A DNA stretch of 64,000 bases, taken from assembly GCA_964595465.1 (NCBI GenBank), contig CAZQQI010000006.1, forward strand, positions 655 to 64,654, written 5' to 3'. Each line of letters opens with the position of its first letter. Within the stretch, counting starts at the first letter, position 1. This DNA comes from an uncultured Planctomycetales bacterium (GTDB taxonomy: Bacteria; Omnitrophota; Gorgyraeia; Zapsychrales; JANLHA01). The position numbers were made by a program, and so were the translations under genes. Positions 1 to 64,000 of the stretch are shown here, piece by piece. The notes under the pieces were generated by a model. The model had not been told where the DNA came from. It searched no databases and saw nothing but the letters and a program-made list of their open reading frames with translations.

Positions 1-2
1 TG

Positions 3-236
3 GGAAGCCTGTTTGCCTACTGGCTGACCGGACCCGTGTGGAAACGCTGGCTGCTGTTTTTGTTTACCATCCCGATCGCGGTCATGACGAACGTGGTCCG
101 GGTGGTTTTTCTGTCCCTGATCGCCGAAATTTGGGGCCCGGGCGCCGCCGGCGGGATTATCCATGATATTTCCGGATTCGGAATTTTCGCGGTGGCGTTT
201 CTGCTGCTGCTTGCTGTCATGAAACTGATGGAGTAG
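3..236 (+). CDS. Exosortase (EpsH/Xrt family), C-terminal fragment; 5' end lies outside the window
   Basis: The frame is open from the window edge (…GSLFAYWLTGPVWKRWLLFLFTIPIAVMTNVVRVVF…). It shows hydrophobic terminal transmembrane helices with the conserved N..R motif (NVVRV) typical of the exosortase C-terminus. An EpsI gene follows immediately and PEP-CTERM cargo genes lie downstream. Confidence 0.7.
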   Translation, partial: GSLFAYWLTGPVWKRWLLFLFTIPIAVMTNVVRVVFLSLIAEIWGPGAAGGIIHDISGFGIFAVAFLLLLAVMKLME

Positions 237-238
237 GT

Positions 239-880
239 ATGGTAAAAAAGAGCCAAAATACATGTTTCGCTCTCCTGGCGGTGATTTTCACGGTCGTGAC
301 CATTCTGTCCTGGGCCTGGTATTTTAAAGCCGCACAGCAGAAGGATACCGTGAATATTCATGAGGCCTTTCCCATGGAGATCGGAGAATGGGTCGGCAAA
401 GAAATTCCTATTTCCGAAGATGATTATCAGATCCTGGAGAACCGCAACGCCTTTATAAGGATGTACCGCAATCCCGCCGGACAATGGGTCATGTTTTTCC
501 TGAATTATTCTCAGACCAACCGCAAGGCCGCTCACCCTCCCGAGATCTGCTTCAGCGGAGGAGGGGCGACCTTTACCGACCGTGAGCGTATTACAGTAGA
601 AGCCGGCAAAGGAGAAGAGATCGCTTTTAACCATGTCCTGGTGGATTTTCCGCGGTATCAGCAGGTGATGTACTACACATTCAAGTCCGGTGAAGAATTT
701 ATCCCCGGCTATCTCCGCCAGCAGATCAATGTCGTTCTCAAAACCGTGGGGAAGGGAGCTCCCAGCAGTTCACTGATCCGTCTGACCACAACGATCCGCA
801 ATGGTGATAAAAAAGCGGCAAACCGTCTCATCGAATCGTTTTTCCGCGACATTTACCCCCTCCTAAAAGACCTCCCGTAA
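239..880 (+). CDS. epsI: EpsI family protein (exosortase-associated, periplasmic)
   Basis: It starts 2 nt after the exosortase stop. It has an N-terminal transmembrane anchor and the conserved HPPEICFSGGG (H-x-PE-x-C) motif of the EpsI family. Confidence 0.7.
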   Translation: MVKKSQNTCFALLAVIFTVVTILSWAWYFKAAQQKDTVNIHEAFPMEIGEWVGKEIPISEDDYQILENRNAFIRMYRNPAGQWVMFFLNYSQTNRKAAHPPEICFSGGGATFTDRERITVEAGKGEEIAFNHVLVDFPRYQQVMYYTFKSGEEFIPGYLRQQINVVLKTVGKGAPSSSLIRLTTTIRNGDKKAANRLIESFFRDIYPLLKDLP

Positions 881-1303
881 AAAAATGGTGTCGGATCTCA
901 TAAGTCATTTCTTTCCAGTACTTTAGAATTAATTCAATTTTCATTACTCTTTTTTATTTAGAAGTTGCAAATCGAGTTTCGCAGCCGAATGGCTCATGGA
1001 GATCGGAAGGGGCGCGCAGAGCGAGTTCCGAACCGAACGATTCATTAGATAAACGTTCGGGAGGCTGTTTGAGCGAACGGGTCCCTCCTGATCTCTTTTA
1101 TTTTTATCTGATTGTCGTAATTCCTGCCAACGATGTCTCACTTAAACATTTGTTGTATCATTTCGACAAAAGAAAACGCTTTCTTTACATAGACAGTCAA
1201 TGACAATATGTGACAATACCAGCCAAAAAGCTCGAAATCGCTGAAATCCGGCATTATACGATGCGCTGGTCACAATTTTTTATTTCCAGAAATTTTCTGA
1301 CAT

Positions 1304-1319
1304 TGGCACGCTGTTTGCT
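1304..1319 (+). promoter_or_regulatory. Sigma-54 (RpoN) -24/-12 promoter: TGGCACG-N4-TTGCT
   Basis: A near-consensus TGGCACGctgtTTGCT lies about 30 nt upstream of the 1349 ATG, with the RBS aaggagaaag in between. A sigma-54-dependent NtrC-type regulator is encoded at 17033-18484 in the same window. Confidence 0.65.
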
Positions 1320-1348
1320 TCTTAGGAAGGTGAAGCAAGGAGAAAGTC

Positions 1349-2212
1349 ATGAAATTAAAAAACATATCCTCTAAAAAATTTGCAGCTGCCGCGTTTCTCA
1401 TGATGGCGGTGATTCTTATTCTGGGAACTACGGCCTACGCAACCTTGAGCCAATGGGAAAATTTTGATCTCGTTGAAACGTCGCTTACCCCCAATGTGCT
1501 AACTGCGTCCGATACCGGGGTGGCGGACCTTACTGCCGAGAATAAATCCCGGGCTCCCGAGCCCTCAACTATGGCTCTCTTGTTTACCGGCCTGTGCGGA
1601 GCTGTCGTGAGTTTTGTCCGCAAGACCTATCGCGCAACCAAACGTCTGCTTGATATTGCTGCCGGCATAACCGGCCTGATCGTTCTTTCACCCCTGTATG
1701 CCCTGGTTGCTTTGCTGATCAAATTGAGTTCGCGGGGGCCGGTATTTTATACCCAAACCCGGGTCGGGCAGTACGGCAGGGTGTTTACGATGTATAAATT
1801 CCGCACGATGAAAGTGGACGCGGAAAAAGAAACCGGAGCGGTCTGGGCAAAAGAAAGTGACGACCGCTTGATCCCGGTAGGGAAATTTCTGCGCAAGATG
1901 CATATTGACGAGATCCCGCAATTTGTGAACATATTGAAAGGGGATATGTCATTGATCGGTCCGCGTCCGGAGCGCCCTGAGTTTGTCGAAAAATTCAAGA
2001 CCGAAATACCGGAATATGAACGCCGGCTGATGGTCAAGCCCGGGTTGACCGGTTTGGCCCAGGTCCGTCATCATTATGACCGCACGATTGAGGATGTGCG
2101 CAAAAAAATTAAATTGGACTTACTCTATATTCGCAGGCTGTGTCTCTGGACCGATGTGCGCATCTTTTTTCGGACCTTTCGTGTGGTGCTGACGGGCGAA
2201 GGGGCCCACTGA
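1349..2212 (+). CDS. Chimeric protein: N-terminal signal peptide plus PEP-CTERM-like sorting motif/transmembrane helix, fused to a PglC/WbaP-C-type polyprenyl-phosphate sugar-phosphate transferase domain
   Basis: Residues 1-31 form a signal-peptide-like stretch (…TTAYA). Next comes an approximately 45-aa hydrophilic segment. Then …RAPEPSTMALLFTGLCGAVVSFVRK gives a PEP motif, a Gly-rich helix and a basic cluster. The canonical bacterial sugar transferase core follows (LLDIAAGITGLIVLSPLYALVALLIKLSSRGPVFYTQTRVG … KFRTM … DEIPQFVNILKGDMSLIGPRP … GLTGLAQV). Confidence 0.75.
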   Translation: MKLKNISSKKFAAAAFLMMAVILILGTTAYATLSQWENFDLVETSLTPNVLTASDTGVADLTAENKSRAPEPSTMALLFTGLCGAVVSFVRKTYRATKRLLDIAAGITGLIVLSPLYALVALLIKLSSRGPVFYTQTRVGQYGRVFTMYKFRTMKVDAEKETGAVWAKESDDRLIPVGKFLRKMHIDEIPQFVNILKGDMSLIGPRPERPEFVEKFKTEIPEYERRLMVKPGLTGLAQVRHHYDRTIEDVRKKIKLDLLYIRRLCLWTDVRIFFRTFRVVLTGEGAH

Positions 2213-2421
2213 TCTTTCAGAAAGTGATGGATTTCTCCGTGTTCCCCGGGGAGTTGTTCATATGTTTTTAATCTCCTTTGGGCATATGGATGCGGGATGT
2301 GTTTTGCCGAATATTTCGGACCACAAGATCCTGTCCGGGGAACGGAGAAAAATTTAAGCGAAGCCGCGTGATAGGAATGCAGGATAAGAAATAATACCTT
2401 AATGAAACGAGGGAGAAAATT

Positions 2422-3048
2422 ATGAAAGCGCTGAAAAATATGAAAAATTCCAACCGGGTCTATGTTCTGGGCGCCATGCTGGTAGGCGGGATTGTTCTAT
2501 TGATCCAGACCGGTGCGAGTGCCGTGTCCCTGAATCCTATTAATGGCCATTACTATGAGATCATAAGCGGGGAAACCGCGATCACCTGGGAACAGGCTAA
2601 TACACGGGCCAATAGTTCGGTTTTTGAAGGCCTGCAGGGGCATTTGGCAACGATCACTTCCCAGGAAGAAAATGATTGGCTCTCTAAAACCTTTGGAGCT
2701 TCTCATGCGGCCTGGCTGGGCGGGTATCAGGATAAAGAGGCCTTGGATTATGACGAGCCGGACGGCGGATGGCGCTGGGTAACAGGGGAAGAATGGGATT
2801 ACGCGCCCTGGGCGCCGGGTGAGCCAAATAACTGGGATCATGGTGATGATATCAATGAAGATAAGGTGCGTACTTGGCCGAATGATGGGCCGGAGATCGT
2901 AGTTAATGATGCTCCCAATGATCCCGGTACTCCGGTGGATAAGATCTACGTTGAGTACGAACCCGTGGCCACCCCGGAACCGGGCAGCATGGCTTTACTG
3001 GGGATCGGCTTATTAGGCGCGGCCGGATTCCGGCGTAAAAAGAAATAA
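2422..3048 (+). CDS. Secreted C-type lectin domain protein with C-terminal PEP-CTERM anchor
   Basis: It has a signal peptide. It carries the C-type lectin fold hallmarks NGHYYEI, TWEQA, LATITSQEENDWL, AWLGG and W.W..GE…W..GEPNN. The C-terminus is PEPGSMALLGIGLLGAAGFRRKKK. Confidence 0.75.
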   Translation: MKALKNMKNSNRVYVLGAMLVGGIVLLIQTGASAVSLNPINGHYYEIISGETAITWEQANTRANSSVFEGLQGHLATITSQEENDWLSKTFGASHAAWLGGYQDKEALDYDEPDGGWRWVTGEEWDYAPWAPGEPNNWDHGDDINEDKVRTWPNDGPEIVVNDAPNDPGTPVDKIYVEYEPVATPEPGSMALLGIGLLGAAGFRRKKK

Positions 3049-3078
3049 CGTGTATGACATTAAAGAAAGTGGTGCGAT

Positions 3079-3723
3079 GTGCGGAAGATCTTTTTGACAA
3101 CATTGATGATGACATTCATCTACGCGGTGCCGTCCTGGGCGTTCCCTCTGGCCAATTTCGGTTTTGAGACCCGCGATACAACCGGGTGGACCGAAGAGCT
3201 GAATAACGGTCAGATTTTAGTGACGCCTTCGCATAATGGTAGTGATGACAGTGTGGTTTATTCACCTCAGGAAGGAAATTATTTTCTTCGCCTGCAGGCC
3301 GGTGCGGCCGATACTGTTGTGAACGTGTACCAGGATTTTTCTTTGTTCGCGGGTCAGTCGATCACGGGAATGGCCGCTTTTGATGCCCGGGATTATGATC
3401 CGTATAATGATCGGGCATTCGTTCAGATTTTTGAGGCTGGAACGGATTTTTCATCAACTCTGTGGGAGGCCAGTGTCCTGCAGGACGGGAATCATGTCAA
3501 CGCGCCCTGGGAAGAATGGCGATTTACCGCGGAAACTACGGGAGAGTATCGTTTAACGTATGGGGTTGTCAATGATGATGACGCATTAAACAGCAGTTAC
3601 GCTCTGTTTGACGCCCGGCAGGAGCCTGTTGTGCCGGAACCTGCGAGCATGATGCTGTTTGCAACCGGTTTATTGGGCGCGGCCGGCAGCCGTTTGCGGA
3701 GTGCACGAAAGAGAAGTTCATAA
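3079..3723 (+). CDS. PEP-CTERM sorting domain-containing secreted protein
   Basis: It starts at GTG with a GAAAG RBS. The signal peptide is MRKIFLTTLMMTFIYAVPSWA. The C-terminus is VPEPASMMLFATGLLGAAGSRLRSARKRSS. Confidence 0.65.
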   Translation: MRKIFLTTLMMTFIYAVPSWAFPLANFGFETRDTTGWTEELNNGQILVTPSHNGSDDSVVYSPQEGNYFLRLQAGAADTVVNVYQDFSLFAGQSITGMAAFDARDYDPYNDRAFVQIFEAGTDFSSTLWEASVLQDGNHVNAPWEEWRFTAETTGEYRLTYGVVNDDDALNSSYALFDARQEPVVPEPASMMLFATGLLGAAGSRLRSARKRSS

Positions 3724-3775
3724 TTCACAATAAGCCATCTACAGAAGGTGTTTTTATAGATCGGGGAGAATAATA

Positions 3776-4639
3776 ATGAAATGTTTCCAAGGAAAGGGAC
3801 AAAAAATGAAAAAATTACTTACAGCAATAGCCGTAGTTGCTCTGGCTCTGGCTGTGCCGTCCGCGGCATCTGCCTTCAGTCTGGGTGATTACACCGGCGG
3901 AGTGACATTTGACTTCGTGAATTGGGATGTCGGGACAACCTATGATGCCGATACTTCGTTTGAAGATGGGGCGGACGGCGATGCCGACAGTTTCGGACTG
4001 GTTCGTGTGGATACCATCGATGCTCTAGGCGGAAATCCTCTTTGGCAGTCAACAGCGGCCAATGAATCTCTGCAGGGTTGGTTTTATGGGTTAGACGATA
4101 ATACAGTAGATATCGGCTCCGACTATTCCGGCACGATTGAATCCATCGGCGGATATGTTGATCTGTATTTAGTTCAGGGAGGACAGACGTTGGATCCTTT
4201 GGCAGCTCCTGCTCCGACCACTCCGATGACGGGATTGTCAGCTCCTGCTGATCAGTGGAATGCCACTGACGGTGAATTATTCCTGCGCTTGGAGTTTGTA
4301 CCGGGTGTGGTTTCCAGCCAGAATTCTACGTATTTTCAGGATATAACAACGATTACTAATCCGGTCTTTGGGACTGGACAGGGATATCTGTCTGTTGTCG
4401 GAGGCAGCCACGCAGCGCTGTTTGACAGCAACGCCTATAATGATGTGTTTCCGAATGCAGATTTTTATTTTTCTGACAGCTTTGATGATAGAGGTCTGAC
4501 CGCTGAACAGCAAGAGAACGGCTGGACGGTCTTCAGTGACGGCAAAGTCACAGGAAAAGCTGTACCGGAACCCGCCACCATGATGCTTTTGGGTGTCGGC
4601 CTGGCAGGTGGCGCGCTGGTTCGCCGCCGTCGGTCATAA
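3776..4639 (+). CDS. PEP-CTERM sorting domain-containing secreted protein
   Basis: It has a signal peptide; an alternative ATG at 3806 gives MKKLL… with an equally good RBS. The body is Gly/Asp/Thr-rich. The C-terminus is VPEPATMMLLGVGLAGGALVRRRRS. Confidence 0.7.
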   Translation: MKCFQGKGQKMKKLLTAIAVVALALAVPSAASAFSLGDYTGGVTFDFVNWDVGTTYDADTSFEDGADGDADSFGLVRVDTIDALGGNPLWQSTAANESLQGWFYGLDDNTVDIGSDYSGTIESIGGYVDLYLVQGGQTLDPLAAPAPTTPMTGLSAPADQWNATDGELFLRLEFVPGVVSSQNSTYFQDITTITNPVFGTGQGYLSVVGGSHAALFDSNAYNDVFPNADFYFSDSFDDRGLTAEQQENGWTVFSDGKVTGKAVPEPATMMLLGVGLAGGALVRRRRS

Positions 4640-4689
4640 GCGTTAGAGCAAGACGTATAAGAAATTGACCTTTCCTTATACCATAAAGG

Positions 4690-4721
4690 GCATTCCGTCT
4701 TCGGGCGGGGTGCCTTTTTTT
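4690..4721 (+). terminator. Rho-independent terminator closing the PEP-CTERM gene run
   Basis: The sequence is GCATTCCGTC-TTCG-GGCGGGGTGC, with a UUCG tetraloop, followed by CTTTTTTT. Confidence 0.6.
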
Positions 4722-4732
4722 GAGCTTACTGC

Positions 4733-4762
4733 TTGCCAGACCGCCTGCAGGACCGCTATAAT
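4733..4762 (+). promoter_or_regulatory. Sigma-70-like promoter (TTGCCA-N18-TATAAT)
   Basis: -35 TTGCCA at 4733-4738, an 18-nt spacer, -10 TATAAT at 4757-4762. The GAGGAGGG RBS at 4774-4781 and the ATG at 4786 follow. Confidence 0.45.
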
Positions 4763-4785
4763 ACATATCCTTGAGGAGGGTAGAT

Positions 4786-6180
4786 ATGTTCACAGCGTTA
4801 AAGCGCCGGAAAATTGTTCAGTTTTTACGTCAGACCGATTATGACCGCCTGCTTCGCCATGGCGAACAGCGTTTGATCAAGGCCTTTCAGCGCGCTGCCC
4901 GTCAGGTCCCGGCTTACCGTCAGATCCTCAGTCAGAATCATGTCCCGGTCAGCGCCATTCAGCGTCCGGAGCATTTTCAGGCCCATGTCCCCGTCATTGA
5001 CAAAAAGATCTTTTCCGCTTACCCGTTAGCAGATCTTTGCTGCGGCGGGCGTCTGGACAAGGTCGCTGCGGTGATGTCCAGTTCCGGATTTTCCGGTTCA
5101 TTCTCCTATTCTCTGAGCACGCAGTCCGATGCCGAACTGACCGCGGATGTTGTCGATGCCTTGCTCGATGCCCGTTTTGATGCCTTTAACCGCAAGACTT
5201 TATTTATCAGCTGCCTGGGCATGGGGGTCAAGGTGCCGACACGGCTTCCCCTGGCTGAGGTCGGACAGAGGGCCGATATCGCTCTGGCGGTGATCGAAAA
5301 ACTGCAGTTATATTACGAGCAGATCATCATTATTGGCAACACCTATTTTTTGAAAAAGCTTATTGAAGACGGGCGGGACCGCGGCCTCGATTGGCCGCGT
5401 CTGAGGGTCCATGTGATCATGGGGGAAGACTGGTTTCCCGAATCCTACCGGGATTATCTGTCTTCTCTGCTGGGGATCTCAATGGATCATCCGCATACCA
5501 GTTCAGTTATGTCCACGATGGGGATCAGTGAGCTGGGTATCAGTCTCTTTCAGGAAGATGAGGATCTGGTGCGCATTCGGCGTATGGCGGTCAAGAATGA
5601 ACAGTTTTCCCGCGCTCTGTTCGGCCGGAACCTGCCGTTTACGCCGCTGATCTTTTATTACAATCCTCTTCAGGTCTATGTTGAGGAGGTGGAGGGTGAA
5701 CTGGTTTTTTCGAATCTTTCGCCTGACGCCATCCTCCCGTTGATGCGCTATGCCCCGCATGATCTCGGCGGCTGTATTAGCCGGGCGCGCTTAAAAAATG
5801 TGCTTCATGATTTTGGTGTCAGTGAGCTGATGCCGTCTTGGCCTCTTCCGCTGGTCTGGGTAGGAGGACGCGCCGGCAAGACCCTTGATGTCGACGGGCA
5901 AAATGTTACCCCGGAACAGATCAAAGCGCTGCTCTACAGCCATCCCGCGTTGGCGCAGGTGACAACGGGATATTTTCATTTATCCGGCAAACGACGGAAG
6001 CTGGTGATTGAGATCCAGCTAAAACCGGGGATCGACCCGGATGTCACTTTGCACAAAACAGCCCAGTCTGTTTTTTCGGGACTCACTCCCCGCAAACCGG
6101 AGATCACGATCTATCCGTACATAGAATTCCCCTACGGGATCGAACTGAATTATGAAGGAAAGTTCCGTTATGTGGGGTAG
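4786..6180 (+). CDS. Adenylate-forming enzyme, phenylacetate-CoA ligase/CapK/F390-synthetase-like (ANL superfamily)
   Basis: The ORF opens at TTG 4771 but the first ATG with an RBS is 4786. It has a P-loop-like SSSGFSGSFSYS motif and the overall PaaK/CapK-like architecture. It lies downstream of the exosortase/PEP-CTERM genes. Confidence 0.5.
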   Translation: MFTALKRRKIVQFLRQTDYDRLLRHGEQRLIKAFQRAARQVPAYRQILSQNHVPVSAIQRPEHFQAHVPVIDKKIFSAYPLADLCCGGRLDKVAAVMSSSGFSGSFSYSLSTQSDAELTADVVDALLDARFDAFNRKTLFISCLGMGVKVPTRLPLAEVGQRADIALAVIEKLQLYYEQIIIIGNTYFLKKLIEDGRDRGLDWPRLRVHVIMGEDWFPESYRDYLSSLLGISMDHPHTSSVMSTMGISELGISLFQEDEDLVRIRRMAVKNEQFSRALFGRNLPFTPLIFYYNPLQVYVEEVEGELVFSNLSPDAILPLMRYAPHDLGGCISRARLKNVLHDFGVSELMPSWPLPLVWVGGRAGKTLDVDGQNVTPEQIKALLYSHPALAQVTTGYFHLSGKRRKLVIEIQLKPGIDPDVTLHKTAQSVFSGLTPRKPEITIYPYIEFPYGIELNYEGKFRYVG

Positions 6181-6206
6181 GATGGTGTGCGCTGATATTC
6201 AGGCAG

Positions 6207-6234
6207 TTTTTGTGCGGCCTAACCGGCACAAAAA
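6207..6234. terminator. Bidirectional hairpin between convergent genes
   Basis: TTTTGTGC-ggcctaacc-GGCACAAAA is an inverted repeat, centred between the + gene stop at 6180 and the - gene stop at 6274. Confidence 0.35.
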
Positions 6235-6273
6235 TCCGCCGATCAGATCATATTGTTTTTATGAAAGACGTGA

Positions 6274-7416
6274 TCAGAAATGCCATTTCAGCTGAACGTA
6301 ATACACATTTTCTGAATCCCCGAATTCCGTGTCGTTATCTCCCCAATAAAATTGAATGCCAGCCCCGATGTCCAGGTTTTGCCGGACGTTATAATTGATT
6401 TCGGGGTTATACGCCGCGCTGCCGCCTTCCAGATCACAGATAAAAAATTGATCCCAAATGATAAGCGGGGTGAATTTGTACTGCCACCAGAGGCTGGCGA
6501 GGTGTTTTCTCAGCGAGAGCAGATCGCGGGAATTCCTCAGGGAGTTGAGCAGGGCAAGGGGGTTATTTTCATCTGCGCCGCCGTTGTAAAAATATTCGAT
6601 CAGTCCGTAGGTCTTTTGATCAAAGGTGTAATCCAGACCCACTGCGGCCCGGGCAAACTGCCGGTTATCGTCCATGGTCGTATGCGTGACCTCTCCCCGG
6701 AAACCGGCATCCTGCAGATACCCGTCCCAGGTCAATCCGAAAATATCCGCTTCCTGCCGGTTGGCTGCGATGAAAGCGGTGTCAAAATCCCCAAGTTGTG
6801 TGTAGGCTTTGAGTCCGTAGGAGGAATCCTCCGCCCCGTCACCGGGCAGGGCAACCAGAGAGACCCCTTTAAATCCGTCGGGAGAATAGTTGAATGTGAC
6901 CCCGTCGATGCCGATACGTTCATCATATTCCAAGTCTAGTGGTCCGTTGGGATTAAAAAGGTCTGCCGGGCTGTAAAACCGCAGGTTGCCCCAGTCGACA
7001 GCCTGTTTTCCCGCCGCGGCCTGCCATTGCGGGGAATAATATTTCACGTATAAACGGTAGATCTTGTGATTGAGGTACAGATGGTCATTATCGACTGAAG
7101 CATGGTCCAGGTCAACATTGACGGCTTGATCCTGTTCTTTGTTGTGAATGGTCTGAAAATCTCCGGTATTGCCGAAGTCGTGAATGAGCGCCTCATTGTC
7201 CACCGCGATATAAAACTGCCAGGGATCATTGTGCGCCTCCATGGTCAGGCGCAGGCGGTTGAGATTGGCATTGATATCCTCTTCACTGTAAACGGATCGT
7301 GTATAAGTGTGGAGATTTTTGTAATATCCGCCGAAATCAAAGACCGGCGCGGCCTGGGCAGGGAGGGCTGAGAAAAGAAGAGTGGATAATACCGGGATAA
7401 GGCAGAGGTAGCGCAT
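6274..7416 (-). CDS. Outer-membrane beta-barrel protein (uncharacterised family), last gene of the Lol-like export operon
   Basis: It has a signal peptide (…ALPAQA), alternating amphipathic beta-strand-like segments rich in Y/G/D/N, and a C-terminal …QLKWHF with terminal aromatic Phe, typical of BAM substrates. Confidence 0.55.
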   Translation of the reverse strand: MRYLCLIPVLSTLLFSALPAQAAPVFDFGGYYKNLHTYTRSVYSEEDINANLNRLRLTMEAHNDPWQFYIAVDNEALIHDFGNTGDFQTIHNKEQDQAVNVDLDHASVDNDHLYLNHKIYRLYVKYYSPQWQAAAGKQAVDWGNLRFYSPADLFNPNGPLDLEYDERIGIDGVTFNYSPDGFKGVSLVALPGDGAEDSSYGLKAYTQLGDFDTAFIAANRQEADIFGLTWDGYLQDAGFRGEVTHTTMDDNRQFARAAVGLDYTFDQKTYGLIEYFYNGGADENNPLALLNSLRNSRDLLSLRKHLASLWWQYKFTPLIIWDQFFICDLEGGSAAYNPEINYNVRQNLDIGAGIQFYWGDNDTEFGDSENVYYVQLKWHF

Positions 7417-7420
7417 GGGA

Positions 7421-8110
7421 TCACTCCTTGGTTTGGTCGAGAATCATACCGTCGCGGATATGGACCAGACGGCGGGCCTTATCCATAACCAGAGGATCGT
7501 GGGTGGAAAAGACAAAGGTGACCTCTTTGTCCGCATTCAATTCTTTCATGAGTTCAATCAAAGATTCGGATGTGGCCGAATCCAGGTTGGCCGTCGGTTC
7601 ATCAGCGATAATAAGGCGGGGTTCGGCGACAATAGCCCGGGCCACAGCCACGCGCTGCTGCTGACCTCCGCTCATCTCATTGGGGAAGCGGTCAAGATAA
7701 TCCGCTAAACCGACGCGGCTTAAGGTGTCCTGTGCCCGGCGGGTGCGTTCTTCCGGCGCAAGGCCCTGCAGCAGCATAACGTATTCGACATTTTCCCGTG
7801 CGGTCAGGGTGTTGATCAGGTTATAGGCCTGAAAAATAAAGCCCAGAGAGCGGAGGCGGAAATCAGAAAGCTGGTCAGGACTGAGACTGGAAATATCCCG
7901 GTCTGCAAAATGTACCGTTCCGGCGGTCGGGTTGTCCAGGGCGCCGATGATATTCAGCAGAGAACTTTTGCCTGATCCAGAAGGTCCGGCAATGGCCAGG
8001 AAATCTCCGGAAAAGATATCCAGGGTGACCCCGCGCAATGCCGGTGTGGTGATGTCGCGTCCGGTCGTGTAGGTCTTGTGCAGATTGTTGATCCGTAATA
8101 ATGGTGTCAT
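7421..8110 (-). CDS. ABC transporter ATP-binding protein, LolD/MacB-ATPase-like
   Basis: Walker A GPSGSGKSSLL, ABC signature LSGGQQQRVA and Walker B LIIADEPT are present. It overlaps the upstream permease gene by 4 bp (ATGA). Confidence 0.85.
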   Translation of the reverse strand: MTPLLRINNLHKTYTTGRDITTPALRGVTLDIFSGDFLAIAGPSGSGKSSLLNIIGALDNPTAGTVHFADRDISSLSPDQLSDFRLRSLGFIFQAYNLINTLTARENVEYVMLLQGLAPEERTRRAQDTLSRVGLADYLDRFPNEMSGGQQQRVAVARAIVAEPRLIIADEPTANLDSATSESLIELMKELNADKEVTFVFSTHDPLVMDKARRLVHIRDGMILDQTKE

Positions 8111-9333
8111 AAGCTTCTTATCGCCTCAATGGGTTTCAGACGGGAGGCCAGCCAGGCCGGATAAATCGATACGCAGATGCTGGTAATCAGCACCAGGGCC
8201 GTGGAGACGGTTGTGTACATGGTGTTCAGACGGGGATAAATGACAGGGTCCATATAAAATGATGACAGCGCGCTGGTAAAAATTCCTAGATCAATGCCCT
8301 GGACATGAAACAGGGCAGTCAGGGAAATGCCCAGAATGGCGCCCATTAGACTGCCGATGCATCCCAGAAAGACGGATTCCCAGGCCACCATGGTCACGAT
8401 CTGCCCCCGCTTGGTACCCAGGGCCAGCAGAATGCCGAATTCGCGTGTGCGTTCTAGAACGCCCATGAGAACGGTGTTGAGGATGCCGATCGCCACGACG
8501 ATCATGACGATAAAGACAATGACCCAGATAAAGGTATTATCAAAATCGATCCATTGTTTCATGATTGGGGATACGGTCTGCCAGGGCAATATTTCCAGAG
8601 TATCAGTGTCCAGACGGGACCGGATCAGGTCTGCCATCTCTTGTGCCCGGTCGCCGCGTTGCAGTTTCAGCGCGATTTCCGATGTTTTATCCTGCATGAC
8701 AAAAAGGTTTTCCGCGGCCCGGTGGGTGATCAGGACCAGTCCGCGGTCGATCTCTTCGACTCCGCTGTCGATCAATCCGGAAATATAATAAGCGCTCGCG
8801 GCAATGCTGCCGTCCAGGGCCTGGGACATGATTACGATCTTGTCGTCAAGGCTGACCTTCAGGCCAGCGGCCAGATCTTTGCCGATCACGATGGTGTCGT
8901 TTTCTTCCGCAGAAAGAAAATTCCCCTCGCCCAGGCTTTTGTGCAGGCTGCTGATCCGGGTTTCTTTGTCCGGGTCCACCCCCAGGATCAGGGCACCGGA
9001 AGAAGATTCTGAAGAACTGATCAGGCCCTGAGCCCGGATACGCGGAGCGGAATAGCGGACACCCTCGATCGCGCGGATCCTTTCGAGCAGAGGGGCGGGG
9101 TCCTCAATATAGGTCTCAAGTTTTTGATGTTCGTGGAATCCCCGGGCATGGATCTGAATGTGTCCGATGGACAGGGACGTGTAATTATCGATCATCTGGA
9201 AGTGGGCGCCTTCGACGAAAGACCAGATAAAGATCAGTGCGCCGAGGCCGAAACCCACCGCGGATATGGTAATGAGCGAGCGCTTGCGGTTGCGGGTGAT
9301 GTTTCGCCAAGCTATCTTAAGGAAAGTGCGCAT
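8107..9333 (-). CDS. ABC transporter permease, FtsX/LolC/LolE family
   Basis: It has an N-terminal transmembrane helix, a large periplasmic domain and three C-terminal transmembrane helices (FtsX topology). Its 4-bp overlaps with both neighbours are typical of the MacB/LolCDE type II ABC exporters. Confidence 0.8.
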   Translation of the reverse strand: MRTFLKIAWRNITRNRKRSLITISAVGFGLGALIFIWSFVEGAHFQMIDNYTSLSIGHIQIHARGFHEHQKLETYIEDPAPLLERIRAIEGVRYSAPRIRAQGLISSSESSSGALILGVDPDKETRISSLHKSLGEGNFLSAEENDTIVIGKDLAAGLKVSLDDKIVIMSQALDGSIAASAYYISGLIDSGVEEIDRGLVLITHRAAENLFVMQDKTSEIALKLQRGDRAQEMADLIRSRLDTDTLEILPWQTVSPIMKQWIDFDNTFIWVIVFIVMIVVAIGILNTVLMGVLERTREFGILLALGTKRGQIVTMVAWESVFLGCIGSLMGAILGISLTALFHVQGIDLGIFTSALSSFYMDPVIYPRLNTMYTTVSTALVLITSICVSIYPAWLASRLKPIEAIRSL

Positions 9334-9335
9334 AC

Positions 9336-10091
9336 TTAAGGAGTTCGTTTGAGATACGTCCGTGTAAAAATATTCGGTTCGATCGGGGTGTTGTATTCGA
9401 CTTGCTCGACAACGATAACGGTCTGGTGCCCCTTTTTGATCTGCGAGGTCATGGTCCAGGTCCGGGGGATCTCTCGGTCGTTGACCGGCCCGATATCGCT
9501 GTAGGTCAGGACTTTCACCAGCCGTCCCCGTTCATCATAATATTCTTCTTTGAGAGGGACCGCGTCGGACTGGCGGACCCAGAGCAGGATCTTTCCCCAT
9601 ATGACCGGGGCGTCGGGTTTGGGGTCCAGGCGGATCTTATAGGCCTCGTTTCCGCTGATGGTTTCTTGGCCGACGATCGTATGGGTGTAATCATGCACGA
9701 TACTGCTTTGTTTGACCAGGTCATCGTTAGTGAAATCGCTGCCCATCCAGGGCTGAAGCATCATAGACGGAGGGATCTTGATGATCTTCTCGACGCTGGG
9801 GAGGTAGTTCCACATTTCATTACCGATGCGCAGAGACCCGATGCCGGCTTCTTTGGCCGGGGAGAGAATGCGGATGAAGGTTTTTTCTTTATCCTGGCTC
9901 CAAACATTCAGCGTGAGCTGGCGTTCCCAGCGGGGCGTGGTAACTGTCATGCGGTAAGTTCCGGCATTGCTCTGGCCCTGCATAATATTATCAGACCGGC
10001 GGACCAGTTCTGTAGCATCCGGCGCCTGCGCGATAGCGGTTCCCGCCGTGAAAAGTATCATTAGAAAGGGAATTAATCGTTTGCCGTTCAT
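9336..10091 (-). CDS. Outer membrane lipoprotein-sorting protein, LolA-like fold (periplasmic)
   Basis: It has a signal peptide (…TAIAQA). Its size and motifs are consistent with the LolA/RseB-like 'outer membrane lipoprotein-sorting protein' family (…EMWNYLPS…QPWMGSDFTNDDL…). It is the first gene of an operon with the FtsX permease, the ABC ATPase and the outer-membrane protein. Confidence 0.55.
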   Translation of the reverse strand: MNGKRLIPFLMILFTAGTAIAQAPDATELVRRSDNIMQGQSNAGTYRMTVTTPRWERQLTLNVWSQDKEKTFIRILSPAKEAGIGSLRIGNEMWNYLPSVEKIIKIPPSMMLQPWMGSDFTNDDLVKQSSIVHDYTHTIVGQETISGNEAYKIRLDPKPDAPVIWGKILLWVRQSDAVPLKEEYYDERGRLVKVLTYSDIGPVNDREIPRTWTMTSQIKKGHQTVIVVEQVEYNTPIEPNIFTRTYLKRTP

Positions 10092-10097
10092 GGTTTG

Positions 10098-10109
10098 TAT
10101 GATATCATA
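10098..10109. promoter_or_regulatory. Perfect 12-bp palindrome TATGATATCATA in a 75-bp divergent intergenic region
   Basis: It sits between the divergent starts at 10091 (-) and 10167 (+). A -10-like TATAAT lies at 10134-10139. Confidence 0.3.
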
Positions 10110-10166
10110 AAATCAAAGCTGAGCGAACCTTTTTATAATAAAATCAATGACTTAGAGCAGTCTATC

Positions 10167-10883
10167 ATGGGTGAACAATTTTCTTTTTTGTGTGTCGATC
10201 CATCGGATCAATCCATGATGGAGCAGATCTACCGCCTCCGTTTGAGGGTGTACGGGGAAGAGTGCGGATTTATCGATCCTAAGGATTATCCCGAAGGCAT
10301 GGAACGGGATGGCTATGATGATCAGGCAGCGCATTTTGTGGCTCTGGGAGAGCCCGGAGATGTGATCGGATATTTGCGTATGATCCTTCCGGGGAAATTA
10401 CAGCTTCCTTTTGAAGAGCATTTTCCTGAGCTGCAGATCGATCCGGATATCCGTACGGCCGGCGCCTACAGCGAGATTTCCCGGCTGGTGATCAGCAAAC
10501 GCCTGCGCCGTCGTCGTCATGATGGAATATATTATGAGCCGGAATTTCAGGACCGTGTGGTCAAGGCTGAAGACGGGCAGGAATTTATGCGCCGCGCTAA
10601 ACCCATGGCATTCGGTCTGTACCGGGAGATGTATCAGGAAAGCAAGCGCCGCGGGTTGAAAGAATGGTATTCGATTATGGAAAAGACGCTTTGGATCCTG
10701 CTTAAAGTCCATGGCTTTAATTTTAAATGTGTCGGAGAAGAGGTTGATATTTTCGGCCCAGTCCGTCCGTACCGGGGAAATATTGCCGGGATTGAAGAAG
10801 AGATTCGGACTAAGCATCCGGATTTTTGGGCTTATTTTACTGGAGATTCCTCCTGGGGTGTGCAGACGTCCCGGGTTTTTTAA
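10167..10883 (+). CDS. N-acyl amino acid synthase, PEP-CTERM/exosortase-system-associated type (LuxI/GNAT-like fold)
   Basis: The first ATG is at 10167 (MGEQFSFLCV…). The upstream TTG at 10095 would leave only 3 nt to the divergent gene. The family-typical N-terminus (…EQIYRLRLRVYGEECGFID…HFVALGEPGDVIGYLRMI) matches the exosortase-associated N-acyl amino acid synthase family. Confidence 0.6.
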   Translation: MGEQFSFLCVDPSDQSMMEQIYRLRLRVYGEECGFIDPKDYPEGMERDGYDDQAAHFVALGEPGDVIGYLRMILPGKLQLPFEEHFPELQIDPDIRTAGAYSEISRLVISKRLRRRRHDGIYYEPEFQDRVVKAEDGQEFMRRAKPMAFGLYREMYQESKRRGLKEWYSIMEKTLWILLKVHGFNFKCVGEEVDIFGPVRPYRGNIAGIEEEIRTKHPDFWAYFTGDSSWGVQTSRVF

Positions 10884-10898
10884 TCTGCGGTTTTTATT

Positions 10899-13850
10899 AT
10901 GACCTTATCCTCGCGTCATATCTATCAGGCGTTTCTGGATTCCGCGGAAGCTCACCGGGAAAAAGATGCCGTCCTTTATCAGCACGGCAAAAATTTCATT
11001 TCACAGAATTATGCGTGGCTGGAACGCCGTTCCCGCATCATGGCCCGGCAATTATGCCGAAAGCATCATATTCGACCAGGCGATCGGGTGGCACTGCTTT
11101 TGGAAAATCATCCGGAATTTGCCTGGTCTTTCCTGGGGGTTCTGGCGGCGGGAGGCGTTGTTGTTCCGCTTGATGTCCAGTATTCACCAGGTCAGATCCT
11201 GCGCATCTGTGAGCATGCCGGAGCGAAAATCGTGATCTCCCAGACGTCCCTGGATTATTCTCAATCCACCAAAGGTTCACTGCAATGGATTTTCGTGAAC
11301 GATCTGTCCGGCGATGAAAATGTTCCGTCCCAGCCATTATCAGACATAGAGGTGCCGGGAGGAGACGATCTCGCGGCCCTGTTCTATACTTCCGGGACGA
11401 CCGGAGAGCCGAAGGGGGTGATGCTGACTCACAATAATCTTCTGGCCAATGTTGACGCGATCCGGAAGATTAAGGTTGCGGTTGCTGATGATGTGGTCCT
11501 TTCCATGCTGCCTCTGCATCATACCTATGCGTTTACCACGACATTACTGACGCCGCTGTTGATCGGGGCCACGATCGCGTATCCCAAAAGCATTGCTTCA
11601 TCTGATCTGATGTACTGCATTAAGCAGGCCTGTGTGACGTTAATGGTCAGTGTCCCTGAAGTCTTCAAACTTCTACACCAGGCAGTTAAAAGGCAGATGG
11701 GTTCTCTGCCGCTCATGAAGCGCGCAGTTGCCCACTATGGCGGACAGCTGGCGTTGCCTCTGCGTAAACATATGCGCGTAAACGCCGGTAAAATGATTTT
11801 TCGGGATGTGCACCGCATCTTCGGCCCCTGTCTGAGGATGATGATCTCCGGCGGGGCTAAGCTGGATGCAGAGGTCGTCCGGGATTTTTACCGCTGGGGG
11901 TTTGCCCTGATCGAAGGATATGGCCTGACCGAGACATCTCCGGTCGTGGCGTTTTCTCTGCCGGACGATGCGCGCTTTGGTTCCGTCGGGAGGCCCTTGC
12001 CGGGAGTTGAAGCCGCCCTTTACGGGACGGATGAGAAAGGGGAGGGGGAAATCATTGTCCGCGGGCCGAATGTCATGCAGGGATATTACCGCAGTCCGGA
12101 AGAAACCCGCAAGGTCTTGCGTGACGGGTGGCTGTTTACCGGAGATTTGGGATCCATCGAGGCTGACGGATCGCTGACCATTAACGGACGGAAAAATGAT
12201 ATGATCGTGCTGAGCAGCGGGGAGAATATCTATCCGGCTGAGTTGGAAGAGATCTATGCCCGGACCCCGATGATCAAAGAGATCGGTGTGTTTGCCCGCG
12301 ATCCCGTTCATGAGGGCAGAGCTCAGCAGCTGGCAGCGGTTATTGTTCCGGATATCGGATATTTTCAGGAGATAGGCGAAGTCGATATCCGCGGAAAGCT
12401 CAAATGGGAATTAGAAAATATTTTTTCTTCTCTGCCCTCATATAAGCGGCTGGCCGGTTTTGTCATTTTCCGTCAGGATCTTCCCCGCACCCGGTTGGGC
12501 AAGCTCAAACGTTTTGAACTGCCGCATATTTATACTACAATCCAATCCTCCGGGAAGCTCGAACCATCCCGGGAGGAGGCATCCGTGGATAAACAGCCGG
12601 AACTTTTAACCCACGGGCCTCAGCTGGCGCTCACGTATTTGCAGAAACGTCTGGACCGCGAGGTTTCCATGTCGGATCATATTGAATTGGACCTGGGTCT
12701 GGATTCGCTGGAGCGCATTGAGGTCTTGCTGGAGATGCAGGAGAGCCTAGGGCTGGAAGTGCCGGAAGAAGATCTGATGGCGTTTTTTTCCTGCCAGACG
12801 GTGGGCGAGCTGTTTGAACGCCTTAAGGAGCTCCTTCGCCATCAGGCCGGCGCCGGGGATAAAGACGAAGATATGACCCTGCTGACCCAAAGCGCGCTTG
12901 CCTATATCAATAAACAGCTTAATGTTTCGGCTCAGCCGCAAGATCATCTTGAGCTCGATCTGGGTTTAGATTCTCTGGGCAGGATCGAATTGCTTATGGG
13001 CCTGCAGGAGCATCTTGGTCTTGAACTGAGTGAAGACGAGGCGATGTCGTTTTTTCAGTGCCAGACCATCAGCGAACTGATGTCCCGTCTGCAGGTGGTG
13101 ATCGGAAAAGAAACCATTCATGGTCACTGGGGTGAAGTCTCCTGGGAAGATATTATGAGGCAGGACCCTTCGGAACAGAGGAAGGAATCGCTGAGGCTGA
13201 ACGGGACAGGAATTGGGGGGAAGGCACTGAATTTTTTTCTGGCGATGCTACTTAAGATGCTTTTTAAGGTATTCTTTTTATTACGTATCGAAGGGAGGGA
13301 GCGTTTGCCTGATAAGGGGCCCTATGTGATCTGCCCCAATCATACTACGTATTTGGATGCTTTGTTCGTTATGGCCGCTCTGCCGTTCCCGGTTCTTCTG
13401 CAGACCTTTTTTCTCGGCGACGATCGTTTTTTGTCTCGAGGTCCGTTGAGATACTGTCACCACGTTTTGAGGCTGATCCCGATTAAATTCACCTTTGATA
13501 TGGTCGACGCGCTGCGTACCTGTGCGTATGTTCTCAAGCATAATCGGATCGTGTGCTATTTTCCGGAAGGACAGCGCACCGTCGGTCATGAGATCGGAAA
13601 GTTTAAGAAGGGCATTGGGATTCTGCTGAAAGAGGCCGCAGTCCCGGCCGTACCGGTTTACCTTAAGGGGGGAGAGAAGGTCTGGCCTCGAGGACGCAAA
13701 TGGCCCCGGCCCGGGAGGATCCGTGTGGTGGTCGGCGAGCCGGTTTATCCTGAAACGCTGCATTTTGAATTGACCGCTCAGGAAGACCCCTATATGCGTA
13801 TCGCTGAAAAGCTGAAAGAAAAGATGAGAAACCTTAAAGATACTTATTAA
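10899..13850 (+). CDS. Four-domain fusion: acyl-AMP/CoA ligase (AMP-binding), ACP, ACP, then 1-acyl-sn-glycerol-3-phosphate acyltransferase-like (PlsC/LPLAT) domain
   Basis: The AMP-binding core motif is YTSGTTGEPKGVMLTHNN. Two phosphopantetheine attachment sites are LDLGLDSLERIE (Ser codon at 12705-12707) and LDLGLDSLGRIE (Ser codon at 12974-12976). The C-terminal acyltransferase carries the HX4D motif (CPNHTTYLDA) and FPEGQRT. Confidence 0.8.
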   Translation: MTLSSRHIYQAFLDSAEAHREKDAVLYQHGKNFISQNYAWLERRSRIMARQLCRKHHIRPGDRVALLLENHPEFAWSFLGVLAAGGVVVPLDVQYSPGQILRICEHAGAKIVISQTSLDYSQSTKGSLQWIFVNDLSGDENVPSQPLSDIEVPGGDDLAALFYTSGTTGEPKGVMLTHNNLLANVDAIRKIKVAVADDVVLSMLPLHHTYAFTTTLLTPLLIGATIAYPKSIASSDLMYCIKQACVTLMVSVPEVFKLLHQAVKRQMGSLPLMKRAVAHYGGQLALPLRKHMRVNAGKMIFRDVHRIFGPCLRMMISGGAKLDAEVVRDFYRWGFALIEGYGLTETSPVVAFSLPDDARFGSVGRPLPGVEAALYGTDEKGEGEIIVRGPNVMQGYYRSPEETRKVLRDGWLFTGDLGSIEADGSLTINGRKNDMIVLSSGENIYPAELEEIYARTPMIKEIGVFARDPVHEGRAQQLAAVIVPDIGYFQEIGEVDIRGKLKWELENIFSSLPSYKRLAGFVIFRQDLPRTRLGKLKRFELPHIYTTIQSSGKLEPSREEASVDKQPELLTHGPQLALTYLQKRLDREVSMSDHIELDLGLDSLERIEVLLEMQESLGLEVPEEDLMAFFSCQTVGELFERLKELLRHQAGAGDKDEDMTLLTQSALAYINKQLNVSAQPQDHLELDLGLDSLGRIELLMGLQEHLGLELSEDEAMSFFQCQTISELMSRLQVVIGKETIHGHWGEVSWEDIMRQDPSEQRKESLRLNGTGIGGKALNFFLAMLLKMLFKVFFLLRIEGRERLPDKGPYVICPNHTTYLDALFVMAALPFPVLLQTFFLGDDRFLSRGPLRYCHHVLRLIPIKFTFDMVDALRTCAYVLKHNRIVCYFPEGQRTVGHEIGKFKKGIGILLKEAAVPAVPVYLKGGEKVWPRGRKWPRPGRIRVVVGEPVYPETLHFELTAQEDPYMRIAEKLKEKMRNLKDTY

Positions 13851-13917
13851 TAATAATACTAATATTGAATTATAGTAAGATATGTGATATTATTAAAAAC
13901 AAAATCCTAAACAGGCG

Positions 13918-14796
13918 GTGATCATGACGACAAAATTCTCACCCGGACAGTTCTTTTCTTTGCTCCGTTCCGCAGTTCAGACCATCATTCACCATCCTCT
14001 TATCCTTTATCCTTTCACAATTTTATTTATGCTTCAGCTCTTCATTATGGAGATCCTGTTTTTTGCTCCACGCTATCCGTTATCGCAATTCTTTTCCCCG
14101 GTTATAAGCAGGCTTGCCGGAGAGCAGTTTCTGCATTATCCCTTAAATTTCATGCTTCTTAACCGCTGGTTTCAGAGTATTCAAATCCCCTTTTATCTGT
14201 TTGTGTCCTCGTTTTTTATCGGCGCTGCGGTTTACGCGATTTATTTGATCAATCGGGATGAAAACTTGAATTGGGGGAAGGTTTTCAAGAGGACGCTTAA
14301 GCAGTATATTCATTTGGTGGTAGCCGCGGCGATTTCGGTTGGTTTTGTGTATATCCTCAGCTGGCTTTATAGCCTGCTGGTGCAGCGCGCCTTGCAGATA
14401 CGCTCAACCGCGGGGATCTATTTTATGATCAAGAAGGCCGTGATCCTGGGCGCGCCCTATGCCAATTTATTATTTTCTACGTTGATCATTACTATGTTTG
14501 CGTTCGTTATTCCTATTATCATGATCGAGGGGAAAAAGGTTTTTTCAGCCTTTGCTCAAAATTTTAAGGTGCTTGGCGGGGTTTTCTGGATGTTATTCCT
14601 GGCGATGCTGGCATCCGGTTTGTTTTACCTCCCTGTCCTTTTATTGCGTTCCAACGCGGAGTGGGGCAGGAGCGTTTTTAGTCCGGAGATGTGGCAGATC
14701 CTCATGATCGCGGGTGTGGCCTTAATGCTCGTGATCGATGCCGTGCAGTATACCGCTATAACTATGACGTACTTGCTAAAAAAGGATGCGGAATGA
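13918..14796 (+). CDS. Polytopic membrane protein, function unknown
   Basis: It has about 7 predicted transmembrane helices and no recognisable catalytic motif. It overlaps the next gene by ATGA. Confidence 0.5.
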   Translation: MIMTTKFSPGQFFSLLRSAVQTIIHHPLILYPFTILFMLQLFIMEILFFAPRYPLSQFFSPVISRLAGEQFLHYPLNFMLLNRWFQSIQIPFYLFVSSFFIGAAVYAIYLINRDENLNWGKVFKRTLKQYIHLVVAAAISVGFVYILSWLYSLLVQRALQIRSTAGIYFMIKKAVILGAPYANLLFSTLIITMFAFVIPIIMIEGKKVFSAFAQNFKVLGGVFWMLFLAMLASGLFYLPVLLLRSNAEWGRSVFSPEMWQILMIAGVALMLVIDAVQYTAITMTYLLKKDAE

Positions 14797-15692
14797 AAAA
14801 GACACTTATCATCGGTTTGACGGTGCTGCTTGGATTGTTTGTGGTATTCACCGTTATGGATAAAAGCGATTATGCCCTTGAAAAAAGATTGTGGCGTGTG
14901 CAGAAGGATTTTACCGAGCTGTCGCAAGACCCTCAGTCAGCGCCGGCTGAGCAGTACGCGTCTCTTGCGCGGCGTTATCGCCGTCTGATCGAGAAATATC
15001 CGGATTCCCGTCTGGTCCCCATGATCTATCTGCAGATCAGCCGGCTTTACTTTATGCAGGAGGCCTATGACCGGGCGCGTGATATTCTGCAGGAATTGAA
15101 AGACCGATATCCTGACCGGAATGAACTCCAGGCCGAGGCTCTGCTTTATATCGGTAATGCCTATGAATCGGAAGGGGATTTTTCACAGGCAGTCAAGACC
15201 TATCAAAAGATACAGCAGCGCTATCCGCATACCGAATGGGGGATCGGCATGCCGCTGTATTTGGCTGATGTTTACTTGCGTGCCGGGAAGCTAGACGAGC
15301 ATCGGCAGGCGTTGGAAAACGCGGCCGCCTATTATCGCGGGATTGTCGCCGACGAAGGGGCGGATCTTGGGCATCAGCTTAGGGCCTACCGTTCGCTGGT
15401 GGCGGCTTACCTGGCTCAGGAAAAGTGGAATGACGCTGTTTCGGTTTTGAAAAATGCACTTTTCCGCTACGCAAAATCCGAATACCTGACGCCCCGGAGT
15501 GCGGGTGTTCTGATCCGCTCGATCGCTCAGATCAGTGTGACCCGGCTAGAGAACCCTGACCGCGCGATCGGGATTTATCAGGAGTTCATCCGTGAGCATC
15601 CGGATCACCCCTTGTCGCCTACGTTGAAGAAGCTGATCGCTGCTATGCAGCAGCAGGGCGTGACCCAAAACGGATTGCCGGAAGGCGAATAA
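14793..15692 (+). CDS. TPR repeat protein with N-terminal membrane anchor/signal
   Basis: The in-frame ATG at 14793 gives MKKTLIIGLTVLLGLFVVF… It contains multiple TPR-like helical repeats (…AEALLYIGNAYESEGDFSQAVKTYQKIQQRYP…). The ORF-track start at 14691 lies inside the previous gene. Confidence 0.6.
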   Translation: MKKTLIIGLTVLLGLFVVFTVMDKSDYALEKRLWRVQKDFTELSQDPQSAPAEQYASLARRYRRLIEKYPDSRLVPMIYLQISRLYFMQEAYDRARDILQELKDRYPDRNELQAEALLYIGNAYESEGDFSQAVKTYQKIQQRYPHTEWGIGMPLYLADVYLRAGKLDEHRQALENAAAYYRGIVADEGADLGHQLRAYRSLVAAYLAQEKWNDAVSVLKNALFRYAKSEYLTPRSAGVLIRSIAQISVTRLENPDRAIGIYQEFIREHPDHPLSPTLKKLIAAMQQQGVTQNGLPEGE

Positions 15693-15696
15693 TATT

Positions 15697-16998
15697 ATGA
15701 GTTCAGATGCCCTGCCGGATTATGTCCGACAACTTACGCAAACAGATCTTTTCAATCAGATCAGCGCGATCTGCGCCGCTGTTAATGAAGAGACGGATTC
15801 TGACGGTCTGTTAGAGGTGTCTCTCCAGCGGCTGCTGCGGCTGTTTGGTGCCCGGCGAGGATCGGTCTATATTTTCGACGAATCCCGAGAGGAATTGGTG
15901 CTGAAATCTGCTATCGGGCTGACGGTTGAAGAAGGCGATTATAAAATTAAGCGCCCGGGGGAGGGAGTGGTCGGAAAAGTTGCCGAACTCAAAAAGCCGA
16001 TCTTTGTTAAAGATATCTCCACTGACGAGCGTTTCGAAAATTATAAAGCGCGTTCAAGTTATGAGACGCCGTCGTTTTTGTGTGTTCCTCTTTTGGTTAA
16101 GGATGAACTGATCGGGGTGATCAACGTCGCGGATAAAGAATCGGGAACGCTGTTCGGCGAGGATGAACTGCAGTTGATGGATTTTCTGGCGGCTCAGATT
16201 GCACTGAATTACCGCAGGATCGCTTTATACCAAAATGTGCAGAACATTGTCGAACGTTCTCGTAAGCTCGAAGATGAACTGGGGCGGACCAGTGAAGAGC
16301 GCTCCCGTCTGAAGCGGCAGGTTGTCGTCCACGAACGTCTGGCTTCTATTGGGAAGCTGGCCGGAGGCATCGCTCATGAATTCAATAATCCGCTGGACGG
16401 AGTTATGCGCTATACACAGCTCTGTCTCCAGCAGGTCGGTGATGATGGGATCCTGCGGGGGTATTTGCTTGAGATTAAGCATGGCTTGAACCGCATGGCT
16501 AACATTGTCCGCAGTCTCCTGGCGTGTTCGCGGGGTGCGGCTCAGGGAGAAGAGAATACAATCCATCCTGAAGCGGCGATAGAGCAGGCCCTGCAGTCAA
16601 TCCAGACCGATGCTGTTCATAAAAATATTGACATAAAAATTAATGTCGACGCGGGATTGCCGGAAATGACCGATATGGGGCTGGAAAGGATTCTGGTCAA
16701 TCTCCTGCGCAACGCCGTTGAGGCTGTCGATAGCGGGGGAGAAGTAGGGGTTTCTGCCGGGTTAGAGGATGGGGGGCAGCTCGCGATCCGTATCTGGGAT
16801 GACGGTCCCGGCATCGCTGTTCCGGACGACCTTGATAAGATCTTTGAGCCGTTTTATACGACAAAGGATATTGAAAAGGGCTGCGGACTCGGGCTGACTA
16901 TTGTCGCTGAGATCGTAAAAATGTATGACGGAAAATTAACAGTCGAAAGCTATCCAGATAAAAAGACCGTATTTACTATCCGATTACCGGTCGCCTAG
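15697..16998 (+). CDS. Sensor histidine kinase, soluble, with GAF domain, HisKA and HATPase_c
   Basis: It has a GAF-like N-terminal half, the H-box HEFNNPLDG, and N/G boxes (LLRNAVEA, DDGPGI, GCGLGL). There are no transmembrane segments. Confidence 0.8.
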   Translation: MSSDALPDYVRQLTQTDLFNQISAICAAVNEETDSDGLLEVSLQRLLRLFGARRGSVYIFDESREELVLKSAIGLTVEEGDYKIKRPGEGVVGKVAELKKPIFVKDISTDERFENYKARSSYETPSFLCVPLLVKDELIGVINVADKESGTLFGEDELQLMDFLAAQIALNYRRIALYQNVQNIVERSRKLEDELGRTSEERSRLKRQVVVHERLASIGKLAGGIAHEFNNPLDGVMRYTQLCLQQVGDDGILRGYLLEIKHGLNRMANIVRSLLACSRGAAQGEENTIHPEAAIEQALQSIQTDAVHKNIDIKINVDAGLPEMTDMGLERILVNLLRNAVEAVDSGGEVGVSAGLEDGGQLAIRIWDDGPGIAVPDDLDKIFEPFYTTKDIEKGCGLGLTIVAEIVKMYDGKLTVESYPDKKTVFTIRLPVA

Positions 16999-17032
16999 TT
17001 GTTCCGGTTAGCTGCAACAGAAAGTGTGTGGT

Positions 17033-18484
17033 ATGGATAAAGAACATAAAAGCCGTTATAACGTGCTGATCGTTGATGATGAACCGCTGATCCGTGAATC
17101 ATTGTATGAATCTTTGCGTATTGACGGGTACCGTGCTCATATGGCCCCGACCGCTGAAGAGGCTATGGACATGATCCGTAAGATGGACATCTCGATCGTT
17201 TTGACTGATATGAAGCTGCCCGGACGAAGCGGCCTGGATTTAATATCCGATATTAAATTATATAACGAGGATATTGAGGTGATCCTGATCACAGGATTCG
17301 GTTCGATCGATACGGCAGTTGAAGCGATGCGTAAGGGCGCGGACGACTATATTACCAAGCCTGTGAACGACGAGGAGATCAAGCAGCGCATTGAAAAGAT
17401 CATCAATCATAAAATCGTAATGGAAGAGAACCGGCGTCTGCGTCAGCTCTTGGCAGATGCCAATCCCCGTTCCTGCGGAGAAATGCTGGGTGTCAGTGCG
17501 CCGATGCAGAAAGTGTATCACATCATCGAATCCGTGGCCAATTCCAATGCTACCATTTTGGTGACCGGGGAGAGCGGAACCGGAAAGGGTCTCGCTGCCC
17601 GGGCGATTCATGAACATGATGACTCCCGCCGGGATAAGCCGTTTGTCGAGGTCAGCTGCGGTGCCTTGTCTGAGACGCTTTTGGAAAGTGAGCTGTTCGG
17701 CCATGTTAAGGGTGCGTTTACCGGGGCGATCCGTGATAAGGAAGGGCGCTTTGAATACGCCCGTGGAGGAACAATATTCCTTGACGAGATTGACTCGTTT
17801 TCCCCAATGCTGCAGGTTAAGCTTCTCCGGGTTCTGCAGGATGGTGTTTTTGAGCGGGTGGGAGATAATGTGACGCGCAAAACCGACGCGCGCATTGTTG
17901 TCGCTACGAACAGGGATTTGCCGGAATTGGTCGAAAAGGGAGAATTCCGTGAAGACCTTTATTATCGTATCAATGTGATCGCCGTCCGCATGCCGCCGCT
18001 GAGAGAGCGTAAAGACGATCTGGAGATGCTGATTGAACATTTTGTCAATTTTTACAGTCAGAAAAACAAAAAGCAGATCAACGGCGTTTCCGATGATGTG
18101 ATCAAATTGTTCAGCCAATATCCCTGGCCGGGGAATATCCGTGAACTGGAAAATGCTATTGAGGGTGCTGTCATTATGTGCAAAGGCGATGAGATCGATC
18201 GCTGGGATATCCCGAGTTCTACAAAATTTGAACAGGCCGATCCCGGTCGGATAAAGATTGATGAAGCTGAACACGGCGGATCGGAAGAGAGCCAAGATCT
18301 TGAGGGCACGTCTTTGAAAGAGGCGATTCAGCGTCCGGAACGTGATCTGATCATTTCTGTTCTTGAAAGTTGTGATTGGAATCGAAATCAGGCTGCTGAG
18401 CGCCTGGAAATCAATCGGACGACACTCTACAATAAAATGAAAAAATACAACATCGAATTTAAAAAGCCCGGACGTTCTAAATGA
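17033..18484 (+). CDS. Sigma-54-dependent response regulator (NtrC family): receiver, AAA+ sigma-54 activator and Fis-type HTH domains
   Basis: The receiver has LIVDDEP…D. The AAA+ domain has GESGTGKGLAARAIH, the GAFTGA loop (KGAFTGA) and ESELFGH. The C-terminus is a Fis-type HTH (…AAERLEINRTTLYNKMKKY). ATG 17033 is the likely start; the ORF track's 17024 is GTG. Confidence 0.85.
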   Translation: MDKEHKSRYNVLIVDDEPLIRESLYESLRIDGYRAHMAPTAEEAMDMIRKMDISIVLTDMKLPGRSGLDLISDIKLYNEDIEVILITGFGSIDTAVEAMRKGADDYITKPVNDEEIKQRIEKIINHKIVMEENRRLRQLLADANPRSCGEMLGVSAPMQKVYHIIESVANSNATILVTGESGTGKGLAARAIHEHDDSRRDKPFVEVSCGALSETLLESELFGHVKGAFTGAIRDKEGRFEYARGGTIFLDEIDSFSPMLQVKLLRVLQDGVFERVGDNVTRKTDARIVVATNRDLPELVEKGEFREDLYYRINVIAVRMPPLRERKDDLEMLIEHFVNFYSQKNKKQINGVSDDVIKLFSQYPWPGNIRELENAIEGAVIMCKGDEIDRWDIPSSTKFEQADPGRIKIDEAEHGGSEESQDLEGTSLKEAIQRPERDLIISVLESCDWNRNQAAERLEINRTTLYNKMKKYNIEFKKPGRSK

Positions 18485-19509
18485 AGCGTTTAAACATTGA
18501 AAAATTCGCACGTCAGTATATTGACCGCGAACGCTGGGCGCCTGTTCTGTCCCGTTTTATTGAAGTTTTGAAGATAAATATGTTTGTCATTGACCGTGAG
18601 GGCCAGACGGTTATTCCGCCGGCCTCTAATGGCGGCCGCAAGGCGTTCGGTTCCCATTTATTAATGAGCGGCTTAGATAGGGGGCTGCGGGAGGAGCGCA
18701 AACGGGCGGGCCTTGGTCTTTTTGACCACTATGGTGATTATTTAGAATATACGGATCAACTGGGGTTTTCGGCATTCGCCGTGCCATTGGTGGTTGGTCG
18801 CATGCCGTTTGCTCACCTTATTGTTGGTCCAGTTTGCATGAGCCGGCGAGCGGATGCAGAGGAATGCCGGCAAAATTCGGAACGTTTGGGTATGGATCCG
18901 GATGCTGTTTGTGATGCTCTGCAGAATATCCGTGTGATGTCGCATCTTCAGCTGAAATCCGTGCTGGATCTTTTATCGTCAGTGACGCAGGAGTTTATTG
19001 TTTTGCGTTTGGAGAAAGGGGAGGCGGACGTAAAACGCCGTCCTGCCGAGAATCATCTTGGACGGCCCGTATTGCCGCAGGGCAAAGCGGGGAACGGTTT
19101 TCCACAAGAGGTTCTTACTATCGCGGCCCGTATCAGCGGGGCAGAAGCAGCGTCTTTGATGCTCTGGAGCGAGGAAGATAAGGCTCTTATTGTCGAGAGT
19201 GTTTGGGGGACGGCTCCTGGCAAGCCGGGTGCCAAGATGGGTCTGCATGATGGTATTTCAGGGCTGGTTTTGCGGCGGGGCAATGTTATGATGCTGCGCT
19301 CCGATGACGCACAGGATGATGAGGTTCGCCCGTATTTGAAGCGGCCCCAGATCCGGCAATCCGTAATCGTCCCGCTTTTCCATGAGAAACGTCCTGTTGG
19401 AGTTTTGAACGTCCACACGAAATCATCTGATAAAAATTTATTTCCTGCCGGTGACTCACTCAAATTGTTTGCCGAATCTATAAGCCCGCATTTTCATTTC
19501 ATTTCTTAA
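18481..19509 (+). CDS. Regulatory protein with C-terminal GAF domain (N-terminal PocR-like sensory region possible)
   Basis: It overlaps the response regulator stop by ATGA. The C-terminal half has a GAF-like pattern (…SLMLWSEEDKALIVESVWG…VIVPLFHEKRPVGVLNVH). Confidence 0.45.
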   Translation: MKRLNIEKFARQYIDRERWAPVLSRFIEVLKINMFVIDREGQTVIPPASNGGRKAFGSHLLMSGLDRGLREERKRAGLGLFDHYGDYLEYTDQLGFSAFAVPLVVGRMPFAHLIVGPVCMSRRADAEECRQNSERLGMDPDAVCDALQNIRVMSHLQLKSVLDLLSSVTQEFIVLRLEKGEADVKRRPAENHLGRPVLPQGKAGNGFPQEVLTIAARISGAEAASLMLWSEEDKALIVESVWGTAPGKPGAKMGLHDGISGLVLRRGNVMMLRSDDAQDDEVRPYLKRPQIRQSVIVPLFHEKRPVGVLNVHTKSSDKNLFPAGDSLKLFAESISPHFHFIS

Positions 19510-19726
19510 AAGTGGTGCGTTCCTGTTGAGCAGATTCTGATGATGTTCAAGGTCTTATCCGCCAAGATCTTAACGCATCCCCAACCAAAACAATGATCCT
19601 TGGCTTGCCATAGAACGCGGTGATCGTTGTATAAGTGTTTCACCTGACGGTGCGGCATATTTCTAGGGAAAGAGAGGGCAATGATGTTTTTCTGAGCGCA
19701 CGCCCGAAATAACAGGTATGTTTATA

Positions 19727-19740
19727 TGAGCATATGCTCA
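19727..19740. promoter_or_regulatory. Perfect 14-bp palindrome TGAGCATATGCTCA upstream of the DUF134 gene
   Basis: It lies about 60 bp upstream of an extended -10 (TTGTATAAT, 19801-19809) and the ATG at 19817. Confidence 0.3.
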
Positions 19741-19816
19741 AAATAAAGGGAGGGTTGTTTAGAGCAAAAAATCAAAAAAACCATGACAAGAGGCAGCTTT
19801 TTTGTATAATAGAAAT

Positions 19817-20272
19817 ATGAAAGCCGGACGTCCGAAAAAAGTGCGCTATATCCAACAGATGCCGAAAACGGTTCTGTTCAGTCCCCGTGGAAATCCTGGG
19901 CGTCCGGATGAAGTTGAGCTGACGATCGAGCAGTTTGAGGCGATTAAGCTTGCCGATCATCAAGGATGCAGCCAGGAACAAGGCGCGACAGCTATGAAGA
20001 TCTCCAGGGCCGCGTTTGGGCGGATATTAAGAGATGCCCGTAAACGGCTTGCTGATGCCATCGTTAACGGTAAAGCCTTAAGGATCCGTATGGGTCAGGC
20101 TCAGATCGGGGTTCGTAGACGCGATGTTTCTCTTGAAGATCTGCGTAAAGAAGTCGCTCAGTTTAAACAGCGTAATCAGGAGTTGCTTAAGGTGCTGTCT
20201 TTAGAAAAAAAGCCTGGTGAAGAAGAGTCTGGTTCGATTTCTATTGAAAGGGCGCGCAGTTTTTCCGGATAG
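19817..20272 (+). CDS. DUF134/UPF0251 family predicted DNA-binding protein
   Basis: It shows the family N-terminus GRPKK.R…P….F.P and an HTH-like …AMKISRAAFGRILRDARKRLADAIVNG. The first ATG is 19817; the ORF track's 19802 is TTG and overlaps the -10. Confidence 0.6.
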   Translation: MKAGRPKKVRYIQQMPKTVLFSPRGNPGRPDEVELTIEQFEAIKLADHQGCSQEQGATAMKISRAAFGRILRDARKRLADAIVNGKALRIRMGQAQIGVRRRDVSLEDLRKEVAQFKQRNQELLKVLSLEKKPGEEESGSISIERARSFSG

Positions 20273-20549
20273 TCTTGCTTTAGGGGTGTATAGAGAAGAT
20301 GGGGCATTGCCTGGGCCGTATTGTTTTTCTTATAATAAATGACGCTGTTCTGCATATATTACATGAAATAAGAAAGTCAGGATCACGATGGGGCTTTAAA
20401 AAAGGCCTTTTTTATTAGATTATTTTATTCCTATAATATATGTTATGTTAACTTGACAATATAATCTAACATGTTGGTGATAATAGGGTTTTGTAAAAGA
20501 ATTTTCTTTTAGGGTATTGATCAGGGTTGTGCGGCTGCTGACTGGTTGC

Positions 20550-21128
20550 CTATTTGTTCTCCACACTGGCGCTGATGATCTTTTGTTCCTGAACAGGCCG
20601 ATCTCCGGCTCCGGTTTCTACATCTTCGAGCTTTCGGACTGTATCCATGCCGTTGATAACCTTTCCGAAGATGGTATGTTTCTTGTTCAGCCAGGGTGTC
20701 GCCGCAGTCGTGATAAAGAATTGGCTGCCGTTGGTGTTGGGACCGGCATTGGCCATGGCCAGGATTCCCGGACTGTCAAAGAACAGGTCATTGCTGACCT
20801 CATCGTCAAAGGGCTTTCCCCATTTGCTTTCCCCTCCCCTGCCGGTGCCGGTGGGGTCACCGCCCTGGATCATAAAGCCTTTTATGATGCGGTGAAACGG
20901 AACACCATTATAGTATCCTTCTTCGATCAAGCTGGTGAAATTTTCTACGGCCTTTGGGGCTTCGTCTTTATAAAGTTTCAGTTCAATAGTCCCCTGGGTT
21001 GTTTCCAGAATAGCGATCGTATCCATAGTCCATTCCTCTGTACTGTAGTTGGTTTGAGCGAATATTGGTGTTTGCACTAACGCCGAAATCAAGCTGGCGA
21101 TAAATAGTCGGCTTAAGGCTTTTGTCAT
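20550..21128 (-). CDS. Peptidyl-prolyl cis-trans isomerase, cyclophilin type, periplasmic
   Basis: The signal peptide is MTKALSRLFIASLISALVQTPIFAQ, taking the start at internal ATG 21128; the ORF is open to 21191. The cyclophilin core is FHRIIKGFMIQGGDP.GTGRGG. Confidence 0.85.
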   Translation of the reverse strand: MTKALSRLFIASLISALVQTPIFAQTNYSTEEWTMDTIAILETTQGTIELKLYKDEAPKAVENFTSLIEEGYYNGVPFHRIIKGFMIQGGDPTGTGRGGESKWGKPFDDEVSNDLFFDSPGILAMANAGPNTNGSQFFITTAATPWLNKKHTIFGKVINGMDTVRKLEDVETGAGDRPVQEQKIISASVENK

Positions 21129-21209
21129 ATTTCGGTTTGTCCTTTCGTTGATGAGGATGAGGAATAATACCTGGCGTACAGACTGCAGCAAAAAAAATAT
21201 CTGTATCGT

Positions 21210-23354
21210 TTATTTTTCCTCATCGGTTTCGGGTGTTTCTGATGAGTTACTGTCTTGTTGAGGGTTGTGTTCAGCGTTTTCCTCATCAGGTGTTTCGTTC
21301 GCGCTCATGTTCTCTGAGGATTCTTCTTCTGAAGAGGATTCTTCTTCCGTAAGCTGTGGATTCTGCTGATTGAATTCTTCTTCTATCTCCTGGAATTGTT
21401 TTCCGATATCAGCAAATATGTCCTGGTTTAGATGGGGCTGATCCGGATTAGTGGCATCGGTCTGCGGGTCCTCATCAGGATTTTCCGGTATCTCCAGGTT
21501 TTTTTCAGCAGTGTCGTGAGAGGATCTATCTGTTTTTTGTTCAGCTGTCTCGGTTGCTGCGTTTTCGCTGGTATCATCCGGTGACCGGTTAACATCCGTT
21601 GTATCTGCTGCGGCTTCTTCCGGAGGGTCTTTTCGGCCAACGTCTTCTGTGTTATTTTCAGTTTCGTCCTGGGTCGGTTCAGATGTTTTATCAGGTTGAG
21701 CAGATGATTCTGCCGGTTTATTTTCTTGTTCGAGAAATTCGTCTAACGAGGATTCTATTTTACTGTTAGGTGCAGTCGAAGCCTCCTGCGATTTACTGGA
21801 CGCGGCTTGAGTATTTTCATCAGGCGTAGATTCTGAGGGTTCTTCCTGGAGCGGGTTTTTATTATTTTCATTTTCAGGAGGAGGTGTTTCACTGCTGGAT
21901 TTTTCTTTTGTTTCTTTCCAGCCGGATTCAGATGCTTGCTGTGCCGGATCAGCGGAAATCGGTTCAAATCCAGAGGAGGATTTTTGCTTTTCGTTGGAAG
22001 ATTTTTGCTTCGAAGATAGATCAGGCCTATTTTGCGTTTCAGAGATGTTGTCGCTCGGGGAATCCGTGTCATGCCCGATGCCGTTGTCCTCTATTTGCTG
22101 AGATTGCGCGCTTTTGTCTTCCTCTGTAATTTTTTGAGATGGGTCTTGTTCTTCAGACAAGTTTTGGTCTGCTGTGTGTTCGTTATCTTCAGAAGCTGCG
22201 GGTTCTGTGTCTTGGGGAGCGTTTTGTTTTTCTTTTTCGGGATCAGGAGTGTTGCCTTGATCGTTTTCTGTGTTTTTCTCGTCTAAGTGGTTTTGTTCCG
22301 GTTGATCATCTGTTTCGGCAGGAGGTTTTTGTAGGTCATTCTCTTCGTCGGATGTCTTGTCAGAATGTATGCTGTCCGTGTTCTCAGTTTTTTCTTCTGA
22401 TTGATCTGAAGAGTCAGCGGCCTCAGCAGATTCATGAGCTGCAGAGCGCTCCTCTTGTGTTTCAGCCTTCAGGGTTTCTTGATGGCTGTCAGGATGATTT
22501 TTATCATCGGGTTCTTCTTCATTATTGGGTTCTGCAGAGGTCTCTGCGGATTCCGCTTTCTCTGAAGATGGATCCTGGGAAGATGACTCCTGGGAAACTG
22601 ATTTATCGGGAGTCGATTCATCAGAAGATGATTCTGTGGGTGACGATTTCTGGTCGGAAGCCTGGCTTATGTCCTGCGATTCTTGTTCAAGTTTACGGAT
22701 TTTATCTTCCAGCAGATCGATACGGTTTTCATAGGTTTGGTTTTCCGCACGTGTTGATTTGAGGTCGGCTTCGATTTGCCGGGCGCGTTCCTTCTGGTTT
22801 TTGATCTCTTTTTCTAAAACGTCTTTTATCTTATTGAACTCTTTGCGGTGCTTTTTTTCATTTTCCAATGATTTTTCTGTTTCATTCAAGGCGGCGCACT
22901 TTTCATCATAAAGAGATTCGAGCTTCGTGCATTTCGCTTGAAGGTTATTGATCTGCTGGCGGAGATTATCGTTCTTGAGTGAGGCCTTGACCTCATCTTC
23001 CAGATTTTCGCCAGATTCATTTTGCGGTTTGATATTGTCCAGGCGCAGGGATGCTGTCCCGGCATCCTCACTGGAAATTTTATTTAAGTCCGGCTGTGAC
23101 GCACGCTTTTCTTTGATGAATAGGGTTTTGATAACCGAAAGGATGCTTTGGCTGCTTTGTGGTTTTTTTGAGGAAGGCAGCCCTGCTCTCTGCAGGACTG
23201 TATCGGGTGTTTCTTTGGGCATATCCGTCTGTTCTTGCGGCTGCCGGTTTTTTTTATTTTCATCCCAGATCAGCCACAGGACAAAACCGGCGGCGCCGAA
23301 AACAAGAAACAAAGCAATATAAAATATGATCACAGATTCCCTCCCTGTCGACAT
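21210..23354 (-). CDS. Membrane-anchored coiled-coil protein with about 450-aa acidic, Ser/Glu/Asp/Pro/Gln/Thr-rich disordered C-terminal tail
   Basis: It has an N-terminal transmembrane helix (IIFYIALFLVFGAAGFVLWLIW). Heptad-rich coiled-coil spans about residues 140-230. The rest is low-complexity acidic sequence ending ETPETDEEK. No catalytic motifs were found. Confidence 0.5.
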   Translation of the reverse strand: MSTGRESVIIFYIALFLVFGAAGFVLWLIWDENKKNRQPQEQTDMPKETPDTVLQRAGLPSSKKPQSSQSILSVIKTLFIKEKRASQPDLNKISSEDAGTASLRLDNIKPQNESGENLEDEVKASLKNDNLRQQINNLQAKCTKLESLYDEKCAALNETEKSLENEKKHRKEFNKIKDVLEKEIKNQKERARQIEADLKSTRAENQTYENRIDLLEDKIRKLEQESQDISQASDQKSSPTESSSDESTPDKSVSQESSSQDPSSEKAESAETSAEPNNEEEPDDKNHPDSHQETLKAETQEERSAAHESAEAADSSDQSEEKTENTDSIHSDKTSDEENDLQKPPAETDDQPEQNHLDEKNTENDQGNTPDPEKEKQNAPQDTEPAASEDNEHTADQNLSEEQDPSQKITEEDKSAQSQQIEDNGIGHDTDSPSDNISETQNRPDLSSKQKSSNEKQKSSSGFEPISADPAQQASESGWKETKEKSSSETPPPENENNKNPLQEEPSESTPDENTQAASSKSQEASTAPNSKIESSLDEFLEQENKPAESSAQPDKTSEPTQDETENNTEDVGRKDPPEEAAADTTDVNRSPDDTSENAATETAEQKTDRSSHDTAEKNLEIPENPDEDPQTDATNPDQPHLNQDIFADIGKQFQEIEEEFNQQNPQLTEEESSSEEESSENMSANETPDEENAEHNPQQDSNSSETPETDEEK

Positions 23355-23456
23355 GCTCTACAATAAATGTATACTCTATACTAATTTTTAGCAAAGGGGC
23401 AGCGTTTTGTCTATTGAAAAAAAGGAATTCTGCTATGTCGGTTTGGTCGTTATACG

Positions 23457-24212
23457 TTAGAGGAAATTCAGGGCTTCCTTGGGAAGGTGCTTGAGTTCGT
23501 CGCTGCCGAGAACTTTAACAGACCAGCGTAATAACTCAAGTTTGTGGATGAGTCTTTGATCCGCTTCGCTGATTTTGGCGAGCCGTTTGCGCATCAGAAA
23601 TAGCATTTTTCGCAGCATATTAAAAACGATGCGGGCTTCACGTGGACGGTTATTGCCTTCTTCTATGCTTTCTTTGACAGCATGGTAGGCTGATTGGCTT
23701 ACCGTATCGTTATAATGATCCATTTTCAGGATGAGTTTAGGGATGTATGGTTTGAAGTAACGGTAACGGTCCATTATGCATAAGGTGTGCATGGCTTCGA
23801 CCTGAATAAAAGCGGAGTCCGCCCGTTTCAGTCGATGGATGAGAGCCCGTTCAGCAAGGGTTTTTTCATGCGCGAAGATCTCCCGGCTGAATTTTTGGCG
23901 GAAGGCACGTATGGCCGCGGAAATTTTAAGATGCCCCAGAGTTTCATCTTTGATCATGGCCAGCAGGGTGTCGCGGTCTTCTTCCAGATACTTTTTTGTA
24001 TAGCCGGCGATCATCATGCCGTCGTCGAAGATAGCTGGTCCGTAATAATACGGTTCTTTACTAGGCGCGGGGGTTTCCATATGTTCGGTCTGCTCGGCGT
24101 TGACGGCAGTCGGCGGCTCGTTTTCAGCGGTGTCTTGCGCAGAAGCTGAAAAAGGAAAACATAGGAATAGAGCTAAGGCGATTAAAGCGGTGTATTTGGC
24201 GTATGTTTTCAT
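23457..24212 (-). CDS. Secreted hypothetical protein (helical repeat-like)
   Basis: It has a signal peptide (…FSASAQ) and no recognisable catalytic motifs. It overlaps the nadC start by ATGA. Confidence 0.4.
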   Translation of the reverse strand: MKTYAKYTALIALALFLCFPFSASAQDTAENEPPTAVNAEQTEHMETPAPSKEPYYYGPAIFDDGMMIAGYTKKYLEEDRDTLLAMIKDETLGHLKISAAIRAFRQKFSREIFAHEKTLAERALIHRLKRADSAFIQVEAMHTLCIMDRYRYFKPYIPKLILKMDHYNDTVSQSAYHAVKESIEEGNNRPREARIVFNMLRKMLFLMRKRLAKISEADQRLIHKLELLRWSVKVLGSDELKHLPKEALNFL

Positions 24213-25048
24213 AAGAATTCCAAAGTGTAGTCGACCGTTCCGGGGGAATGCGTTAGAGCGCCGACCGAAATACGGTCGACACCGGTCCGGGCAATCTGTT
24301 TAACATTGCTTAAGGTGACGCCTCCTGAGGCTTCCAGCAGGCAGGTGACACCATATTCCTGACGGATCTTGACCGCCTTATTCATCATAGCACAGGTCAT
24401 ATTATCAAGTAAAATAATATCCGGACCCGCATTGAGGGCGTGCCGGAACTCCGTCAGATTATCAACTTCCACACAGATATGTTTTTTGGTGCGCCGGCGC
24501 ACTTTTCGTATCGCTTCTTCAATGGTGGCTTCCCGTTCATGTGCGATACGGTGGTTGTCTTTGATCATGGCCATTTCATTGAGATTGAAGCGGTGATTCG
24601 TTCCGCCTCCGGTACGGACCGCCATTTTTTCCAGCGCTCGCAGACCTGGTGTGGTTTTGCGGGTATCCATGATCTTGGCGTCATAAGGCTTGACCTTTTC
24701 GACAAAATTATGGGTCAGTGTTGATATCCCTGAGAGATAAGACAAAAAATTTAAAGCGGTCCTCTCTCCTGTCAGCAGGGAACGGGTCTGTCCTTTCAAG
24801 GACATGATTTTTGTGTTGCGTTGGACCTCGTCTCCGTCCTTATAATGACAGGTGACGCGGATATTCGGGTCCAGGCGGCGGAAGATCCGTTTTACGATAT
24901 CGACTCCGCATATGAGGGCTTTCTCACGGGTCATAATATAACACGCCGAGGTTTTATCTTTATCGAAAAGGATCTTGGTCGTGATATCCCGGTCACTCAG
25001 GTCTTCGCGCAGGGCGCGGTCAATAATTTTACGGATTTCCGGTTTCAT
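24209..25048 (-). CDS. nadC: Nicotinate-nucleotide pyrophosphorylase [carboxylating] (quinolinate phosphoribosyltransferase)
   Basis: Family-typical length (279 aa) and motifs are present (…TGERTALNFL… DTRKTTPGLR… KDNH). Confidence 0.85.
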   Translation of the reverse strand: MKPEIRKIIDRALREDLSDRDITTKILFDKDKTSACYIMTREKALICGVDIVKRIFRRLDPNIRVTCHYKDGDEVQRNTKIMSLKGQTRSLLTGERTALNFLSYLSGISTLTHNFVEKVKPYDAKIMDTRKTTPGLRALEKMAVRTGGGTNHRFNLNEMAMIKDNHRIAHEREATIEEAIRKVRRRTKKHICVEVDNLTEFRHALNAGPDIILLDNMTCAMMNKAVKIRQEYGVTCLLEASGGVTLSNVKQIARTGVDRISVGALTHSPGTVDYTLEFL

Positions 25049-25068
25049 AAAGTCGATCTCCGCCAGGG

Positions 25069-27696
25069 TTAATGGATATGAGCAAGAACGTCTTGCAGAG
25101 CGCTGTGTTTTTTCTGCATGTCAGTGAGGCGGCCGCGGTCTTTTTCAATGACCTCCTGCGGCGCCTTGCCCAGGAAGGCTTCATTCTGCAGACGTTTTTC
25201 TACTGAAGCCATATTTTTCTTTAAGACCGCGAGGTCGTCTTCCATGCGGGCCCGCTCTTTTTTGATATCCACAATGTCGCCCAGTGGGATAAAAAATTTT
25301 ATGTCACGGACCACGCCGGCTGCGGCATTTTCAACAGCGTTGACGTCTTGAAGAGATAAAGAATCTATACGTGTCAGCGGCGAGATCATGTCCGCTGCGC
25401 TCTGGATCAGTTCTGTGGTTTTGGTGTTTTTTGATGTCAGGATGCATTCGATAGATTGCTGAGGCGGAATGTTCCATTGTGCTTTCAGATTCCTGACCGC
25501 CGTGACAAATTCCATAATGAGTGCCATGTGATCTTCCGCTTCTTCATCGATGAATTGCGTGTTTCCCTCCGGCCAAGTACAGCGTGAGAGACAGTCTGCC
25601 GAGAGAGCGAAATGCTGCCAGATTTCTTCAGTCACGAACGGCACGAACGGGTGCATCATGCGGATGGATTGTTCCAAGATCGCAAAGGTTGCTTTCTGAA
25701 CGTCTTGGTTATCCATTTTGGTCTTGATGATCTCCAGGTACCAGTCGCAGAATTCTCCCCAGAAGAAATCATAGATGAGGGATTCGGCTTCGGAATAACG
25801 GAACTGCTCGATCGCTTGTCCGACCCCGGACAAGGTCCGGGTAAAGCGGGAAACGATCCAGCGCGCAGCCAGGTCGGCGTTTTTCAGGTCGATGTCCCGG
25901 CTCAGATCATAATGGCGTTTTTCCACCGAGAGGTTCATCAGGACCAGGCGGCTGGCGTTCCAGATCTTATTTGCGAAATTACGGCCAATCTCGAATTTTT
26001 CTTTTGAAATATAGATGTCTTGTCCGGAATTCATTATCAGGCTGAAGCGCAGGGCGTCTGCTCCGTATTCATCGACGATCTCAAGTGGATCCAGGGCGTT
26101 GCCTAAAGATTTGGACATCTTGCGTCCCCGGGTATCGCGGACCGTGCCGTGGATGAGAACATCAGAAAATGGGATATCATCAAGGAACTCGATTCCGGCC
26201 ATGACCATGCGTGCGACCCAGAAAAATATAATTTCAGAAGCTGTGAACAATGAATCCGTGGGATAAAAATAATTCACATCCCGTGATTCCTCCGGCCAGC
26301 CAAATGTGGCGAACGGCCATAGCCAGGATGAAAACCAGGTGTCCAGAACATCTTCGTCCTGTCGGAGATCTTTGCTGCCGCATTCCGGGCATTCATCAGG
26401 GTCGTCCAGGCGGACGATGACCGCGTCGCAGTCCCGGCAGTACCAGACCGGGATACGGTGGCCCCACCAGATCTGCCGGGAGATACACCAGTCGCGAATA
26501 TTTTCCAGCCAGTTGCAGTAAACTTTGGCCCAGCGCTGAGGATGAAAACGTACTTTGCCTTCCTGCACAACACGCAGGGCCGGTTCTGCAAGAGGCGCCA
26601 TTTTTACGAACCACTGGCGGGATAAATAGGGTTCTATAACGGTGTGACAACGATAGCAGTGTCCGACAGCGTGGGTGTGTTCGTCCATGTGGTCCAGGAC
26701 CTTAAGCTGCTTGAGGACTTCGATGATAGCCTCCCTTGCCTCAAAACGGTCCATGCCGTTAAACTCGCTGCCGGCCTGTTCGTTTAAGCGGCCGTCAGCA
26801 TGCATGATATTAATCATGGGCAGGTTATGACGCTGTCCCATGGCAAAATCGTTGGGGTCATGCGCCGGGGTTACCTTGACCGCGCCGGAACCAAAGTCTG
26901 GATCAACAAAATCATCGGTAATAATTGGAATTTCCCGGTTAATGATCGGCAGGATCAGGGTCTTGCCGACCAGGGAGCGGTAGCGGTCATCGTCGGGGTG
27001 AACAGCAACCGCTGTGTCACCCAGCATGGTTTCGGGACGCGTCGTGGCGACCGTGAGGAATTGCTGGGGGTTATCTTTAAAAGGATAACGGATATGATAT
27101 AAAGCACCTTGGTGTTCTTGGTGTTCGGCTTCTTCATCGGAAAGAGCCGTTTGACAGCGCGGGCACCAGTTGATGATATATTTTCCACGGTAGATCAGCC
27201 CTTTTTTATAAAGGGCGACAAAAACGTGCCGGACGGCCCGGCTGTAATGATCGTCCATGGTGAACCGGGTGCGGTCCCAATCGCAGGACGCGCCGATGGT
27301 CTTCAGCTGGTTGATAATGGTGTCGCCGTATTGCTGTTTCCATGACCAGAGCCGCTCCAGCATTTTTTTCCGGCCGATGTCATGACGGGTCAGATTTTCT
27401 TTCGCCAATTGCTTTTCGACGACATTCTGCGTAGCGATACCGGCATGATCTGTCCCCGGCATCCAGCAGGTCTCAAAACCGCGCAGGCGCTTATATCGGA
27501 TCAGGATGTCCTGCAGGGTATCATTTAAAGCATGGCCCATGTGCAGGATCCCGGTCACGTTCGGCGGGGGGATCACAACGGCATACGGATCCTTGTCATC
27601 AGTTGGCTCGGCATGAAAGATGTGGTTGTCTTCCCAATACCGGCGCCATTTTTTTTCGACATTTCCAAAATTAAACCGGGTGGACATCTCCGGCAT
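25069..27696 (-). CDS. valS: Valine--tRNA ligase
   Basis: The class I HIGH motif is PNVTGILHMGHAL. KMSKS is present as KMSKSLGN. The 875-aa length and the C-terminal coiled-coil fit ValS. Confidence 0.95.
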   Translation of the reverse strand: MPEMSTRFNFGNVEKKWRRYWEDNHIFHAEPTDDKDPYAVVIPPPNVTGILHMGHALNDTLQDILIRYKRLRGFETCWMPGTDHAGIATQNVVEKQLAKENLTRHDIGRKKMLERLWSWKQQYGDTIINQLKTIGASCDWDRTRFTMDDHYSRAVRHVFVALYKKGLIYRGKYIINWCPRCQTALSDEEAEHQEHQGALYHIRYPFKDNPQQFLTVATTRPETMLGDTAVAVHPDDDRYRSLVGKTLILPIINREIPIITDDFVDPDFGSGAVKVTPAHDPNDFAMGQRHNLPMINIMHADGRLNEQAGSEFNGMDRFEAREAIIEVLKQLKVLDHMDEHTHAVGHCYRCHTVIEPYLSRQWFVKMAPLAEPALRVVQEGKVRFHPQRWAKVYCNWLENIRDWCISRQIWWGHRIPVWYCRDCDAVIVRLDDPDECPECGSKDLRQDEDVLDTWFSSWLWPFATFGWPEESRDVNYFYPTDSLFTASEIIFFWVARMVMAGIEFLDDIPFSDVLIHGTVRDTRGRKMSKSLGNALDPLEIVDEYGADALRFSLIMNSGQDIYISKEKFEIGRNFANKIWNASRLVLMNLSVEKRHYDLSRDIDLKNADLAARWIVSRFTRTLSGVGQAIEQFRYSEAESLIYDFFWGEFCDWYLEIIKTKMDNQDVQKATFAILEQSIRMMHPFVPFVTEEIWQHFALSADCLSRCTWPEGNTQFIDEEAEDHMALIMEFVTAVRNLKAQWNIPPQQSIECILTSKNTKTTELIQSAADMISPLTRIDSLSLQDVNAVENAAAGVVRDIKFFIPLGDIVDIKKERARMEDDLAVLKKNMASVEKRLQNEAFLGKAPQEVIEKDRGRLTDMQKKHSALQDVLAHIH

Positions 27697-27731
27697 AATA
27701 TTTCCTTTAGTTTAAGTGTGATTAAATATGA

Positions 27732-29330
27732 TCATGCTTTACTGTCTTTGAGAAGCTTGTATTCGATGCTATCGATCAGGGCTTCCCAGCTGGCCTGAAT
27801 GATGTTTTCATGCACCCCGACCGTGATCCAGGAATCACTGGCATCCTGCGATTCGATCAGAACCCGAACCCGAGCGGCCGTGCCTTCATTGGTATCAAGA
27901 ACACGGACCTTATAGTCGGTCAGGTGCATATCTGCCAGGTTCGGATAAAATGTGTTCAGGGCCTGACGCAGGGCTTTGTCCAGAGCGTCAACCGGCCCAT
28001 TGCCTTCGGCGGCGCTGAATTGTTCTTTTCCATCGACTTTGAGCCGCATGGAGGCTTCGGCAAAGATCCTGCCGTCAAAGCGCTTTTCGGTAAAGGATTT
28101 GAATCCCTCTAGCTCAAAAAACGGTTTATAGCGCTTCAGATGGCGTTTCATAAATAATTCAAAAGACGCGTCCGCCGCTTCAAACTGGTATCCGCTGTGT
28201 TCTTTGGCCTGAAGGTCCTTTAGAAGGCGTTTGGCCTGCGCAGACTTTTTATCGATCTTGATGTTCATTTGCTGGGCCTTCATGACGATCGGCATTTTAC
28301 CGGCCAGTTCCGATGTCACAAAGCGGCGGTGATTTCCTATCGTTTCAGGATCTAAGTGTTCATAGGCGAGAGGATTTTTGATCATGGCATCGATGTGCAC
28401 GCCTCCCTTGTGCGAAAATGCGGAATGGCCGACAAAGGGATGATTGTCGCTGAGTTTGATGTTGCTGACTTCGCTTAAAAAATATGAAGCTTCGGTCAGC
28501 TTCTTAAGATGTTTTTGCGGAATGGCGCGCATCCCCATTTTGGTGTGCAGGATACCGATGACAGTGCTCAGATCAGCGTTCCCGCACCGTTCGCCCAGAC
28601 CGTTGAATGTTCCCTGAACCTGGATGCAGCCTTCCTGGACCGCGGCAATACTGTTGGCCACGGCCAGATCGAGATCATTATGGCAGTGAATCCCTAAAGC
28701 CGCGTCGATATGAGCGCGGACTTCTCCTATGATTCGGCGGACCTCATCCGGGAGTGTGCCTCCGTTTGTGTCGCAGAGAATGATCGTTTTGGCTCCGGCA
28801 TTCTGGGCGGCGGTTAAAGTTTTCAGGGCGTATGTCGGATTGGCTTTATATCCGTCGAAAAAGTGTTCCGCGTCGTAAAATACTTCGCGTTTGTGTTTTT
28901 TCAGGTACTTGACCGAATCCGTGATCATGGCCAGATTTTCATCGAGTGTGGTCCGGATCACGTCAGTGATATGCAGATCCCAGGACTTGCCGAAGATGGT
29001 GATCGTCGGCGCTTTTGAACGGATGAGCTCTTTCAGATTGGTATCCTGTGATGCCTTCACCTTTGCGCGGCGGGTGGAACCGAAGGCCGTGATACGCGCG
29101 TGCTTCCAGCGGATCTCCTGCGCCTGTTGGAAAAAGGCCTTATCTTTAGGGTTGGATCCGGGCCAGCCCCCTTCAATATACTGCACTCCAAGCGCATCCA
29201 GTTTGCGGGCGATTTTGATTTTGTCGTTGACCAGAAAGGAAATGCCTTCAGTTTGTGCCCCGTCGCGCAGGGTTGTGTCATATATGGTGATGTTTTTGGC
29301 GGACATATGCGTGTCCTTTCCCCGTTGCAA
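27732..29330 (-). CDS. 2-isopropylmalate synthase/(R)-citramalate synthase family (LeuA/CimA)
   Basis: It has the HMGL-like TIM-barrel N-terminus YDTTLRDGAQ, HCHND and a C-terminal LeuA dimerisation-like domain. An alternative start is MSAKNI at 29306. The sequence cannot distinguish CimA from LeuA. Confidence 0.8.
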   Translation of the reverse strand: MQRGKDTHMSAKNITIYDTTLRDGAQTEGISFLVNDKIKIARKLDALGVQYIEGGWPGSNPKDKAFFQQAQEIRWKHARITAFGSTRRAKVKASQDTNLKELIRSKAPTITIFGKSWDLHITDVIRTTLDENLAMITDSVKYLKKHKREVFYDAEHFFDGYKANPTYALKTLTAAQNAGAKTIILCDTNGGTLPDEVRRIIGEVRAHIDAALGIHCHNDLDLAVANSIAAVQEGCIQVQGTFNGLGERCGNADLSTVIGILHTKMGMRAIPQKHLKKLTEASYFLSEVSNIKLSDNHPFVGHSAFSHKGGVHIDAMIKNPLAYEHLDPETIGNHRRFVTSELAGKMPIVMKAQQMNIKIDKKSAQAKRLLKDLQAKEHSGYQFEAADASFELFMKRHLKRYKPFFELEGFKSFTEKRFDGRIFAEASMRLKVDGKEQFSAAEGNGPVDALDKALRQALNTFYPNLADMHLTDYKVRVLDTNEGTAARVRVLIESQDASDSWITVGVHENIIQASWEALIDSIEYKLLKDSKA

Positions 29331-29342
29331 ATTTCGGGATAT

Positions 29343-30569
29343 TTAACGTGTTTTATTCAGTTTAAAAGCCGTATGCAGCGCCTTGACGGCCTGATTGGTC
29401 ATTTTGGCATCGATTAAGCAGGAAATACTGATTTCCGAAGTCGAGATCATCTCGATATTGATTTTATTTTTCGCCAGAGTCTTGAACATCAGCGCGGCGA
29501 TCCCCTGGTGAGAACGCATTCCTGAACCGATGATTGAGATACGGGCGACATTTTTTTTCGATGTCACCTTGCCGGCCTTGATCTTTTTGGATACAGCCTC
29601 AGCAGACTGCAGTGTTTTCTCCAGGTCTTTTTTGGGAACCGTGAAGGAAATATCCGTCAAGCGGGTGTGTGAGACATTCTGGACGATCATGTCGACATTG
29701 ACGCTGGATTTTGAGATCTCGTTAAAGATCCTGGCTGCAACACCGGGTGTGTCCGGTACGGCGTTAATGGTGATCTTGGCTTCGGATTTATTACATGTTA
29801 CGCCGCGGACGGCGATCTCTTCGAGTTTTCCACTGTCTTGGACGATCATGGTTCCCTCCTCTTTGCAAAAGCTCGACCGCACATGGATCGGGATATTAAA
29901 ACGTTTGGCGACTTCGATGGACCGGGCCTGCATGACCTGGGCGCCTAATGAGGCCATTTCCAGCATTTCTTCAAAAGTAATGGTGTTCAGTTTCTTGGCG
30001 CGGGAAACGATCCGCGGATCGGTGGTATAGATCCCCTTCACATCGGTAAAGATTTCACAAACCTTGGCCTTGAGGGTCTTGGCCAGGGCTACGGCGGTCA
30101 GGTCAGATCCTCCCCGGCCTAGAGTGGTAATATCATTCTCGTCGGTAACACCCTGGAATCCCGCTACGATCACGATCTGGTTTTTACGGAACGCCGCACG
30201 GATCCTGCGGGCGTCGATGGTCTCGATGCGCGCGTTGGTATGGGCCCGGGACGTGCGGATACCAACCTGTCCTCCCGTCAGAGAGACAGCGTCATGTCCC
30301 ATGGTTTTAAGGCACATGGCCAAAAGTGCGCACGAGATCTGCTCGCCGGTCGACATAAGCATATCCATTTCCCGGTGCGGCGGTGTGGGATTGATCTCGA
30401 AGGCCATTTTTTCGAGTTCGTCTGTTGAGTCACCCAGCGCTGAGACCACAACGGCCACGTTGTTCCGGGACGTTTTCGTCTCCAGAACTCTCTTGGCCAC
30501 GGCTTTGACGCGGTCGATGTTGGCGACAGACGACCCGCCGAATTTTTGTACAATGACTGGTCTGGTCAA
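29343..30569 (-). CDS. lysC: Aspartate kinase
   Basis: The N-terminus is VQKFGGSSV. The amino-acid kinase fold carries tandem ACT domains. Length is 408 aa. Confidence 0.9.
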   Translation of the reverse strand: MTRPVIVQKFGGSSVANIDRVKAVAKRVLETKTSRNNVAVVVSALGDSTDELEKMAFEINPTPPHREMDMLMSTGEQISCALLAMCLKTMGHDAVSLTGGQVGIRTSRAHTNARIETIDARRIRAAFRKNQIVIVAGFQGVTDENDITTLGRGGSDLTAVALAKTLKAKVCEIFTDVKGIYTTDPRIVSRAKKLNTITFEEMLEMASLGAQVMQARSIEVAKRFNIPIHVRSSFCKEEGTMIVQDSGKLEEIAVRGVTCNKSEAKITINAVPDTPGVAARIFNEISKSSVNVDMIVQNVSHTRLTDISFTVPKKDLEKTLQSAEAVSKKIKAGKVTSKKNVARISIIGSGMRSHQGIAALMFKTLAKNKINIEMISTSEISISCLIDAKMTNQAVKALHTAFKLNKTR

Positions 30570-30584
30570 AATGAAAACCCTTTC

Positions 30585-31787
30585 TTATAAATACGGATTC
30601 GTAAAATATGTCATAAGTTCTTCCCCGCTGCGGAAAAGAATTCCCGGGGTCTTGGCCGAACGTTCATTATATTCAAAAGATCCGTCGCTGGCAACCCCTT
30701 TTCCGTAGATCACGAATGGGACCGGATCGGCAGTATGGGTGCGCAGGGAGATGGGTGTCGGATGATCCGGCAGGACCATTATGCGGAAATCCGCGTGACC
30801 GCTGAAATGGTTCAGAAACGTGCCCACGATTTCTCGATCGATTTTTTCGATGCAGGACATCTTCGCCTCAAGATCGCCGTTATGACCGGCTTCGTCAGGG
30901 GCCTCGATATGGACGTAGACAAAATCGTTTTGTCTGAGGCAGTCGATGGCGTAATCCGCTTTGCCCCGGTAATTGGTGTCATAGTACCCTGTTATGCCCG
31001 GAACATCTATGACGTTCAGTCCGATCAGACGGCCGATTCCGTTAATGAGATCTACCGCGGAAATGATACCGCCGTCCAGGCCGTATTTTTCTTTGAAAAG
31101 CGGCAGGTTCGGCCGCGTTCCCTGTCCCCATAACCAGATCGCGTTAGCAGGGTTCTCCCCCAGATCAAGACGGACCCGATTGACCTCATGTTCCGCCAGG
31201 ATTTTTTCAGCGCGTTCCATGATCTTCAGCAGGGTCAGGGCCGGTTTACTTTTGGGTAAATGGGGTTCATATTTTTTATCCAGGATATCGTGAGGCGGAG
31301 TGCAGGCGATCTCAGCGAATTCCCTGGGATTACGGACTTTGAGGATCAGTAGGTGACGGTAGCTTTTCCCGGGATAGAAACGGATTCCCTCCTCCTGTAT
31401 TTCGTCATTCAAGGCGGCGATTAGTTTTTCCGCCTCCTCTGTCCCGATATGCCCGGCGCTGTAGTCTTTCATTTCTCCATGGTCGAGGGTAACCAGATTA
31501 CAGCGGAACGCGATTTCATCATCAGCCAGCTGGATACCCGAGTTTGCCGCTTCCAGAGGCGCACGACCGGTGAAGCAGGACTCAGGCCGGTATCCCAGCA
31601 GAGACAGGTTTCCGATTTCCGAACCCGGATGCATACCCTTGGGAATGGTTGGGACCAGGCCCTGCATGCCGTTTTGGGCCATATGGTCCATGTTGGTTGT
31701 GCGCGCGGCTTCGAGCGGCGTCCGCCCGCCCAGGTCCGGTATGGGCTGATCCGCCATGCCGTCTGGAACGATGATCGCGTATTTCAT
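30585..31787 (-). CDS. Cofactor-independent phosphoglycerate mutase, archaeal ApgM-type homolog; in this context the 'proposed homoserine kinase'
   Basis: ApgM/metalloenzyme superfamily motifs are present (IIVPDGMAD, HIEAPDEAGHNGD, VLPDHPTP). It sits between lysC and thrC/hom, and no canonical thrB is visible. Confidence 0.65.
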   Translation of the reverse strand: MKYAIIVPDGMADQPIPDLGGRTPLEAARTTNMDHMAQNGMQGLVPTIPKGMHPGSEIGNLSLLGYRPESCFTGRAPLEAANSGIQLADDEIAFRCNLVTLDHGEMKDYSAGHIGTEEAEKLIAALNDEIQEEGIRFYPGKSYRHLLILKVRNPREFAEIACTPPHDILDKKYEPHLPKSKPALTLLKIMERAEKILAEHEVNRVRLDLGENPANAIWLWGQGTRPNLPLFKEKYGLDGGIISAVDLINGIGRLIGLNVIDVPGITGYYDTNYRGKADYAIDCLRQNDFVYVHIEAPDEAGHNGDLEAKMSCIEKIDREIVGTFLNHFSGHADFRIMVLPDHPTPISLRTHTADPVPFVIYGKGVASDGSFEYNERSAKTPGILFRSGEELMTYFTNPYL

Positions 31788-31818
31788 GGATGAACACTCC
31801 TTACAATGTATCGTAAAT

Positions 31819-32469
31819 TCATTTTTGTTTGTTTATTTTGGTCGTTAGTATATTTGTCAGCTTACGGGCAATGGTCTTTCGCTGCCGGGCGCTGTCGAGA
31901 ATTTTTCCGTTATGATCAACGAGGATGCCGTAGTATCCGTTTTTCAATGAATTGGCCAGGACCAAGTCGCAGCGGCCTTTTTGGAGTAATTCTCCGGCCG
32001 CCTGTTTAAGACGGCGGTCTTGGCGGGTCGATTCCAGTTTGAATCCTACCAAAATGCAGTCAGGGGCCAGACGTTTAACATTGCGGATGAGCTTGGGTGT
32101 CGGCACCAGTTTTATCTGCCATGATTTTCTGGATGAAGAGATCTTGACGGAACTTTTCTTTTGCGGGCGGTAATCTGAAACGGCTGCAGCGTGGATGACA
32201 ATGTCCGGCTTAGCGGATAACGTGGTTTGCAAAAGAGCGTCCAGTTCATCATAGAATTGGTAGTTTATGACCTTCAGGCCGGCAGACGGTGTTAATGGAG
32301 CCGTGATCGGCCCCTGTAGAACCGTGACCCGTGCTCCCTTTGAGAGGAGTTCGGCCGTAATCAATTTTCCCATGGCGCCGGAGGAACGGTTGCTGATCAC
32401 GCGGGTATCGTCAATCGGCACCCATGTCGGGCCGTAGGTTATCAGTATATTTTTGTGGTTTAAGGACAT
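31819..32469 (-). CDS. Phosphopantothenate--cysteine ligase domain protein (standalone CoaB, DFP family)
   Basis: It has …SSGAMG… and …DIVIHAAAVSDYRP…, typical of the CoaB half of CoaBC. No CoaC flavoprotein domain is attached. Confidence 0.6.
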   Translation of the reverse strand: MSLNHKNILITYGPTWVPIDDTRVISNRSSGAMGKLITAELLSKGARVTVLQGPITAPLTPSAGLKVINYQFYDELDALLQTTLSAKPDIVIHAAAVSDYRPQKKSSVKISSSRKSWQIKLVPTPKLIRNVKRLAPDCILVGFKLESTRQDRRLKQAAGELLQKGRCDLVLANSLKNGYYGILVDHNGKILDSARQRKTIARKLTNILTTKINKQK

Positions 32470-32493
32470 TCGTCTCCTGAACAGGTGGTTTCT

Positions 32494-33555
32494 TTACGAG
32501 AGGCCGATGGTTTTTAGGACGGTCTCGCGGTCAGGATCGACAATGATAGGCTGATCAACGGAGCTGATCGCGGTATTAGGATCTTTCAGGCCGTGTCCGG
32601 TTAATGTGCAGACAACGCGGCAGCCCTGAGCGTTTTTAAAATATCCGTGTTCAGCGTATTTCAGCAGTCCGGCGACTGAGGCGGCTGACGCAGGTTCAGC
32701 AAAAATTCCGCTTTTCCCTGCCAGCAGGGTATAGGCGTTAAGGATGTCTTCATCCGTGACCATGTCGATCAGCCCTTGCGAATCACGGGCCGCGTTTTCT
32801 GCTTGTTTCCAGGATGCCGGGTTGCCGATACGGATAGCGGTGGCGATCGTTTCCGGTTTTTCGATCGGATGGCCGTGAACGATAGGAGCCGCACCTGCTG
32901 CCTGAAATCCCAGCATTTTAGGAAGCTGCTTCGCGTGTCCGGCACTCTGATATTCCCGGTATCCTTTCCAATAGGCCGTAATATTACCGGCATTCCCGAC
33001 AGGGATGCAGTGAAATTCCGGAGTATCACCGAGCACGTCACAGATCTCGAAGGCGGCGGATTTTTGTCCTTCGATCCGGAACGGGTTAATCGAATTGACC
33101 AGCTCGACCGGATAATTGTCCGTTATATCACGGACAAGGCGCAGTGCGTCATCAAAGTTTCCACGGATCTGAATGACCTGGGCCTGATGGATCATGGCCT
33201 GAGCGAGCTTCCCCAGGGCGATCTTCCCTTCCGGGATCAATACAACGCATTTCATTGTCCCGCTTTTGACTGCATACGCAGACGCTGAAGCCGACGTGTT
33301 CCCGGTCGAAGCGCACATTACGATCCTGGCGCCCTGCTCTTTGGCCTTGGTGATCGCCATGGTCATCCCCCGGTCCTTAAAAGATCCGGTGGGGTTTAAT
33401 CCGTCGTATTTCAGGTAAACCTTTAGACCGGTACGCGCCGAGAGGTCTTCCGAATGGATCAGCGGTGTGTTGCCTTCCAGCAGGGAGACAATGGGTGTGC
33501 TCTCATCTACGGGCAGAAATTCCCGGTATTGTTCAATAATGCCTTTCCAGTTCAC
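32494..33555 (-). CDS. thrC: Threonine synthase
   Basis: The PLP-lysine motif is GSFKDRGM. Length is 353 aa. It lies adjacent to hom. Confidence 0.9.
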   Translation of the reverse strand: MNWKGIIEQYREFLPVDESTPIVSLLEGNTPLIHSEDLSARTGLKVYLKYDGLNPTGSFKDRGMTMAITKAKEQGARIVMCASTGNTSASASAYAVKSGTMKCVVLIPEGKIALGKLAQAMIHQAQVIQIRGNFDDALRLVRDITDNYPVELVNSINPFRIEGQKSAAFEICDVLGDTPEFHCIPVGNAGNITAYWKGYREYQSAGHAKQLPKMLGFQAAGAAPIVHGHPIEKPETIATAIRIGNPASWKQAENAARDSQGLIDMVTDEDILNAYTLLAGKSGIFAEPASAASVAGLLKYAEHGYFKNAQGCRVVCTLTGHGLKDPNTAISSVDQPIIVDPDRETVLKTIGLS

Positions 33556-33581
33556 GGCATGCTCCTTAGATATTTGCAGGG

Positions 33582-34907
33582 TCAGGTTAGATTTTCGATG
33601 CGGATCGCGACAGGCCGTTTTTTGACTACCGGAAGTTTGTGGATCCTGTCGAGGGCCTGGCGGACCTTTTTTTCCGTGGCCGTTTCGGTCAGCATGACAA
33701 CAGGTATGGCTCCGGAAGTGCCCTGAGCTTTTTGGGAGACGGAGCTGATACTGATCCCGTATCTGGCAAGAATGCCTGAAATTTTGGATAGGACGCCTGG
33801 TTTATCTTCAGCCATGATCCTCAGATAAAATTTGGTTGAGATCGAATCGATCTTTTTTTGGATGCGGTCAGGGGCTTCGTGATAAAAATTTCCGATATAA
33901 TTTTGCGGGTCGCCGTCGTGACGGCTGATTAAATTGATCAGGTCGCTCATCACACCGGAAGCGGCGGCGTATTGCCCCGCCCCTTCCCCGGATAATAAAA
34001 TTTCTCCCAAGGGATCAGCCTCCAGCAAGGCAGCGTTCAGGACGCCGTTGATTGCCGCTAAAGGATGGTCCTGCTGGATCAGGGTCGGGTGGACCCGGGC
34101 CTCAATGCCATCAGGCGCGTTTTTGGCAATAGCAAGCAGTTTGATCGTCAGGCCGAGCTCTTCGGCGAATTGGATATCTTGATGAGAGATATGAGTGATC
34201 CCTTCTGTATGAATGGATTTCGGCGTGACAAATTTTCCGAAAGCCAGATAGGTCAGGATGGCCAATTTGTACGCGGCGTCCATGCCGTTTATGTCCAGGG
34301 TGGGGTCGGTTTCCGCGAACCCGTTGGCCTGTGCCTTTTTGACAGCGTTCTCAAAAGAGAGATTGTTGGAAGACATCTCAGACAGCACATAGTTGCAGGT
34401 CCCATTGATGATACCGTAGACAGCATGGATGTCATTGCCGGCCAGTCCTTCGGTCAGGGTCTTGATCAGCGGCACCCCGGCCAGGACCGATGTTTCAAAA
34501 TAAATATTGCGCTGATATTTTTCCGCGGCTTTAAACAGGGTTTTGCCGTATTGCGCGATCAATGCTTTATTGGCGGTTATGACATGTTTGCCGTTTTTCA
34601 GCGCCTGAAGAACAAATTCTTTGGCTGGATGCAGTCCGCCGATCAGTTCTATGATGACGGCGGTGTCCGGGTCTTCCAGCAGTTTGCGGGCGTCTGAGGT
34701 CAGGATGGTTTTTTTGCCCAGCCCTCTTGGCTTCTTTTTTCTGAATTGAAGATCGCAGATCCCCCGGACGTTGACCTGAATATGGTACTTGTCCTGCAGA
34801 AGGGCGCGTTTCTTTTTCAGGAGTTTGACAACACCTTGTCCGACATTGCCGTAACCGATTAATCCGACGTTGACATCAATCATCATGGTGTTCACTTTCA
34901 TGTTCAA
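33582..34907 (-). CDS. hom: Homoserine dehydrogenase with C-terminal ACT domain
   Basis: The NAD-binding motif is LIGYGNVGQGV, and the C-terminal ACT domain is present. The true start is possibly an internal Met at 34883 or 34886. Confidence 0.9.
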   Translation of the reverse strand: MNMKVNTMMIDVNVGLIGYGNVGQGVVKLLKKKRALLQDKYHIQVNVRGICDLQFRKKKPRGLGKKTILTSDARKLLEDPDTAVIIELIGGLHPAKEFVLQALKNGKHVITANKALIAQYGKTLFKAAEKYQRNIYFETSVLAGVPLIKTLTEGLAGNDIHAVYGIINGTCNYVLSEMSSNNLSFENAVKKAQANGFAETDPTLDINGMDAAYKLAILTYLAFGKFVTPKSIHTEGITHISHQDIQFAEELGLTIKLLAIAKNAPDGIEARVHPTLIQQDHPLAAINGVLNAALLEADPLGEILLSGEGAGQYAAASGVMSDLINLISRHDGDPQNYIGNFYHEAPDRIQKKIDSISTKFYLRIMAEDKPGVLSKISGILARYGISISSVSQKAQGTSGAIPVVMLTETATEKKVRQALDRIHKLPVVKKRPVAIRIENLT

Positions 34908-35250
34908 AAAATTCGATCGCTTGTTTTAAGATTTCTTCTGTTTGAGGGTTGACCTGATCAAACTGAAACCGGGTTAGAAAGATAATCCCCGGGATCTTTT
35001 CCTGGGATTCGAGGACAGTGCCTGTCAACTCTGTCAGCTGAGAACAGAACGGGGTCTTGAGCTCAATCCCCATACGCGTTCCCGGTGGAAAGGGTCTTTC
35101 TGTCACGAAGCAAATGCCTCCCAGGCTGATATTGCGCAGCTGGGATGCGGAATACGTAACATCCGGCTGGTTCAGATCATGATATTTTAGGATAAAGTGT
35201 TTTTCGATCCGTTTATGCTGACGCCGTTCAGGGGTGTTCTGTTCGTCCAT
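34876..35250 (-). CDS. PilZ domain protein (c-di-GMP binding candidate)
   Basis: RRQHKRIE matches the PilZ RxxxR. NISLGGICF matches the D/NxSxGG motif. Confidence 0.6.
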   Translation of the reverse strand: MDEQNTPERRQHKRIEKHFILKYHDLNQPDVTYSASQLRNISLGGICFVTERPFPPGTRMGIELKTPFCSQLTELTGTVLESQEKIPGIIFLTRFQFDQVNPQTEEILKQAIEFFEHESEHHDD

Positions 35251-35287
35251 GCTCTGCTCCCTTCGCTGTCAGGCCGGTAGGAAAAAA

Positions 35288-35364
35288 TGGTCGGAGCGGA
35301 CGGATTTGAACCGTCGACCCCTAGTACCCCATACTAGTGCGCTAGCCAGCTGCGCTACGCTCCG
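35288..35364 (-). tRNA. tRNA-Pro (anticodon GGG), CCA encoded
   Basis: It folds as a cloverleaf: acceptor CGGAGCG/CGCTCCG, anticodon stem CTAGT/ACTAG with loop ATGGGGT, T-arm GACGG-TTCAAAT-CCGTC. Confidence 0.85.
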
Positions 35365-35450
35365 ACAATATATATGTATATAAATCTGATGAATTATACT
35401 ATAGTGAACAGGGAATGCAATGGAAAAATCAAGTTTTTAGCATATTTCCC

Positions 35451-36470
35451 TTATTCCGAGCGGGTTTTGCGAGTCATAAGGGCTTTTAGGGCCTGGCGGG
35501 GTGATGATTTTTGGTAAATCAAGTTATACACCTCAGCGGCAATGGGCATATCTACGCCGTGCTGGTCTGCCAGTCTGACTACAGCTTTGACCGTCTCGAC
35601 CCCTTCGGCAACCATAGACATGTGTTCAAGAATTTCTTTAATGGACTTCCCTGATCCCAGAAGTTCACCGACACGGCGGTTACGGCTGTGCTCGCTGAAA
35701 CAGGTCGTGGCCAGATCTCCCAGGCCGGTCAAGCCGTAAAAGGTCTGTTTTTTTGCGCCCATGGTCTGACCGAGACGGGACATTTCCGCGAGGCCCCGGG
35801 CCAGGATAGCGGATTTGGTGTTTGTTCCCAGATTCAGACCGTCGGCGACACCGCAGGCGATGGCAATGACATTTTTCAGGCTCCCTCCCAGTTCAACACC
35901 GCAGACGTCATCATTGGTGTAAATACGGAATGTGTCGGAATTAAAGACAGACTGCAGGTCGCGGGCTAACTGCTCATCACGGCTGGCAATGACCGCTGTT
36001 GAAGGGATATTTTTGACCAGTTCTTTCGCGATGGTCGGGCCGGAGAGAACGCCCAGTTTGACCGGTCCCAGGAATTTTCGTATCAGCTGGGACATGCGCA
36101 GGAGATCGTCAGGATCAATACCTTTGACTATGCTGAGAAAAGAACGGGTTTTGAAATCAATGGTCTCTTGTGAACGGACATCGGCGATCTGCTGCAGGAC
36201 GCCGCGCAGATATTGAGACGGCACACCCAGCACGATGATGTTGCCATGGTTTAATGCTGTGGTCAGATCCGCGGTCGGCTCGATCGTGCGGGGAAGTTCT
36301 ACTTCCGGCAGAAAGGCGCGGTTCTCACGATGTTCGTTCATCGCGGTGACGTTTTCTTCGAATGCCCCCCAGAGAGAGACCCGGTGCCCGGCCTTGGCCA
36401 AATAAACCGCCAGGGTGGTGCCCCAGCTGCCGTCTCCGATCACTGAAATGGAATGTTTTTTGTTTGTCAT
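35451..36470 (-). CDS. gpsA: Glycerol-3-phosphate dehydrogenase [NAD(P)+]
   Basis: The N-terminus is ISVIGDGSWGTTLA. Length is 339 aa. Confidence 0.9.
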   Translation of the reverse strand: MTNKKHSISVIGDGSWGTTLAVYLAKAGHRVSLWGAFEENVTAMNEHRENRAFLPEVELPRTIEPTADLTTALNHGNIIVLGVPSQYLRGVLQQIADVRSQETIDFKTRSFLSIVKGIDPDDLLRMSQLIRKFLGPVKLGVLSGPTIAKELVKNIPSTAVIASRDEQLARDLQSVFNSDTFRIYTNDDVCGVELGGSLKNVIAIACGVADGLNLGTNTKSAILARGLAEMSRLGQTMGAKKQTFYGLTGLGDLATTCFSEHSRNRRVGELLGSGKSIKEILEHMSMVAEGVETVKAVVRLADQHGVDMPIAAEVYNLIYQKSSPRQALKALMTRKTRSE

Positions 36471-36539
36471 ATTTTTACTCCGTGGGAGTATTATAACTTT
36501 TTCCTTTTCATGTGCAAGGCCCTATGTTAATTTCACAAT

Positions 36540-37199
36540 ATGAAGAATGACAGAAAAACAATCTTCCTGTTTATATTTGGTGCGACATTTTTGTTAAGTG
36601 TTTTGTCTTTTGTTGAGTCTGTGCAGACGGTGGTGTTGCGATTTATTCCGGATATACGGCAGCTTAATATTCTTCCCCCTGTGTGGTCTGGCAGGCATAT
36701 CTTTTGGTATTGTTTTTTGGCGGCCGGACTTGTTTATCTTTCAGCGCTTTTTTTACATTGGGTCTTTCCCCGATCGATAAGGAACGTTCGGCGCTTAGGT
36801 GTTATGTGTTTATTGGGTGTCTGGGCGGGTTTATTCTTACTGCAGACCTTGCGCGTTGAGATGTTCTTATGCGAAATCCTTGGTTCAAATAGAAAAAGAA
36901 TGTTATCGGATATCATCTGGCCTTTCTATGTTCGGGCTCAATATATACGTCAAGCCTACCCGCAATGCCGCTCTCTACAATATGTGACCGATATGGATCT
37001 TTCTCATGATCCGGGAATGGTAACGCAGCGTATATGGGCCTATTATCTTTATCCTTTAGATCTGCGCGGGATACGCGGGGATTCCAAATCTCCCGATTGT
37101 CTGTTTATTTTTCAGTCGGATAATGTTCCTCTTCGCCTGCCGAAAGGCTATTCTCTAGAATTGAAGGATCGGCACATGGGATTGGCCGTAAAACGTTAG
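36540..37199 (+). CDS. Membrane protein, function unknown
   Basis: It has about 4 predicted transmembrane helices. It is the first gene of a + strand pair with the next polytopic protein. Confidence 0.4.
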   Translation: MKNDRKTIFLFIFGATFLLSVLSFVESVQTVVLRFIPDIRQLNILPPVWSGRHIFWYCFLAAGLVYLSALFLHWVFPRSIRNVRRLGVMCLLGVWAGLFLLQTLRVEMFLCEILGSNRKRMLSDIIWPFYVRAQYIRQAYPQCRSLQYVTDMDLSHDPGMVTQRIWAYYLYPLDLRGIRGDSKSPDCLFIFQSDNVPLRLPKGYSLELKDRHMGLAVKR

Positions 37200-37206
37200 G
37201 GATCTT

Positions 37207-38592
37207 ATGGATGTCATAATCCTCTTTGCTCATATTTTATGGTTGACGCTATCCGGGGCAGTCCTTTTTTATTTTATGACCGGGGACAGGCGCCAAGGTC
37301 TTGATGGCCTATTTGCTGTCGGGGGCGGGATCGGGTTGGCGTTTGGATTGTTGAGCTGGTGGTTATTTTTATGCGGGGTCTTTGATATTTTTCGGGGACC
37401 GACGGGGAGCGTTGTGTTTTATCTTTTCATAGTTGCCCTCGTGGTCCTGATTATGGTTAAGAAGCTGCCGTCAAATCAAGGGCTTAGCTTTTGCCGACAG
37501 TCTTTGAAAACATCGACAATCTGGGAAAGCGCTTTGTTATGCATCGTCGCTTTTTATGTCTTTTTTATATGGATCAGCGCTTTGACCGTGCCGATATCTT
37601 CTTGGGATGCCTGGGCGACGATTGCCTTTAAGGCTAAGATTTTCTTTTATGAACGGAGCTTTGCGTACAATGCCCATTTGCCGCATCCCTCCTATCCCCT
37701 TCTCACGCCGCTTCTGCAGACCTGGACAGCATTTACAATCGGAAGATGGGATGAATTTTTGACCAAGATCATCTTTCCCTTATTCGGTACCGCCTATATT
37801 GCGATCCATTATGGATTTTTGAAAAGAGTTTGCGGACGGACTTTGGCGTTGTTAGGTACAGTTTTTTTAATCAGTTCGTTTAGCTTTGTTTTATTTTGCA
37901 GTTTAGGATATCGGGACATTATTCTTACATATTATAACTGTGCGGCTGTTATATTGTTGTATACGGTCTTTTATGAAAACAAAGGGTTTCCTTCGATCCT
38001 CGCGGCCGGGCTGTTTTCCGGGTTTGCTGCTTTTACAAAATTAGAGGGTATAGGCTATGTGTTCATACATGCAGTTCTGGCTGCTGGGCTTTTGTGGCGC
38101 AGGACGGACATATCCATTAAGCTTCGTTTGAAGCAGTTTGCCTGTTTTGTTGCGCCCCCGGTCATCATCATTGTTTTTTATTGGCTATTTAAACAACACG
38201 CCGGAATCGCTCTGGGAGAAGGCGGTAAGACGGAAATTATTCTGACCGTGGATGTCTTCCAGCGGCTGAAGACGATCGCTGCGGCTTTTTATCAAAATCT
38301 CTTTGTTTATTTAAACTGGAGCTGGAACTGGTATTTTCTGCTGGGTCTTTGTATCTTTTCCTTTAAAAAACGATTTTCATCGGGTTCCCGTTTTTTTATA
38401 ACAAGTATTTTTTTATTTCTTTTAGCCGACTGTGCTCTGCTTTTATTCACGCCAAATTATAAATACATTTTAGACGGGCAGCTGCTTTCTCGCTTAATTC
38501 TGCATTTTTTCCCCCTTTGTCCCATCGCCAGCGTGTTTCTGTTATTCGACATGAAGTTTCTTGAGCCGGACGGTCATAAACAGTCCTGCTAA
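37207..38592 (+). CDS. Polytopic membrane protein, GT-C-like (ArnT/PMT/DUF2029-like glycosyltransferase candidate)
   Basis: It has about 11 predicted transmembrane helices. Periplasmic-loop acidic/aromatic motifs (SWDAWAT…, GRWDEF) fit lipid-linked-sugar-dependent glycosyltransferases. Confidence 0.4.
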   Translation: MDVIILFAHILWLTLSGAVLFYFMTGDRRQGLDGLFAVGGGIGLAFGLLSWWLFLCGVFDIFRGPTGSVVFYLFIVALVVLIMVKKLPSNQGLSFCRQSLKTSTIWESALLCIVAFYVFFIWISALTVPISSWDAWATIAFKAKIFFYERSFAYNAHLPHPSYPLLTPLLQTWTAFTIGRWDEFLTKIIFPLFGTAYIAIHYGFLKRVCGRTLALLGTVFLISSFSFVLFCSLGYRDIILTYYNCAAVILLYTVFYENKGFPSILAAGLFSGFAAFTKLEGIGYVFIHAVLAAGLLWRRTDISIKLRLKQFACFVAPPVIIIVFYWLFKQHAGIALGEGGKTEIILTVDVFQRLKTIAAAFYQNLFVYLNWSWNWYFLLGLCIFSFKKRFSSGSRFFITSIFLFLLADCALLLFTPNYKYILDGQLLSRLILHFFPLCPIASVFLLFDMKFLEPDGHKQSC

Positions 38593-39147
38593 GCGGTTGA
38601 TTGAGTTGCTTAATCGTTCTAGCTTACGAATGAATGTATAGCTGCGATTCGGGACCAGTTGTTGAAAGGATAATCCTCCGCTCAGCAGATAACTTAAAGG
38701 GGTGTGGACAGTGATATCATATAGCTGTAAGGCCGGGAACTCTGCCTTAAAACAGTCCTGATCTCTTACGAATATGATCCAAGGCAGTGCACCATTGGCA
38801 CATGATAAGGGGGTGTCAGCGGAGAGTTCCCAATTTTCAGCAGACGGATAAAATCCTTCATGATGAATATGTGTGTATATAAAACGGCTGAACAGGGTAT
38901 TGGCTGGTTCGATTAGGATGAGCTCTCCTCCGTTCTTTAAACATCGGCAAGCCTCGTTCAAAAATAGTCGGGGTTGATGGATGTGATGCAGGACATTAAG
39001 CAAAAAAATTCCTTTAAATGTGTTTTGCTTGAACGGAAGACAAATGGCAGAACAGCAGATATCCACAGAGGATAACGGCAAGAGGTCAGAGGTAATAATA
39101 TCCGGGTATATGTCTTTTAGGAATCCTGGTCCGCTGCCGATCTCCAA
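38542..39147 (-). CDS. Class I SAM-dependent methyltransferase
   Basis: Motif I is MEIGSGPGF. Its 3' end overlaps the convergent + gene by 51 bp. Confidence 0.65.
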   Translation of the reverse strand: MEIGSGPGFLKDIYPDIITSDLLPLSSVDICCSAICLPFKQNTFKGIFLLNVLHHIHQPRLFLNEACRCLKNGGELILIEPANTLFSRFIYTHIHHEGFYPSAENWELSADTPLSCANGALPWIIFVRDQDCFKAEFPALQLYDITVHTPLSYLLSGGLSFQQLVPNRSYTFIRKLERLSNSINRLAGLFMTVRLKKLHVE

Positions 39148-39331
39148 AAATTTAGCTGGCTCATTGCGCTGGATGGATTCTAAAAATATGGCATAAAACT
39201 CCGCGTATAGATTTTTTAAAAACGGTTTTGAACAAATGATCTCTCTATGATGACGGATTGTCTCAAGAGAATCTAGAGATGAATCAGGGACAGTATCAGA
39301 AAGGCGTAGGGGATTAAGAAGTGTCTTATTA

Positions 39332-40744
39332 TCAAAAGAATTTAAATTTTCTCATCGCTACCCAGGACATTTTGAATAGGAACAGTCCATGATAAAAGCG
39401 GCGGATCTGGGTGCTGCCATACCGGCGTTCTTTGTAATGGATGGGAAGCTCCAGGATTTTAAGGTTAGATTTTGCCGCGCCGAAGAGTAGGGCGAAATCT
39501 CCGAATGGATCGAAACTGCTGAAGCCGGCGTCAGAGCGAACGAACGTTTCATAGTGATCGCGGAACAGGACCTTTGTCCCGCAGAGAGTATCCTTGAGAG
39601 GCTGTCCCAGGAGCCAGCTGAAGAGGATCCCGAAAAATTTGTTAGCGATCAGATTCAATGTTCGCATAGCCTCTTTTTCCATGGGGTATACCAGCCGGCA
39701 GCCGTTGATAAACTCTCCTTTATGTGTCTGAATGGCATGATAAAATTTTGGCAGGGTTTCCGGCGCAACCGTCAGATCTGCATCCAGGATCATAAGGATA
39801 TTCCCATTCGCTTTGCGGAAACCTTCCCATACGGCATCTGCCTTCCCCTTGCCCGGCTGACGGTAGGCGCGTATATCCTTTTCTGTTCCATATTTTTCTA
39901 TGATCCGCTGAACTTCCTCATATGATCCGTCTTGTGAACCACCTTCTACAAAAATAAATTCTTGGTTTTTTCCGAATACCGGTGTTCGGCGAACGGCCGG
40001 TTCGATATTTCCGCGTTCGTTTCGGCAGGGAATGATTATGCTGACACTATATTCGGGATGTTTTCTGGTTTCCGGCTTCAGACGGGCAATCATAAAATGG
40101 TTCAGGGTAAAGGCATTTAAAAGCGGTAAATTCGCTGCTATCTTATTGAGAAAAGGCGACAACAAAGGGATATATAACGGGAAAAGAATGCGCCGTTCTA
40201 AGCGGATGTTTTCGTAGTCCGTTAAGCGGAAAAAGTTACGCAGGTCATTAGCGGTAAACCAGTTCTGAGTTTTTTGCGGCATTTTAAGATGCAACTTCTC
40301 GGCGAGCTTTAGGATTAACTGCCATAGATAACTGTAATATTCTATGATGATTCGGGTGTGAGGCGCGCAGAAACGGCGGAGTTGATTCAGAAACTCCTGA
40401 ATATCCGGACACTCACCTAACGTGCCGCTGACAAGAATATAGTCAAATGGCTGTTCGCTATCGAGTCCGTTTAGGGCCTGTGAAGAAAAATGCAGGTTAG
40501 GAAATTTTTCCCGGGCACAGGATATCACGGCAGAACTGACATCCACTCCCAGGCCGTATGAAGGATGGACAGCGTTAAGAAGTTCACCTGTTCCGCAGCC
40601 GATTTCCAGAACCCGTTTACCGGCTGGAACAATATGACGATAATACTCGAAAAGCATATTGTAATAATATTTATGCCGAGTTATATATTTTTTTCGACAG
40701 TTAGTGATGCGGTCATAATGCTGAGGGATCTTTTCAGAGTTCAT
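39332..40744 (-). CDS. Bifunctional protein: N-terminal SAM-dependent methyltransferase plus C-terminal GT2 (Dol-P/Und-P sugar synthase-like) glycosyltransferase
   Basis: The methyltransferase motif is RVLEIGCGTGELL. The GT2 domain has VSIIIPCRNERGNI, FVEGGSQDGS and LMILDADLT (DxD). Confidence 0.7.
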   Translation of the reverse strand: MNSEKIPQHYDRITNCRKKYITRHKYYYNMLFEYYRHIVPAGKRVLEIGCGTGELLNAVHPSYGLGVDVSSAVISCAREKFPNLHFSSQALNGLDSEQPFDYILVSGTLGECPDIQEFLNQLRRFCAPHTRIIIEYYSYLWQLILKLAEKLHLKMPQKTQNWFTANDLRNFFRLTDYENIRLERRILFPLYIPLLSPFLNKIAANLPLLNAFTLNHFMIARLKPETRKHPEYSVSIIIPCRNERGNIEPAVRRTPVFGKNQEFIFVEGGSQDGSYEEVQRIIEKYGTEKDIRAYRQPGKGKADAVWEGFRKANGNILMILDADLTVAPETLPKFYHAIQTHKGEFINGCRLVYPMEKEAMRTLNLIANKFFGILFSWLLGQPLKDTLCGTKVLFRDHYETFVRSDAGFSSFDPFGDFALLFGAAKSNLKILELPIHYKERRYGSTQIRRFYHGLFLFKMSWVAMRKFKFF

Positions 40745-40752
40745 AAGGATCC

Positions 40753-42675
40753 TTAATGTCTGACGTTATATAATGCGAAGACTTCATTGGCATAAAGGCG
40801 ATCCAGATAAGGGGATTCCGGCAGGTTGAGATAATTCAGCGCAACGATATAATCCGCCTGATAGGTCTCCAGTGCTTTCTTCAGGGCCGGCGCCGGCGGC
40901 TGTTGAAGAAAAACCTGGTAGGCGCCGATATCCTCTAGACGTTTTTGCCATTCCTCCCCTGCCGCGTAATCAAATCCCACCACACCGCAGTCCCGGTAAG
41001 ACATGATAATGCTTCTCTCCGATCCGATACGGAATCCGCCCATCTCCATGTCATGCGGGACCAGGAACAGCGCGTCCTGTGGAGTATGTTCGCGCACATA
41101 ATCCTGCATATCCAGCCAGGCCCGCTGCAGCTGCCAGAAGCCGCTGCCGTAGCGTTCCAGACGGTACCGCCGGTAATGGTAATAGGAGAAATTCAGCAGA
41201 AGGCAGAAAAATGGCAGGACCAGCAGGATCAGGCCCAGGATATTGCGTTGATGAGGTCGTTTGAATAAACAGAAAAGCAGACCTAACACAACCGTTCCGG
41301 CGAGACATACCGCCAAAGTCAGCCAGGTGGCCAGGCTGTATGATTGATTTTTTATTAGATAAGCGATCATTATCAATGAAAAAACCAGCAAGATCATTCC
41401 CAGGACCTGCAGTCCTCTTCGCGGGTGTGTCTGACCGTAGGCGTGATCCAGGGTGCAGATGCCGAATATGCCCAGAGTGCTGAAGCAGACAAATTCCGGA
41501 CCCAGGCGGAAGAACGGCAGAAATAAGATCATTCCAGCCAGTGGAATAAACCGCTGAAGACGGAAACGGTGGTAGATGAGGATCACGGTCTGCGCCATCA
41601 GAACGAAGGTCATAAATTGGAGATTACGGATCAGATTCAGATCGATCACAAAGCGGCTGGGCCAAATATAGGTAAATAGGAAAGAGATCAGGAGAAAGAC
41701 GGTTCCCGCTTCCATAATGGCGCGTGACCGTTTGTCTTTTTGAAAAACCGGATTGTAGAAAATATTCAGGAGAAAGAGTGCCGCAGTCTGCCAGTAGACC
41801 GCTGTGGTTTGCCAGAATGCTGAAAAACTCTGGAACACGCTTTTCAGAGAGTGGTGATAAAGCAGGAAATTCTGCGGACAGGCCAGCTGATACAGCGGCC
41901 ACCATTGGTCGCGTGAAGGAGATGAAACCGGGGCGCTGAGAAATTTGTTACGGAAGATCCAGATGAGAATCGGCAGGGCACATAGTATAAAGGCACTGAT
42001 GCTCTGCAGGATCTTTTTCCAGCGGACCGGACGTGAACGAAAAAGAAACCAGAGAATGTAGACCAGAGGAAAAATGCTGTAGAGAACATGAACATTGGCA
42101 GCGAGTCCGAGTACAGCAGCGGCTGCCACATAACGTTTCCGATAGAACAGATAAAGCCCGCCGAAAATTATGGCGAGGGCAAATTCCTGATGCGAAAAGG
42201 TGCGGTAAAGGAATTCCTCCACCCTGCCCAGCAGAATGATCATACTGACGCAGAGAAACGCGTTAAAGCGGTCTTTGCTGACGCAATGCCAGAGTTTATA
42301 CATGAAGAAAAACAAGACATAGCGGCTGATCAGGTACAGTAAGAAAAAGACCGCGGGTATCTGCGCCGTGGTGATCAAGCGGGATAATATGGGATACAAA
42401 TAAGTGATAAAATTACCGACCAGGGCATCGACATAATAATCTCCGGGATAAAGGTCGGGATTGATGAGGCGTTTGAGCAGAGGGATTTCGAGATGCTGGT
42501 CATCCCAGCCGTAGGTGTAGCCGTTGGTGGCGAGGAATACACCGAGCAGGAGCAGACTGATGACCCAGTCTGTTTGTACTATCGATATGAATTTCAGCCG
42601 CCACGATTCACGTTTCACGTTTCCCGTTTCCCGTTTTGTTATTTCCAGACAAAGACTTCCCGGACAACTTGCCAC
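40753..42675 (-). CDS. Large polytopic membrane protein (640 aa), GT-C-like candidate
   Basis: It has 15 or more predicted transmembrane helices. It overlaps the upstream GT2 by 37 bp. The start is uncertain because the N-terminus is encoded by a CGTTTCC repeat region. Confidence 0.4.
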   Translation of the reverse strand: MASCPGSLCLEITKRETGNVKRESWRLKFISIVQTDWVISLLLLGVFLATNGYTYGWDDQHLEIPLLKRLINPDLYPGDYYVDALVGNFITYLYPILSRLITTAQIPAVFFLLYLISRYVLFFFMYKLWHCVSKDRFNAFLCVSMIILLGRVEEFLYRTFSHQEFALAIIFGGLYLFYRKRYVAAAAVLGLAANVHVLYSIFPLVYILWFLFRSRPVRWKKILQSISAFILCALPILIWIFRNKFLSAPVSSPSRDQWWPLYQLACPQNFLLYHHSLKSVFQSFSAFWQTTAVYWQTAALFLLNIFYNPVFQKDKRSRAIMEAGTVFLLISFLFTYIWPSRFVIDLNLIRNLQFMTFVLMAQTVILIYHRFRLQRFIPLAGMILFLPFFRLGPEFVCFSTLGIFGICTLDHAYGQTHPRRGLQVLGMILLVFSLIMIAYLIKNQSYSLATWLTLAVCLAGTVVLGLLFCLFKRPHQRNILGLILLVLPFFCLLLNFSYYHYRRYRLERYGSGFWQLQRAWLDMQDYVREHTPQDALFLVPHDMEMGGFRIGSERSIIMSYRDCGVVGFDYAAGEEWQKRLEDIGAYQVFLQQPPAPALKKALETYQADYIVALNYLNLPESPYLDRLYANEVFALYNVRH

Positions 42676-43367
42676 ATGTAGGCGGCTCCCCAGCGCAGGA
42701 CCTGCAGTTTGCGTTCTCCTCCCTCCCGCGCCGGTTCATCGCCGGGGATCTCGGTGACCTTTAGACCGCGTTTAGCGGCACGTACAGATAAGAGCGGTTC
42801 CCAGCTGATATTGGTGCCGAAGAGGCTCTCTTCAAAGGCGTAAGAATCCTCTTTATCCAGATCCAGTTCAGCCGGAAGATCTGTGCGGTAAGCACGATAA
42901 ATGACCATGGCGTCGGTATACTGCGCGCCGTGGAGAAGATTGATCGTCGTCGTAAACAGTTTATTGCCGAACCCGGTTACGGCATCATCATCGTAACTCC
43001 GGGCGTCGTCTTTGTAGCGGGAGACAATGACCATGTCATGCCCCTCACGCATTTTGTTAAGGCATTCGGGTATAAGCTCGGGTATGGAATTCCCGTCCGG
43101 GCTGAAGGTCAGGACAACGTCACCTTTAATATGCGGCCAGGCCTCCATATAGGCGTGACGCATGCCTTTTTTCTGCTGAACGACCACATCATAGCCCAGT
43201 TCCCGGGCGTAGTCAGCTGTTCCGTCCGTTGACTGTCCGTCAACGACCAGGATCTGATCGATCCAGTCGGGATTGACCTTTGGCATCACGGTCTTCATCC
43301 CTTCGATCTCATTAAGTGTGGGTACCAGCAGGGTTACGGTCATACGGGATATCCTTTCTGCGTTCAT
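42639..43367 (-). CDS. GT2 family glycosyltransferase, DPM1/ArnC/GtrB-like (polyprenyl-phosphate sugar synthase)
   Basis: Motifs are LLVPTLNEIEG, VVDGQSTDGT and a DxD. Length is 242 aa. Confidence 0.75.
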   Translation of the reverse strand: MNAERISRMTVTLLVPTLNEIEGMKTVMPKVNPDWIDQILVVDGQSTDGTADYARELGYDVVVQQKKGMRHAYMEAWPHIKGDVVLTFSPDGNSIPELIPECLNKMREGHDMVIVSRYKDDARSYDDDAVTGFGNKLFTTTINLLHGAQYTDAMVIYRAYRTDLPAELDLDKEDSYAFEESLFGTNISWEPLLSVRAAKRGLKVTEIPGDEPAREGGERKLQVLRWGAAYMWQVVREVFVWK

Positions 43368-43440
43368 GTTATCTAACGTTCATTATAGCGAACAGAAAAT
43401 GAAATCCCACCCTTTTTCCACTCTTTTCTTTCAGACATAC

Positions 43441-43467
43441 AAAAACCCGTTGAAATAATTCAACGGG
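43441..43467 (-). terminator. Rho-independent terminator downstream of the minus-strand tRNA cluster
   Basis: On the minus strand: CCCGTTGA-attattt-TCAACGGG followed by TTTTT. Confidence 0.6.
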
Positions 43468-43514
43468 CTGAAAGGATTATTTGAGATGGCGCGGATAATA
43501 TAAAAATGTAAAAC

Positions 43515-43588
43515 TGGAGCGGGAGAAGGGAATCGAACCCTCGTATCCAGCTTGGAAGGCTGGTGTTCTGCCACTGAACTACTCCCGC
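43515..43588 (-). tRNA. tRNA-Gly (anticodon TCC), CCA encoded
   Basis: The reverse complement is GCGGGAGTAGTTCAGTGGCAGAAC…CCAGC-CTTCCAA-GCTGG…TTCGATT…CTCCCGCTCCA. Confidence 0.85.
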
Positions 43589-43632
43589 GAATAGGATATC
43601 CCTGAAAAGATTTTGGTGGGATGTATAAAAAA

Positions 43633-43715
43633 TGGGCAGGGGAGGATTCGAACCTCCGAAGCGCTGGCGCAACAGATTTACAGTCTGTCCTCGTTGACCA
43701 CTTGAGTACCTGCCC
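43633..43715 (-). tRNA. tRNA-Tyr (anticodon GTA), long variable arm, CCA not encoded
   Basis: The reverse complement is GGGCAGG…ACAGA-CTGTAAA-TCTGT plus a long variable arm, then GGAGG-TTCGAAT-CCTCC-CCTGCCCA. Confidence 0.85.
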
Positions 43716-43818
43716 GTGAAATAAAAAAGTTATAAAAGAACTGGGGCTTCCCCCTCACCCCCTGTGGTCGGGGTGGTATGTAATCTGTAAGAACATCTAT
43801 TACAATAACATTCATATC

Positions 43819-43894
<76 letters not shown>

Positions 43895-43994
43895 CCATAT
43901 ATTAGAAATTTGTTTCACAAAGAGGCATAAGTTTATCAAAAATTCTTCTCCCTGTAAAGTCTTAATCTCTTTGAGGATGGGAAAAAAATCGGAT

Positions 43995-45338
43995 TCAGAA
44001 GGTTTTTTCGTTGAAGATATATTGTTCGGATATGAGTGACTCGGCCGTCTCTTCTTTTTCCAGCTTGGCAAGAATATCCCGGATCTTTTGACGGAGAGCC
44101 AGATAGGTCCCTACGTTTTCTCCGGACATCTCCGTTTCAAGTTTGGCCAGCTGGCGCCGGGTGTCGACCAGCTGATCTTTGAGTCGGGCGACTTCGCGGT
44201 CACGATGTTTGATCAGTTTAAGTGTTCCCTTATATCTTTTAGAAAGGCGTTTGAGAGCCAGTTTATCTGCGGCATCTTTTTCGCGGTTGTCGGTTTTAGC
44301 TATTCTTATCCTTTTTTCCAATTGGGAAAGTTCTGCTGTCAGGTTAAGGATCACTTTCTGTTGACGGCGGATCGTGTGCTGGGTGTTTTTTATTTTCTGG
44401 TTGGCCAGAAATAAGCGGCTGGTCATTTTCCGGGTTTCCGGAGAAGTCTGGTTTTTAGAAACAAGGTTTTGGTTTGTCTTATGCGATGTGGATAGACGGC
44501 TTTGTAAATCGCTGATTTTGGAATCCAGCGAAGCGATCATATGGTTTTTGACTTTGAGGGCGTGGCGGGTTTGCCGGCTGTCCTGCGCGACCTGGGCGTA
44601 GTCGGTCTTGAGTGTTGAGATCTGGTGGTCTTTATGATGGATGATCTCTGCCAATCGGTCTGCCACAGCGCGGCTTAAAGTGGTTTCGATGTGAGATTGG
44701 CGTTCCAGCAGGGCCAGGTTCTGATTTAACGAATGGTTCTGCAGGGAGACAAAGGCAATTTTTGCCTGCAGATTCTGCTGCTGTTCATAACTGCGGGCCA
44801 GGAATTTTTCCAGGATCAGGGTCTCACGCTGCAGGGCCAGCCGTTCATTATTCCAGTGCTGACGCGCGTCTTCATATCGGGATTGAAGGTCATGCAGGCT
44901 GGTATCTAATTTTGCCAGGCGGGTTTCCTGTTGGCTCAGGTCGTTTTCTTTTTGAGCGAGGTCCGTCTTGAGGGCCGTGATCTTGTCCGCGCGTTCGCGC
45001 ATGGCTTGCTCAAGGTGGTCAATCTTGAGACGATAAGAGCGTATGAGCTGTTCGTTGCCCAGCTCTTTGCGGGGATCATGGCCGCTATGAGAATAATATC
45101 CGTTTTGAATTCTGCGCAGGTAAAGACGGGCTTCGTCATTATTTCTGTCCAGATCCAGGGCTTTGGTGAAGTAATGGGCTGCTTCCACATAGTGTTCATT
45201 TTGGAGGCGGGATTTAGCCTGATTGGTGAAATGCAGGCTCAGTTTCATTTGCTGCAGGTCGGCCGCGTGAGCGGAAGCGGCGGACATGACGAGAGAACAA
45301 ATTATTGAAAAAAGGAAGCTACGGATTGGGAAACGCAT
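43995..45338 (-). CDS. Secreted coiled-coil protein with N-terminal TPR-like segment, function unknown
   Basis: It has a signal peptide (…SAASAHA). A TPR-like region runs YVEAAHYFTKALDLDRNNDEARLY. About 300 aa of heptad-rich coiled coil follow. Confidence 0.5.
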   Translation of the reverse strand: MRFPIRSFLFSIICSLVMSAASAHAADLQQMKLSLHFTNQAKSRLQNEHYVEAAHYFTKALDLDRNNDEARLYLRRIQNGYYSHSGHDPRKELGNEQLIRSYRLKIDHLEQAMRERADKITALKTDLAQKENDLSQQETRLAKLDTSLHDLQSRYEDARQHWNNERLALQRETLILEKFLARSYEQQQNLQAKIAFVSLQNHSLNQNLALLERQSHIETTLSRAVADRLAEIIHHKDHQISTLKTDYAQVAQDSRQTRHALKVKNHMIASLDSKISDLQSRLSTSHKTNQNLVSKNQTSPETRKMTSRLFLANQKIKNTQHTIRRQQKVILNLTAELSQLEKRIRIAKTDNREKDAADKLALKRLSKRYKGTLKLIKHRDREVARLKDQLVDTRRQLAKLETEMSGENVGTYLALRQKIRDILAKLEKEETAESLISEQYIFNEKTF

Positions 45339-45497
45339 ATATTAATAATCCTAAATTATCTGCTATTGAAGGCTTAATGTGTCGTAAAGTATACCATTAT
45401 TTTCATACCTTTTACAAGAAAACGCGGTTCCTGAAAGGAAAAAAATTTAAAAAAGTTATTTTTCATGCTAAAATATCACTATATTTAAGGAGATTTC

Positions 45498-47159
45498 ATG
45501 CTTCAGCAGTTATCTATTGAAAATTTCGGCTTGATCGATAAACTTTCTCTGGAATTTGACCGTGGTTTAAATGTGTTAACCGGATCCACAGGCGCGGGAA
45601 AATCCATTATCATTGACGGAATACGTTTTGCATTGGGGGAACGTCTGAAGACCGCCCAGATCCGTGAGAACGATCGGCCTTGCCGGGTTGAACTGGTCTT
45701 TGAATTGCCTCCTTCCCTTCTGCAGACAGAGGTCCTCAAGGAATATACTGATCCGCAAGATGGCCTGCTGATCATCCAGAGACAGGCGACGGCTGACGGG
45801 CGAAGCCGGATCAAGGTTAACGGACAGTCCGTGACGGTAACTCAGCTGAAGGCCATCGGATCTGTTCTGGTGGATATTCATGGCCCTCATGATCATCAGC
45901 AGCTTCTGCGCGAGGAATCTCATCGGGGTATTCTGGATGCCCTGACTGATTTCGGTCCCCATCGTGAGCAATATAGAGAGTTATATCGAAGGTACGCCTC
46001 TCTTCTGGCCCGGCAAAAAGAATTGACTGAAATGGCTCATTCCCGGGACCGTGAAATGGATATGCTCCGTCATCAGCTCAATGAACTTGAAGCAGTATCT
46101 CTGGAGGATAGTGATTACGAAGACATGCAGGGGCGTATGAACCGTTTGCGTTTCAGTGAACGTTTAGCTGAATCCGGCGGCGCTCTGCTGGCCATTTGTG
46201 AAGATGAGCAGGCAGGCCTGAGTGAACAATTGCGCCGTGCCTGTGGATATGCTTCCACACTGAACCAATTGGATGAACAGACGTCCTCTATGACGTCGTC
46301 TCTGGAACAGATGCAGGAGGTATGTGAGGAGTTCAGTTCCCGCCTGCGGGATTATACGACTGATCTGGCTTTTGAACCCGGTGAAGCAGTTCAGCTGAAT
46401 GAATTGTACGATCAGTATGAAGATATCAAACGTAAATACGGACCCGCGTTGGCGGACGCTCGCGGATTTTATGCTGATGCCAAGAAACGCTATGAGGACT
46501 TAGTCGATCTGGAACATAATGATACGGAGCTAAAGCGGCAGTTGGCGGATCTGCGCGGGGAGATGGAGTCCGTTGCCGTCCGGCTAAGTGAAAACCGGAA
46601 GAAAACAGCCCGCGATCTGAAAAAGACCATTGAACGGGAATTAAAGGATCTGGGCTTCGATCACGTGATCTTTTCAGCAGACGTGGCCCCGGAGGATTTC
46701 GGACCCGAAGGGGCGGATCAGGTCCGTTTTTTTATCAGTCCCAATGCCGGAGAAGAACTCAAACCATTGGCGGATATTGTTTCGTCAGGTGAAGCGGCCC
46801 GTCTCATGCTGGCTTTGAAAAAGGCCCTGACCCGGGTCGATCCCATTCCGGTGCTGGTGTTTGATGAGATCGACGCCCAGATCGGCGGCCGGTTGGGAAC
46901 GATCACGGGACAGAAACTGCGCGATATTTCAGCAGACCGGCAGATCCTGCTGATTACTCATCTTCCCCAGATCGCGGGATTCGGTAACCGCCATTTCCGC
47001 GTGACCAAAACCGTTGACCGCAAGCGGACCACGACCCTGGCGGAATGTCTGCAGGGCGATGTCCGCATTGAAGAACTTGCTCATATGATGCAGGGCCAGC
47101 AGACCAGTGATGTCGCTCTGGAGCATGCCCGCCAGATGCTCTCCGCGGGACAGGGGTAG
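45498..47159 (+). CDS. recN: DNA repair protein RecN
   Basis: The N-terminal Walker A is LNVLTGSTGAGKSII. The SMC-like coiled-coil middle and C-terminal signature/Walker B (…LVFDEIDAQIGG…) are present. Length is 553 aa. Confidence 0.9.
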   Translation: MLQQLSIENFGLIDKLSLEFDRGLNVLTGSTGAGKSIIIDGIRFALGERLKTAQIRENDRPCRVELVFELPPSLLQTEVLKEYTDPQDGLLIIQRQATADGRSRIKVNGQSVTVTQLKAIGSVLVDIHGPHDHQQLLREESHRGILDALTDFGPHREQYRELYRRYASLLARQKELTEMAHSRDREMDMLRHQLNELEAVSLEDSDYEDMQGRMNRLRFSERLAESGGALLAICEDEQAGLSEQLRRACGYASTLNQLDEQTSSMTSSLEQMQEVCEEFSSRLRDYTTDLAFEPGEAVQLNELYDQYEDIKRKYGPALADARGFYADAKKRYEDLVDLEHNDTELKRQLADLRGEMESVAVRLSENRKKTARDLKKTIERELKDLGFDHVIFSADVAPEDFGPEGADQVRFFISPNAGEELKPLADIVSSGEAARLMLALKKALTRVDPIPVLVFDEIDAQIGGRLGTITGQKLRDISADRQILLITHLPQIAGFGNRHFRVTKTVDRKRTTTLAECLQGDVRIEELAHMMQGQQTSDVALEHARQMLSAGQG

Positions 47160-47195
47160 CTGGCCGGCCTCATGTCGCCAGGTCATCCGGAAAAA

Positions 47196-47280
47196 GTGAA
47201 GAGGGAAACGTGAAATGCGTAAAATCCCTTTCTAACAAACTCGATCATCCGTTTCCCGCTTCACATATCCCGTTTCCCTG
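47196..47280. repeat. Imperfect inverted repeat GTGAAGAGGGAAACG … CGTTTCCCGCTTCAC plus extra CCGTTTCCC copy; a related CGTTTCC x4 tandem lies at 42611-42637
   Basis: Direct reading of the recN-pfk intergenic region. The CGTTTCC(C) motif recurs at 42611-42637 (cgtttcacgtttcccgtttcccgtttt). Confidence 0.5.
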
Positions 47281-47285
47281 ATTTA

Positions 47286-47366
47286 ACTCAACAAACCCAA
47301 CAAACTCAATAAACCCAACAAACTCAACAAACCCAATAAACCCAACAAACTCAACAAACTCAATAA
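47286..47366. repeat. Tandem repeat, 9-bp unit ACYCAAYAA x9 (non-coding)
   Basis: The units read actcaacaa acccaacaa actcaataa acccaacaa actcaacaa acccaataa acccaacaa actcaacaa actcaataa. The array sits between recN and the pfk promoter. Confidence 0.8.
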
Positions 47367-47422
47367 ACTTCCCCCTTTTCCCTTCTCCATTCACCTTCAC
47401 CCTTCAGGAGTCATTTCCCCCT

Positions 47423-47451
47423 TGCCAATAACGGAATTTTGTGGTTTAATC
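47423..47451 (+). promoter_or_regulatory. Sigma-70-like promoter with extended -10 (TTGCCA-N17-TGgTTTAAT)
   Basis: -35 TTGCCA at 47423-47428, a 17-nt spacer, TG at 47443-47444, -10 TTTAAT at 47446-47451. It lies upstream of the pfk start at 47516, whose RBS is AAGGAG. Confidence 0.4.
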
Positions 47452-47515
47452 GGTGAGATTTCAACCCATAGAAATTTCATATCATCAACATGATCAACCT
47501 TAAAGGAGTTTCAGT

Positions 47516-48721
47516 ATGAAAAAGATCGGGATCATTACCAGCGGCGGTGATTGCGGAGGCTTGAACGCGGTCATTAAAGGAGCCGCGCAGATGGCCAATG
47601 ATAAAGGTGTGGAATGTTATATTATTCCTAACGGATACGCGGGATTATATAACCTCGAGCAGTTTGAAGAGCTTGTTAAATTAACTCCGGACCGTCTGGA
47701 TCAGATCAATAATAATCTCGCGGGTTCTGAAGCCGGTCATTCCCGGGTCAAGATCAAAAAGATCCAGGACGAGCAGAAATATGACCGGATCAAACGAGGA
47801 TTAAAGAAGTTCGGCATTGAGGGTCTGGTGATCTCCGGCGGTGATGATACCGGCAGTGTTATTGTGGATCTGAATGAGAACGGCATCCCCTGTGTGCACG
47901 CTCCCAAGACCATGGACCTGGACCTGCAGACCTATTCCGTCGGGGCGGATTCCACCATCAGCCGCATCGCTGAGTTCGCTGAGGACCTTAAGACGACCGG
48001 ACGCACCCATAACCGTATTATTGTTGTAGAAGTGTTCGGCCGCTATGCCGGTCACACAGCCTTTCGCGGCGGTGTCGCGGCTGACGCTGACGCGGTGCTG
48101 ATCCCGGAGGTTCCGGTGGATTTTGATGCCTTATATGAGGATGTTAAAAAGACATTCTGCAACCGGGTGACTATGACCGATGTCAACGCCGGGACGTATC
48201 TGATCATTGTGGCTGAAGGTCTGCGCAACGCCGACGGTTCTGAGATCGTGGATGAATCCGCGGGGCTGGACGCGTTCGGGCATAAAAAGCTGGCCGGCGC
48301 GGGAAAATATGTCTGTCAGCAGTTGACCAAACGGTTCAAGACCGATGACAGCATTAAAGAATTCATGAAAAAAGAAAAGATGTTCGTGGAGAATATCTAC
48401 GAAGTGCCGGAAGTCCGTGCTGTGACCCCGGGTCATCTGGTGCGCTGCGGACATGCCTCGGCCTATGACGTGAATTTCGGCAAAGAAGCCGGAGCCGCGG
48501 CGATTCAGCTTCTGCTGGAAGGGATCGCCGGTGTGACCGTCGTTAAGGTGGAAGGCGATGAGATCCGCTACATGGAGACCGCCAAGGCCATCGAACAGCG
48601 CCATGTGGATCTTAAGCTTGTCGCCCTGCATGAACGGCTGGGCCTATCATTCGGCCGCAATCCTGAGGCCTTTAAAGCGAAATTTCAAAAGGTTGAAGGT
48701 CCGATTGAGCGGCACTTGTAA
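47516..48721 (+). CDS. 6-phosphofructokinase, probably pyrophosphate-dependent (PFK family)
   Basis: The N-terminus is GIITSGGDCGGLNAVI. ISGGDDTG is the GGDD variant associated with PPi-dependence (GGDG in ATP-PFKs). PKTMDLD has Lys where ATP-PFKs have Gly. Confidence 0.7.
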   Translation: MKKIGIITSGGDCGGLNAVIKGAAQMANDKGVECYIIPNGYAGLYNLEQFEELVKLTPDRLDQINNNLAGSEAGHSRVKIKKIQDEQKYDRIKRGLKKFGIEGLVISGGDDTGSVIVDLNENGIPCVHAPKTMDLDLQTYSVGADSTISRIAEFAEDLKTTGRTHNRIIVVEVFGRYAGHTAFRGGVAADADAVLIPEVPVDFDALYEDVKKTFCNRVTMTDVNAGTYLIIVAEGLRNADGSEIVDESAGLDAFGHKKLAGAGKYVCQQLTKRFKTDDSIKEFMKKEKMFVENIYEVPEVRAVTPGHLVRCGHASAYDVNFGKEAGAAAIQLLLEGIAGVTVVKVEGDEIRYMETAKAIEQRHVDLKLVALHERLGLSFGRNPEAFKAKFQKVEGPIERHL

Positions 48722-48772
48722 TCATGTTAAACTAAGGGCGGTGGAGATGGTCTCTGCCGCCCTTTTTTTATT

Positions 48773-50215
48773 TTGAGCCGGGACAAAAACATGTCCGTGA
48801 AAAAGATCTTTCCCACCCTGCTTACTGTTTTTATTCTTTTATGTTTATGCGGCTGGTATGGCTGCCGCAGTTATCAGGCCTATGACCGCATGAGTGATGT
48901 GAAGATGACCGTTGACGAGGCAGTTTATATTTGGATCGGTATGCAGCTGATCGAGAATCCGTATGATTATTCGGCTACCGGCTACGCGTTATTTAATGAA
49001 AAGACACGGGAAAGGGATCTGCCGTCTTATTTTTACCGGCCCCTTTTTAAGCACCCTCCTCTGTTTTCCTATTCGCAGGCGTTGTCTTTAAACTTTATCC
49101 CGCATGAATCATTGCGTTTTATTTTCCCGAGTCTTTTAGCAGGAATCCTCATGATCCCTTTGGCCTTCGGTATTGGTTTACTTTTAAACGGACGGTTAAC
49201 AGGATTACTCGCGGCCCTGATCACAGCCATGGATCCGGTGCGCATTATGTGTTCCCAAAAGATCTGGATGGATACCATGCTGGGGTTTTTTATGGTTTTG
49301 GGGATTTATTTATTTTTATTGGCGATGCACAAAAAAAAGGATGGCTATTTTACCTGCAGCGGCCTGGTCTTGGGGCTGGCCGGCCTGGTGAAATATCCCG
49401 GGTTATTGGCCTGGTTTGCGGTTCTGGTGTATGTTGCGCTGTACCGCCGGGAAGTCTTGCGGAAAAGCCGTTTTCTTTTCGCTGCCGTCCTTCCTGTTTT
49501 GATGCAGCTCCCCTGGATCGGATGGAACATCCGCGTTTACGGTTGGGGGTTTCTTACGGATCCCTTTGCTCAGCATGGAGGGTTCCGAATGCCGATCGTC
49601 GTTATTCTGATTGGTATGGCTGTTTTAATGTTTTTATTCGTTTTTTTTACTAGGTTTGGGAAGAAGCCGGCATCATATCGGCCCGACAGGCAAAGTCGCA
49701 ACGAAAGCGTTTTTTTATGGATATTACGCCTGGGCGTACTGCTGGCACTGGGGGTTTTCCTGATCAAGGACTATGGTCTGCAACGTTTTGCTTTTTTCAA
49801 TATGCCTCATGTCACCTGGGCCCAGGGATATTTTTCTGGTGCGCCGAGGATATTCTATATCGGGCGCATGATCCAGTTTAATTATGTGTATCTGCTCGGT
49901 TTTATTGCGCTTATAGTCCCGTTCCCTAAGGGAAAAGGATCGGGTTTATTGAAGACCTATATGGTAATTGTATTGCTGTTTTTTATTTTATGGGGAAATT
50001 ATCAATCCCGTTATATCCTCGCCCTGATCCCGGTTCTGGCTGTCTTCAGCAGCAGCATAATTGTGCGTTCGCTTAAGATCTTCGCGGAATTTGAACCTCC
50101 GTCCCTCCGTCTCACCCTTCAATCCGTGCTTCTGATCATGCTGGTTCTGGCGTTGTCACGCACAGCCATGATCAACCATCTGGTCAGCTTTACCAATGAT
50201 ATGTGTTATTTCTGA
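48773..50215 (+). CDS. GT-C membrane glycosyltransferase, ArnT/PMT-like (GT39/GT83-type)
   Basis: It has about 12 predicted transmembrane helices. The first periplasmic loop carries DEAVY…G and HPPL, a characteristic of ArnT/PMT_2-type polyprenyl-phosphate-sugar-dependent transferases. Confidence 0.55.
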   Translation: MSRDKNMSVKKIFPTLLTVFILLCLCGWYGCRSYQAYDRMSDVKMTVDEAVYIWIGMQLIENPYDYSATGYALFNEKTRERDLPSYFYRPLFKHPPLFSYSQALSLNFIPHESLRFIFPSLLAGILMIPLAFGIGLLLNGRLTGLLAALITAMDPVRIMCSQKIWMDTMLGFFMVLGIYLFLLAMHKKKDGYFTCSGLVLGLAGLVKYPGLLAWFAVLVYVALYRREVLRKSRFLFAAVLPVLMQLPWIGWNIRVYGWGFLTDPFAQHGGFRMPIVVILIGMAVLMFLFVFFTRFGKKPASYRPDRQSRNESVFLWILRLGVLLALGVFLIKDYGLQRFAFFNMPHVTWAQGYFSGAPRIFYIGRMIQFNYVYLLGFIALIVPFPKGKGSGLLKTYMVIVLLFFILWGNYQSRYILALIPVLAVFSSSIIVRSLKIFAEFEPPSLRLTLQSVLLIMLVLALSRTAMINHLVSFTNDMCYF

Positions 50216-50227
50216 AAGACGTGATCT

Positions 50228-52069
50228 TTACGGCAGGACCCGGAAAATGAAACTTTCCCGGTTGCTTAAAATCCGTTCAAAGCCGGGATGACGATCCATG
50301 TTCTCCAGCTTTTCATTCACCGGCTCAGGACCAAAGCGCTGAGCATCCCTGCGGGTGACAAGAATGTATGAGAATCCCTGGCGAATAAGGTTATGATGCA
50401 GGTGTTCAAGATCGTCATGGAAGGCATGCGCGAAGGCCAGACGATAATCTTGGCTCCAGACGTCAGCCCGCATATCCATGCCGATGACCAGCTGATTATC
50501 TGTGAACATAAAGACTTTGGTGTTAGCCGGCAGATATTCTCTCAACCAGAGGTAGCCGTCCATTTCCCTGTCCGAGTTCCAGTAAACTCCATACGTCCAT
50601 TGTGAGTGGTTGAACTGGTATTTGTATTTCCCGGATTGAAACGTCACGATCAGGATAAACATAAGGGTGATGGCCGGAGCAATAAGCGGATGGCGCAGTT
50701 TTTTCAGCAGGATAAAGATCCCTTCTGCGGCCAGAAATGATGCCGGGATAGCGAACAGCATCCAGAACCGGAAGGCGAACAGGCCGATCGGCAGGTTGAA
50801 GGTCTTGCTGTTCATGCCCAGAAATGTGAAGACTAGCCAAAATATGATCGTTGAAAAATAATAACGCTGATGAGGTTGAGAGGTTCGAAAAATACGGATG
50901 CAGGTATAGATCAGTCCGAGAAGTGCAAGAAAGCTGAAAAAGAAACCCAGACCTTTTGGATTATTGATCCAATTGTATTTGGGAAAAGTGATGTAATCGG
51001 CCAGAGTATAGGCTTCTGTGGCGGTGCCGCCGGATGCAGCAAAAATATTTTTAGCAACAGTCCCGGTTGGTGCGGCGGCGGCATAAACCGTGTCTTTACG
51101 TGTAATCACCTCGGATTTTCCAGCCAGCATGTCCATTGCGACAGATCCCCACCAGAGAGCGGCGATCAGGATACCTCCTAAAATGGCGGCTATGACGTTT
51201 TTCCAGGCCCCCCTTCCTCTGTAGGAGATCGCGTAAGCAGCCAGCATTAAAAGGGCCATAATTGCGAATTTGATCGCCTGTGTCGGCTGGACCAAAGGAA
51301 TGGCGGCACAGCAAATTGCGGCGGGAACGATTTGTTTTTTGTCGGTCAGACATTTCATCAGGAAATAAAATGCCGGGAAAAATAAAGTGACTGCTAAAGC
51401 ATGCGCCCAGATAAAATGCGATAGATAGCACGGGGCAAGTAAGAGAAAGAATGTGGACAGCAGAGCCTTGTCCTGGTCCCGCGACAGTTCCCGGGCCATG
51501 ATATAGAAAAAAAGAAATCCCAGCGAGATGATCAGGCCGTTAAAGAATTTTAAAACCCAATGCAGAGACGGATGGATCTGATGCAGAAGCCCCATGATGA
51601 TCGCGTATCCCGGCGGATAAGGATTCAGGTAATGGAATGTGCCTGATGGAGGGCTGATATTTTTTTCCAGCGCGACATATTTACTGCTGACCGCATGCGA
51701 CCAGGGGTCATCATCTTCCAGCCAGGGGTACTGAAACGCGCCGTGGATGTAGATTAGTGCTGCCAGGGCAAAGATCAAGGCCAGGATGATGACCGTTTGC
51801 CATTTGCCGCGGTCCGGCCGGAATACGACGGGTGAACTGAACCTTCCCCCCCCTTTCAGGCGGCGCAACGGCAGAACGATTCCCAATAGGGCCGTTCCCA
51901 GGAAGATCCGCCAATCAATGGGGATGTGCAGAACGTGCAGGATGACGCCGAGGATCGGGATGGCTGCCAGGCCCAGGGCGAGCTTGTACAGGAGAGAACC
52001 CTTTTGAAGAGGCAAGGAGCCTAATCCGTAGAGCATGAAGGAAAAAATGATGACTATCAGTATGAACAT
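50228..52069 (-). CDS. Large polytopic membrane protein, GT-C-like candidate (613 aa)
   Basis: It has about 14 predicted transmembrane helices and an EDDDPWSH loop motif. It is the distal gene of the long minus-strand EPS operon. Confidence 0.4.
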   Translation of the reverse strand: MFILIVIIFSFMLYGLGSLPLQKGSLLYKLALGLAAIPILGVILHVLHIPIDWRIFLGTALLGIVLPLRRLKGGGRFSSPVVFRPDRGKWQTVIILALIFALAALIYIHGAFQYPWLEDDDPWSHAVSSKYVALEKNISPPSGTFHYLNPYPPGYAIIMGLLHQIHPSLHWVLKFFNGLIISLGFLFFYIMARELSRDQDKALLSTFFLLLAPCYLSHFIWAHALAVTLFFPAFYFLMKCLTDKKQIVPAAICCAAIPLVQPTQAIKFAIMALLMLAAYAISYRGRGAWKNVIAAILGGILIAALWWGSVAMDMLAGKSEVITRKDTVYAAAAPTGTVAKNIFAASGGTATEAYTLADYITFPKYNWINNPKGLGFFFSFLALLGLIYTCIRIFRTSQPHQRYYFSTIIFWLVFTFLGMNSKTFNLPIGLFAFRFWMLFAIPASFLAAEGIFILLKKLRHPLIAPAITLMFILIVTFQSGKYKYQFNHSQWTYGVYWNSDREMDGYLWLREYLPANTKVFMFTDNQLVIGMDMRADVWSQDYRLAFAHAFHDDLEHLHHNLIRQGFSYILVTRRDAQRFGPEPVNEKLENMDRHPGFERILSNRESFIFRVLP

Positions 52070-52073
52070 AAAT

Positions 52074-53225
52074 TTAGCGGCGTTTTTTCAGTCGGATGAG
52101 ATTTTTCAGGGTTTTAAAGAGTGACGGCGCATGGCAAAGGATATTAGAATACGCCTGGTTGGCCAGCGGGCAGGCGCATTCTTTGGCGCGGATGGAGCGC
52201 CGTACCTCCCTCGCCTGTTGTGAATGCCAGATTTTCTGGAAGTCATAATCCGTATCTCTAAGCCGGCCCAGTGGTTTGTTATATCCCAGGACACAGCAGG
52301 GCCAGACCTCGCCGTCATAATTGATGTGGACATTGGAAATGCCGCCATAGCAGGGAATGACCTGACGGTTTTCTTTTATAATTCTGGCGGCCAGGTCATA
52401 ATAGGTTAACCGCAGGGCCTCGGTGGTCTTGGCCAGGTCTTTTTTATGTTTTATGTTTTTCAATATTTTCTGTTTGAATTGAGTTATCAGGCGCTCGTAT
52501 TCTTCCCCGGACGGCGCGATCAGGTGCCCGATATTATGAAATTCCGTGCGCTGCTCAGCGATCTCGTTGCGGTAGCTTTCGACACCCTGCTGATGGACAT
52601 AATCCTCGATCTCAGCCAGTTTATGCAGATTGAATTTAGAAACCACGGTGCCGAGTTCTAGATGGAAATTGGAATATTCCCGGGCAATCTGTTTGAGGAG
52701 CTTAATGGTCTGTTCGAGCTTGGCAAAGTTTCCCGGAACACCGCGGATCTCGTCGTGCAGGGTGCCGACAGCATCGATAGACGGTTTAATAGAAAATTGG
52801 ATATCATGACCGTGCTTTTTGATGATCTCCAGGCTCTGACGCGCATAATCCGCGATCCGTTCGGGCAGTAGAGCATTGGTCGGAGTATGGATGATCTTGG
52901 GGGTTAAGTGGCGGCAGGCCAGCTCGATGATCTGAGGGAGATCTTTTCGTAAAAACGGTTCCCCGCCGCTGATGTTGAAGAAATAGACATGCCCCAGGGA
53001 TGTGAAGATTTTTTCGATCTCTTCGAGGGTGAGATCGTTCTCCCGGCATGCCGGATTGTCCCGGTAATGCCGGCCGATCTGACAGGTCTTGCAAAGCGAA
53101 TTACACGCGGCGGTCACGGAATAGGTTAACGTGATCGGGGTCGAAGATCTGCACAGTCCCAGACGGGCCAGCTGATAGTTGATGGTTTTGGGGAATATAT
53201 AAAAAATAAAATCAGAGAGCTTCAT
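52074..53225 (-). CDS. Radical SAM protein with C-terminal SPASM/twitch-like Cys cluster
   Basis: CNSLCKTC (CxxxCxxC) is present at residues about 41-48. C-terminal cysteine pairs are CYGG…WPCCVLG…CACPLANQAYSNILC. It overlaps the pyruvyl transferase gene by ATGA. Confidence 0.75.
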   Translation of the reverse strand: MKLSDFIFYIFPKTINYQLARLGLCRSSTPITLTYSVTAACNSLCKTCQIGRHYRDNPACRENDLTLEEIEKIFTSLGHVYFFNISGGEPFLRKDLPQIIELACRHLTPKIIHTPTNALLPERIADYARQSLEIIKKHGHDIQFSIKPSIDAVGTLHDEIRGVPGNFAKLEQTIKLLKQIAREYSNFHLELGTVVSKFNLHKLAEIEDYVHQQGVESYRNEIAEQRTEFHNIGHLIAPSGEEYERLITQFKQKILKNIKHKKDLAKTTEALRLTYYDLAARIIKENRQVIPCYGGISNVHINYDGEVWPCCVLGYNKPLGRLRDTDYDFQKIWHSQQAREVRRSIRAKECACPLANQAYSNILCHAPSLFKTLKNLIRLKKRR

Positions 53226-54454
53226 GAGGTATCCCTAGTTAGATCAAAAATCGTTGAGGCATTCAATCGCGCCGCGGCTTTTTGGTTGGAAATTTTTTCT
53301 TTTAAGTTAGATTGAACGGAAGTATTCTTAAAGTAATCCAAGGCTGTTGTTATTTTCTGATAGGCCGCTGCGGCTGAAAAGTTTTCGATGTCGAGAATAA
53401 AATTTTTCAGGCCCAGTTCATTCATAAAATCATATGTTTTTTTGCCATATGCTATTCCGATCATCGGTTTGAAGGTTTCAGCAAAAAAAATCAGGGAGTG
53501 GAACCTCATCCCGATTAAAAGATCGGCACATTTAATGATGCCTTTAATTTCCTGAGGTGGAAATTCCTGGTTTACTGGGAAGCATTCTTGTTTATTATTT
53601 ACGATTTTCATAATATCATCTGCGGAGATCCGATCATCGTTTGGTGGTTTGCAGGACATCGGCACGAAAAAAACAAAGGCATTATGGGTTTCAATTATGT
53701 TATCAACGAGTCTGGCACATTCAGAAATAAAGGTATTGTATTTATTTTCTCCACCAGGAATCCAGGTTTTTGAATTTAAATCTTGCAGATGCTTTACATA
53801 CCACCGCCGGATGGTAAAAACGACTTTTAACCGGGAAGGCTCTACTAGCTGGTTGTCTCCATTAAAGGGAGTTTTTGTTTTGGATGTCGTTAAGGTTATG
53901 GCAGGGTCAGCAGTTACTTTTAACAGCTGATCTTTAACGCCGATGTCGCGCAGTATTTTTTTGGAATAATGTCCCCGCAATCCGATGAAATTCATACGGT
54001 TTAGAGTGAAGCGTGTTAAAATTTTTCCATTTCTTGTTGTGATGGGGCCTGCCCCTATTCCATACAGTGCTGTTTTTTTGAATAGCATTTGAGCAAATAA
54101 AATTTTAAAGAGCCAGAATGGGATAAAAAAAGGATGTGTTTGGTCTTGAAGGATCGTCCCCCCTCCTGTAATAAAAATTGAACAACAGATAAAGGCTTTG
54201 ATAGTTTGAAATATCCACGTGATTTTACGAAAACCTTTTTCGTTAGGTTCCAAAAGACCAAAGCGTCCGGAATAAATAAATTTTTCATCAGGATAATGGT
54301 GTTGTGAAAATTGGGGGTTATCAGAAAATATCGTAAAGTCCCCTTTTGGAAAATGTTTACGAAGTTGCTTTAATAAACATATCATTAGTGCTTCATCACC
54401 TGCGTTGCCGTTGCCATATCCTCCGGAGATTAAAATGTTGTTTTTCTTTCTCAT
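53222..54454 (-). CDS. Polysaccharide pyruvyl transferase (CsaB/WcaK family)
   Basis: The family-typical N-terminus is ILISGGYGNGNAGDEALM. Length is 410 aa. Confidence 0.75.
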   Translation of the reverse strand: MRKKNNILISGGYGNGNAGDEALMICLLKQLRKHFPKGDFTIFSDNPQFSQHHYPDEKFIYSGRFGLLEPNEKGFRKITWIFQTIKAFICCSIFITGGGTILQDQTHPFFIPFWLFKILFAQMLFKKTALYGIGAGPITTRNGKILTRFTLNRMNFIGLRGHYSKKILRDIGVKDQLLKVTADPAITLTTSKTKTPFNGDNQLVEPSRLKVVFTIRRWYVKHLQDLNSKTWIPGGENKYNTFISECARLVDNIIETHNAFVFFVPMSCKPPNDDRISADDIMKIVNNKQECFPVNQEFPPQEIKGIIKCADLLIGMRFHSLIFFAETFKPMIGIAYGKKTYDFMNELGLKNFILDIENFSAAAAYQKITTALDYFKNTSVQSNLKEKISNQKAAARLNASTIFDLTRDTS

Positions 54455-55237
54455 TTAAATTTTTTCTCCAATGATGTAAAAAATGTGTGCGTATAAAAAT
54501 TTAATGATTAATGGTAGAGGTAGTTTTTCAATAAGATAAACCCAAAGAAACCATCGCGGAAATCGCCCGGATTTGACGTAGTCGATATACGGAATTTCCC
54601 ATTCAAATTGTGAAAAATTAACAGGGTTGCGATGAAGCCGAATATCACGAAACCCTACTGAATCCGGCCATACAGGACAATCAACAACGCCGATCTTCAG
54701 ATTTTTTAAACCATAAGATGCCATGAATTCTTTAAGAAATTTAGGGCTGTTAAAGTTTATATCGCCATGGGTCCATTGAATTTTTGTGCGCCAATGTGCA
54801 AATTTATGCAATGGAAAGCCGATATTCCGCTTGTTAACAGAAAATACAGCAACATATTTCTTTGAAATACGCATCATTTCTTTTATTAGGGCTTCTTTGT
54901 CGGGATATGTGGGAATGAATGCGAAATTCCAAACGAAATCAAAAGAGTTATCGTTGAATTCTGTATGATCAATGTTAGGGACATCAACAAAATGGATATT
55001 TTTTCTAATATTTAATGCTTCATAAAACTTTGCGGAGCGCTGATCGCCATTGACCAGAGTAACATGGAGCCCGGCATGCGCGAAATCAAAAGAGTATAGT
55101 GATGGCGCTGCTTTTGCTCCGTGCGCTGGGAGTTCACATACAGTGTTAATATTGTATTCTTTAACAAAATTTTTAAGTTTTTTCCCTAAAGAAAATCGTT
55201 CGTAATTAACGCCAAAAACTTCTGATTCTTTATGCAT
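54455..55237 (-). CDS. Hypothetical protein (possible divergent methyltransferase-like fold), EPS operon
   Basis: No confident motif was found. Its stop is immediately adjacent to the upstream gene, consistent with operon membership. Confidence 0.35.
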   Translation of the reverse strand: MHKESEVFGVNYERFSLGKKLKNFVKEYNINTVCELPAHGAKAAPSLYSFDFAHAGLHVTLVNGDQRSAKFYEALNIRKNIHFVDVPNIDHTEFNDNSFDFVWNFAFIPTYPDKEALIKEMMRISKKYVAVFSVNKRNIGFPLHKFAHWRTKIQWTHGDINFNSPKFLKEFMASYGLKNLKIGVVDCPVWPDSVGFRDIRLHRNPVNFSQFEWEIPYIDYVKSGRFPRWFLWVYLIEKLPLPLIIKFLYAHIFYIIGEKI

Positions 55238-55238
55238 T

Positions 55239-56234
55239 TTAAATGAGTCCTTTATTATGATACCATTGAAGTGTTTTTGATAGTCCTTCTTCTAGATCAA
55301 TTTGAGGTTCATATTTCAACTCGCTTTTCGCTTTGCTGATATCTAAAATTCTATCGTGTGTTATTGATGAGATATTTCGCGCGGTCACCACGGGTTTTTT
55401 ATTTATTGATTTCATCAATTTTTCTTGAAGCCACGCTAAAAATTTTATTAAAAATACTGGAAAGTATACATAAAAAATTTTTTTGTTTAAAAATTTTTTT
55501 ATCACATTAAGAATTTCTTTTTGGCTGAATGATCGCGTCGGTCCGATCAGATAGGTCTCCCCTGTTTTTGCGTGGTCAACGGCAAGGATCAGTGCATCGA
55601 TCAGATCGTCAATGTATAAAGAAGGCGCAAGATTTTTGCCTAAACCGATTTTTGGATAGAATCCTTTTTTCGCAACTTTTGTCATGGTGAAGAAATCCCC
55701 TTTAAATCCTGGTCCGTATATCATACATGGGCGAATAATCGTTATCGGCAGGCCTTGTTCAATATATGATAACGCCGCGTGGTCGCTTTCATGTTTAGAT
55801 CGTTGATATGGTGTATATGGATTGCATTCAGTGTTTTCGTTAATGCGATGATCTTTTAGGATGCCATAGGCTGCCGTGCTGCTGATGTGAATAATTTTTT
55901 GAATGGATGGATTTTTACAACATTCATTTAAGATATTTTTTGTGCCTTCAACATTAACGGCGCGGAATTTCTTAAAAGCAGATTCAGATGGAAGATCGTG
56001 GCCCATGAGTGCAGCAAGATGAAATACGCAATCGATATTGTCGGTAGTGCCTGATAAGGTTTCAGGAGAAGTGATATCCCCTATATGAAAGTCTAAGTTG
56101 GATTGTTGGCCCAACATTTTTTTTGCTTTATCAGCATCTCTGACTAAGCAACGGCACCGATGTCCCAGTTTTAGAAGCCTTTTGACCAGGTTCTGCCCTA
56201 TAAAGCCGGTTGATCCAGTGATGAGAATATTCAT
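55239..56234 (-). CDS. NAD-dependent epimerase/dehydratase (extended SDR)
   Basis: The NAD-binding motif is ILITGSTGFIGQNL and a YxxxK catalytic pair is present. Length is 331 aa. Confidence 0.8.
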   Translation of the reverse strand: MNILITGSTGFIGQNLVKRLLKLGHRCRCLVRDADKAKKMLGQQSNLDFHIGDITSPETLSGTTDNIDCVFHLAALMGHDLPSESAFKKFRAVNVEGTKNILNECCKNPSIQKIIHISSTAAYGILKDHRINENTECNPYTPYQRSKHESDHAALSYIEQGLPITIIRPCMIYGPGFKGDFFTMTKVAKKGFYPKIGLGKNLAPSLYIDDLIDALILAVDHAKTGETYLIGPTRSFSQKEILNVIKKFLNKKIFYVYFPVFLIKFLAWLQEKLMKSINKKPVVTARNISSITHDRILDISKAKSELKYEPQIDLEEGLSKTLQWYHNKGLI

Positions 56235-56240
56235 AAATAA

Positions 56241-57515
56241 TTATGGTTGTGGCAATTCTAAAAGCTTATAGATTTCTTTTTTCATTAATTCTGATGCTTG
56301 ACCTGGACAAGAATTTACTTTTTTTGAAAATTCTTCTAATTTGTCAAGTGGATAATTGTGTAATGACCCTTCAAGTTTCTCCTTCAAATCGGAAAAGTCC
56401 GGTTTGAGAGTCGGGGCGATTGTTTTTAGTTCAGTAATAAGGCAGTTCTTGACAACAACATTTTCCGGGAAAGGGACGAAAATAATTGGTTTTTTTAGGA
56501 GTGCGGTATTCAAACACAATGATGTGAAGTCGGAAATAACAATATCAGCAACAATCATATACTCGACCCAATCATCCTCAGGTTCCCGGAATAAGATTCC
56601 TTCTTTTTTTTGAGTACGCAAATAATTACCCCAAACACGTTTATTCTTAGGTTGAGGGCGATGCTCGCGAGGGTGTATGTTTAAAATAAAATCATATTCG
56701 GATGTTAGAGAATTAATTTTTTTTAAGAATTTGTCACCATGCATATTGAAAAGACAATAGGGTCCCCAAGTACTGAGTATAAAAACAGCGGGTTTGTCAG
56801 TGGTTAAACCGATTTTATGGCGAAGGCGTGAACGGTGATTATACTTGTCAAGCATTTTATCATTTTGCAGGAGTCCAACAACCTTGATAACTTCATCAAA
56901 TTGAGGATCGATTTGGATTGCCGCAGTTTTGTTCCAATCGCTTGAGGAAAAAATACAATCAAAGCGCATTGCACCTCTCCTTAGATTTCGATAAACATAG
57001 TTACTATAGGTGAAACAATCATTGTCTTTTCGTTTGCTGCACACCTTATTAGTGAATCGTGAGAGATTTCGCTTTCCAGATTCAATGCCGTGACGAATCC
57101 ATAAAGTTTTGCAGCGTTCATTAGTTACTAAATGTCGCTGCCATCCTGATGAAGTAATGATAAGATCCCATTTATAGATAAAGGCTTTTAAAATTGAAAT
57201 TTTTTTATATGGAAGCTTATTTAAAATAAAATTCTTGCCATTTTTTCTATCAAATCGAAAGAAATCTAATAAGCGGATTTTCAGGCGGTCATCTGTTTTG
57301 ATAAGATCAATTGTTTCAGCAAGATATTCGGCCTGCAGTGATCGATCACAAACGATCAGAATATTTCTTTCGTTCTTTGATTCTGTTTTTTTAGATGATT
57401 TTATTAAAGGGTAAGTTAGAATCCCCAGAAATCGGAACAGATGATCAGTCAGTAAATATTCAAAAGCATCGCAGATGAATTGTTTTAAAGTTGTATGTTT
57501 TCCTAAAATTTTCAT
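56241..57515 (-). CDS. CDP-glycerol glycerophosphotransferase (TagF/TagB)-like protein
   Basis: The size and C-terminal region (…ILSTWGPY…, …ISDFTSLCLNTALLKKPIIF…) resemble the TagF family. This is a weak assignment. Confidence 0.35.
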   Translation of the reverse strand: MKILGKHTTLKQFICDAFEYLLTDHLFRFLGILTYPLIKSSKKTESKNERNILIVCDRSLQAEYLAETIDLIKTDDRLKIRLLDFFRFDRKNGKNFILNKLPYKKISILKAFIYKWDLIITSSGWQRHLVTNERCKTLWIRHGIESGKRNLSRFTNKVCSKRKDNDCFTYSNYVYRNLRRGAMRFDCIFSSSDWNKTAAIQIDPQFDEVIKVVGLLQNDKMLDKYNHRSRLRHKIGLTTDKPAVFILSTWGPYCLFNMHGDKFLKKINSLTSEYDFILNIHPREHRPQPKNKRVWGNYLRTQKKEGILFREPEDDWVEYMIVADIVISDFTSLCLNTALLKKPIIFVPFPENVVVKNCLITELKTIAPTLKPDFSDLKEKLEGSLHNYPLDKLEEFSKKVNSCPGQASELMKKEIYKLLELPQP

Positions 57516-57516
57516 T

Positions 57517-58389
57517 TTATTTTCTTATAAATAGAGTGCTTATTATGCCAAAACTTTTTATTATGGTGCTTATGACAGCAAGGATCCACATTTGAATAAA
57601 TAATTTTCTTGTTATTGCCACGCTGCGTTTATTGATTCTTGTTGTTAATGTTTTCGGTTTTGGTGGCAAAAAGGATTTCAGTGTATTTGAGATAATTTTA
57701 TTTTTCGATATTTCGGTGTTCTTATAGTATGGAACGACTCCCTTTCCGATTCGGTATGATTTTTTTATTAAACCTTTAAAATTTCTTGTGGGGTGCTTAA
57801 CGATTGCTGCAGGGGAAAACAGAAGCCTATAATTTTTTGATGTGATATTTTTTGTCCATTGTCTGTCCCCTCCTGATTCTACACATGGGAAAAGCCCTTC
57901 TTTTTGAAATATGTTTTTTGGAGCAAACAGATTAGCTGTTTGGCAGACGCCTTTTTTGATTGAGGTTTCTGTGTTTAAAAAGGTTACAAAATCATATAAT
58001 TCAACTGGAGATCTTTTATTTCGGAAAAAAAGGTTGATTTTTCCACCGACTAGATCTGCTTTCCCATCGATAATCGGCTTGACCCCTTCCTCTAGCCAGT
58101 TATTACTCGGAATACAATCAGAATCTGTAAAGGCCAAAATTTCTCCTTGTGCGGTTTTAATGCCGGTATTGCGCGCAGCATAAGACCCTTTTTTGCCTTC
58201 AAAAGCGTAGACAGTATTAGGCAGTTGTTCGACTAAATTCTTGATACTTTCAGTGGAATTATTATCAACGACAATGATTTCGTAAAGATGCCGCGGATAG
58301 CTCTGATTTTGTAAAGCGTCCAGACACAGCTTAAGACGCTGCGAGTCGTTATGGACGGGAATTATAACTGAAATAAAGGGGTTATTCAT
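57517..58389 (-). CDS. GT2 family glycosyltransferase (copy A)
   Basis: Motifs are ISVIIPVHNDSQRL and FTDSDCIP. It overlaps the upstream gene by 8 bp. Confidence 0.8.
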   Translation of the reverse strand: MNNPFISVIIPVHNDSQRLKLCLDALQNQSYPRHLYEIIVVDNNSTESIKNLVEQLPNTVYAFEGKKGSYAARNTGIKTAQGEILAFTDSDCIPSNNWLEEGVKPIIDGKADLVGGKINLFFRNKRSPVELYDFVTFLNTETSIKKGVCQTANLFAPKNIFQKEGLFPCVESGGDRQWTKNITSKNYRLLFSPAAIVKHPTRNFKGLIKKSYRIGKGVVPYYKNTEISKNKIISNTLKSFLPPKPKTLTTRINKRSVAITRKLFIQMWILAVISTIIKSFGIISTLFIRK

Positions 58390-59527
58390 TGTAGCCGTTT
58401 ATGTGAAGGTTTGTTAGGACTTCATCCGGTAATCGTGTTAATTCATAAATTCTGGCTGTCAATGTTGCCGGATCAGCTGTGTTTTTGTCGAACATTTTGG
58501 TCTTGTTATTATATGTTTTGTTGATCTGCTGTTTGACCCACCATGCGATCTTTTCACGGGATGTATTGTCGTCCTGAAAAACACTCAGGGTAAAGGCATT
58601 TTCAAATCCACACGGATTATAAGGATATCCGAAGCGGTTATCCACCAATTGCTCTATATATTGCTGGGAATTCATATAGTCATAGCATACCTGAAAAACA
58701 GGACTTTGCCAAAAGCTATGATCCGGAAAAACACCTTTCAGTAAAGCAAATCCGTACATGTTGAACGCGTGGTATCCGATGGATTTATAAATAAGTTCTT
58801 CTGAAAGCGGTTTTATGCATTTTTTCAAAGAGCGTGTTATTTTTTTTCTGAGTGATATGTTTTTTAAACGGTGAAGGGGTAGAGGGTGATAGATGAGCCC
58901 TGTCTTGAGGACGTCAAGATTGAGGGATAAGGAATCCAGAAAATGACGGATTTTGGGGTAGATGCCATACTGATCATGTTTGTCAAGAAGGGCTGAGCAG
59001 GCCGCGAACCAGAGCTGATGATTAAACGTCGGATCTAAGGCGAGTTTCGTTCCGTCAATTTCCAGCTTGTGCCAAAGAGTATTGTTTTTGTCATACGTAT
59101 GGAGGCAAAAGACTTCACGGGCAAGGTTAATATACTTCGGGTCATTTAATATTTCACTGGCTTTAGCTAAAGCTTCGAAGGTCCATGCCTGTCCGATGAG
59201 TCCGTTGCAGCGATCCTTTTTACCCTTCTTGCGGTGAAAAAAGGAAAAACCGTGAGGCCGGGCTTCGGGAGAACAAAGATATTCTGCTAGCTTTTGAATA
59301 TGATCTAAATATATTTCTTTTTCATCAAGTTCATAGCATTTCGCCAGGGTGATGAGCCAGTGAGCTGAATTTCGTACCGGTGTTTCAGGATCATCATAAG
59401 GGCCGTTATGACCGCTTTGAAATTTGCCGTCTTGAAAACTGCAAATCAAGTTTTTGTTTGTAACATTAAGGATGAATTCTGCTGCAGTCATCTCAAGCTC
59501 GTATGATTTGTGATAAGTTTTTAACAA
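58382..59527 (-). CDS. Hypothetical protein (381 aa), candidate polysaccharide-modifying enzyme; full-length partner of GT2 copy A
   Basis: No secure family assignment could be made; secondary-structure-like helical repeats suggest an alpha/alpha-toroid. Its C-terminal 75 aa are duplicated at 60379-60684. Confidence 0.4.
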   Translation of the reverse strand: MLKTYHKSYELEMTAAEFILNVTNKNLICSFQDGKFQSGHNGPYDDPETPVRNSAHWLITLAKCYELDEKEIYLDHIQKLAEYLCSPEARPHGFSFFHRKKGKKDRCNGLIGQAWTFEALAKASEILNDPKYINLAREVFCLHTYDKNNTLWHKLEIDGTKLALDPTFNHQLWFAACSALLDKHDQYGIYPKIRHFLDSLSLNLDVLKTGLIYHPLPLHRLKNISLRKKITRSLKKCIKPLSEELIYKSIGYHAFNMYGFALLKGVFPDHSFWQSPVFQVCYDYMNSQQYIEQLVDNRFGYPYNPCGFENAFTLSVFQDDNTSREKIAWWVKQQINKTYNNKTKMFDKNTADPATLTARIYELTRLPDEVLTNLHINGYNE

Positions 59528-60386
59528 TCGTTATAACTCTTCCCGAAAATGTAGCAAATCGGCATAACCACGCGACCCCCCATATCGATAAGAGCTTTTT
59601 GGACATGTCCGGCGTTCCCCGTTCCTCAGTAAGTTTTCTGATGTGCCTGGGGCTGGGCGGCAGTAATCCCAACAATGTGCGTGTGAAAAATTTTCTTTTG
59701 GGTTCTTTTAACTCCAGCCAGATATAGGGCTGACCTTTCCCGACACGGAAGGATTTTTTCAAAAGAGGTATTAATTTTCTTGCGGGATGCTTAACGGTCG
59801 CGTCTTTCTGGTAGTAGATTTGAATGCCTTGTTGTGTTGCGCTTTTTGTCCATATGACATCACCACCAGAACAACACGTTGGGAATAAACCGATTATATC
59901 GAACACGTTTTTTTTAACAAAAAGATTCGCTGTCTTTCCTATTTTACGTCGATGAATATTTTCTTTGTGTTGCATATTTACAATGGAATCATAGAATTCA
60001 GCAGAACTTTTTTCTGCACTATAGATGAAAGCGATTTTTCCGCCTACAAGATCAGCGGTGCCTTCGATGATAGGTTTTGAACCTTCGTGCAGCCAATCTT
60101 GGCAAGGGATACAATCCGAATCGGTAAACGCGATAATTTCGCCTTGTGCGATTGAGAGCCCTTTATTGCGCGCCGCGTATGACCTCTTCTCCTTTTCAAA
60201 GGTGTAAATGGTCTTAGGATACCTTTCGACCAAGGATTTGATATCTTCGGTAGAATTATTGTCAACGACAATGATTTCGTACCGGTCAGCGGGATAAGTT
60301 TGATCATGTAGGGCATCGAGGCATTTTTTTAAACGCTGGCTGTCATTATAAACCGGGATTATAATCGAAATAAACGGGTTATTCAT
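59493..60386 (-). CDS. GT2 family glycosyltransferase (copy B, paralog of 57517-58389)
   Basis: Motifs are ISIIIPVYNDSQRL and FTDSDCIP. It is about 55% identical to copy A and has the same 8-bp overlap with its upstream ORF. Confidence 0.8.
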   Translation of the reverse strand: MNNPFISIIIPVYNDSQRLKKCLDALHDQTYPADRYEIIVVDNNSTEDIKSLVERYPKTIYTFEKEKRSYAARNKGLSIAQGEIIAFTDSDCIPCQDWLHEGSKPIIEGTADLVGGKIAFIYSAEKSSAEFYDSIVNMQHKENIHRRKIGKTANLFVKKNVFDIIGLFPTCCSGGDVIWTKSATQQGIQIYYQKDATVKHPARKLIPLLKKSFRVGKGQPYIWLELKEPKRKFFTRTLLGLLPPSPRHIRKLTEERGTPDMSKKLLSIWGVAWLCRFATFSGRVITIVKNLSQIIRA

Positions 60387-60684
60387 TGTGATGGTTTATC
60401 TGAATGTTTGCTAGGATTTTCTGCGGTAATCGTGTCAATTCATAAATTCTTGCTGTCAGCGTTGCCGGATCAGTTGTGTTTTTATCGAACATTCCGGTCC
60501 TGTTATTATATGTTTTGCTGATCTGCTGGTTGACCCACCATGCGATTTTTTCCTGGGATGTATTGTCATGCTGAAAAACACTTAGTGTGAATGCGTTTTC
60601 AAAGTACGCACTTAACTTATCCGCACAATTGAGAATCGGGATTATTATGGAGACTTCAGGCAATATTTTTTTGTCTATGGACAT
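60379..60684 (-). pseudogene. Truncated duplicate (C-terminal approximately 75 aa) of the 58382-59527 gene
   Basis: YFENAFTLSVFQHDNTSQEKIAWWVNQQISKTYNN…TLTARIYELTRLP is near-identical to the C-terminus of the 381-aa protein. The N-terminal 25 aa are unrelated, giving a 101-aa ORF. Confidence 0.65.
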
Positions 60685-60695
60685 AAGTTAAAAAT

Positions 60696-61889
60696 TCAAT
60701 TTTGCAATACAGATTCAAGCTTATGATTCAGGTTTTCTGTATTAAAGTGGCATTTAATAAAATGTCGTGCTGCTTTTGCGCATTTTTGCGCGTTTTCCCA
60801 ATTGGATAGAACATATTTTATCTTTTCGTATAATGCAACCGGATCAGATTCTGGCACCAGCCAGCCAGTTTCGTTGTCCGTGATGAGTTCAGGGATGCCG
60901 GAATGATTCGAGGAAATGACCGGGATGCCGCGGGCCATAGATTCCATTAAAACGACCGGGATCCCCTCTTTGTCCCCGGTATGCGGGTCTGTTTTACTCG
61001 GAAGAATGAAAATATCAGTATTGTCATAATATTTTCCGATTTGATCATTCGGGATAGACCCGAGCATATTGACATGCCGGTCCAGTTGATAGTCTTTAAT
61101 AAGTCGATTTATGACCGGTTCCATTGGTCCGGATCCAATAATTGTATAGGAAAATCGGTAGTATTGCTTTAATAAAGATAATGCTTTAAGCGAATCATCA
61201 TATCCTTTTTTGGTGACCAGTCTTCCAATAGTGAGGAACCTGACAGGATTCTGCATGTTTAGAGATCGTGCCTGATAGACATGTTTTTTAATATCAATAC
61301 CCATGTGCAGTATATTGAGCTTTTTTTCAGGAGCGCCGAGTTGAATTAATTTTTCTTTCCAGTGATTAGAAATAGGTAATAAGATATCAGCGGTATTAAA
61401 AATATCATGATAAATGTTAGATCCGTATTTTTTAAGATAGGCGGACATGTCAATGCCATGAAAAAAAACCGCAACGTTTGCGTATGGCTGTAAGAATTTT
61501 AAATATTTAAGTTTGTTGGCAACGTAGCCAAAGTGGATGATGAAAGCGTCCACGTCTTCGTATTCGGCTAGTTGGACAGAATAAATAAATGAGCCTAACG
61601 GTCTTTTTTTTAATGCTGAGAAAAATATTTTTAGAATGCGCAAACCGTATTTCGGGAAAGCCTGACATAAATATTTAAAGAATATGAGCAAGCGGCCCAT
61701 AATTTTTTTGGGGCAATGAAGATACCGGACTTTATTTCTAATCTCATGGGAAAAGTTATCACCAGGTTTCCCCTTGTGCATAGCACATATGTATATATCA
61801 TGGCCGCGGGCCATCATCCCTCTGATCTGGTTCAGAATAAAGGTTTGGGTCGTCGCCGGAAATTTGTATACGCAAAAAATTATTTTCAT
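60696..61889 (-). CDS. GT4 family glycosyltransferase (GT-B fold, Glycos_transf_1)
   Basis: The C-terminal EGIPVVLMESMARGIPVISS has the E-x7-E-like motif of retaining GT4 enzymes. Confidence 0.8.
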   Translation of the reverse strand: MKIIFCVYKFPATTQTFILNQIRGMMARGHDIYICAMHKGKPGDNFSHEIRNKVRYLHCPKKIMGRLLIFFKYLCQAFPKYGLRILKIFFSALKKRPLGSFIYSVQLAEYEDVDAFIIHFGYVANKLKYLKFLQPYANVAVFFHGIDMSAYLKKYGSNIYHDIFNTADILLPISNHWKEKLIQLGAPEKKLNILHMGIDIKKHVYQARSLNMQNPVRFLTIGRLVTKKGYDDSLKALSLLKQYYRFSYTIIGSGPMEPVINRLIKDYQLDRHVNMLGSIPNDQIGKYYDNTDIFILPSKTDPHTGDKEGIPVVLMESMARGIPVISSNHSGIPELITDNETGWLVPESDPVALYEKIKYVLSNWENAQKCAKAARHFIKCHFNTENLNHKLESVLQN

Positions 61890-61910
61890 TTGTATGGGTG
61901 CCTATTTGAA

Positions 61911-62636
61911 TCAATTTTTCTTTATTCGGGCTTTTGTAACAATCTGGTAACCAAACAGAGATGGAAACTGTTTTAGGATTGGATAAAAAAGACGCTTAGG
62001 CCGTATCCATCGGGGAAATTTATAGCATGGCAGAACATCGGTCAGTTCAAATCCGGCATTTTCGAGCAAGTCGTGAAATGAATTTAGCGTAAAATGGTGA
62101 ATATGTTCTGCATTGTGAATAAGGTAATCCTTTGGGAAATCCCCCCGTAATAAATCCAGACGGTTTTGGTACCAGGCAATATTAGGGAAAGAGGCAATTA
62201 AAATGCCATTATCTTCTAGCAAAGATCTCAGTTGGTGAAGGGCTTTTTCCGGCTCGAAAAGGTGTTCAAGCACCTCTAAAGCAATGGCAAAATCGAATCG
62301 CTTATTATTCATTTTTTCAAGGAGATCATCGTGCTCTAAATTGATTTGATGCAATTCATCATAGAAAGGAGCGGCTAGGCTCAAGGCGGTTTCTGATATG
62401 TCACAGCCTGTAAGCACTGTTGAAGCGCTATAATTTTCTTTTAATAATTTCCCAAGGGTGCCTTCGCCGCAGGCTGAATCAAGGATATGGACAGTGTCCT
62501 TCCCCATGTGTTCTTTAATCATATGAATTGTTTTAACAATTCTTTCTGGTATCCACATGCCTTCCCGTGTGTGAAGACGTTGTTGAGCATTGCGTTTTAA
62601 CCAATAATTTTCATAAAAAGTTTTAGAATTAATCAT
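61911..62636 (-). CDS. Class I SAM-dependent methyltransferase
   Basis: Motif I is ILDSACGEGTLG. Length is 241 aa. Confidence 0.7.
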   Translation of the reverse strand: MINSKTFYENYWLKRNAQQRLHTREGMWIPERIVKTIHMIKEHMGKDTVHILDSACGEGTLGKLLKENYSASTVLTGCDISETALSLAAPFYDELHQINLEHDDLLEKMNNKRFDFAIALEVLEHLFEPEKALHQLRSLLEDNGILIASFPNIAWYQNRLDLLRGDFPKDYLIHNAEHIHHFTLNSFHDLLENAGFELTDVLPCYKFPRWIRPKRLFYPILKQFPSLFGYQIVTKARIKKN

Positions 62637-62640
62637 GTAA

Positions 62641-64000
62641 TCAGATCTCCGTGAGCTTAAGCAGCAACCCCTTAATATCTAAATTATAATATTTAAACGA
62701 GTAAAAAGAGCAGAATGTGTATATGCAAATAGCAATACCAATCAGCAGGGCAGACATTGCCAAATTAGAACCACATGAGCTAAATATTACCGATTTTATC
62801 ACAATTATTACTAAGGTCATAACCAAAGTATTAATAAGCGGAAGCAAAAACATGATAAAAAAGTCCTTAAAATTGAAGTTAAGTATATTTCTGACTTTTA
62901 TATACGCCCATATATTAGGGATGATTGAAGAGATGACAACTGCCATGGCCGTTCCATTAAAGCCGTATGTTTTTGATAATGGATAAATTGTTAGTGCTAA
63001 CATTATTAATTGAAGGAACTGCAGCTTTGTTGCAATATGGGGTCTCCCGATTCCTAAAAATATCGGTCCTGTTGTGGCGCCAATCGATCGAACTAAGCCC
63101 CACACCGCTAAGATCTGGATAGCAGGAATGATCGGGACCCATTGCTCTCCCAAAATAGGGTATATGAGGGCGGGGCTAAATATAATAATAATGGATATTA
63201 ATGGGAAAGTGATGAAAGCAATCATTAAATGTATTTGCAAATAAATTCTTTTTAAGCGGAGTCGGTTATTTTGAACCTGAGAATATACGGGAAAAAGCAC
63301 TTTTGAAACGATATGCGTTACTTCGGTTACAGGCAGGTTAGAGATTAAGTATGCCATTTGATAAAGTCCCAGTGCCGTAGCGCCGATTATTTTTCCTACA
63401 AAAAGATCGTCGCCTTTGGTAATAAGAAAAACGATAATATGAGAGCCCAATATCCATTTTCCGAATTTAAAAAGCTCTTTGAGGGCTTTTCTGCTAACAA
63501 AAAATTTAGGGCGATACGGATCGAGTTGATATGATAAAAAACAGTGTGTTAAAATCCCGGCAAGATGTCCCCAGACGAGAGCCCAGACATTTTTGTACAA
63601 TACAGCCAATAGGATCGATGTAAGCAGGGTTATACTATTTGAAGCTAAATGCAAAGTAAAATATTTTTTAAAATTCAATTCTTTTTGAAAGAGTACGGTG
63701 GATATGTTGGTAAAAGAAGAAAATATGACAGAAAGTCCCATAACTTGGAATAATAAAGCCATTTGGGGTATGTCAAAGAATTTTGCCCAAAAGTTAGCAG
63801 TGAAAAATATAAAGGCGAAAATTAATCCGGCCCTTATGATCCCGAATGTCCAAGAGGTATTTAAGTACTTATCGATGTCTTGGCGACTGAAAAATTTTTT
63901 TTGAATTATAGCTGTCTGAAATCCGGTTTCGGAGAATGTTTTTAATGTTAAAAGGAACAATGCCGCAATACTAAAGAAACCAAAATCTTTAGGTGTTAGA
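62641..64000 (-). CDS. Wzx-like oligosaccharide flippase (MOP/polysaccharide biosynthesis protein family), 5' end beyond window
   Basis: It has 12 or more transmembrane helices. The reading frame stays open to the window edge upstream of the ORF-track start; position 63960 is TTG, not a real start. It is the first visible gene of the minus-strand EPS operon. Confidence 0.65.
   Translation of the reverse strand, partial: LTPKDFGFFSIAALFLLTLKTFSETGFQTAIIQKKFFSRQDIDKYLNTSWTFGIIRAGLIFAFIFFTANFWAKFFDIPQMALLFQVMGLSVIFSSFTNISTVLFQKELNFKKYFTLHLASNSITLLTSILLAVLYKNVWALVWGHLAGILTHCFLSYQLDPYRPKFFVSRKALKELFKFGKWILGSHIIVFLITKGDDLFVGKIIGATALGLYQMAYLISNLPVTEVTHIVSKVLFPVYSQVQNNRLRLKRIYLQIHLMIAFITFPLISIIIIFSPALIYPILGEQWVPIIPAIQILAVWGLVRSIGATTGPIFLGIGRPHIATKLQFLQLIMLALTIYPLSKTYGFNGTAMAVVISSIIPNIWAYIKVRNILNFNFKDFFIMFLLPLINTLVMTLVIIVIKSVIFSSCGSNLAMSALLIGIAICIYTFCSFYSFKYYNLDIKGLLLKLTEI

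Follow-up and report, generated by a model that had tools for sequence, protein, structure and literature searches.

The spacer between epsI and a polyprenyl glycosylphosphotransferase gene in an Omnitrophota MAG contains a predicted sigma-54 (RpoN) promoter which, judged by its sequence, is genuine and evolutionarily conserved. It is likely that this promoter drives the transferase, and probably also three PEP-CTERM protein genes downstream of it, by way of an enhancer made of TGTC repeats and of an NtrC-type activator encoded at the same locus. The promoter is probably what switches on an operon for surface-polysaccharide and PEP-CTERM proteins. By the window we mean the whole 64-kb stretch of DNA that was analyzed, and all coordinates, collected in Table 1, refer to it.

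Table 1. Features of the locus, in window coordinates, with the basis for each assignment.
Feature	Position	Strand	Basis
Upstream genes: exosortase 3′ end (to 236) and epsI (239-880)	1-880	+	TIGR02914, PF11984
epsI/transferase intergenic spacer	881-1348 (468 bp)	.	ORF map and sequence
GC-rich imperfect hairpin (998-1096) followed by TTTTATTTTTAT	998-1108	+	fold and inverted repeat I1
Candidate enhancer (UAS): half-sites TGTCA, TGTCA, TGTCT at a 10-bp period	1191-1215	-	pattern search, conservation
Predicted sigma-54 (RpoN) promoter TGGCACG-ctgt-TTGCT (TGGCACGCTGTTTGCT)	1304-1319	+	exact consensus match
Predicted transcription start (~1330) and short 5′ UTR	1330-1348	+	standard -24/-12 geometry, sequence
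Polyprenyl glycosylphosphotransferase (Bac_transf), first gene of the unit	1349-2212	+	TIGR03025, PF02397
Three PEP-CTERM protein genes	2422-3048, 3079-3723, 3776-4639	+	PF07589 matches
Terminator-like hairpin and T7	4688-4721	+	probable end of the sigma-54 unit
Sigma-70-like promoter for the next gene	4733-4762	+	11/12 matches
TPR protein, immediately 5′ of the kinase	14691-15692	+	TPR Pfam matches
Cytoplasmic GAF-HisKA-HATPase histidine kinase	15697-16998	+	Pfam domains
NtrC-family sigma-54 activator: REC, AAA+ with GAFTGA, HTH_8	17024-18484	+	Pfam, NCBIfam
PocR-GAF sensory protein	18481-19509	+	Pfam; conserved 3′ of the activator in relatives
DUF134 putative DNA-binding protein	19802-20272	+	Pfam; conserved 3′ of the activator in relatives

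The promoter and the spacer that holds it

The spacer runs from the EpsI stop codon at 878-880 to the ATG of the transferase at 1349, so that it begins at 881 and not at 887, where the initial annotation had placed its start. It is AT-rich (~32-40% GC), apart from one GC-rich island (~965-1095), and it appears to be regulatory DNA that is for the most part untranscribed. The same annotation had called it a leader, which is a misnomer because the predicted transcript begins near 1330, 12 nt past the C of the -12 element, and would have a 5′ UTR of only ~19 nt. The small mechanical ORFs inside the spacer were rejected as spurious, as the DNA beneath them is not conserved in the orthologous spacers. 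An Rfam search of the spacer with E-values up to 10 returned only noise, with no family matched, and a scan of the whole window at the gathering thresholds returned four tRNAs and nothing else.

The promoter had been described as a near-perfect RpoN motif, and it turns out to be an exact one. Its -24 GG (1305-1306) and -12 GC (1317-1318) doublets are 10 nt apart, and it is the single exact match to TGGCACG-N4-TTGCW in the window. When we scan both strands of the 64 kb with a weighted matrix (our own approximation of the published consensus), this site comes out on top with 18.7 bits, the runner-up scoring 4.5 bits lower, and a score of 18.7 bits is attained anywhere in only 1 of 100 shuffles. 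The other sites in the window with at least 9 bits are all either intragenic or in the wrong orientation. Our site is correctly oriented and lies in true intergenic DNA. The motif ends 29 nt before the ATG, and a Shine-Dalgarno sequence (AAGGAG) is found in this interval at 1337-1342. A search for the RpoN-box found no match in the window or in the related loci that we fetched; these are genome fragments, and the negative carries no weight.

Could the motif be just a chance match in AT-rich DNA, with the transferase owing its expression to a sigma-70-type promoter, or else to read-through of the exosortase-epsI transcript? Motif counting alone is weak evidence for a promoter: when one mismatch is allowed, 40 of 100 shuffled windows hold at least one match. 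There is also a weak sigma-70-like site at 1190-1217 with 9/12 matches; against that, one such site was found where 1.0 is expected by chance. A hairpin with a run of Ts stands between epsI and the promoter, in the path of any read-through. Taking these together with the exact consensus, the top score in the window, the right place and orientation, and above all the conservation in all 8 orthologues, whose spacers cannot be aligned, we regard a chance match as very improbable.

That hairpin (998-1096) folds with -49.5 kcal/mol and a z-score of only -1.46; the tests of the GC-rich hairpin gave z-scores of -1.46 and -2.07. We found no further copies of it in the window or in the related loci, and it is not conserved in the relatives. 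Weak z-scores, no copies and no conservation led us to reject it as a structured RNA or a repeat element. A simple terminator scan did not pick it up either. With low confidence, it is probably where the exosortase-epsI transcript stops, as its intrinsic terminator or as its 3′ end, and it would shield the sigma-54 unit from that transcript.

Comparison with relatives provides the strongest case for the promoter. All 8 of the orthologous transferase loci that we found have an equally strong sigma-54 site in the same position. In 1.03 Mb of sequence from 160 related loci, the five best sigma-54 scores all belong to sites 29-38 nt before the estimated gene starts of those five full-length orthologues that are closest to ours, and the distance from motif to start in the orthologues is 31-85 nt. 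Two more orthologues were reached independently by way of the activator, and their sites score 19.7 bits (L169) and 18.0 bits (L170). Outside of the promoter and the TGTC elements described below, the spacer has no nucleotide similarity to the orthologous spacers, and the DNA flanking the conserved promoter cannot be aligned between orthologues. This is the logic of phylogenetic footprinting: the promoter can be taken as real because it has been kept in 8/8 orthologous loci while the DNA around it has become unalignable. Two transferases with 45-47% identity, from loci labelled 'Clostridia' (L003) and 'Elusimicrobia' (L004), have no sigma-54 site in their upstream regions; the gene upstream of them is not the same as here, and the promoter is of the TTGACA type and is accompanied by a hairpin. 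The sigma-54 arrangement is therefore clade-specific.

The TGTC repeats and their candidate activator

The initial annotation proposed that the AT-rich region could hold enhancer sites (UAS) in the form of inverted repeats. An enhancer-like element is indeed there, at 1192-1215, but not in that form: the spacer does have inverted repeats, none of which is conserved, and the conserved element is a direct repeat. On the + strand it reads as three GACA tetramers (1192-1195, 1202-1205 and 1212-1215), and their 10-bp spacing puts all three half-sites on one face of the helix. Counted back from the -24 T, the block begins at 112 nt and ends at 89 nt, which is about -139 to -115 relative to the predicted start. 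We propose this TGTC triple as a newly recognised candidate enhancer.

The repeats are rare in the background and recurrent at the promoters. The pair TGTCM-N5-TGTCM occurs in 6/6 of the initial leaders, while the background has 3 matches per ~1 Mb, or 0.0008 per 250 bp. The triple at the 10-bp period has 0 matches in 1.06 Mb of background and control DNA. Of the 7 promoters then known, 5 carry it, and so does L169, which was found later. The repeat pattern was fixed first, and the promoters of L166, L169 and L170 were looked at afterwards, with the fixed pattern recovered at all three. In total, the TGTC block is found at 9/9 related promoters, and it can be on either strand, which is what one expects of an enhancer. 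Six loci have its start 111-116 nt before the -24 T; in the remaining three the start is at -124, -136 or -142. One of these promoters, that of L166, lies beyond the 8 transferase loci; there, the same composite element of sigma-54 site and repeats precedes an ordinary 95-aa PEP-CTERM lipoprotein gene that adjoins the regulator operon. We found no TGT-N10/11-ACA dyad within the block, and exact IHF matches between enhancer and promoter exist in only 2/7 loci, with none in the window.

Which protein reads the repeats? The most likely candidate is the NtrC-type activator of Table 1, which the initial annotation had reported together with a GAF kinase; both are there. We place the start of the activator at 17024, and the NCBI gene model has it at 17033. 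Its domains (PF00072, PF00158 with 222 bits, PF25601 and PF02954) form the architecture of an NtrC-family response regulator (bEBP), with the GAFTGA motif, the Walker A and the receiver Asp all intact in the translation, and it is the sole sigma-54 activator within the window. The kinase, which lies directly 5′ of the activator in 8 genomes, is presumed to be its sensor partner. The gene order TPR, GAF-kinase, activator and PocR-GAF is also kept in 8 genomes. In the genome of L001 the regulatory block and the target operon share a contig, and the two are only ~4 kb apart in L169 and L170.

Alternatively, the promoter would be real and the TGTC repeats would be read by some other protein: DUF134, an unlinked regulator of the OmpR/PhoB type, a repressor or an architectural protein. 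The activator, either the linked NtrC-type one or a distant one, would then work from a different site or from solution. Direct repeats with a period of 10-11 bp are the hallmark of response regulators of the winged-helix type, and they are less usual than inverted repeats for the Fis-type dimers of HTH_8. DUF134 is conserved in the regulatory block. The recognition helix of the activator is at least 90% conserved in 120 orthologues and invariant among the relevant genomes, and it is generic for the NtrC family, hence its conservation is weak evidence for these particular repeats. Finally, L166 has a second dense TGTC cluster (1829-1875) that abuts a sigma-70-like promoter, TTGACA-N17-TAGCAT, with no sigma-54 site, a hint that the protein binding the repeats might not be the sigma-54 activator.

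On the other side, a sigma-54 promoter requires an enhancer-binding activator, and the enhancers of the NtrC/glnAp2 and NifA type are situated ~100-150 bp upstream, are independent of orientation, and reach the sigma-54 holoenzyme by DNA looping. Our repeats are at that canonical distance at 9/9 promoters, on either strand. The linked activator retains its HTH_8 domain, and the window has no gene for an OmpR-type regulator. Moreover, activators that use tandem direct repeats are documented. As an example, Nla28 of Myxococcus xanthus is an NtrC-like activator that uses clusters of 3-5 imperfect tandem 8-bp direct repeats upstream of -24/-12 promoters (PMC9765219). The likeness is one of architecture only, because the half-site of Nla28 is CT[C/G]CG[C/G]AG and not TGTCM, and the spacing, organism and regulon are different as well. 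The sites of NtrC/glnAp2, NifA and PilR differ from ours in being inverted repeats for symmetric dimers, instead of direct-repeat half-sites. We also considered the tandem TGTC sites as PilR-like and discarded the idea beyond a loose analogy, since the published PilR sites are TGT-N11-ACA with nearby GTCT elements (PMC8035640, PMC6058289). All considered, we find it unlikely that another protein is the reader of the repeats, and we proceed with the linked activator as their probable partner.

The predicted operon and how it may be switched on

The locus has a PEP-CTERM/exosortase system, with exosortase, EpsI and PEP-CTERM substrate genes all found; TIGR03694 is matched as well (159.6 bits vs. 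a cut-off of 111.95). EpsI matches TIGR02914 with 81.1 bits (cut-off 42.8) as well as PF11984, and the full-length exosortase, whose sequence was taken from L161, matches TIGR02602 with 173.7 bits (cut-off 105.55). The first gene of the sigma-54 unit matches PF02397 and TIGR03025 (305.4 bits vs. a cut-off of 295.55). This transferase is chimeric: in its N-terminal extension there is a segment that resembles a signal peptide, as well as an internal PEP-CTERM motif at residues 69-92, and its N-terminal 100 aa score 23.7 bits vs. 20.7 against PF07589, with similar results in two orthologues.

The three PEP-CTERM genes have no sigma-54 site of their own upstream of 2422, 3079 or 3776, and PEP-CTERM genes come after the transferase in most of the orthologous loci. 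We infer that the three genes are probably co-transcribed with the transferase from the sigma-54 promoter. L169 and L170 have clear hairpin/T-run terminators at the place equivalent to 4688-4721. The extent of the operon is uncertain, because there is a weak hairpin at 2233-2253, just past the transferase gene, where transcription may stop with only that gene transcribed.

Based on these elements, we can propose how the unit may work. As for all sigma-54 promoters, this one would give no transcript before an AAA+ enhancer-binding protein has acted on it. The GAF kinase would phosphorylate the activator, and the adjoining PocR-GAF and TPR proteins may modulate the signalling by kinase and activator. 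The activator would then oligomerise at the tandem TGTC sites, ~125 bp upstream of the predicted start, and the AT-rich DNA between enhancer and promoter would loop so that the activator meets the sigma-54 holoenzyme at -24/-12. ATP hydrolysis would open the promoter, with transcription starting near 1330 and ending near 4721.

The regulon need not stop at this operon. Orthologues of the activator with more than 60% identity are found by the hundreds in Omnitrophota, far more commonly than the chimeric transferase, and three activator neighbourhoods (L164, L167 and L168) have no composite element within 10 kb. Thus, the regulon of the activator is not limited to the transferase operon, and it may not be centered on it.

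Omnitrophota are, to our knowledge, a phylum without cultured representatives, and for uncultured organisms the prediction of cis-regulatory elements is one of the few ways to approach physiology. The composite element, with 0 background matches in ~1 Mb, is specific enough to be used as a search pattern for the regulon across the phylum. The practical value is modest, and a known paradigm is refined here rather than overturned.

Comparison with known systems

Haft et al. predicted in 2006 that sigma-54 controls PEP-CTERM genes. They described a sigma-54 motif and an upstream activator site before the PEP-CTERM genes of Proteobacteria, and only there, and they expected further regulatory proteins and motifs to be discovered (PMC1569441). 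Is our locus a plain member of that XrtA/PrsK-PrsR-PrsT 'PEP-CTERM box' regulon? The initial annotation heard an echo of PrsK/PrsR in it, and as an analogy of architecture the echo is real. In both cases a -24/-12 promoter and a putative activator site lie in long non-coding DNA before PEP-CTERM genes, and an NtrC-type regulator, a kinase and a TPR protein, in a similar gene order, are grouped near exosortase/EPS genes (PMC1569441).

As membership, the analogy fails at every model cut-off: PrsR (TIGR02915) scores 395.1 vs. 502.6 bits, PrsK (TIGR02916) 83 vs. 300, PrsT (TIGR02917) 24.5 vs. 312.2, and XrtA (TIGR03109) 170.9 vs. 208, with no exosortase subtype model passed. The AtoC model, with 432.1 bits, fits the activator better than the PrsR model does. 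The PrsK kinase is transmembrane and PrsT is a lipoprotein, whereas here the kinase is soluble, with a GAF domain and a layout that leaves no room for a membrane domain, and the TPR protein occupies the position of PrsT yet, by its sequence, is not a PrsT orthologue. The PocR-GAF and DUF134 proteins are additions with respect to PrsKRT. The cis elements are also different. Motif 1 of Haft et al. is a 17-nt element ending in TTTACA, ~63 nt away from the sigma-54 motif, and in our case we have 3 x TGTC ~112 nt away. Comparing only the TTTACA end (the full 17-nt logo being a figure), we find it 32-92 nt upstream of the sigma-54 motif in 0/9 leaders, and the window's single copy (1184-1189) lies too far off, at 114 nt. 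Our unit opens with a glycosyltransferase that has a PEP-CTERM motif inside it and is not a single-gene PEP-CTERM operon, and the host belongs to the Omnitrophota, with the published motif found only in Proteobacteria (PMC1569441). We give plain membership next to no probability.

What the locus would represent is a non-proteobacterial version of the sigma-54 control known for PEP-CTERM genes in Proteobacteria. The promoter, the 3 x TGTC enhancer and the linked candidate two-component system would be one case of the regulators and motifs left to discover in 2006 (PMC1569441). More tentatively, and with considerable doubt on our part, Omnitrophota might have evolved independently a counterpart of PrsKRT, composed of a GAF kinase, an NtrC-type activator, a PocR-GAF co-sensor and a triple-repeat enhancer, with a transferase that is itself an exosortase substrate as the main target. 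If so, one sigma-54 switch would serve both the initiation of a polysaccharide and the proteins anchored to it, and exosortase cleavage of the periplasmic N-terminal segment of the transferase would couple protein sorting to polysaccharide synthesis.

Experimental proof of principle comes from pepA of Aquincola tertiaricarbonis, a PEP-CTERM gene with a TGGCAC...TGC-type promoter like ours, for which RpoN1 dependence was established by mapping the start site and by use of an rpoN mutant (PMC9850573), where our case is made from sequence. The EPS biosynthesis genes of Aquincola are reported to be independent of RpoN1 (PMC9850573). Here, on the other hand, the promoter stands directly before the priming glycosyltransferase, so that sigma-54 would control the very initiation of the polysaccharide. 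An all-or-none sigma-54 switch would then govern the first committed step in the synthesis of a surface polysaccharide, beyond the proteins associated with it.

The sigma-54 site and its conservation

Counting motifs by itself proves little about a promoter. The sigma-54 (RpoN) consensus TGGCACG-N4-TTGCW has a single exact match in the window, at 1304-1319, and when one mismatch is allowed, 40 of 100 dinucleotide shuffles contain at least one match somewhere. For this reason, we ran a position-weight matrix, our own approximation of the published consensus and not a curated one, over every position of either strand. The same site has the top score in the 64 kb (18.7 bits, 4.5 bits over the runner-up), a value attained anywhere in just 1 of 100 shuffles, and the remaining sites in that scan, down to about 10 bits, are all intragenic.

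The motif ends 29 nt before the ATG of a priming sugar transferase gene, with a Shine-Dalgarno AAGGAG at 1337-1342. From the standard -24/-12 geometry, transcription is predicted to start near 1330, so that about 19 nt would be transcribed before the ATG. That leaves little to be called a leader, the label used in the initial annotation; the 468-bp spacer is upstream regulatory DNA. The hairpin within it probably terminates the exosortase-epsI transcript; it is lineage-specific, unrepeated, without a match to any Rfam family, and statistically unremarkable.

We scanned a footprinting set of 160 loci with transferase relatives (1.03 Mb) using the same matrix. The top five scores (16.8-18.3 bits) lie 29-38 nt 5′ of estimated start codons and belong to the closest full-length orthologues (loci L082, L001, L083, L081, and L002), all five with epsI upstream. 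Two other orthologues, reached independently via activator homologues, carry the sites TGGCACGGTATTTGCT (L169, 19.7 bits) and TGGCACGCATATTGCT (L170, 18.0 bits). A near-consensus site is found at the equivalent position in 8/8 orthologous transferase genes, while BLAST of the window spacer against the orthologous spacers reports no further similarity. A site kept while the spacers are otherwise dissimilar is the signature of a functional one. The near-perfect promoter that the initial annotation had placed before the transferase thus stands, and these comparisons make it very likely functional.

The sigma-54 site is absent in L003 and L004, which have more distant transferases and a different upstream gene. 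Their leaders (L003 3840-3915, L004 3745-3800) share a conserved TTGACA element, then a perfect hairpin (gagattaactgaac...gttaatctc) and a T-run, an arrangement that looks like an attenuator or terminator; they also have a small conserved upstream ORF. In Zixibacteria/GN15 loci we observe sigma-54-like sites TGGCAA-N5-TTGCT (L005 3672-3687, L021 3672-3687, L057 904-919, L011 3663-3678), 36-58 nt 5′ of the start codon of transferase homologues without a PEP-CTERM motif, and a different common motif about 200 bp upstream (TGCGCAA-N5-TTGCA-like). Sigma-54 control of the transferase family may thus reach a second phylum, with another enhancer.

Features of the locus (window positions unless a related locus is named; bit scores as score vs. 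model value)
Feature	Position	Details
Exosortase gene end, then epsI	239-880 (epsI)	TIGR02914, 81 vs. 42.8 bits; upstream of spacer
Intergenic spacer	881-1348	468 bp; holds the promoter, which faces the ATG at 1349
Imperfect hairpin	998-1096, region to 1108	GC-rich, 99 nt, T-rich tail TTTTATTTTTAT; within AT-rich spacer
Candidate enhancer tetramers	1192-1195, 1202-1205, 1212-1215	GACA on + strand; minus-strand reading TGTCAcatatTGTCAttgacTGTCT
Sigma-54 motif	1304-1310, 1315-1319	TGGCACG, ctgt, TTGCT; + strand; read from sequence
Polyprenyl glycosylphosphotransferase	1349-2212	TIGR03025, 305 vs. 295.6 bits; PF02397
Three PEP-CTERM proteins		3′ of transferase
Acyl ligases and acyltransferases		Further downstream; include TIGR03694 'PEP-CTERM/exosortase system-associated acyltransferase', 159.6 vs. 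112 bits
Lol-like ABC transporter, TPR protein, GAF histidine kinase		Next along, followed by the three genes below
NtrC-type activator	17024-18484	REC, sigma-54-interaction AAA+, HTH_8
PocR-GAF sensory protein	18481-19509	Overlaps activator stop codon
DUF134 putative DNA-binding protein	19802-20272	3′ of PocR-GAF gene
~90-aa PEP-CTERM family	L081 2853-3122; L083 3590-3889; L169 6418-6699; L170 6381-6662; L166 6402-6689	Members in related loci

Tandem TGTC repeats upstream of the promoter

The initial annotation had suggested that the upstream region could carry enhancer sites. Aligning the leaders on the promoter reveals a common element about 100 bp upstream. The pattern TGTCM-N5-TGTCM, which was defined by eye, is present in 6/6 leaders; elsewhere it matches 3 times in about 1 Mb of other loci and once more in the window. 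In register, the instances are three TGTC tetramers on one strand with an exact 10-bp period; of the 7 promoters then known, 5 have this triple, which has no matches in 1.06 Mb of background. Once the pattern had been defined, three more promoters were examined (L166, L169, L170), and each of them has the pattern.

Measured from the -24 T, the block begins 111-116 nt upstream in six loci; for the other three loci the values are -124, -136, and -142. The window, L081, and L166 have the block in minus orientation, the remaining loci in plus orientation. Sigma-54 enhancers are expected to be independent of position and orientation, and the block behaves in just this way. A candidate for the suggested sites therefore exists and is shared by related promoters; we consider it likely, with good confidence, that it serves as the enhancer. 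In L166, promoter and repeats together precede a different gene, for a 95-aa lipoprotein with a terminal PEP-CTERM signal, directly upstream of a TPR/kinase/activator operon. This composite thus reads as a control module for PEP-CTERM genes and not as a single-gene oddity.

The probable target genes and the candidate activator

Most orthologous loci have PEP-CTERM genes 3′ of the transferase, and in the window no downstream PEP-CTERM gene has its own sigma-54 site in the matrix scan. A weak hairpin after the first gene (2233-2253) could attenuate transcription; at 4688-4721 a hairpin with T7 is followed by a strong sigma-70-like promoter. The transferase itself has an N-terminal extension (residues 1-95) with a signal-peptide-like segment, a periplasmic stretch of about 40 residues, and, immediately ahead of the Bac_transf membrane helix, an internal PEP-CTERM motif, APEPSTMALLFTGLCGAVVSFVRK. 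This motif scores above the Pfam gathering threshold (23.7 vs. 20.7 bits), as it does in two orthologues, and is conserved in all orthologues (L001, L002, L081-L083, L169, L170). With an exosortase signal inside the enzyme and not at its C-terminus, exosortase may process the transferase itself.

The related loci also encode PEP-CTERM proteins of one conserved family, about 90 aa long, Gly-rich in the middle and with a terminal ...(I/L)xNPEPAT(M/L)...; their genes either lie 3′ of the transferase or bear the composite promoter themselves. The window has none; it has three larger ones instead, one with a weak C-type lectin match. Four minus-strand tRNA genes (35288-35364, Pro-GGG; 43515-43894, Gly-TCC, Tyr-GTA, Thr-TGT) are nothing unusual.

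Which protein would read the repeats? The NtrC-type activator with a GAF histidine kinase described in the initial annotation is borne out: the domains are there, and the GAFTGA loop, Walker A motif, and receiver aspartate of the activator are all intact. It is the only sigma-54 activator in the window, and beyond about 21 kb there is no other transcription factor of recognisable class; housekeeping and unrelated glycosyltransferase genes lie there. The window itself belongs to a Candidatus Omnitrophota MAG, GCA_046542295.1, where it begins at position 655 of contig JBKHBP010000005.1. Orthologues of the activator (60-71% identity) are common in Omnitrophota, and 8/8 neighbourhoods examined have an unknown protein of about 290 aa, TPR, GAF kinase, activator, and PocR-GAF, mostly then DUF134. 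The conservation of PocR-GAF and DUF134 alongside the kinase/activator pair points to a signalling module that goes beyond two components.

One contig of the L001 genome holds both this block and a sigma-54-driven transferase. L169 and L170 have the order exosortase, epsI, spacer, transferase, small PEP-CTERM gene, terminator, regulatory block, so that target and activator are about 4 kb apart. Across 120 orthologues, conservation of the recognition helix, INRTTLYNKMKKYNI, reaches at least 90%, after a hypervariable linker; this fits a conserved DNA target weakly, since the helix is generic for the family. The activator is far more widespread than the chimeric transferase, and in three of its neighbourhoods the composite was not found within 10 kb, so its regulon would be wider than the transferase operon, or lie elsewhere in those genomes.

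Fis-type HTH dimers do not usually target direct repeats, so the DUF134 protein or an unlinked regulator might bind these instead. L166 also has a second dense TGTC cluster (region 1829-1916), between an IS (rve) gene and a FeeM-like acyltransferase gene, before a sigma-70-like promoter (TTGACA-N17-TAGCAT) and with no sigma-54 site; the TGTC-binding protein could thus act at a sigma-70 promoter too. However, there is a precedent in Nla28 of Myxococcus, which works with clusters of 3-5 tandem direct repeats (PMC9765219). We regard a different reader as unlikely, and favor, with moderate confidence, the linked activator.

Relation to known PEP-CTERM regulation

Judged on sequence, the sigma-54 promoter is real and conserved; it comes with a newly defined putative enhancer of tandem repeats, and synteny links it to a candidate two-component activator. 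None of the papers covered by a literature search connects Omnitrophota to exosortase, PEP-CTERM, or sigma-54. In Proteobacteria, Haft et al. (2006) reported, 5′ of PEP-CTERM genes, a 'motif 1' of 17 nt with TTTACA at its end, followed by a spacer of about 63 nt and a sigma-54 motif, and co-occurring with PrsK, PrsR, and PrsT; they found the shared motif in Proteobacteria only, and expected more regulators and motifs (PMC1569441). RpoN dependence was demonstrated later for pepA of Aquincola, whose EPS biosynthesis genes are apparently RpoN1-independent (PMC9850573).

The echo of PrsK/PrsR proposed in the initial annotation holds for the way the locus would work, but not for membership. The proteins of the locus score below the model cut-offs (PrsR 395 vs. 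502.6 bits, PrsK 83 vs. 300, PrsT 24.5 vs. 312, XrtA 171 vs. 208), and 0/9 leaders have TTTACA in the spacer range of Haft et al. Unlike in the proteobacterial system, the locus has a soluble GAF-domain kinase, the candidate enhancer has another sequence at another distance, and the priming glycosyltransferase itself would come first among the regulated genes. To a specialist this would be no surprise: it carries the PEP-CTERM/sigma-54 paradigm neatly over to an uncultured phylum.

Follow-up and report, generated by a model that had tools for sequence, protein, structure and literature searches.

A single gene in the analysed DNA (the window, one stretch of 64,000 nucleotides) is predicted to encode a small PglC-type polyprenyl-phosphate sugar-1-phosphate transferase with a PEP-CTERM-like module directly ahead of its catalytic part. 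The parts are known; what appears to be new is the combination of a PEP-CTERM module and a phosphoglycosyl transferase (PGT) in one protein. The build is conserved in hundreds of uncultured bacteria and, wherever the flanking sequence sufficed, the PGT gene was found near exosortase, EpsI and PEP-CTERM cargo genes. This conserved build suggests that sugar priming and protein sorting may be physically linked.

Domain architecture

The gene and the parts of its protein are as follows.

1349..2212, + strand: PGT gene with PEP-type anchor, 287 aa plus stop
1349..1441, + strand: predicted Sec-type signal peptide, residues 1-31, with a Lys-rich n-region, a 15-aa hydrophobic core and A-Y-A at -3/-1
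1442..1552, + strand: periplasmic spacer, residues 32-68, sequence-unconstrained, with a conserved [KR]-S-R at its end
1553..1624, + strand: PEP-CTERM-like module, residues 69-92, APEPSTMALLFTGLCGAVVSFVRK, matched by TIGR02595 and PF07589
1625..1729, + strand: juxtamembrane linker (TY...KR..D) and re-entrant membrane helix with an S114-P115 break, residues 93-127, aligning to WbaP (PDB: 8t53) and PglC (PDB: 8g1n)
1730..2209, + strand: cytoplasmic PGT catalytic domain, residues 128-287, with the Asp-Glu dyad D187-E188 at 1907..1912

The 287 codons form one unbroken open reading frame (ORF), and a Shine-Dalgarno-like AGGAGAA lies 7 bases 5' of the ATG. A first-pass annotation of this DNA had described a signal peptide followed by a PEP/transmembrane/basic module and a complete monotopic PGT. 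This anatomy is correct, and it is family-wide and not a one-off: the predicted signal peptide is followed by a spacer of about 37 aa, the PEP motif with a Gly-rich transmembrane helix and basic residues, and a complete PglC/WbaP-type PGT. The periplasmic segment of the annotation is also present, at about 37-38 aa from the predicted A-Y-A site to the PEP and not the 45 aa given there.

Inspection of the sequence and of the family alignment columns showed a Lys-rich n-region, a hydrophobic core and a conserved A-x-A at the N-terminus, with A29 kept in 98 out of 116 and A31 in 109 out of 116 sequences. By the A-x-A rule, the signal peptide would be cut at A-Y-A (residues 29-31). The spacer behind it varies freely: columns 35-65 of the family alignment have an entropy of about 3-3.8 bits, its length ranges from 0 to about 220 aa among relatives, and the AlphaFold2 (AF2) model has a pLDDT below 50 at residues 46-62. 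Over the whole protein the model has a mean pLDDT of 79.7 and places helices at residues 8-43, 72-112 and 114-127.

An assembly or annotation artefact, in which a frameshift or a missed stop codon joins two genes, one for a small PEP-CTERM protein and one for a PglC-type enzyme, is practically ruled out by the ORFs of the homologues. The same continuous ORF, with a fixed spacing between PEP and KFRTM, is found in 120 of the 120 closest homologues from many independent assemblies (NCBI, JGI, ENA, Logan), an identical PGT protein is encoded on two independent contigs, and residues 69-100 are read without a stop codon or a change of frame. The single ORF of the first-pass annotation thus stands; we found no point that supports the artefact.

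The PEP-CTERM-like module

A PEP-CTERM sorting domain consists of the PEP tripeptide, a hydrophobic helix of about 13-17 residues and a basic cluster. The PGT module has all three, as APEP-STMALLFTGLCGAVVSFV-RK..R..KR, with a basic cluster less compact than the RRRR usual in cargo. Searched with the whole protein, TIGR02595 (PEP_CTERM) matches residues 69-92 with 20.2 bits (cutoff 16) and PF07589 (PEP-CTERM) scores 23.2 bits (gathering score 20.7), so that the PEP-CTERM assignment of the N-terminal part is borne out by both models. The isolated 37-aa PEP stretch scores 25.7 with TIGR02595 and 27.0 with PF07589, compared to 27.1, 18.6 and 26.4 (TIGR02595) and 31.6, 28.0 and 32.2 (PF07589) for the tails of the three cargo proteins encoded downstream. 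By these isolated-segment scores, the proposed likeness to the local cargo tails holds with TIGR02595, where the module is inside the cargo range, and falls slightly short with PF07589, where it is just under it.

The 120 closest homologues come from Omnitrophota MAGs and share 55-70% identity. P70 and E71 are present in all 120 of them, which makes these two positions as invariant as the catalytic residues, and P72 in 118; the motif reads PEP in 118 out of 120 and lies exactly 80 residues ahead of KFRTM in 117. PF07589 was matched by 26 of 27 aligned family members (E <= 0.01).

This constraint bears on the view that the signal peptide and helix are merely topogenic or anchoring elements of a small PGT, replacing the four WbaP-type helices, and that the PEP is left over from a past fusion or serves as a helix cap, without present exosortase interaction. 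We consider this unlikely: the adjacent spacer drifts, and a relic would not stay invariant beside it. In its favour, the N-terminal parts of other monotopic PGTs are dispensable for catalysis, as PglC compared with WbaP illustrates.

In location the module departs from the PEP-CTERM definition, by which the domain lies within about ten residues of the protein C-terminus (Haft 2006, PMC1569441), because 195 residues follow the 24-aa module (family median 194, range 191-195). PEP-CTERM copies with long tails have been regarded as possibly non-functional (Haft et al. 2006, PMC1569441). Strong selection can act on a PEP-CTERM signal that lies away from the C-terminus.

The catalytic domain

Bac_transf (Pfam: PF02397) matches residues 98-281 with 229.8 bits (gathering score 27) over profile positions 1-178 of 179, a nearly full-length hit that bears out the transferase assignment of the C-terminal part. 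TIGR03025 (exopolysaccharide polyprenyl glycosylphosphotransferase) matches residues 90-286 with 305.4 bits (cutoff 295.55); this match covers profile positions 250-444 of 445 only, and the N-terminal two-thirds of that architecture are absent from the protein. The motifs named in the first-pass annotation are all found, namely KFRTM, IDEIPQ with D187-E188, GPRPERP and a re-entrant helix with a Ser-Pro break at S114-P115. Within the family, D187, E188 and P115 are invariant, S114 is kept in at least 90% of the members, and Y94, K98, R99 and D102 in the linker and re-entrant region are invariant in the alignment. The AF2 model breaks the helix at residue 113/114. Its top Foldseek matches are PglC (8g1n, 8e37) and WbaP (8t53), with E-values from 6e-12 to 1e-11 and a probability of 1.00, and a phmmer search of the PDB sequences returned 8t53 with 5.4e-34. 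Judged from the modelled fold and the catalytic dyad, which match PglC and WbaP, the enzyme looks intact.

We also considered whether the PEP helix could be the leftover last helix of a WbaP-type enzyme. The profiles of large PGTs align only from position ~240-250 onward, and this origin was rejected since the alignment starts at the linker before the re-entrant helix and not at the transmembrane helix. The PEP-CTERM-type module would be the only true membrane-spanning segment of the PGT.

Genomic context and promoter

The genes and the promoter element around the PGT gene are listed below.

1..236, + strand: exosortase gene, 3' end (gene start left of the window), with conserved Arg (TNVVRVV) and His (IHDISG) motifs
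239..880, + strand: EpsI, exosortase-associated periplasmic protein (TIGR02914 81.1 bits, cutoff 42.8; PF11984 105.4 bits)
1304..1319, + strand: sigma-54 type -24/-12 promoter, TGGCACGCTGTTTGCT, a perfect match to TGGCACG-N4-TTGCT
2422..3048, + strand: PEP-CTERM cargo 1 with C-type lectin domain (PF07589 31.6 bits; PF00059 26.1 bits)
3079..3723, + strand: PEP-CTERM cargo 2 (PF07589 28.0 bits; TIGR02595 18.6 bits)
3776..4639, + strand: PEP-CTERM cargo 3, start 3806 in the source record (PF07589 32.2 bits; TIGR02595 26.4 bits)
10095..10883, + strand: PEP-CTERM/exosortase system-associated acyltransferase, FeeM-like (TIGR03694 159.6 bits, cutoff 111.95)
15697..16998, + strand: sensor histidine kinase, which in L085, L086 and L088 likewise follows a TPR protein
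17024..18484, + strand: sigma-54-dependent response regulator, PrsR-like (TIGR02915 395.1 bits, under the cutoff of 502.6)

The PGT gene therefore does lie beside exosortase and EpsI, as had been noted, with both upstream. The full exosortase gene is on the same contig (L001:63-890) and its product, with its Cys in VDDVCSG, matches TIGR02602 with 173.7 bits (cutoff 105.55) and the TIGR04178 signature with 71.7 bits (cutoff 23). No named Xrt subtype reached its cutoff for this exosortase (XrtD 187.5, cutoff 400; XrtW 176.5, cutoff 425; XrtA 170.9, cutoff 208), and the exosortases of the related loci L003, L088 and L091 were likewise matched by the generic TIGR02602 only, with no named subtype at cutoff.

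The exosortase operon encodes neither a second glycosyltransferase nor a flippase or polymerase, and the closest glycan cluster lies about 48 kb from it. This absence of other pathway genes counts against an explanation in which the PGT docks to the exosortase.

The promoter placed ahead of the PGT gene in the first-pass annotation is a perfect element; nowhere else in the 64 kb window does TGGCAC-N5-TTGCW occur without a mismatch. An equivalent element precedes the PGT gene in six out of six Omnitrophota loci (L001, L003, L083-L086), where it lies 29-69 nt before the start and is the sole perfect site of each locus. The response regulator at 17024..18484 is the likely activator of the promoter at 1304. 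A scan of 850..6300 for sigma-70 promoters and terminators gave chance-level matches only.

Distribution and variants of the family

Fusions of a PEP motif to a PGT were found well beyond this genome, in the 120 closest Omnitrophota homologues and in a Planctomycetota/Phycisphaerae clade. Exosortase and EpsI are encoded within 10 kb of the PGT gene in L001 (the locus of the window), L003, L083, L084, L085, L086, L088, L091 and the P0293 locus. EpsI is present in L087, next to the end of that locus, and in L092 five PEP-CTERM cargo genes lie directly 3' of the PGT gene. The exosortase at these loci comes in two builds, either as a separate exosortase with EpsI or as a 545-aa fusion. The position of the PGT gene by exosortase, EpsI and cargo is conserved across both builds, which is a further point against a purely anchoring role of the helix.

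The proteins of the Planctomycetota/Phycisphaerae clade (218 aa) start directly with MPEP and have no signal peptide. In 119 out of 120 of them the PEP lies within the first 16 residues and in 108 out of 120 at residues 2-4 (MPEP[VIL]T), with E3, P4 and T6 invariant. In L091 an in-frame stop is found 13 codons upstream of the PGT start. A relic would not persist as an N-terminal MPEP in 108 of 120 members of another phylum. Since the PEP is kept in this clade, where nothing can be released, its conservation points to recognition rather than cargo release.

Other relatives carry more in front of the motif. In P0148, a choice-of-anchor N domain (NF038141 53.8 bits, cutoff 40) is followed by a PEP-CTERM match (21.8 bits, cutoff 16) and the PGT; P0395 and P0396 are built in the same way. 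P0397 is a stand-alone cargo protein that is 58% identical to the P0148-type ectodomain and ends in a normal C-terminal PEP-CTERM. These forms speak for reading the fusion as a pro-protein or polyprotein: the PEP would be a genuine exosortase cleavage site, the N-terminal peptide or cargo domain would be sorted, and the membrane-anchored PGT would be the leaving group, matured, activated or stoichiometrically co-produced by cleavage. The choice-of-anchor N domain of P0148, P0395 and P0396 can leave the inner membrane only if it is cut off, which argues for cleavage. The layout of the PGT is also exactly that of cargo, from the predicted signal peptide through an ectodomain or spacer to the PEP, transmembrane helix and basic cluster, and the tag of the L087 PGT is almost identical to the tails of the neighbouring cargo proteins. 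By analogy with sortases, a large cytoplasmic domain should hold a sorting signal in the membrane no less firmly than a basic tail. On the other side, the Planctomycetota clade with its invariant PEP at residues 2-4 has nothing to release, and what cleavage would free is an unconstrained spacer (about 37 aa) in the family of the window gene and a piece of only 8-15 aa in some relatives. On balance we regard the pro-protein reading as rather unlikely.

Not all members keep the motif. P0169 has FFPLTM in its place and follows two PEP-CTERM cargo genes (L089), which indicates that not every lineage strictly needs the motif; P0156, P0159, P0160, P0197 and P0233 are also without a PEP motif. All six keep the two-helix layout and the RR.F...KR..D linker, P0169 even within a PEP-CTERM locus, as would be expected if the helix served for anchoring only. 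Several clades with scores under the PEP-CTERM HMM thresholds also count in favour of the anchoring view. With TIGR02595, the Planctomycetota clade and several divergent members gave no hit at E <= 0.01, despite their PEP, transmembrane helix and RR. The L089 contig is 3.6 kb long and still carries PEP-CTERM cargo genes; no exosortase was found on the 10.7 kb contig with P0156 (L090).

The PGT modules co-vary only weakly with the cargo tails of their own locus, with p = 0.011 over all loci and p = 0.08 within the Omnitrophota-like set, the latter driven by one locus. In a scan of a genome collection with the PEP-to-KFRTM alignment, L003 was the only true fusion among the matches listed. The scan was dominated by the generic KFRTM pattern, and the candidates L013 and L072 turned out to be ordinary large PGTs. 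A neighbour-joining tree of the catalytic domains, drawn without support values, places all PEP-bearing enzymes in one part, with two large non-PEP enzymes nested among them.

Proposed function

We favour, with restrained confidence, the explanation that exosortase recognises the PEP anchor, by which the priming enzyme is brought to the sorting enzyme. The comparative evidence strengthens the idea that the motif may be read by exosortase, because the PEP is near-invariant in two phyla, an MPEP clade and a cargo-domain form exist, and the exosortase, EpsI and cargo neighbours are conserved.

In the recognition model, the signal peptide would send the N-terminus of the PGT across the inner membrane and be removed at A-Y-A, and the short unconstrained tail would stay in the periplasm. 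The PEP motif would then sit at the periplasmic face, with the Gly-rich helix spanning the membrane and the basic residues, the re-entrant helix and the catalytic domain on the cytoplasmic side, where monotopic PGTs work. The PEP/transmembrane/basic segment would be read like a cargo tail by the co-encoded exosortase, together with EpsI. The selected function would be to position the glycan-priming enzyme at the sorting enzyme, so that the lipid-linked sugar is made at the site of PEP-CTERM cargo processing. Expression would start from the sigma-54 promoter, probably under the control of the kinase and sigma-54 regulator pair of the locus.

Exosortase cleavage of the PGT at the PEP is possible. 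In forms with an N-terminal extension, such as the window gene and the cargo-domain forms, the exosortase may also cut at the motif, which would leave the PGT as a membrane-bound leaving group. A more speculative extension, which we consider doubtful, is that the exosortase holds the PGT by the PEP helix and draws on its polyprenyl-PP-sugar, or on a glycolipid made from it, as acceptor for PEP-CTERM cargo; in the extended forms each sorting event would also free a fresh PGT as the leaving group.

Comparison with known systems

PglC of Campylobacter (8g1n, 8e37) shares the catalytic fold, the re-entrant helix with its Ser-Pro break, the KFRTM, DE dyad and GPRP motifs and a catalytic part of similar size (about 190 aa). 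However, PglC starts only with the re-entrant helix and lacks a membrane-spanning segment, whereas the PGT of the window has about 95 extra N-terminal residues comprising the predicted signal peptide, the periplasmic spacer and the PEP-type transmembrane helix.

EpsB2 (TIGR03013) and the large WbaP/WcaJ-type PGTs (8t53) share the catalytic domain with the PGT of the window. EpsB2 is genetically tied, together with RpoN, PrsK and PrsR, to PEP-CTERM systems and is needed for floc formation (PMC9850573). In contrast to EpsB2, the window protein scores 253.8 bits with TIGR03013, below the cutoff of 393.35 and over profile positions 251-442 only. In the large PGTs, four N-terminal helices are combined with a cytoplasmic domain, and a PEP motif is absent. 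The exosortase link of EpsB2 is at the level of the operon, while in the PGT of the window the sorting tag is built into the enzyme.

With PEP-CTERM cargo (TIGR02595/PF07589; PMC1569441) the protein has in common a predicted signal peptide, a variable region and the PEP with its Gly-rich helix and basic residues, as well as scores above both HMM thresholds, exosortase/EpsI neighbours and sigma-54 control. It differs from cargo in that the module is followed by the enzyme, that its ectodomain is just an unconstrained spacer, which is absent in the Planctomycetota clade, and that a conserved [KR]-S-R-A precedes the PEP, where the local cargo tails have V/I/T-PEP.

Archaeosortase ArtA and the T9SS sortase PorU with A-LPS (PMC7468200) offer an analogy only. 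There, cargo loses its C-terminal signal and becomes attached to an acceptor linked to the membrane, and making that acceptor takes dedicated sugar or lipid enzymes; these enzymes are, however, not known to carry the sorting signal. The acceptor to which exosortases join their cargo has yet to be identified (PMC12188702).

The tie between exosortase systems and exopolysaccharide loci has since 2006 been one of gene neighbourhood only (PMC1569441, PMC12188702). A PEP-CTERM module inside a PGT is not described in the literature covered by our full-text search, a set to which Haft 2012 and the monotopic-PGT network paper do not belong.

Implications

With this family, the monotopic PGT superfamily gains an N-terminal architecture that is new to it. 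The family also bears on the annotation of PEP-CTERM proteins, as most PEP-anchored PGTs are currently named only 'sugar transferase'. A glycan-priming enzyme that carries an exosortase tag is a concrete handle on how sorting ties to glycan synthesis. If the acceptor reading were true, the sugar specificity of the PGT would define the anchor of exosortase cargo.

Gene and domain architecture

The PEP-anchored phosphoglycosyl transferase (PGT) is encoded by an uninterrupted ORF of 287 aa with a Shine-Dalgarno-like AGGAGAA 5' of its ATG. It lies among these genes:

239..880, EpsI, upstream of the PGT
1349..2212 (+), PEP-anchored PGT
2422..3048 (+), cargo gene 1, ordinary PEP-CTERM cargo downstream of the PGT
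3079..3723, cargo gene 2, likewise
3776..4639, cargo gene 3, likewise

The protein starts Lys-rich and continues with a hydrophobic core of 15 residues and A-Y-A at residues 29-31, followed by a spacer of about 37 residues without conserved sequence, the PEP segment KSRAPEPSTMALLFTGLCGAVVSFVRK and, directly after it, TYRATKRLLD, which leads into a complete sugar-phosphate transferase domain. In HMM searches with the whole protein, TIGR02595 PEP_CTERM scored 20.2 bits (cutoff 16) at residues 69-92 and PF07589 23.2 bits (gathering score 20.7), so the segment that the first-pass annotation had called PEP-CTERM-like passes both thresholds. The Bac_transf domain proposed there is matched by PF02397 with 229.8 bits, and TIGR03025 scored 305.4 bits (cutoff 295.55) with only its profile positions 250-444 matched. 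The three cargo tails have HMM scores in the same range as the PEP segment of the PGT.

An assembly or frameshift artefact is refuted by the identical protein on two independent contigs and by the motif being kept in the 120 best database matches, which confirms the proposed single-gene architecture. Apart from one identical entry, these matches share 55-70% identity with the PGT; nearly all are 270-300 aa long, most cover about 90-100% of the query, and the majority are assigned by name to Candidatus Omnitrophica/Omnitrophota MAGs. The motif reads PEP in 118 and PES in two of them, its distance to KFRTM is exactly 80 residues in 117 of 120, and the stretch C-terminal to the 24-aa module has a median length of 194 residues. 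PF07589 matched 26 of 27 aligned members. By our own count 55 of the 120 already carry the precomputed pair PF07589 and PF02397, so the databases implicitly "know" this architecture. Source records that name the proteins go no further than sugar transferase or polyprenyl glycosylphosphotransferase, and a full-text literature search of incomplete coverage yielded no account of a PGT with a conserved PEP-type anchor. Rare PEP-CTERM copies with long tails were reported by Haft et al. 2006 and thought possibly non-functional (PMC1569441). The PEP-anchored PGT is built from known parts.

Conservation and predicted structure

The residues of the PEP module and linker are conserved at the level of the catalytic residues: P70 and E71 occur in all 120 sequences and P72 in 118, and T74, L77, G81, G84, R91, Y94, K98, R99 and D102 vary little or not at all. 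Spacer positions 35-65 have a column entropy of about 3-3.8 bits, and the spacer is therefore essentially unconstrained. Ahead of it, A is found at -3 in 98 of 116 and at -1 in 109 of 116 sequences, which fits the signal peptidase I rule, and we infer that the predicted signal peptide is probably cleaved.

The AlphaFold2 model (mean pLDDT 79.7) has a helix at residues 8-43, disorder at 46-62 (pLDDT < 50), a helix from residue 72, immediately after PEP, with a break at S114-P115, and then the catalytic domain. PglC (8g1n, 8e37) and WbaP (8t53) were the only significant Foldseek matches, in agreement with the sequence search of PDB chains. The helices and this fold together predict a topology in which the N-terminus is outside, PEP lies at the periplasmic membrane face and the enzyme is cytoplasmic, an orientation which both PEP-CTERM tails and monotopic PGTs have.

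Genomic context

The window starts within the exosortase gene, so the full-length gene was taken from L001, the locus on the same public contig. Only the generic model is passed by this exosortase, which falls short of every named subtype. Exosortase and EpsI come first in the gene order, then the PGT with the three cargo genes. They are followed by a PaaK-like protein, a probable outer-membrane protein, export genes of LolD, LolC/E and LolA type, the exosortase-associated acyltransferase TIGR03694, a fusion of AMP ligase, ACP and acyltransferase, a 292-aa protein and a TPR protein. A histidine kinase, a sigma-54 response regulator and a PocR/GAF protein come last. The regulator is PrsR-like with 395.1 bits, under the cutoff of 502.6; PEP-CTERM systems are known to be accompanied by PGTs of the EpsB2/TIGR03013 type and by RpoN/PrsK/PrsR control (PMC9850573).

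The related loci L003, L083, L084, L085, L086 and L088 share the order exosortase, EpsI, PGT, cargo, and EpsI is also present in L087. In six of six Omnitrophota loci the PGT start is preceded, at a distance of 29-69 nt, by a perfect TGGCAC-N5-TTGCT of sigma-54 type, with no second perfect site in any of these 13-16 kb loci or in the 64 kb window.

Several neighbours were annotated further. Cargo 1, whose PEP-CTERM tail is preceded by a C-type lectin domain (PF00059, 26.1 bits, gathering score 22.6), is a sugar-binding cargo encoded beside a sugar-priming enzyme; a lectin domain is likewise present in the gene immediately following the PGT in L084. The 469-aa product of 4771..6180 (+) resembles phenylacetate-CoA ligase only weakly, at the N-terminus (29 bits), and is without Pfam match; a 471-aa gene at a similar position in L083 has no Pfam match either. 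The four-gene block 6274..10091 (-), similar to one in L083, comprises a 380-aa secreted protein without family match, which ends in KWHF like an outer-membrane protein, followed by the LolD-like ATPase, the LolC/E-like permease and the LolA-like protein (PF17131), and suggests that the exosortase locus has its own export route for lipids or lipoproteins. The region 10095..13850 (+), with the TIGR03694 acyltransferase (FeeM-like N-acyl amino acid synthase fold) and the 983-aa AMP-ligase/ACP/PlsC-acyltransferase fusion, appears to be an exosortase-linked module for acyl or lipid synthesis; pairs of FeeM-like genes are also found in the Phycisphaerae loci L091 and that of P0293.

The 292-aa protein (13918..14796, +) has no Pfam or NCBIfam match. 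Genes of 289-291 aa, also without family match, precede the TPR gene in L085, L086, L087 and L088, and in L085, L086 and L088 a kinase and a sigma-54 regulator follow; it is a conserved member of the system. Its ORF overlaps the next one called (14691..15692) by about 100 nt, so one start site is probably miscalled.

Small PF05635 (23S_rRNA_IVP) genes lie between or beside exosortase and EpsI in L084 (5365..5724), L085, L087 and L088; none was seen in the window's locus. In L087 (6322..9377, a cargo-domain fusion locus) the PEP segment of the PGT, PEPGTLLLFGTGLLGMIGSFARK, is almost identical to PEPGSMLLFGTGLIGLIGIGRRR, the tails of two cargo genes just upstream, which suggests a recent fusion or gene conversion.

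Beyond the PGT, the exosortase operon encodes neither a glycosyltransferase nor a flippase or polymerase. A long polysaccharide cluster with all genes on one strand (50228..63960, -), some 48 kb away from the PGT, encodes a radical SAM/SPASM enzyme, a pyruvyl transferase, a methyltransferase, an epimerase, a glycerophosphotransferase-like enzyme, two GT2 and one GT4. The 714-aa ORF 21210..23354 (-) has no Pfam match at E <= 0.01.

Distribution and forms

Searching a PEP-to-KFRTM profile against 1.84 billion cluster representatives, we found the fusion architecture (PEP, helix and PGT) in about 35 clusters (50% identity level). Four forms were distinguished.

Forms of PEP-anchored PGTs and relatives
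Form A: the form of the window, from Omnitrophota; predicted signal peptide, then spacer, PEP helix and PGT
Form B: Planctomycetota/Phycisphaerae, 218 aa; begins MPEP[VIL]T
Form C: P0148, P0395, P0396; a real ectodomain ahead of PEP and PGT
Form D: P0169, P0156 and others; PEP decayed, helix and RR.F...KR..D linker kept

In form B, PEP lies within the first 16 residues in 119 of 120 members and at residues 2-4 in 108, and all 106 members with a length of exactly 218 aa share E3, P4, T6, R23, F26 and D34. The L091 gene has an in-frame stop 13 codons upstream and encodes no signal peptide. Form B genes adjoin a 545-aa exosortase-EpsI fusion in L091 and the P0293 locus, and in L092 one is directly 5' of five PEP-CTERM cargo genes. 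The form C protein P0148 combines a choice-of-anchor N domain (53.8 bits, cutoff 40) and PEP-CTERM (21.8 bits, cutoff 16) with the PGT, a build shared by P0395 and P0396; P0397, 58% identical over this domain, is a stand-alone cargo ending in a normal PEP-CTERM. Only PEP, helix, basic linker and PGT are common to forms A, B and C, and what precedes PEP varies in length from zero to about 220 residues.

In the PEP-anchored PGTs P0148, P0150, P0170, P0175, P0177, P0395 and P0396, the RVG motif is separated from KFRTM by an Arg/Lys-rich insertion of some 20-35 aa; both PglC and the window's PGT are without it.

Proposed function of the PEP anchor

The PEP segment could merely anchor the PGT in the membrane, a reading which keeps some weight because the PEP-degenerate relatives of form D exist. 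At the extreme N-terminus, as in form B, PEP is invariant with nothing releasable ahead of it, and is best explained as a recognition element. Since PEP matches the exosortase cargo tag and exosortase, EpsI and cargo are its constant company, exosortase would be the reader, which favours a docking role. For form C the architecture argues that the PEP site may also be cut, at least there. The first-pass interpretation, that the PGT is targeted to exosortase or processed by it, is partly supported, and these comparative data strengthen it as a proposed mechanism. We consider it somewhat probable that the PEP anchor docks the PGT at the exosortase, which would place glycan priming at the sorting enzyme.

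What the first reader, a model, noticed from the sequence alone, without database searches (positions are those of the whole stretch)
10167..13850. Self-contained aminolipid-type cassette: N-acyl amino acid synthase plus ligase-ACP-ACP-PlsC four-domain fusion
Gene 2 fuses four domains in one 983-aa protein:
- an acyl-AMP ligase,
- two tandem phosphopantetheine carrier domains, both with DSL Ser sites,
- a PlsC/LPLAT acyltransferase with the HX4D motif.

This is the reverse order of the known Aas (acyltransferase plus acyl-ACP synthetase) and adds tandem ACPs. Gene 1 is an exosortase-associated N-acyl amino acid synthase. N-acyltransferase plus PlsC-like O-acyltransferase is the logic of OlsB/OlsA and GlsB/GlsA aminolipid synthesis. 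Here the pair also carries its own fatty-acid activation and carrier, so it could make an N-acyl (acyloxyacyl) amino acid lipid without fatty acid synthase or ACP from primary metabolism. It lies beside exosortase genes and a Lol-like exporter. This points to a dedicated lipid that may serve as the acceptor or anchor for exosortase-processed proteins or EPS.
Basis: partly seen in the sequence, partly recalled or inferred. Interest (0 to 1): 0.85.

Follow-up and report, generated by a model that had tools for sequence, protein, structure and literature searches.

The report
Exosortase-linked acyl amino acid lipid module
In uncultivated Omnitrophota bacteria, an enzyme that joins a fatty acid to an amino acid sits beside a large self-loading fatty-acid transferase and a lipid exporter, next to a cell-surface protein-sorting system; each part belongs to a known family, but I found no description of this combination, which points to a dedicated exported lipid.

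Summary
[quoted passage not shown] Gene 2 (10899-13850) is a 983-aa acyl-AMP ligase / ACP / ACP / PlsC-type acyltransferase with intact Ser603, Ser692 and NHTTYLD.

The fusion is not a new architecture. It is collinear and homologous with ElbD-type proteins that carry an extra N-terminal fatty-acyl reductase (FAR) domain. FAR-less ElbD homologues are already noted in the literature, and the one-ACP form occurs in many phyla without a NAS.

What is specific here is a clade, mostly Omnitrophota. In 8 of 9 homologues looked up, a NAS lies 3-64 nt upstream of the fusion. A CysZ/SLC44-fold membrane protein and a TPR / histidine kinase / sigma-54 regulator set usually follow. Nearby are a LolCDE-like ABC (or MMPL) exporter, a LolA-like carrier, an outer-membrane barrel and PEP-CTERM genes. 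The tandem ACP marks only the closest subclade.

Elsewhere the NAS pairs with a homologue of window 4771-6180 (PaaK-like) and the same exporter, without the fusion.

Best reading: a dedicated pathway for an exported acylated amino-acid lipid. The OlsB/OlsA-like two-chain product and the exosortase-anchor role remain untested inferences. Verdict: new variant of known kinds, moderate interest.

The parts
3..233 (+). C-terminal fragment of the exosortase gene, cut by the window edge
   Evidence: The frame-3 translation aligns by eye with the end of the PF09721 Exosortase_EpsH gene in the syntenic locus L003.
239..880 (+). EpsI-family exosortase-associated protein
   Evidence: TIGR02914 EpsI_fam 81.1 bits, cutoff 42.8.
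1304..1318 (+). Sigma-54 -24/-12 promoter-like site (TGGCACGCTGTTTGC) 30 nt upstream of the priming glycosyltransferase gene
   Evidence: Perfect consensus match. It is the only strong GG-N10-GC site in the intergenic regions tested.
1349..2212 (+). EPS polyprenyl glycosylphosphotransferase (Bac_transf)
   Evidence: TIGR03025 305.4 bits, cutoff 295.55.
2422..4639 (+). Three PEP-CTERM proteins (2422-3048, 3079-3723, 3776-4639)
   Evidence: PEP-CTERM domain hits. C-terminal PEP / hydrophobic / basic tails found by regex.
4771..6180 (+). PaaK-like adenylate-forming enzyme (469 aa); the conserved NAS partner in other lineages
   Evidence: Only weak PaaK similarity (E 4e-7; E 0.003). Homologues lie directly downstream of the NAS in L161, L162, L167, L169 and Acidovorax L089, with E from 2e-40 to 2e-69. 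It is present in most NAS+fusion loci that have enough flank.
6274..7416 (-). Probable outer-membrane beta-barrel protein (380 aa)
   Evidence: Signal-peptide-like N-terminus and C-terminal ...KWHF. No Pfam or NCBIfam family. Conserved next to the ABC genes in related loci. The barrel assignment is an inference from sequence.
7421..8110 (-). LolD-like ABC ATPase
   Evidence: TIGR02211 216.9 bits, below the 307.75 cutoff.
8107..9333 (-). LolCE/MacB-type ABC permease
   Evidence: TIGR02212 154.5 bits, below the 362.45 cutoff. Homologues carry MacB_PCD + FtsX.
9336..10091 (-). Periplasmic LolA_like (TP_0789-like) carrier
   Evidence: PF17131 202.7 bits.
10167..10883 (+). [quoted passage not shown]
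   Evidence: Glu103 in AEISRL is invariant in 25 homologues. PGAP name: PEP-CTERM/exosortase system-associated acyltransferase.
10852..10875 (+). Terminator-like GC hairpin plus T-run at the 3' end of the NAS gene
   Evidence: Consensus scan only. Function not tested.
10899..12533 (+). Gene 2, acyl-AMP ligase domain (residues 1-545)
   Evidence: PF00501 E 1.6e-81 and PF13193. Closest solved structures are fatty-acyl/feruloyl-CoA synthetases.
12612..12851 (+). Gene 2, carrier domain 1 (about residues 572-651; Ser603 at 12705-12707)
   Evidence: PP-binding, LGLDSL, S603 invariant.
12879..13118 (+). Gene 2, carrier domain 2 (about residues 661-740; Ser692 at 12972-12974)
   Evidence: PP-binding best stretch 669-729. 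38/80 identical to ACP1. Present in only 14 of 115 full-length homologues.
13284..13664 (+). Gene 2, PlsC/LPLAT acyltransferase domain (Pfam 796-922; NHTTYLD at 13338-13358). A hydrophobic helix precedes it at about residues 773-793.
   Evidence: PF01553 E 1.2e-19. Motifs invariant. Nearest curated family is the Aas-type acyltransferase domain.
13924..14796 (+). Polytopic membrane protein (290 aa) with a CysZ / PNS1 / SLC44-like transporter fold
14691..15692 (+). TPR protein (true start probably near 14790)
   Evidence: TPR Pfam hits. Conserved position.
15697..19509 (+). Histidine kinase (15697-16998), sigma-54-dependent response regulator (17024-18484) and PocR/GAF protein (18481-19509)
   Evidence: The regulator scores 395 bits on TIGR02915 PEP_resp_reg, below the 502.6 cutoff. 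The set is syntenic in L001-L005, L007 and L170-L172.

Best explanation
This is a conserved operon of an Omnitrophota-centred clade. I read it as a pathway that makes an acylated amino-acid lipid and exports it to the cell envelope or surface, as part of the PEP-CTERM/exosortase matrix system.

Proposed steps:
1. The ligase domain of gene 2 adenylates a free long-chain fatty acid. It loads the chain as a thioester on its own phosphopantetheinylated carrier domain(s). This is inferred from homology; ligase and carrier activity were shown in vitro for ElbD.
2. The NAS (gene 1) uses an acyl-carrier thioester to N-acylate an amino acid. NAS enzymes are acyl-ACP dependent. Use of the in-cis carriers is inferred.
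3. The C-terminal PlsC-type domain, held at the membrane by its hydrophobic helix, transfers a carrier-bound acyl chain to a hydroxyl acceptor. The most economical acceptor is the NAS product, which would give a two-chain lipid as in OlsB/OlsA. This step is inferred and is the weakest.
4. The CysZ/SLC44-fold membrane protein moves the head-group substrate or the lipid across the inner membrane (inferred from fold only).
5. The LolCDE-like ABC pump (an MMPL pump in sister loci), the LolA-like periplasmic carrier and the outer-membrane barrel carry the hydrophobic product outward. This is inferred from families and from the pump swap.
6. The histidine kinase / sigma-54 regulator / PocR-GAF set ties the pathway to EPS and PEP-CTERM gene expression.
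For: Domains and catalytic residues are intact.

Tight, polar coupling of the two genes:
- The NAS is always upstream on the same strand, 3-64 nt from the fusion, in the window and in 8 of 9 homologues looked up.
- The pair stays adjacent when the rest of the cluster is rearranged (L170).
- In a NAS-directed metagenome scan, 19 of 37 NAS loci with at least 3 kb downstream carry the fusion directly downstream.

NAS-linked fusions form one clade in a neighbour-joining tree, apart from NAS-free fusions of other phyla.

Two different NAS types (TIGR03694-type and a FeeM-only type, about 20% identical) occupy the same slot upstream of closely related two-ACP fusions. This suggests a need for 'some NAS' next to the fusion.

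The exporter varies in pump type but always keeps a LolA-like carrier and an outer-membrane protein. Forms seen are an ABC pump with a barrel, and an MMPL pump with DUF1302. This is what one would expect for a very hydrophobic cargo.

The NAS travels with the same exporter even where the fusion is absent.

PEP-CTERM genes occur in 18 of 26 such loci, against 0 of 12 controls.

From the literature:
- NAS enzymes use acyl-ACP (review PMC11631085).
- ElbD ligase and carrier activities were shown in vitro (PMC9131029).
- Disrupting the PEP-CTERM-system NAS gene in Methylomonas LW13 abolished a polysaccharide band (PMC11072679).
Against: - No product is known for any member of this clade.
- The PlsC domain resembles Aas-type phospholipid acyltransferase domains most closely, and nothing marks it as OlsA-like.
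- The aminolipid review notes that NAS products usually lack the 3-hydroxyl needed for further acylation, and that no further acylation has been reported.
- ElbD's acyltransferase activity could not be detected in vitro.
- About half of the NAS loci, including Proteobacteria, lack the fusion entirely, so it is not essential to NAS function.
- The NAS profile matches LuxI-type signal synthases in the PDB better than FeeM.
- The tree is a rough distance tree without support values. NAS-linked and NAS-free sequences came from different scans.
Confidence: 0.45

Rival explanations
1. Donor-supply plus phospholipid remodelling. The ligase-ACP part only provides a private acyl-carrier donor for the NAS (as a dedicated ACP does for FeeM). 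The PlsC domain works like Aas or ElbD on glycerol-based acceptors. The pathway product would then be an ordinary single-chain N-acyl amino acid, exported as a surfactant or biofilm-modifying metabolite. No acyloxyacyl aminolipid would be made.
For: - The PlsC domain's best curated matches are Aas-type acyl-ACP-phospholipid O-acyltransferase domains and AGP_acyltrn.
- The same ligase-ACP-PlsC architecture works without any NAS in many phyla and in a housekeeping context in L006.
- NAS products are generally not known to be further acylated.
- In Stieleria, a NAS cluster containing a PEP-CTERM gene makes secreted N-acyl tyrosine derivatives that alter biofilms (PMC7293339).
Against: - It does not explain why the acyltransferase domain is retained with invariant motifs in every NAS-linked fusion.
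- It does not explain why a LolA-like carrier plus an outer-membrane barrel would be needed for a single-chain amphiphile.
- NAS enzymes function in E. coli with host acyl-ACP (PMC4897644), so a private donor is not obviously needed.
Confidence: 0.28
2. Lipid signal circuit. The LuxI-like NAS, fed or modified by the fusion, makes an acylated signal. The adjacent GAF histidine kinase, sigma-54 regulator and PocR/GAF protein sense it and switch on the EPS and PEP-CTERM genes.
For: - The NAS profile hits LuxI-family AHL synthases best among solved structures and passes Pfam Autoind_synth.
- NAS / fusion / membrane protein / TPR / HK / sigma-54 regulator / PocR-GAF is one co-directional block conserved across loci.
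- In fusion-less lineages the NAS also sits beside an HK, a sigma-54 regulator and a PrsT-like TPR protein.
- rpoN is adjacent in L170 and L171.
- A perfect sigma-54 promoter precedes the EPS priming transferase gene.
Against: - A three-part trans-envelope exporter and a 983-aa loading enzyme are heavy machinery for a diffusible signal.
- No ligand is known for these sensors.
- Co-location of regulators with their target operon is common and need not mean that they sense its product.
Confidence: 0.17
3. Unrelated neighbours. The fusion is a housekeeping Aas/ElbD-like membrane-lipid enzyme that merely lies next to the NAS gene.
For: One homologue in a housekeeping context has no NAS (L006), and neither do any of the fusions from other phyla.
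Against: - The adjacency holds in 8 of 9 look-ups with gaps of 3-64 nt.
- It survives cluster rearrangement.
- NAS-linked fusions form a distinct clade.
- There is a strong PEP-CTERM association: 18 of 26 against 0 of 12.

Confidence: 0.05

Closest known systems
ElbD of Myxococcus xanthus (ether-lipid multidomain enzyme) and its FAR-less homologues
   Same: The order acyl-AMP ligase / ACP / AGPAT-type acyltransferase is collinear. The window protein is 34% identical in the ligase part and 24% in the ACP-acyltransferase part to FAR-ligase-ACP-AT proteins of Acidobacteriota. FAR-less homologues in other phyla are noted in the literature. Self-loading of the carrier was shown for ElbD.
   Different: There is no FAR/reductase domain and no elbB/C/E neighbours. 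The window protein has a second ACP. It is paired with a NAS and set in a PEP-CTERM locus, so there is no reason to expect ether lipids.
Aas (E. coli 2-acyl-GPE acyltransferase / acyl-ACP synthetase) and LplT-Aas fusions
   Same: It combines an acyl-activating ligase with a PlsC-family acyltransferase. The acyltransferase domain's best curated match is the Aas-type domain. A membrane transporter gene is adjacent, as lplT is to aas (the lplT-aas arrangement is from general knowledge).
   Different: The domain order is reversed and the carriers are in cis rather than a free ACP. Scores are far below the equivalog cutoffs (246.5 against 1221). The neighbouring membrane protein has a CysZ/SLC44-like fold, whereas LplT is an MFS transporter (general knowledge).
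OlsB/OlsA and GlsB/GlsA aminolipid pathways
   Same: A PF13444-type N-acyltransferase gene lies next to a PF01553 O-acyltransferase with HX4D.
   Different: According to the review, NAS enzymes fall on a separate branch from aminolipid N-acyltransferases. The O-acyltransferase here is fused to its own ligase and carriers. Nothing indicates a 3-hydroxyacyl donor. The product is unknown.
PEP-CTERM/exosortase-associated N-acyl amino acid synthases (TIGR03694; Craig, Cherry and Brady 2011)
   Same: Gene 1 is a member by HMM score and by context. The genetic link between NAS and PEP-CTERM is already published.
   Different: In the literature I could search, I found no description of the NAS paired with an ElbD-like fusion, a PaaK-like enzyme or a Lol-like exporter. 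I could not read the 2011 paper itself.
LolCDE/LolA lipoprotein transport, and DUF1302/DUF1329/RND envelope-export gene sets
   Same: A MacB-type ABC pump with a LolA-fold periplasmic carrier. Sister loci use MMPL + LolA-like + DUF1302, the set with shared mutant phenotypes in Pseudomonas that has been proposed to export an envelope component.
   Different: All Lol models score below their cutoffs. The carrier is PF17131 LolA_like. The set is locus-specific and interchangeable with an MMPL pump.

Membership tests
TIGR03694 PEP-CTERM/exosortase-associated acyltransferase (NAS) | Score above the curated HMM cutoff | tested here: met
   159.9 bits against 111.95.
TIGR03694 PEP-CTERM/exosortase-associated acyltransferase (NAS) | Genomic association with exosortase and PEP-CTERM genes | tested here: met
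   Exosortase fragment, EpsI and three PEP-CTERM genes lie within 10 kb.
TIGR03694 PEP-CTERM/exosortase-associated acyltransferase (NAS) | Acyl-ACP-dependent N-acylation of an amino acid | not testable with these tools
   Only the conserved core (invariant Glu103, Ser105) could be checked.
ElbD-like multidomain acyltransferases | Collinear ligase / ACP / AGPAT-type acyltransferase, homologous to ElbD-architecture proteins | tested here: met
   Pfam architecture. BLASTP 1e-97 and 5e-20 to L017 in the same order. ElbD itself (Q1DC43) was not available for comparison.
ElbD-like multidomain acyltransferases | N-terminal FAR (NAD_binding_4 / Sterile) reductase domain | tested here: not met
   Absent from the window protein and from all NAS-linked homologues. 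Present in L017 and L021.
ElbD-like multidomain acyltransferases | Role in alkyl ether lipid synthesis with elbB/elbE neighbours | tested here: not met
   The neighbours are the NAS, a membrane protein, a TPR protein and regulators. The lipid phenotype cannot be tested here.
Aas bifunctional acyltransferase / acyl-ACP synthetase | Acyltransferase N-terminal to the ligase, no carrier in cis, equivalog score reached | tested here: not met
   The order is reversed and there are two in-cis ACPs. PRK08633 scores 246.5 against 1221, and PRK06814 scores 195.2 against 1349.
OlsB/OlsA-type aminolipid synthesis | Adjacent PF13444 N-acyltransferase and PF01553 O-acyltransferase with HX4D | tested here: met
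   PF13444 41.3 bits for gene 1; PF01553 70.8 bits and NHTTYLD for gene 2.
OlsB/OlsA-type aminolipid synthesis | N-acyltransferase on the aminolipid (OlsB/GlsB/OlsF) branch, using a 3-hydroxyacyl donor | not tested
   The review places NAS enzymes on a separate branch. I built no tree with OlsB sequences, and donor chemistry cannot be tested here.
LolCDE/LolA lipoprotein-release system | Curated LolD, LolC/E and LolA models reached | tested here: not met
   LolD 216.9 against 307.75; LolCE 154.5 against 362.45; the carrier matches PF17131 LolA_like only.

The most novel reading that the evidence does not exclude
The module may make the missing acceptor lipid of the exosortase reaction. If the NAS acylates a diamino acid, or the product otherwise keeps a free amine, the lipid could attack the exosortase acyl-enzyme intermediate. 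That would give C-terminally lipid-anchored PEP-CTERM proteins. The locus-specific LolCDE-like pump, LolA-like carrier and outer-membrane barrel would then carry these to the cell surface, by analogy with how genuine Lol systems handle lipoproteins (general knowledge). The PaaK-like and ThiF-like adenylating enzymes could activate a carboxylate for such a conjugation. In 2025 the acceptor and the outer-membrane route of PEP-CTERM proteins were still described as unknown.
Probability: 0.1. Interest if true: 0.9.

Novelty: new variant of a known kind. Interest (0 to 1): 0.55.

Why it matters
Two open questions become testable with a small, defined gene set.

1. [quoted passage not shown] The genetic link has been known since 2011. 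A knockout affects polysaccharide band formation. No pathway context has been defined.

2. Can N-acyl amino acids be acylated further into membrane-type aminolipids? The 2024 aminolipid review says this has not been reported.

Here a NAS is translationally close to a PlsC-type acyltransferase that carries its own fatty-acid activation and carriers, next to a trans-envelope lipid exporter. This is the genomic arrangement one would expect if the answer to question 2 is yes.

The module is about 15 kb and could be expressed heterologously. That matters because Omnitrophota are uncultivated. It also gives a functional handle on FAR-less ElbD-like proteins, a large and uncharacterised family (260 clusters at 50% identity at E <= 1e-30 for the ACP-acyltransferase half).

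Tried and rejected
- Reading Craig et al. 2011 (PMC3187218): not held. Its content is cited only through its title and through how other papers describe it.
- Exact look-up of the window's fusion protein in the contig index: not on record. The organism was identified through cluster members instead.
- Genome scan with the fusion alignment. It returned mostly plain ligases and no close Omnitrophota relatives. It was still useful as a sample of NAS-free fusions in other phyla.
- First NAS alignment, which included divergent members: no stretch was conserved enough for a scan. I repeated it with 19 closer sequences.
- Sigma-54 promoter upstream of the NAS operon or the PEP-CTERM genes: none convincing. 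The only strong site precedes the priming transferase gene. My first script indexed the GC dinucleotide wrongly and was corrected.
- 'New kind of fusion': rejected because of the ElbD homology and the wide distribution.
- 'True Lol system': rejected because scores are below the cutoffs and the pump is interchangeable with MMPL.
- Matching contig lengths between the fusion and NAS hit tables gave 17 shared contigs. I did not use this as a frequency estimate, because both lists are truncated and limited by the word index.
- PaaK-like protein: nothing in Pfam and only marginal PDB hits.

Full report
**1. The observation**

The two ORFs are as described. Gene 1 (10167-10883, 238 aa) exceeds the curated cutoff of TIGR03694, 'PEP-CTERM/exosortase system-associated acyltransferase' (159.9 against 111.95 bits). 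It also matches Pfam Acetyltransf_5, Autoind_synth and FeeM.

Gene 2 (10899-13850, 983 aa) has these domains:
- AMP-binding (14-397, E 1.6e-81) and AMP-binding_C;
- two PP-binding stretches;
- a PF01553 acyltransferase (796-922).

Both carriers have LGLDSL (Ser603, Ser692). The acyltransferase has NHTTYLD (814-820) and FPEGQR (888-893). These residues are invariant in 30 homologues. ACP1 and ACP2 are 38/80 identical, so they are a tandem duplication.

NCBI cluster members identify the source as a Candidatus Omnitrophota MAG. PGAP calls gene 2 only 'AMP-binding protein'. No curated NCBIfam model reaches its cutoff on gene 2.

**2. The surroundings**

To the left of the pair:
- an exosortase C-terminal fragment at 3-233;
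- EpsI;
- an EPS priming glycosylphosphotransferase preceded by a perfect sigma-54 promoter match at 1304-1318;
- three PEP-CTERM proteins;
- a PaaK-like adenylate-forming protein at 4771-6180.

On the minus strand lie four genes:
- a probable outer-membrane barrel at 6274-7416;
- a LolD-like ATPase;
- a LolCE/MacB-type permease;
- a PF17131 LolA_like carrier.

All Lol models score below their cutoffs, so this is not the housekeeping Lol system.

Downstream of gene 2:
- a 290-aa polytopic membrane protein with no family;
- a TPR protein;
- a histidine kinase;
- a sigma-54 response regulator resembling the PEP-CTERM-box regulator;
- a PocR/GAF protein.

**3. The fusion is a known architecture**

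More than 100 database proteins share ligase-ACP-PlsC. A species-representative genome scan found full-length examples in Acidobacteriota, Planctomycetia, Bacteroidota, Fusobacterium, Leptospirales and Fibrobacteraceae. None has a NAS nearby.

Two Acidobacteriota examples carry an added N-terminal FAR domain (NAD_binding_4 + Sterile), which is the ElbD architecture. They align collinearly with the window protein: 34% identity over the ligase and 24% over ACP-acyltransferase.

A review of myxobacterial plasmalogen synthesis makes three relevant points (PMC9131029):
- ElbD-like homologues lacking FAR occur in other phyla.
- ElbD's ligase and carrier activities were confirmed in vitro.
- Its acyltransferase activity was not detected.

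Searching the ACP-acyltransferase half against 1.84 billion representatives gave 260 clusters at E <= 1e-30. Most are 870-940 aa with one ACP. Only three matched across both ACPs. Among 115 full-length top hits, 14 have two carrier serines and 97 have one. 'Reverse Aas with carriers' is therefore right as a description, but it is not new. Only the second ACP is unusual.

**4. The pairing with the NAS is specific and conserved**

Contig look-ups of nine homologues (36-47% identical) showed a NAS immediately upstream in eight. It is on the same strand, with gaps of 3-64 nt. The exception, L006, lies among housekeeping genes.

The pair stays together in L170, where the regulator block has moved upstream. 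In a neighbour-joining tree, NAS-linked fusions form one clade. The two-ACP proteins form a subclade, and NAS-free fusions fall outside. This is a rough distance tree and the two groups were sampled differently.

In L001 and L004 the upstream NAS is a different, FeeM-only type, about 20% identical to the window's NAS. It still precedes a closely related two-ACP fusion.

A NAS-directed metagenome scan gave 37 loci with at least 3 kb downstream. Nineteen carry the fusion directly downstream, and 16 of 32 shorter loci show the start of the ligase. PEP-CTERM-type ORFs occur in 18 of 26 NAS+fusion loci of at least 12 kb, and in none of 12 NAS-free fusion loci.

**5. The module is wider than the finding**

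Most NAS+fusion loci with enough flank also carry homologues of the PaaK-like gene, the barrel, LolD, LolCE and LolA-like.

L001 and L004 replace the ABC pump and barrel with MMPL + LolA-like + DUF1302. In Pseudomonas, DUF1302/DUF1329/RND genes share mutant phenotypes and were proposed to export an envelope component.

In NAS loci without the fusion, one of three arrangements is seen:
- The NAS is directly followed by a homologue of the PaaK-like protein. This holds for L161, L162, L167, L169 and a complete Acidovorax genome, with E from 2e-40 to 2e-69.
- The NAS abuts a LolD / LolCE / LolA-like / DUF1302 / ThiF block.
- The NAS sits with a PEP-CTERM gene, a kinase, a sigma-54 regulator and a PrsT-like TPR protein.

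The broadly conserved core is therefore NAS + PaaK-like enzyme + trans-envelope exporter + regulators. The ElbD-like fusion and the CysZ-fold membrane protein are an addition in this clade.

**6. Mechanism**

Shown by sequence: intact ligase, carrier and acyltransferase motifs, and an intact NAS core.

Shown elsewhere:
- NAS enzymes use acyl-ACP.
- ElbD loads its own carrier.
- NAS genes are genetically linked to PEP-CTERM systems.
- A NAS mutant loses a polysaccharide band.

Inferred:
- The fusion activates free fatty acid onto its own carriers.
- The NAS and/or the PlsC domain draw on that pool.
- The product is hydrophobic enough to need a periplasmic LolA-like carrier and an outer-membrane protein.

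The OlsB/OlsA-like two-chain product is the most economical way to use both acyltransferases on one molecule, but it is the weakest step. The PlsC domain is nearest to Aas-type phospholipid acyltransferase domains. NAS products usually lack an acylatable 3-hydroxyl. A side-chain hydroxyl (Tyr/Ser/Thr) or a glycerol-based acceptor is equally possible.

Rivals:
- A private acyl-donor supply combined with Aas-like phospholipid remodelling.
- A lipid signal circuit. The NAS profile matches LuxI-type synthases best among solved structures, and the operon carries GAF and PocR sensors.
- Coincidental adjacency, which is disfavoured.

**7. Comparison with what is known, and novelty**

Gene 1 is a member of TIGR03694. 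Gene 2 is an ElbD-like protein that lacks the FAR domain, and it fails the tests for Aas membership. The exporter is Lol-like but is not Lol.

I found no paper describing a NAS paired with an ElbD-like fusion, with the PaaK-like enzyme or with the Lol-like exporter. The key 2011 paper could not be read, which limits this negative result.

The acceptor and the outer-membrane route of exosortase substrates were still described as unknown in 2025. The aminolipid review states that further acylation of N-acyl amino acids has not been reported.

I rate this a new variant of known kinds, with moderate interest (0.55). The strongest novel reading is that the lipid is the exosortase acceptor and the Lol-like set carries the lipidated proteins. 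The evidence does not exclude it, but only co-location supports it (probability about 0.1).

Noticed in passing
window 1304-1318 (+): A perfect sigma-54 -24/-12 consensus (TGGCACGCTGTTTGC) lies 30 nt upstream of the EPS priming glycosyltransferase gene. No comparable site precedes the NAS operon or the PEP-CTERM genes. rpoN lies next to the module in L170 and L171.
   Followed up: partly
window 10852-10875 (+): A terminator-like GC hairpin with a T-run overlaps the last codons of the NAS gene, 24 nt before the fusion's start codon. It could set a NAS:fusion expression ratio. This is a consensus match only.
   Followed up: no
window 4771-6180; L089 10727-12196; L161, L162, L167, L169: A 469-aa PaaK-like adenylate-forming protein with no Pfam family is the gene directly downstream of the NAS in fusion-less lineages, including Acidovorax. 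This NAS + PaaK-like pair appears to be the more widespread conserved unit. I found no description of it.
   Followed up: partly
L001/L004 3137-8584 versus window 6274-10091: The exporter type is swapped between sister loci: MMPL + ThiF + LolA-like + DUF1302 + PilZ against LolCDE-like ABC + LolA-like + an unclassified barrel. The NAS-fusion operon stays the same.
   Followed up: partly
L007, L098-L100, L120, L171, L172 (two copies); L162 (three copies): Many related loci carry two or three tandem NAS paralogues upstream of a one-ACP fusion. The two-ACP loci (window, L001, L003, L004) have a single NAS. A possible inverse relation between NAS copies and ACP copies was not tested.
   Followed up: no
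window 13924-14796: A family-less 290-aa membrane protein folds confidently like CysZ / PNS1 / SLC44 choline-transporter-like proteins. The word-indexed homologue search found only 38 relatives at E <= 1e-3; the few that carry names are from Omnitrophota MAGs.
   Followed up: yes
window 54000-64000: G+C drops from about 0.50 to 0.35-0.41 across a run of about ten co-directional minus-strand ORFs. Not examined.
   Followed up: no
window 20000-24000 (ORF 21210-23354, minus strand, 714 aa): A large ORF has no Pfam or NCBIfam hit, in a stretch with strongly negative AT skew (-0.27 to -0.30) and lower G+C.
   Followed up: no
L008 (MAG labelled Methanosarcinales), 8359-11106: A full-length ligase-ACP-PlsC fusion sits on a contig assigned to an archaeal MAG. 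It could be a binning error or a horizontal transfer.
   Followed up: no
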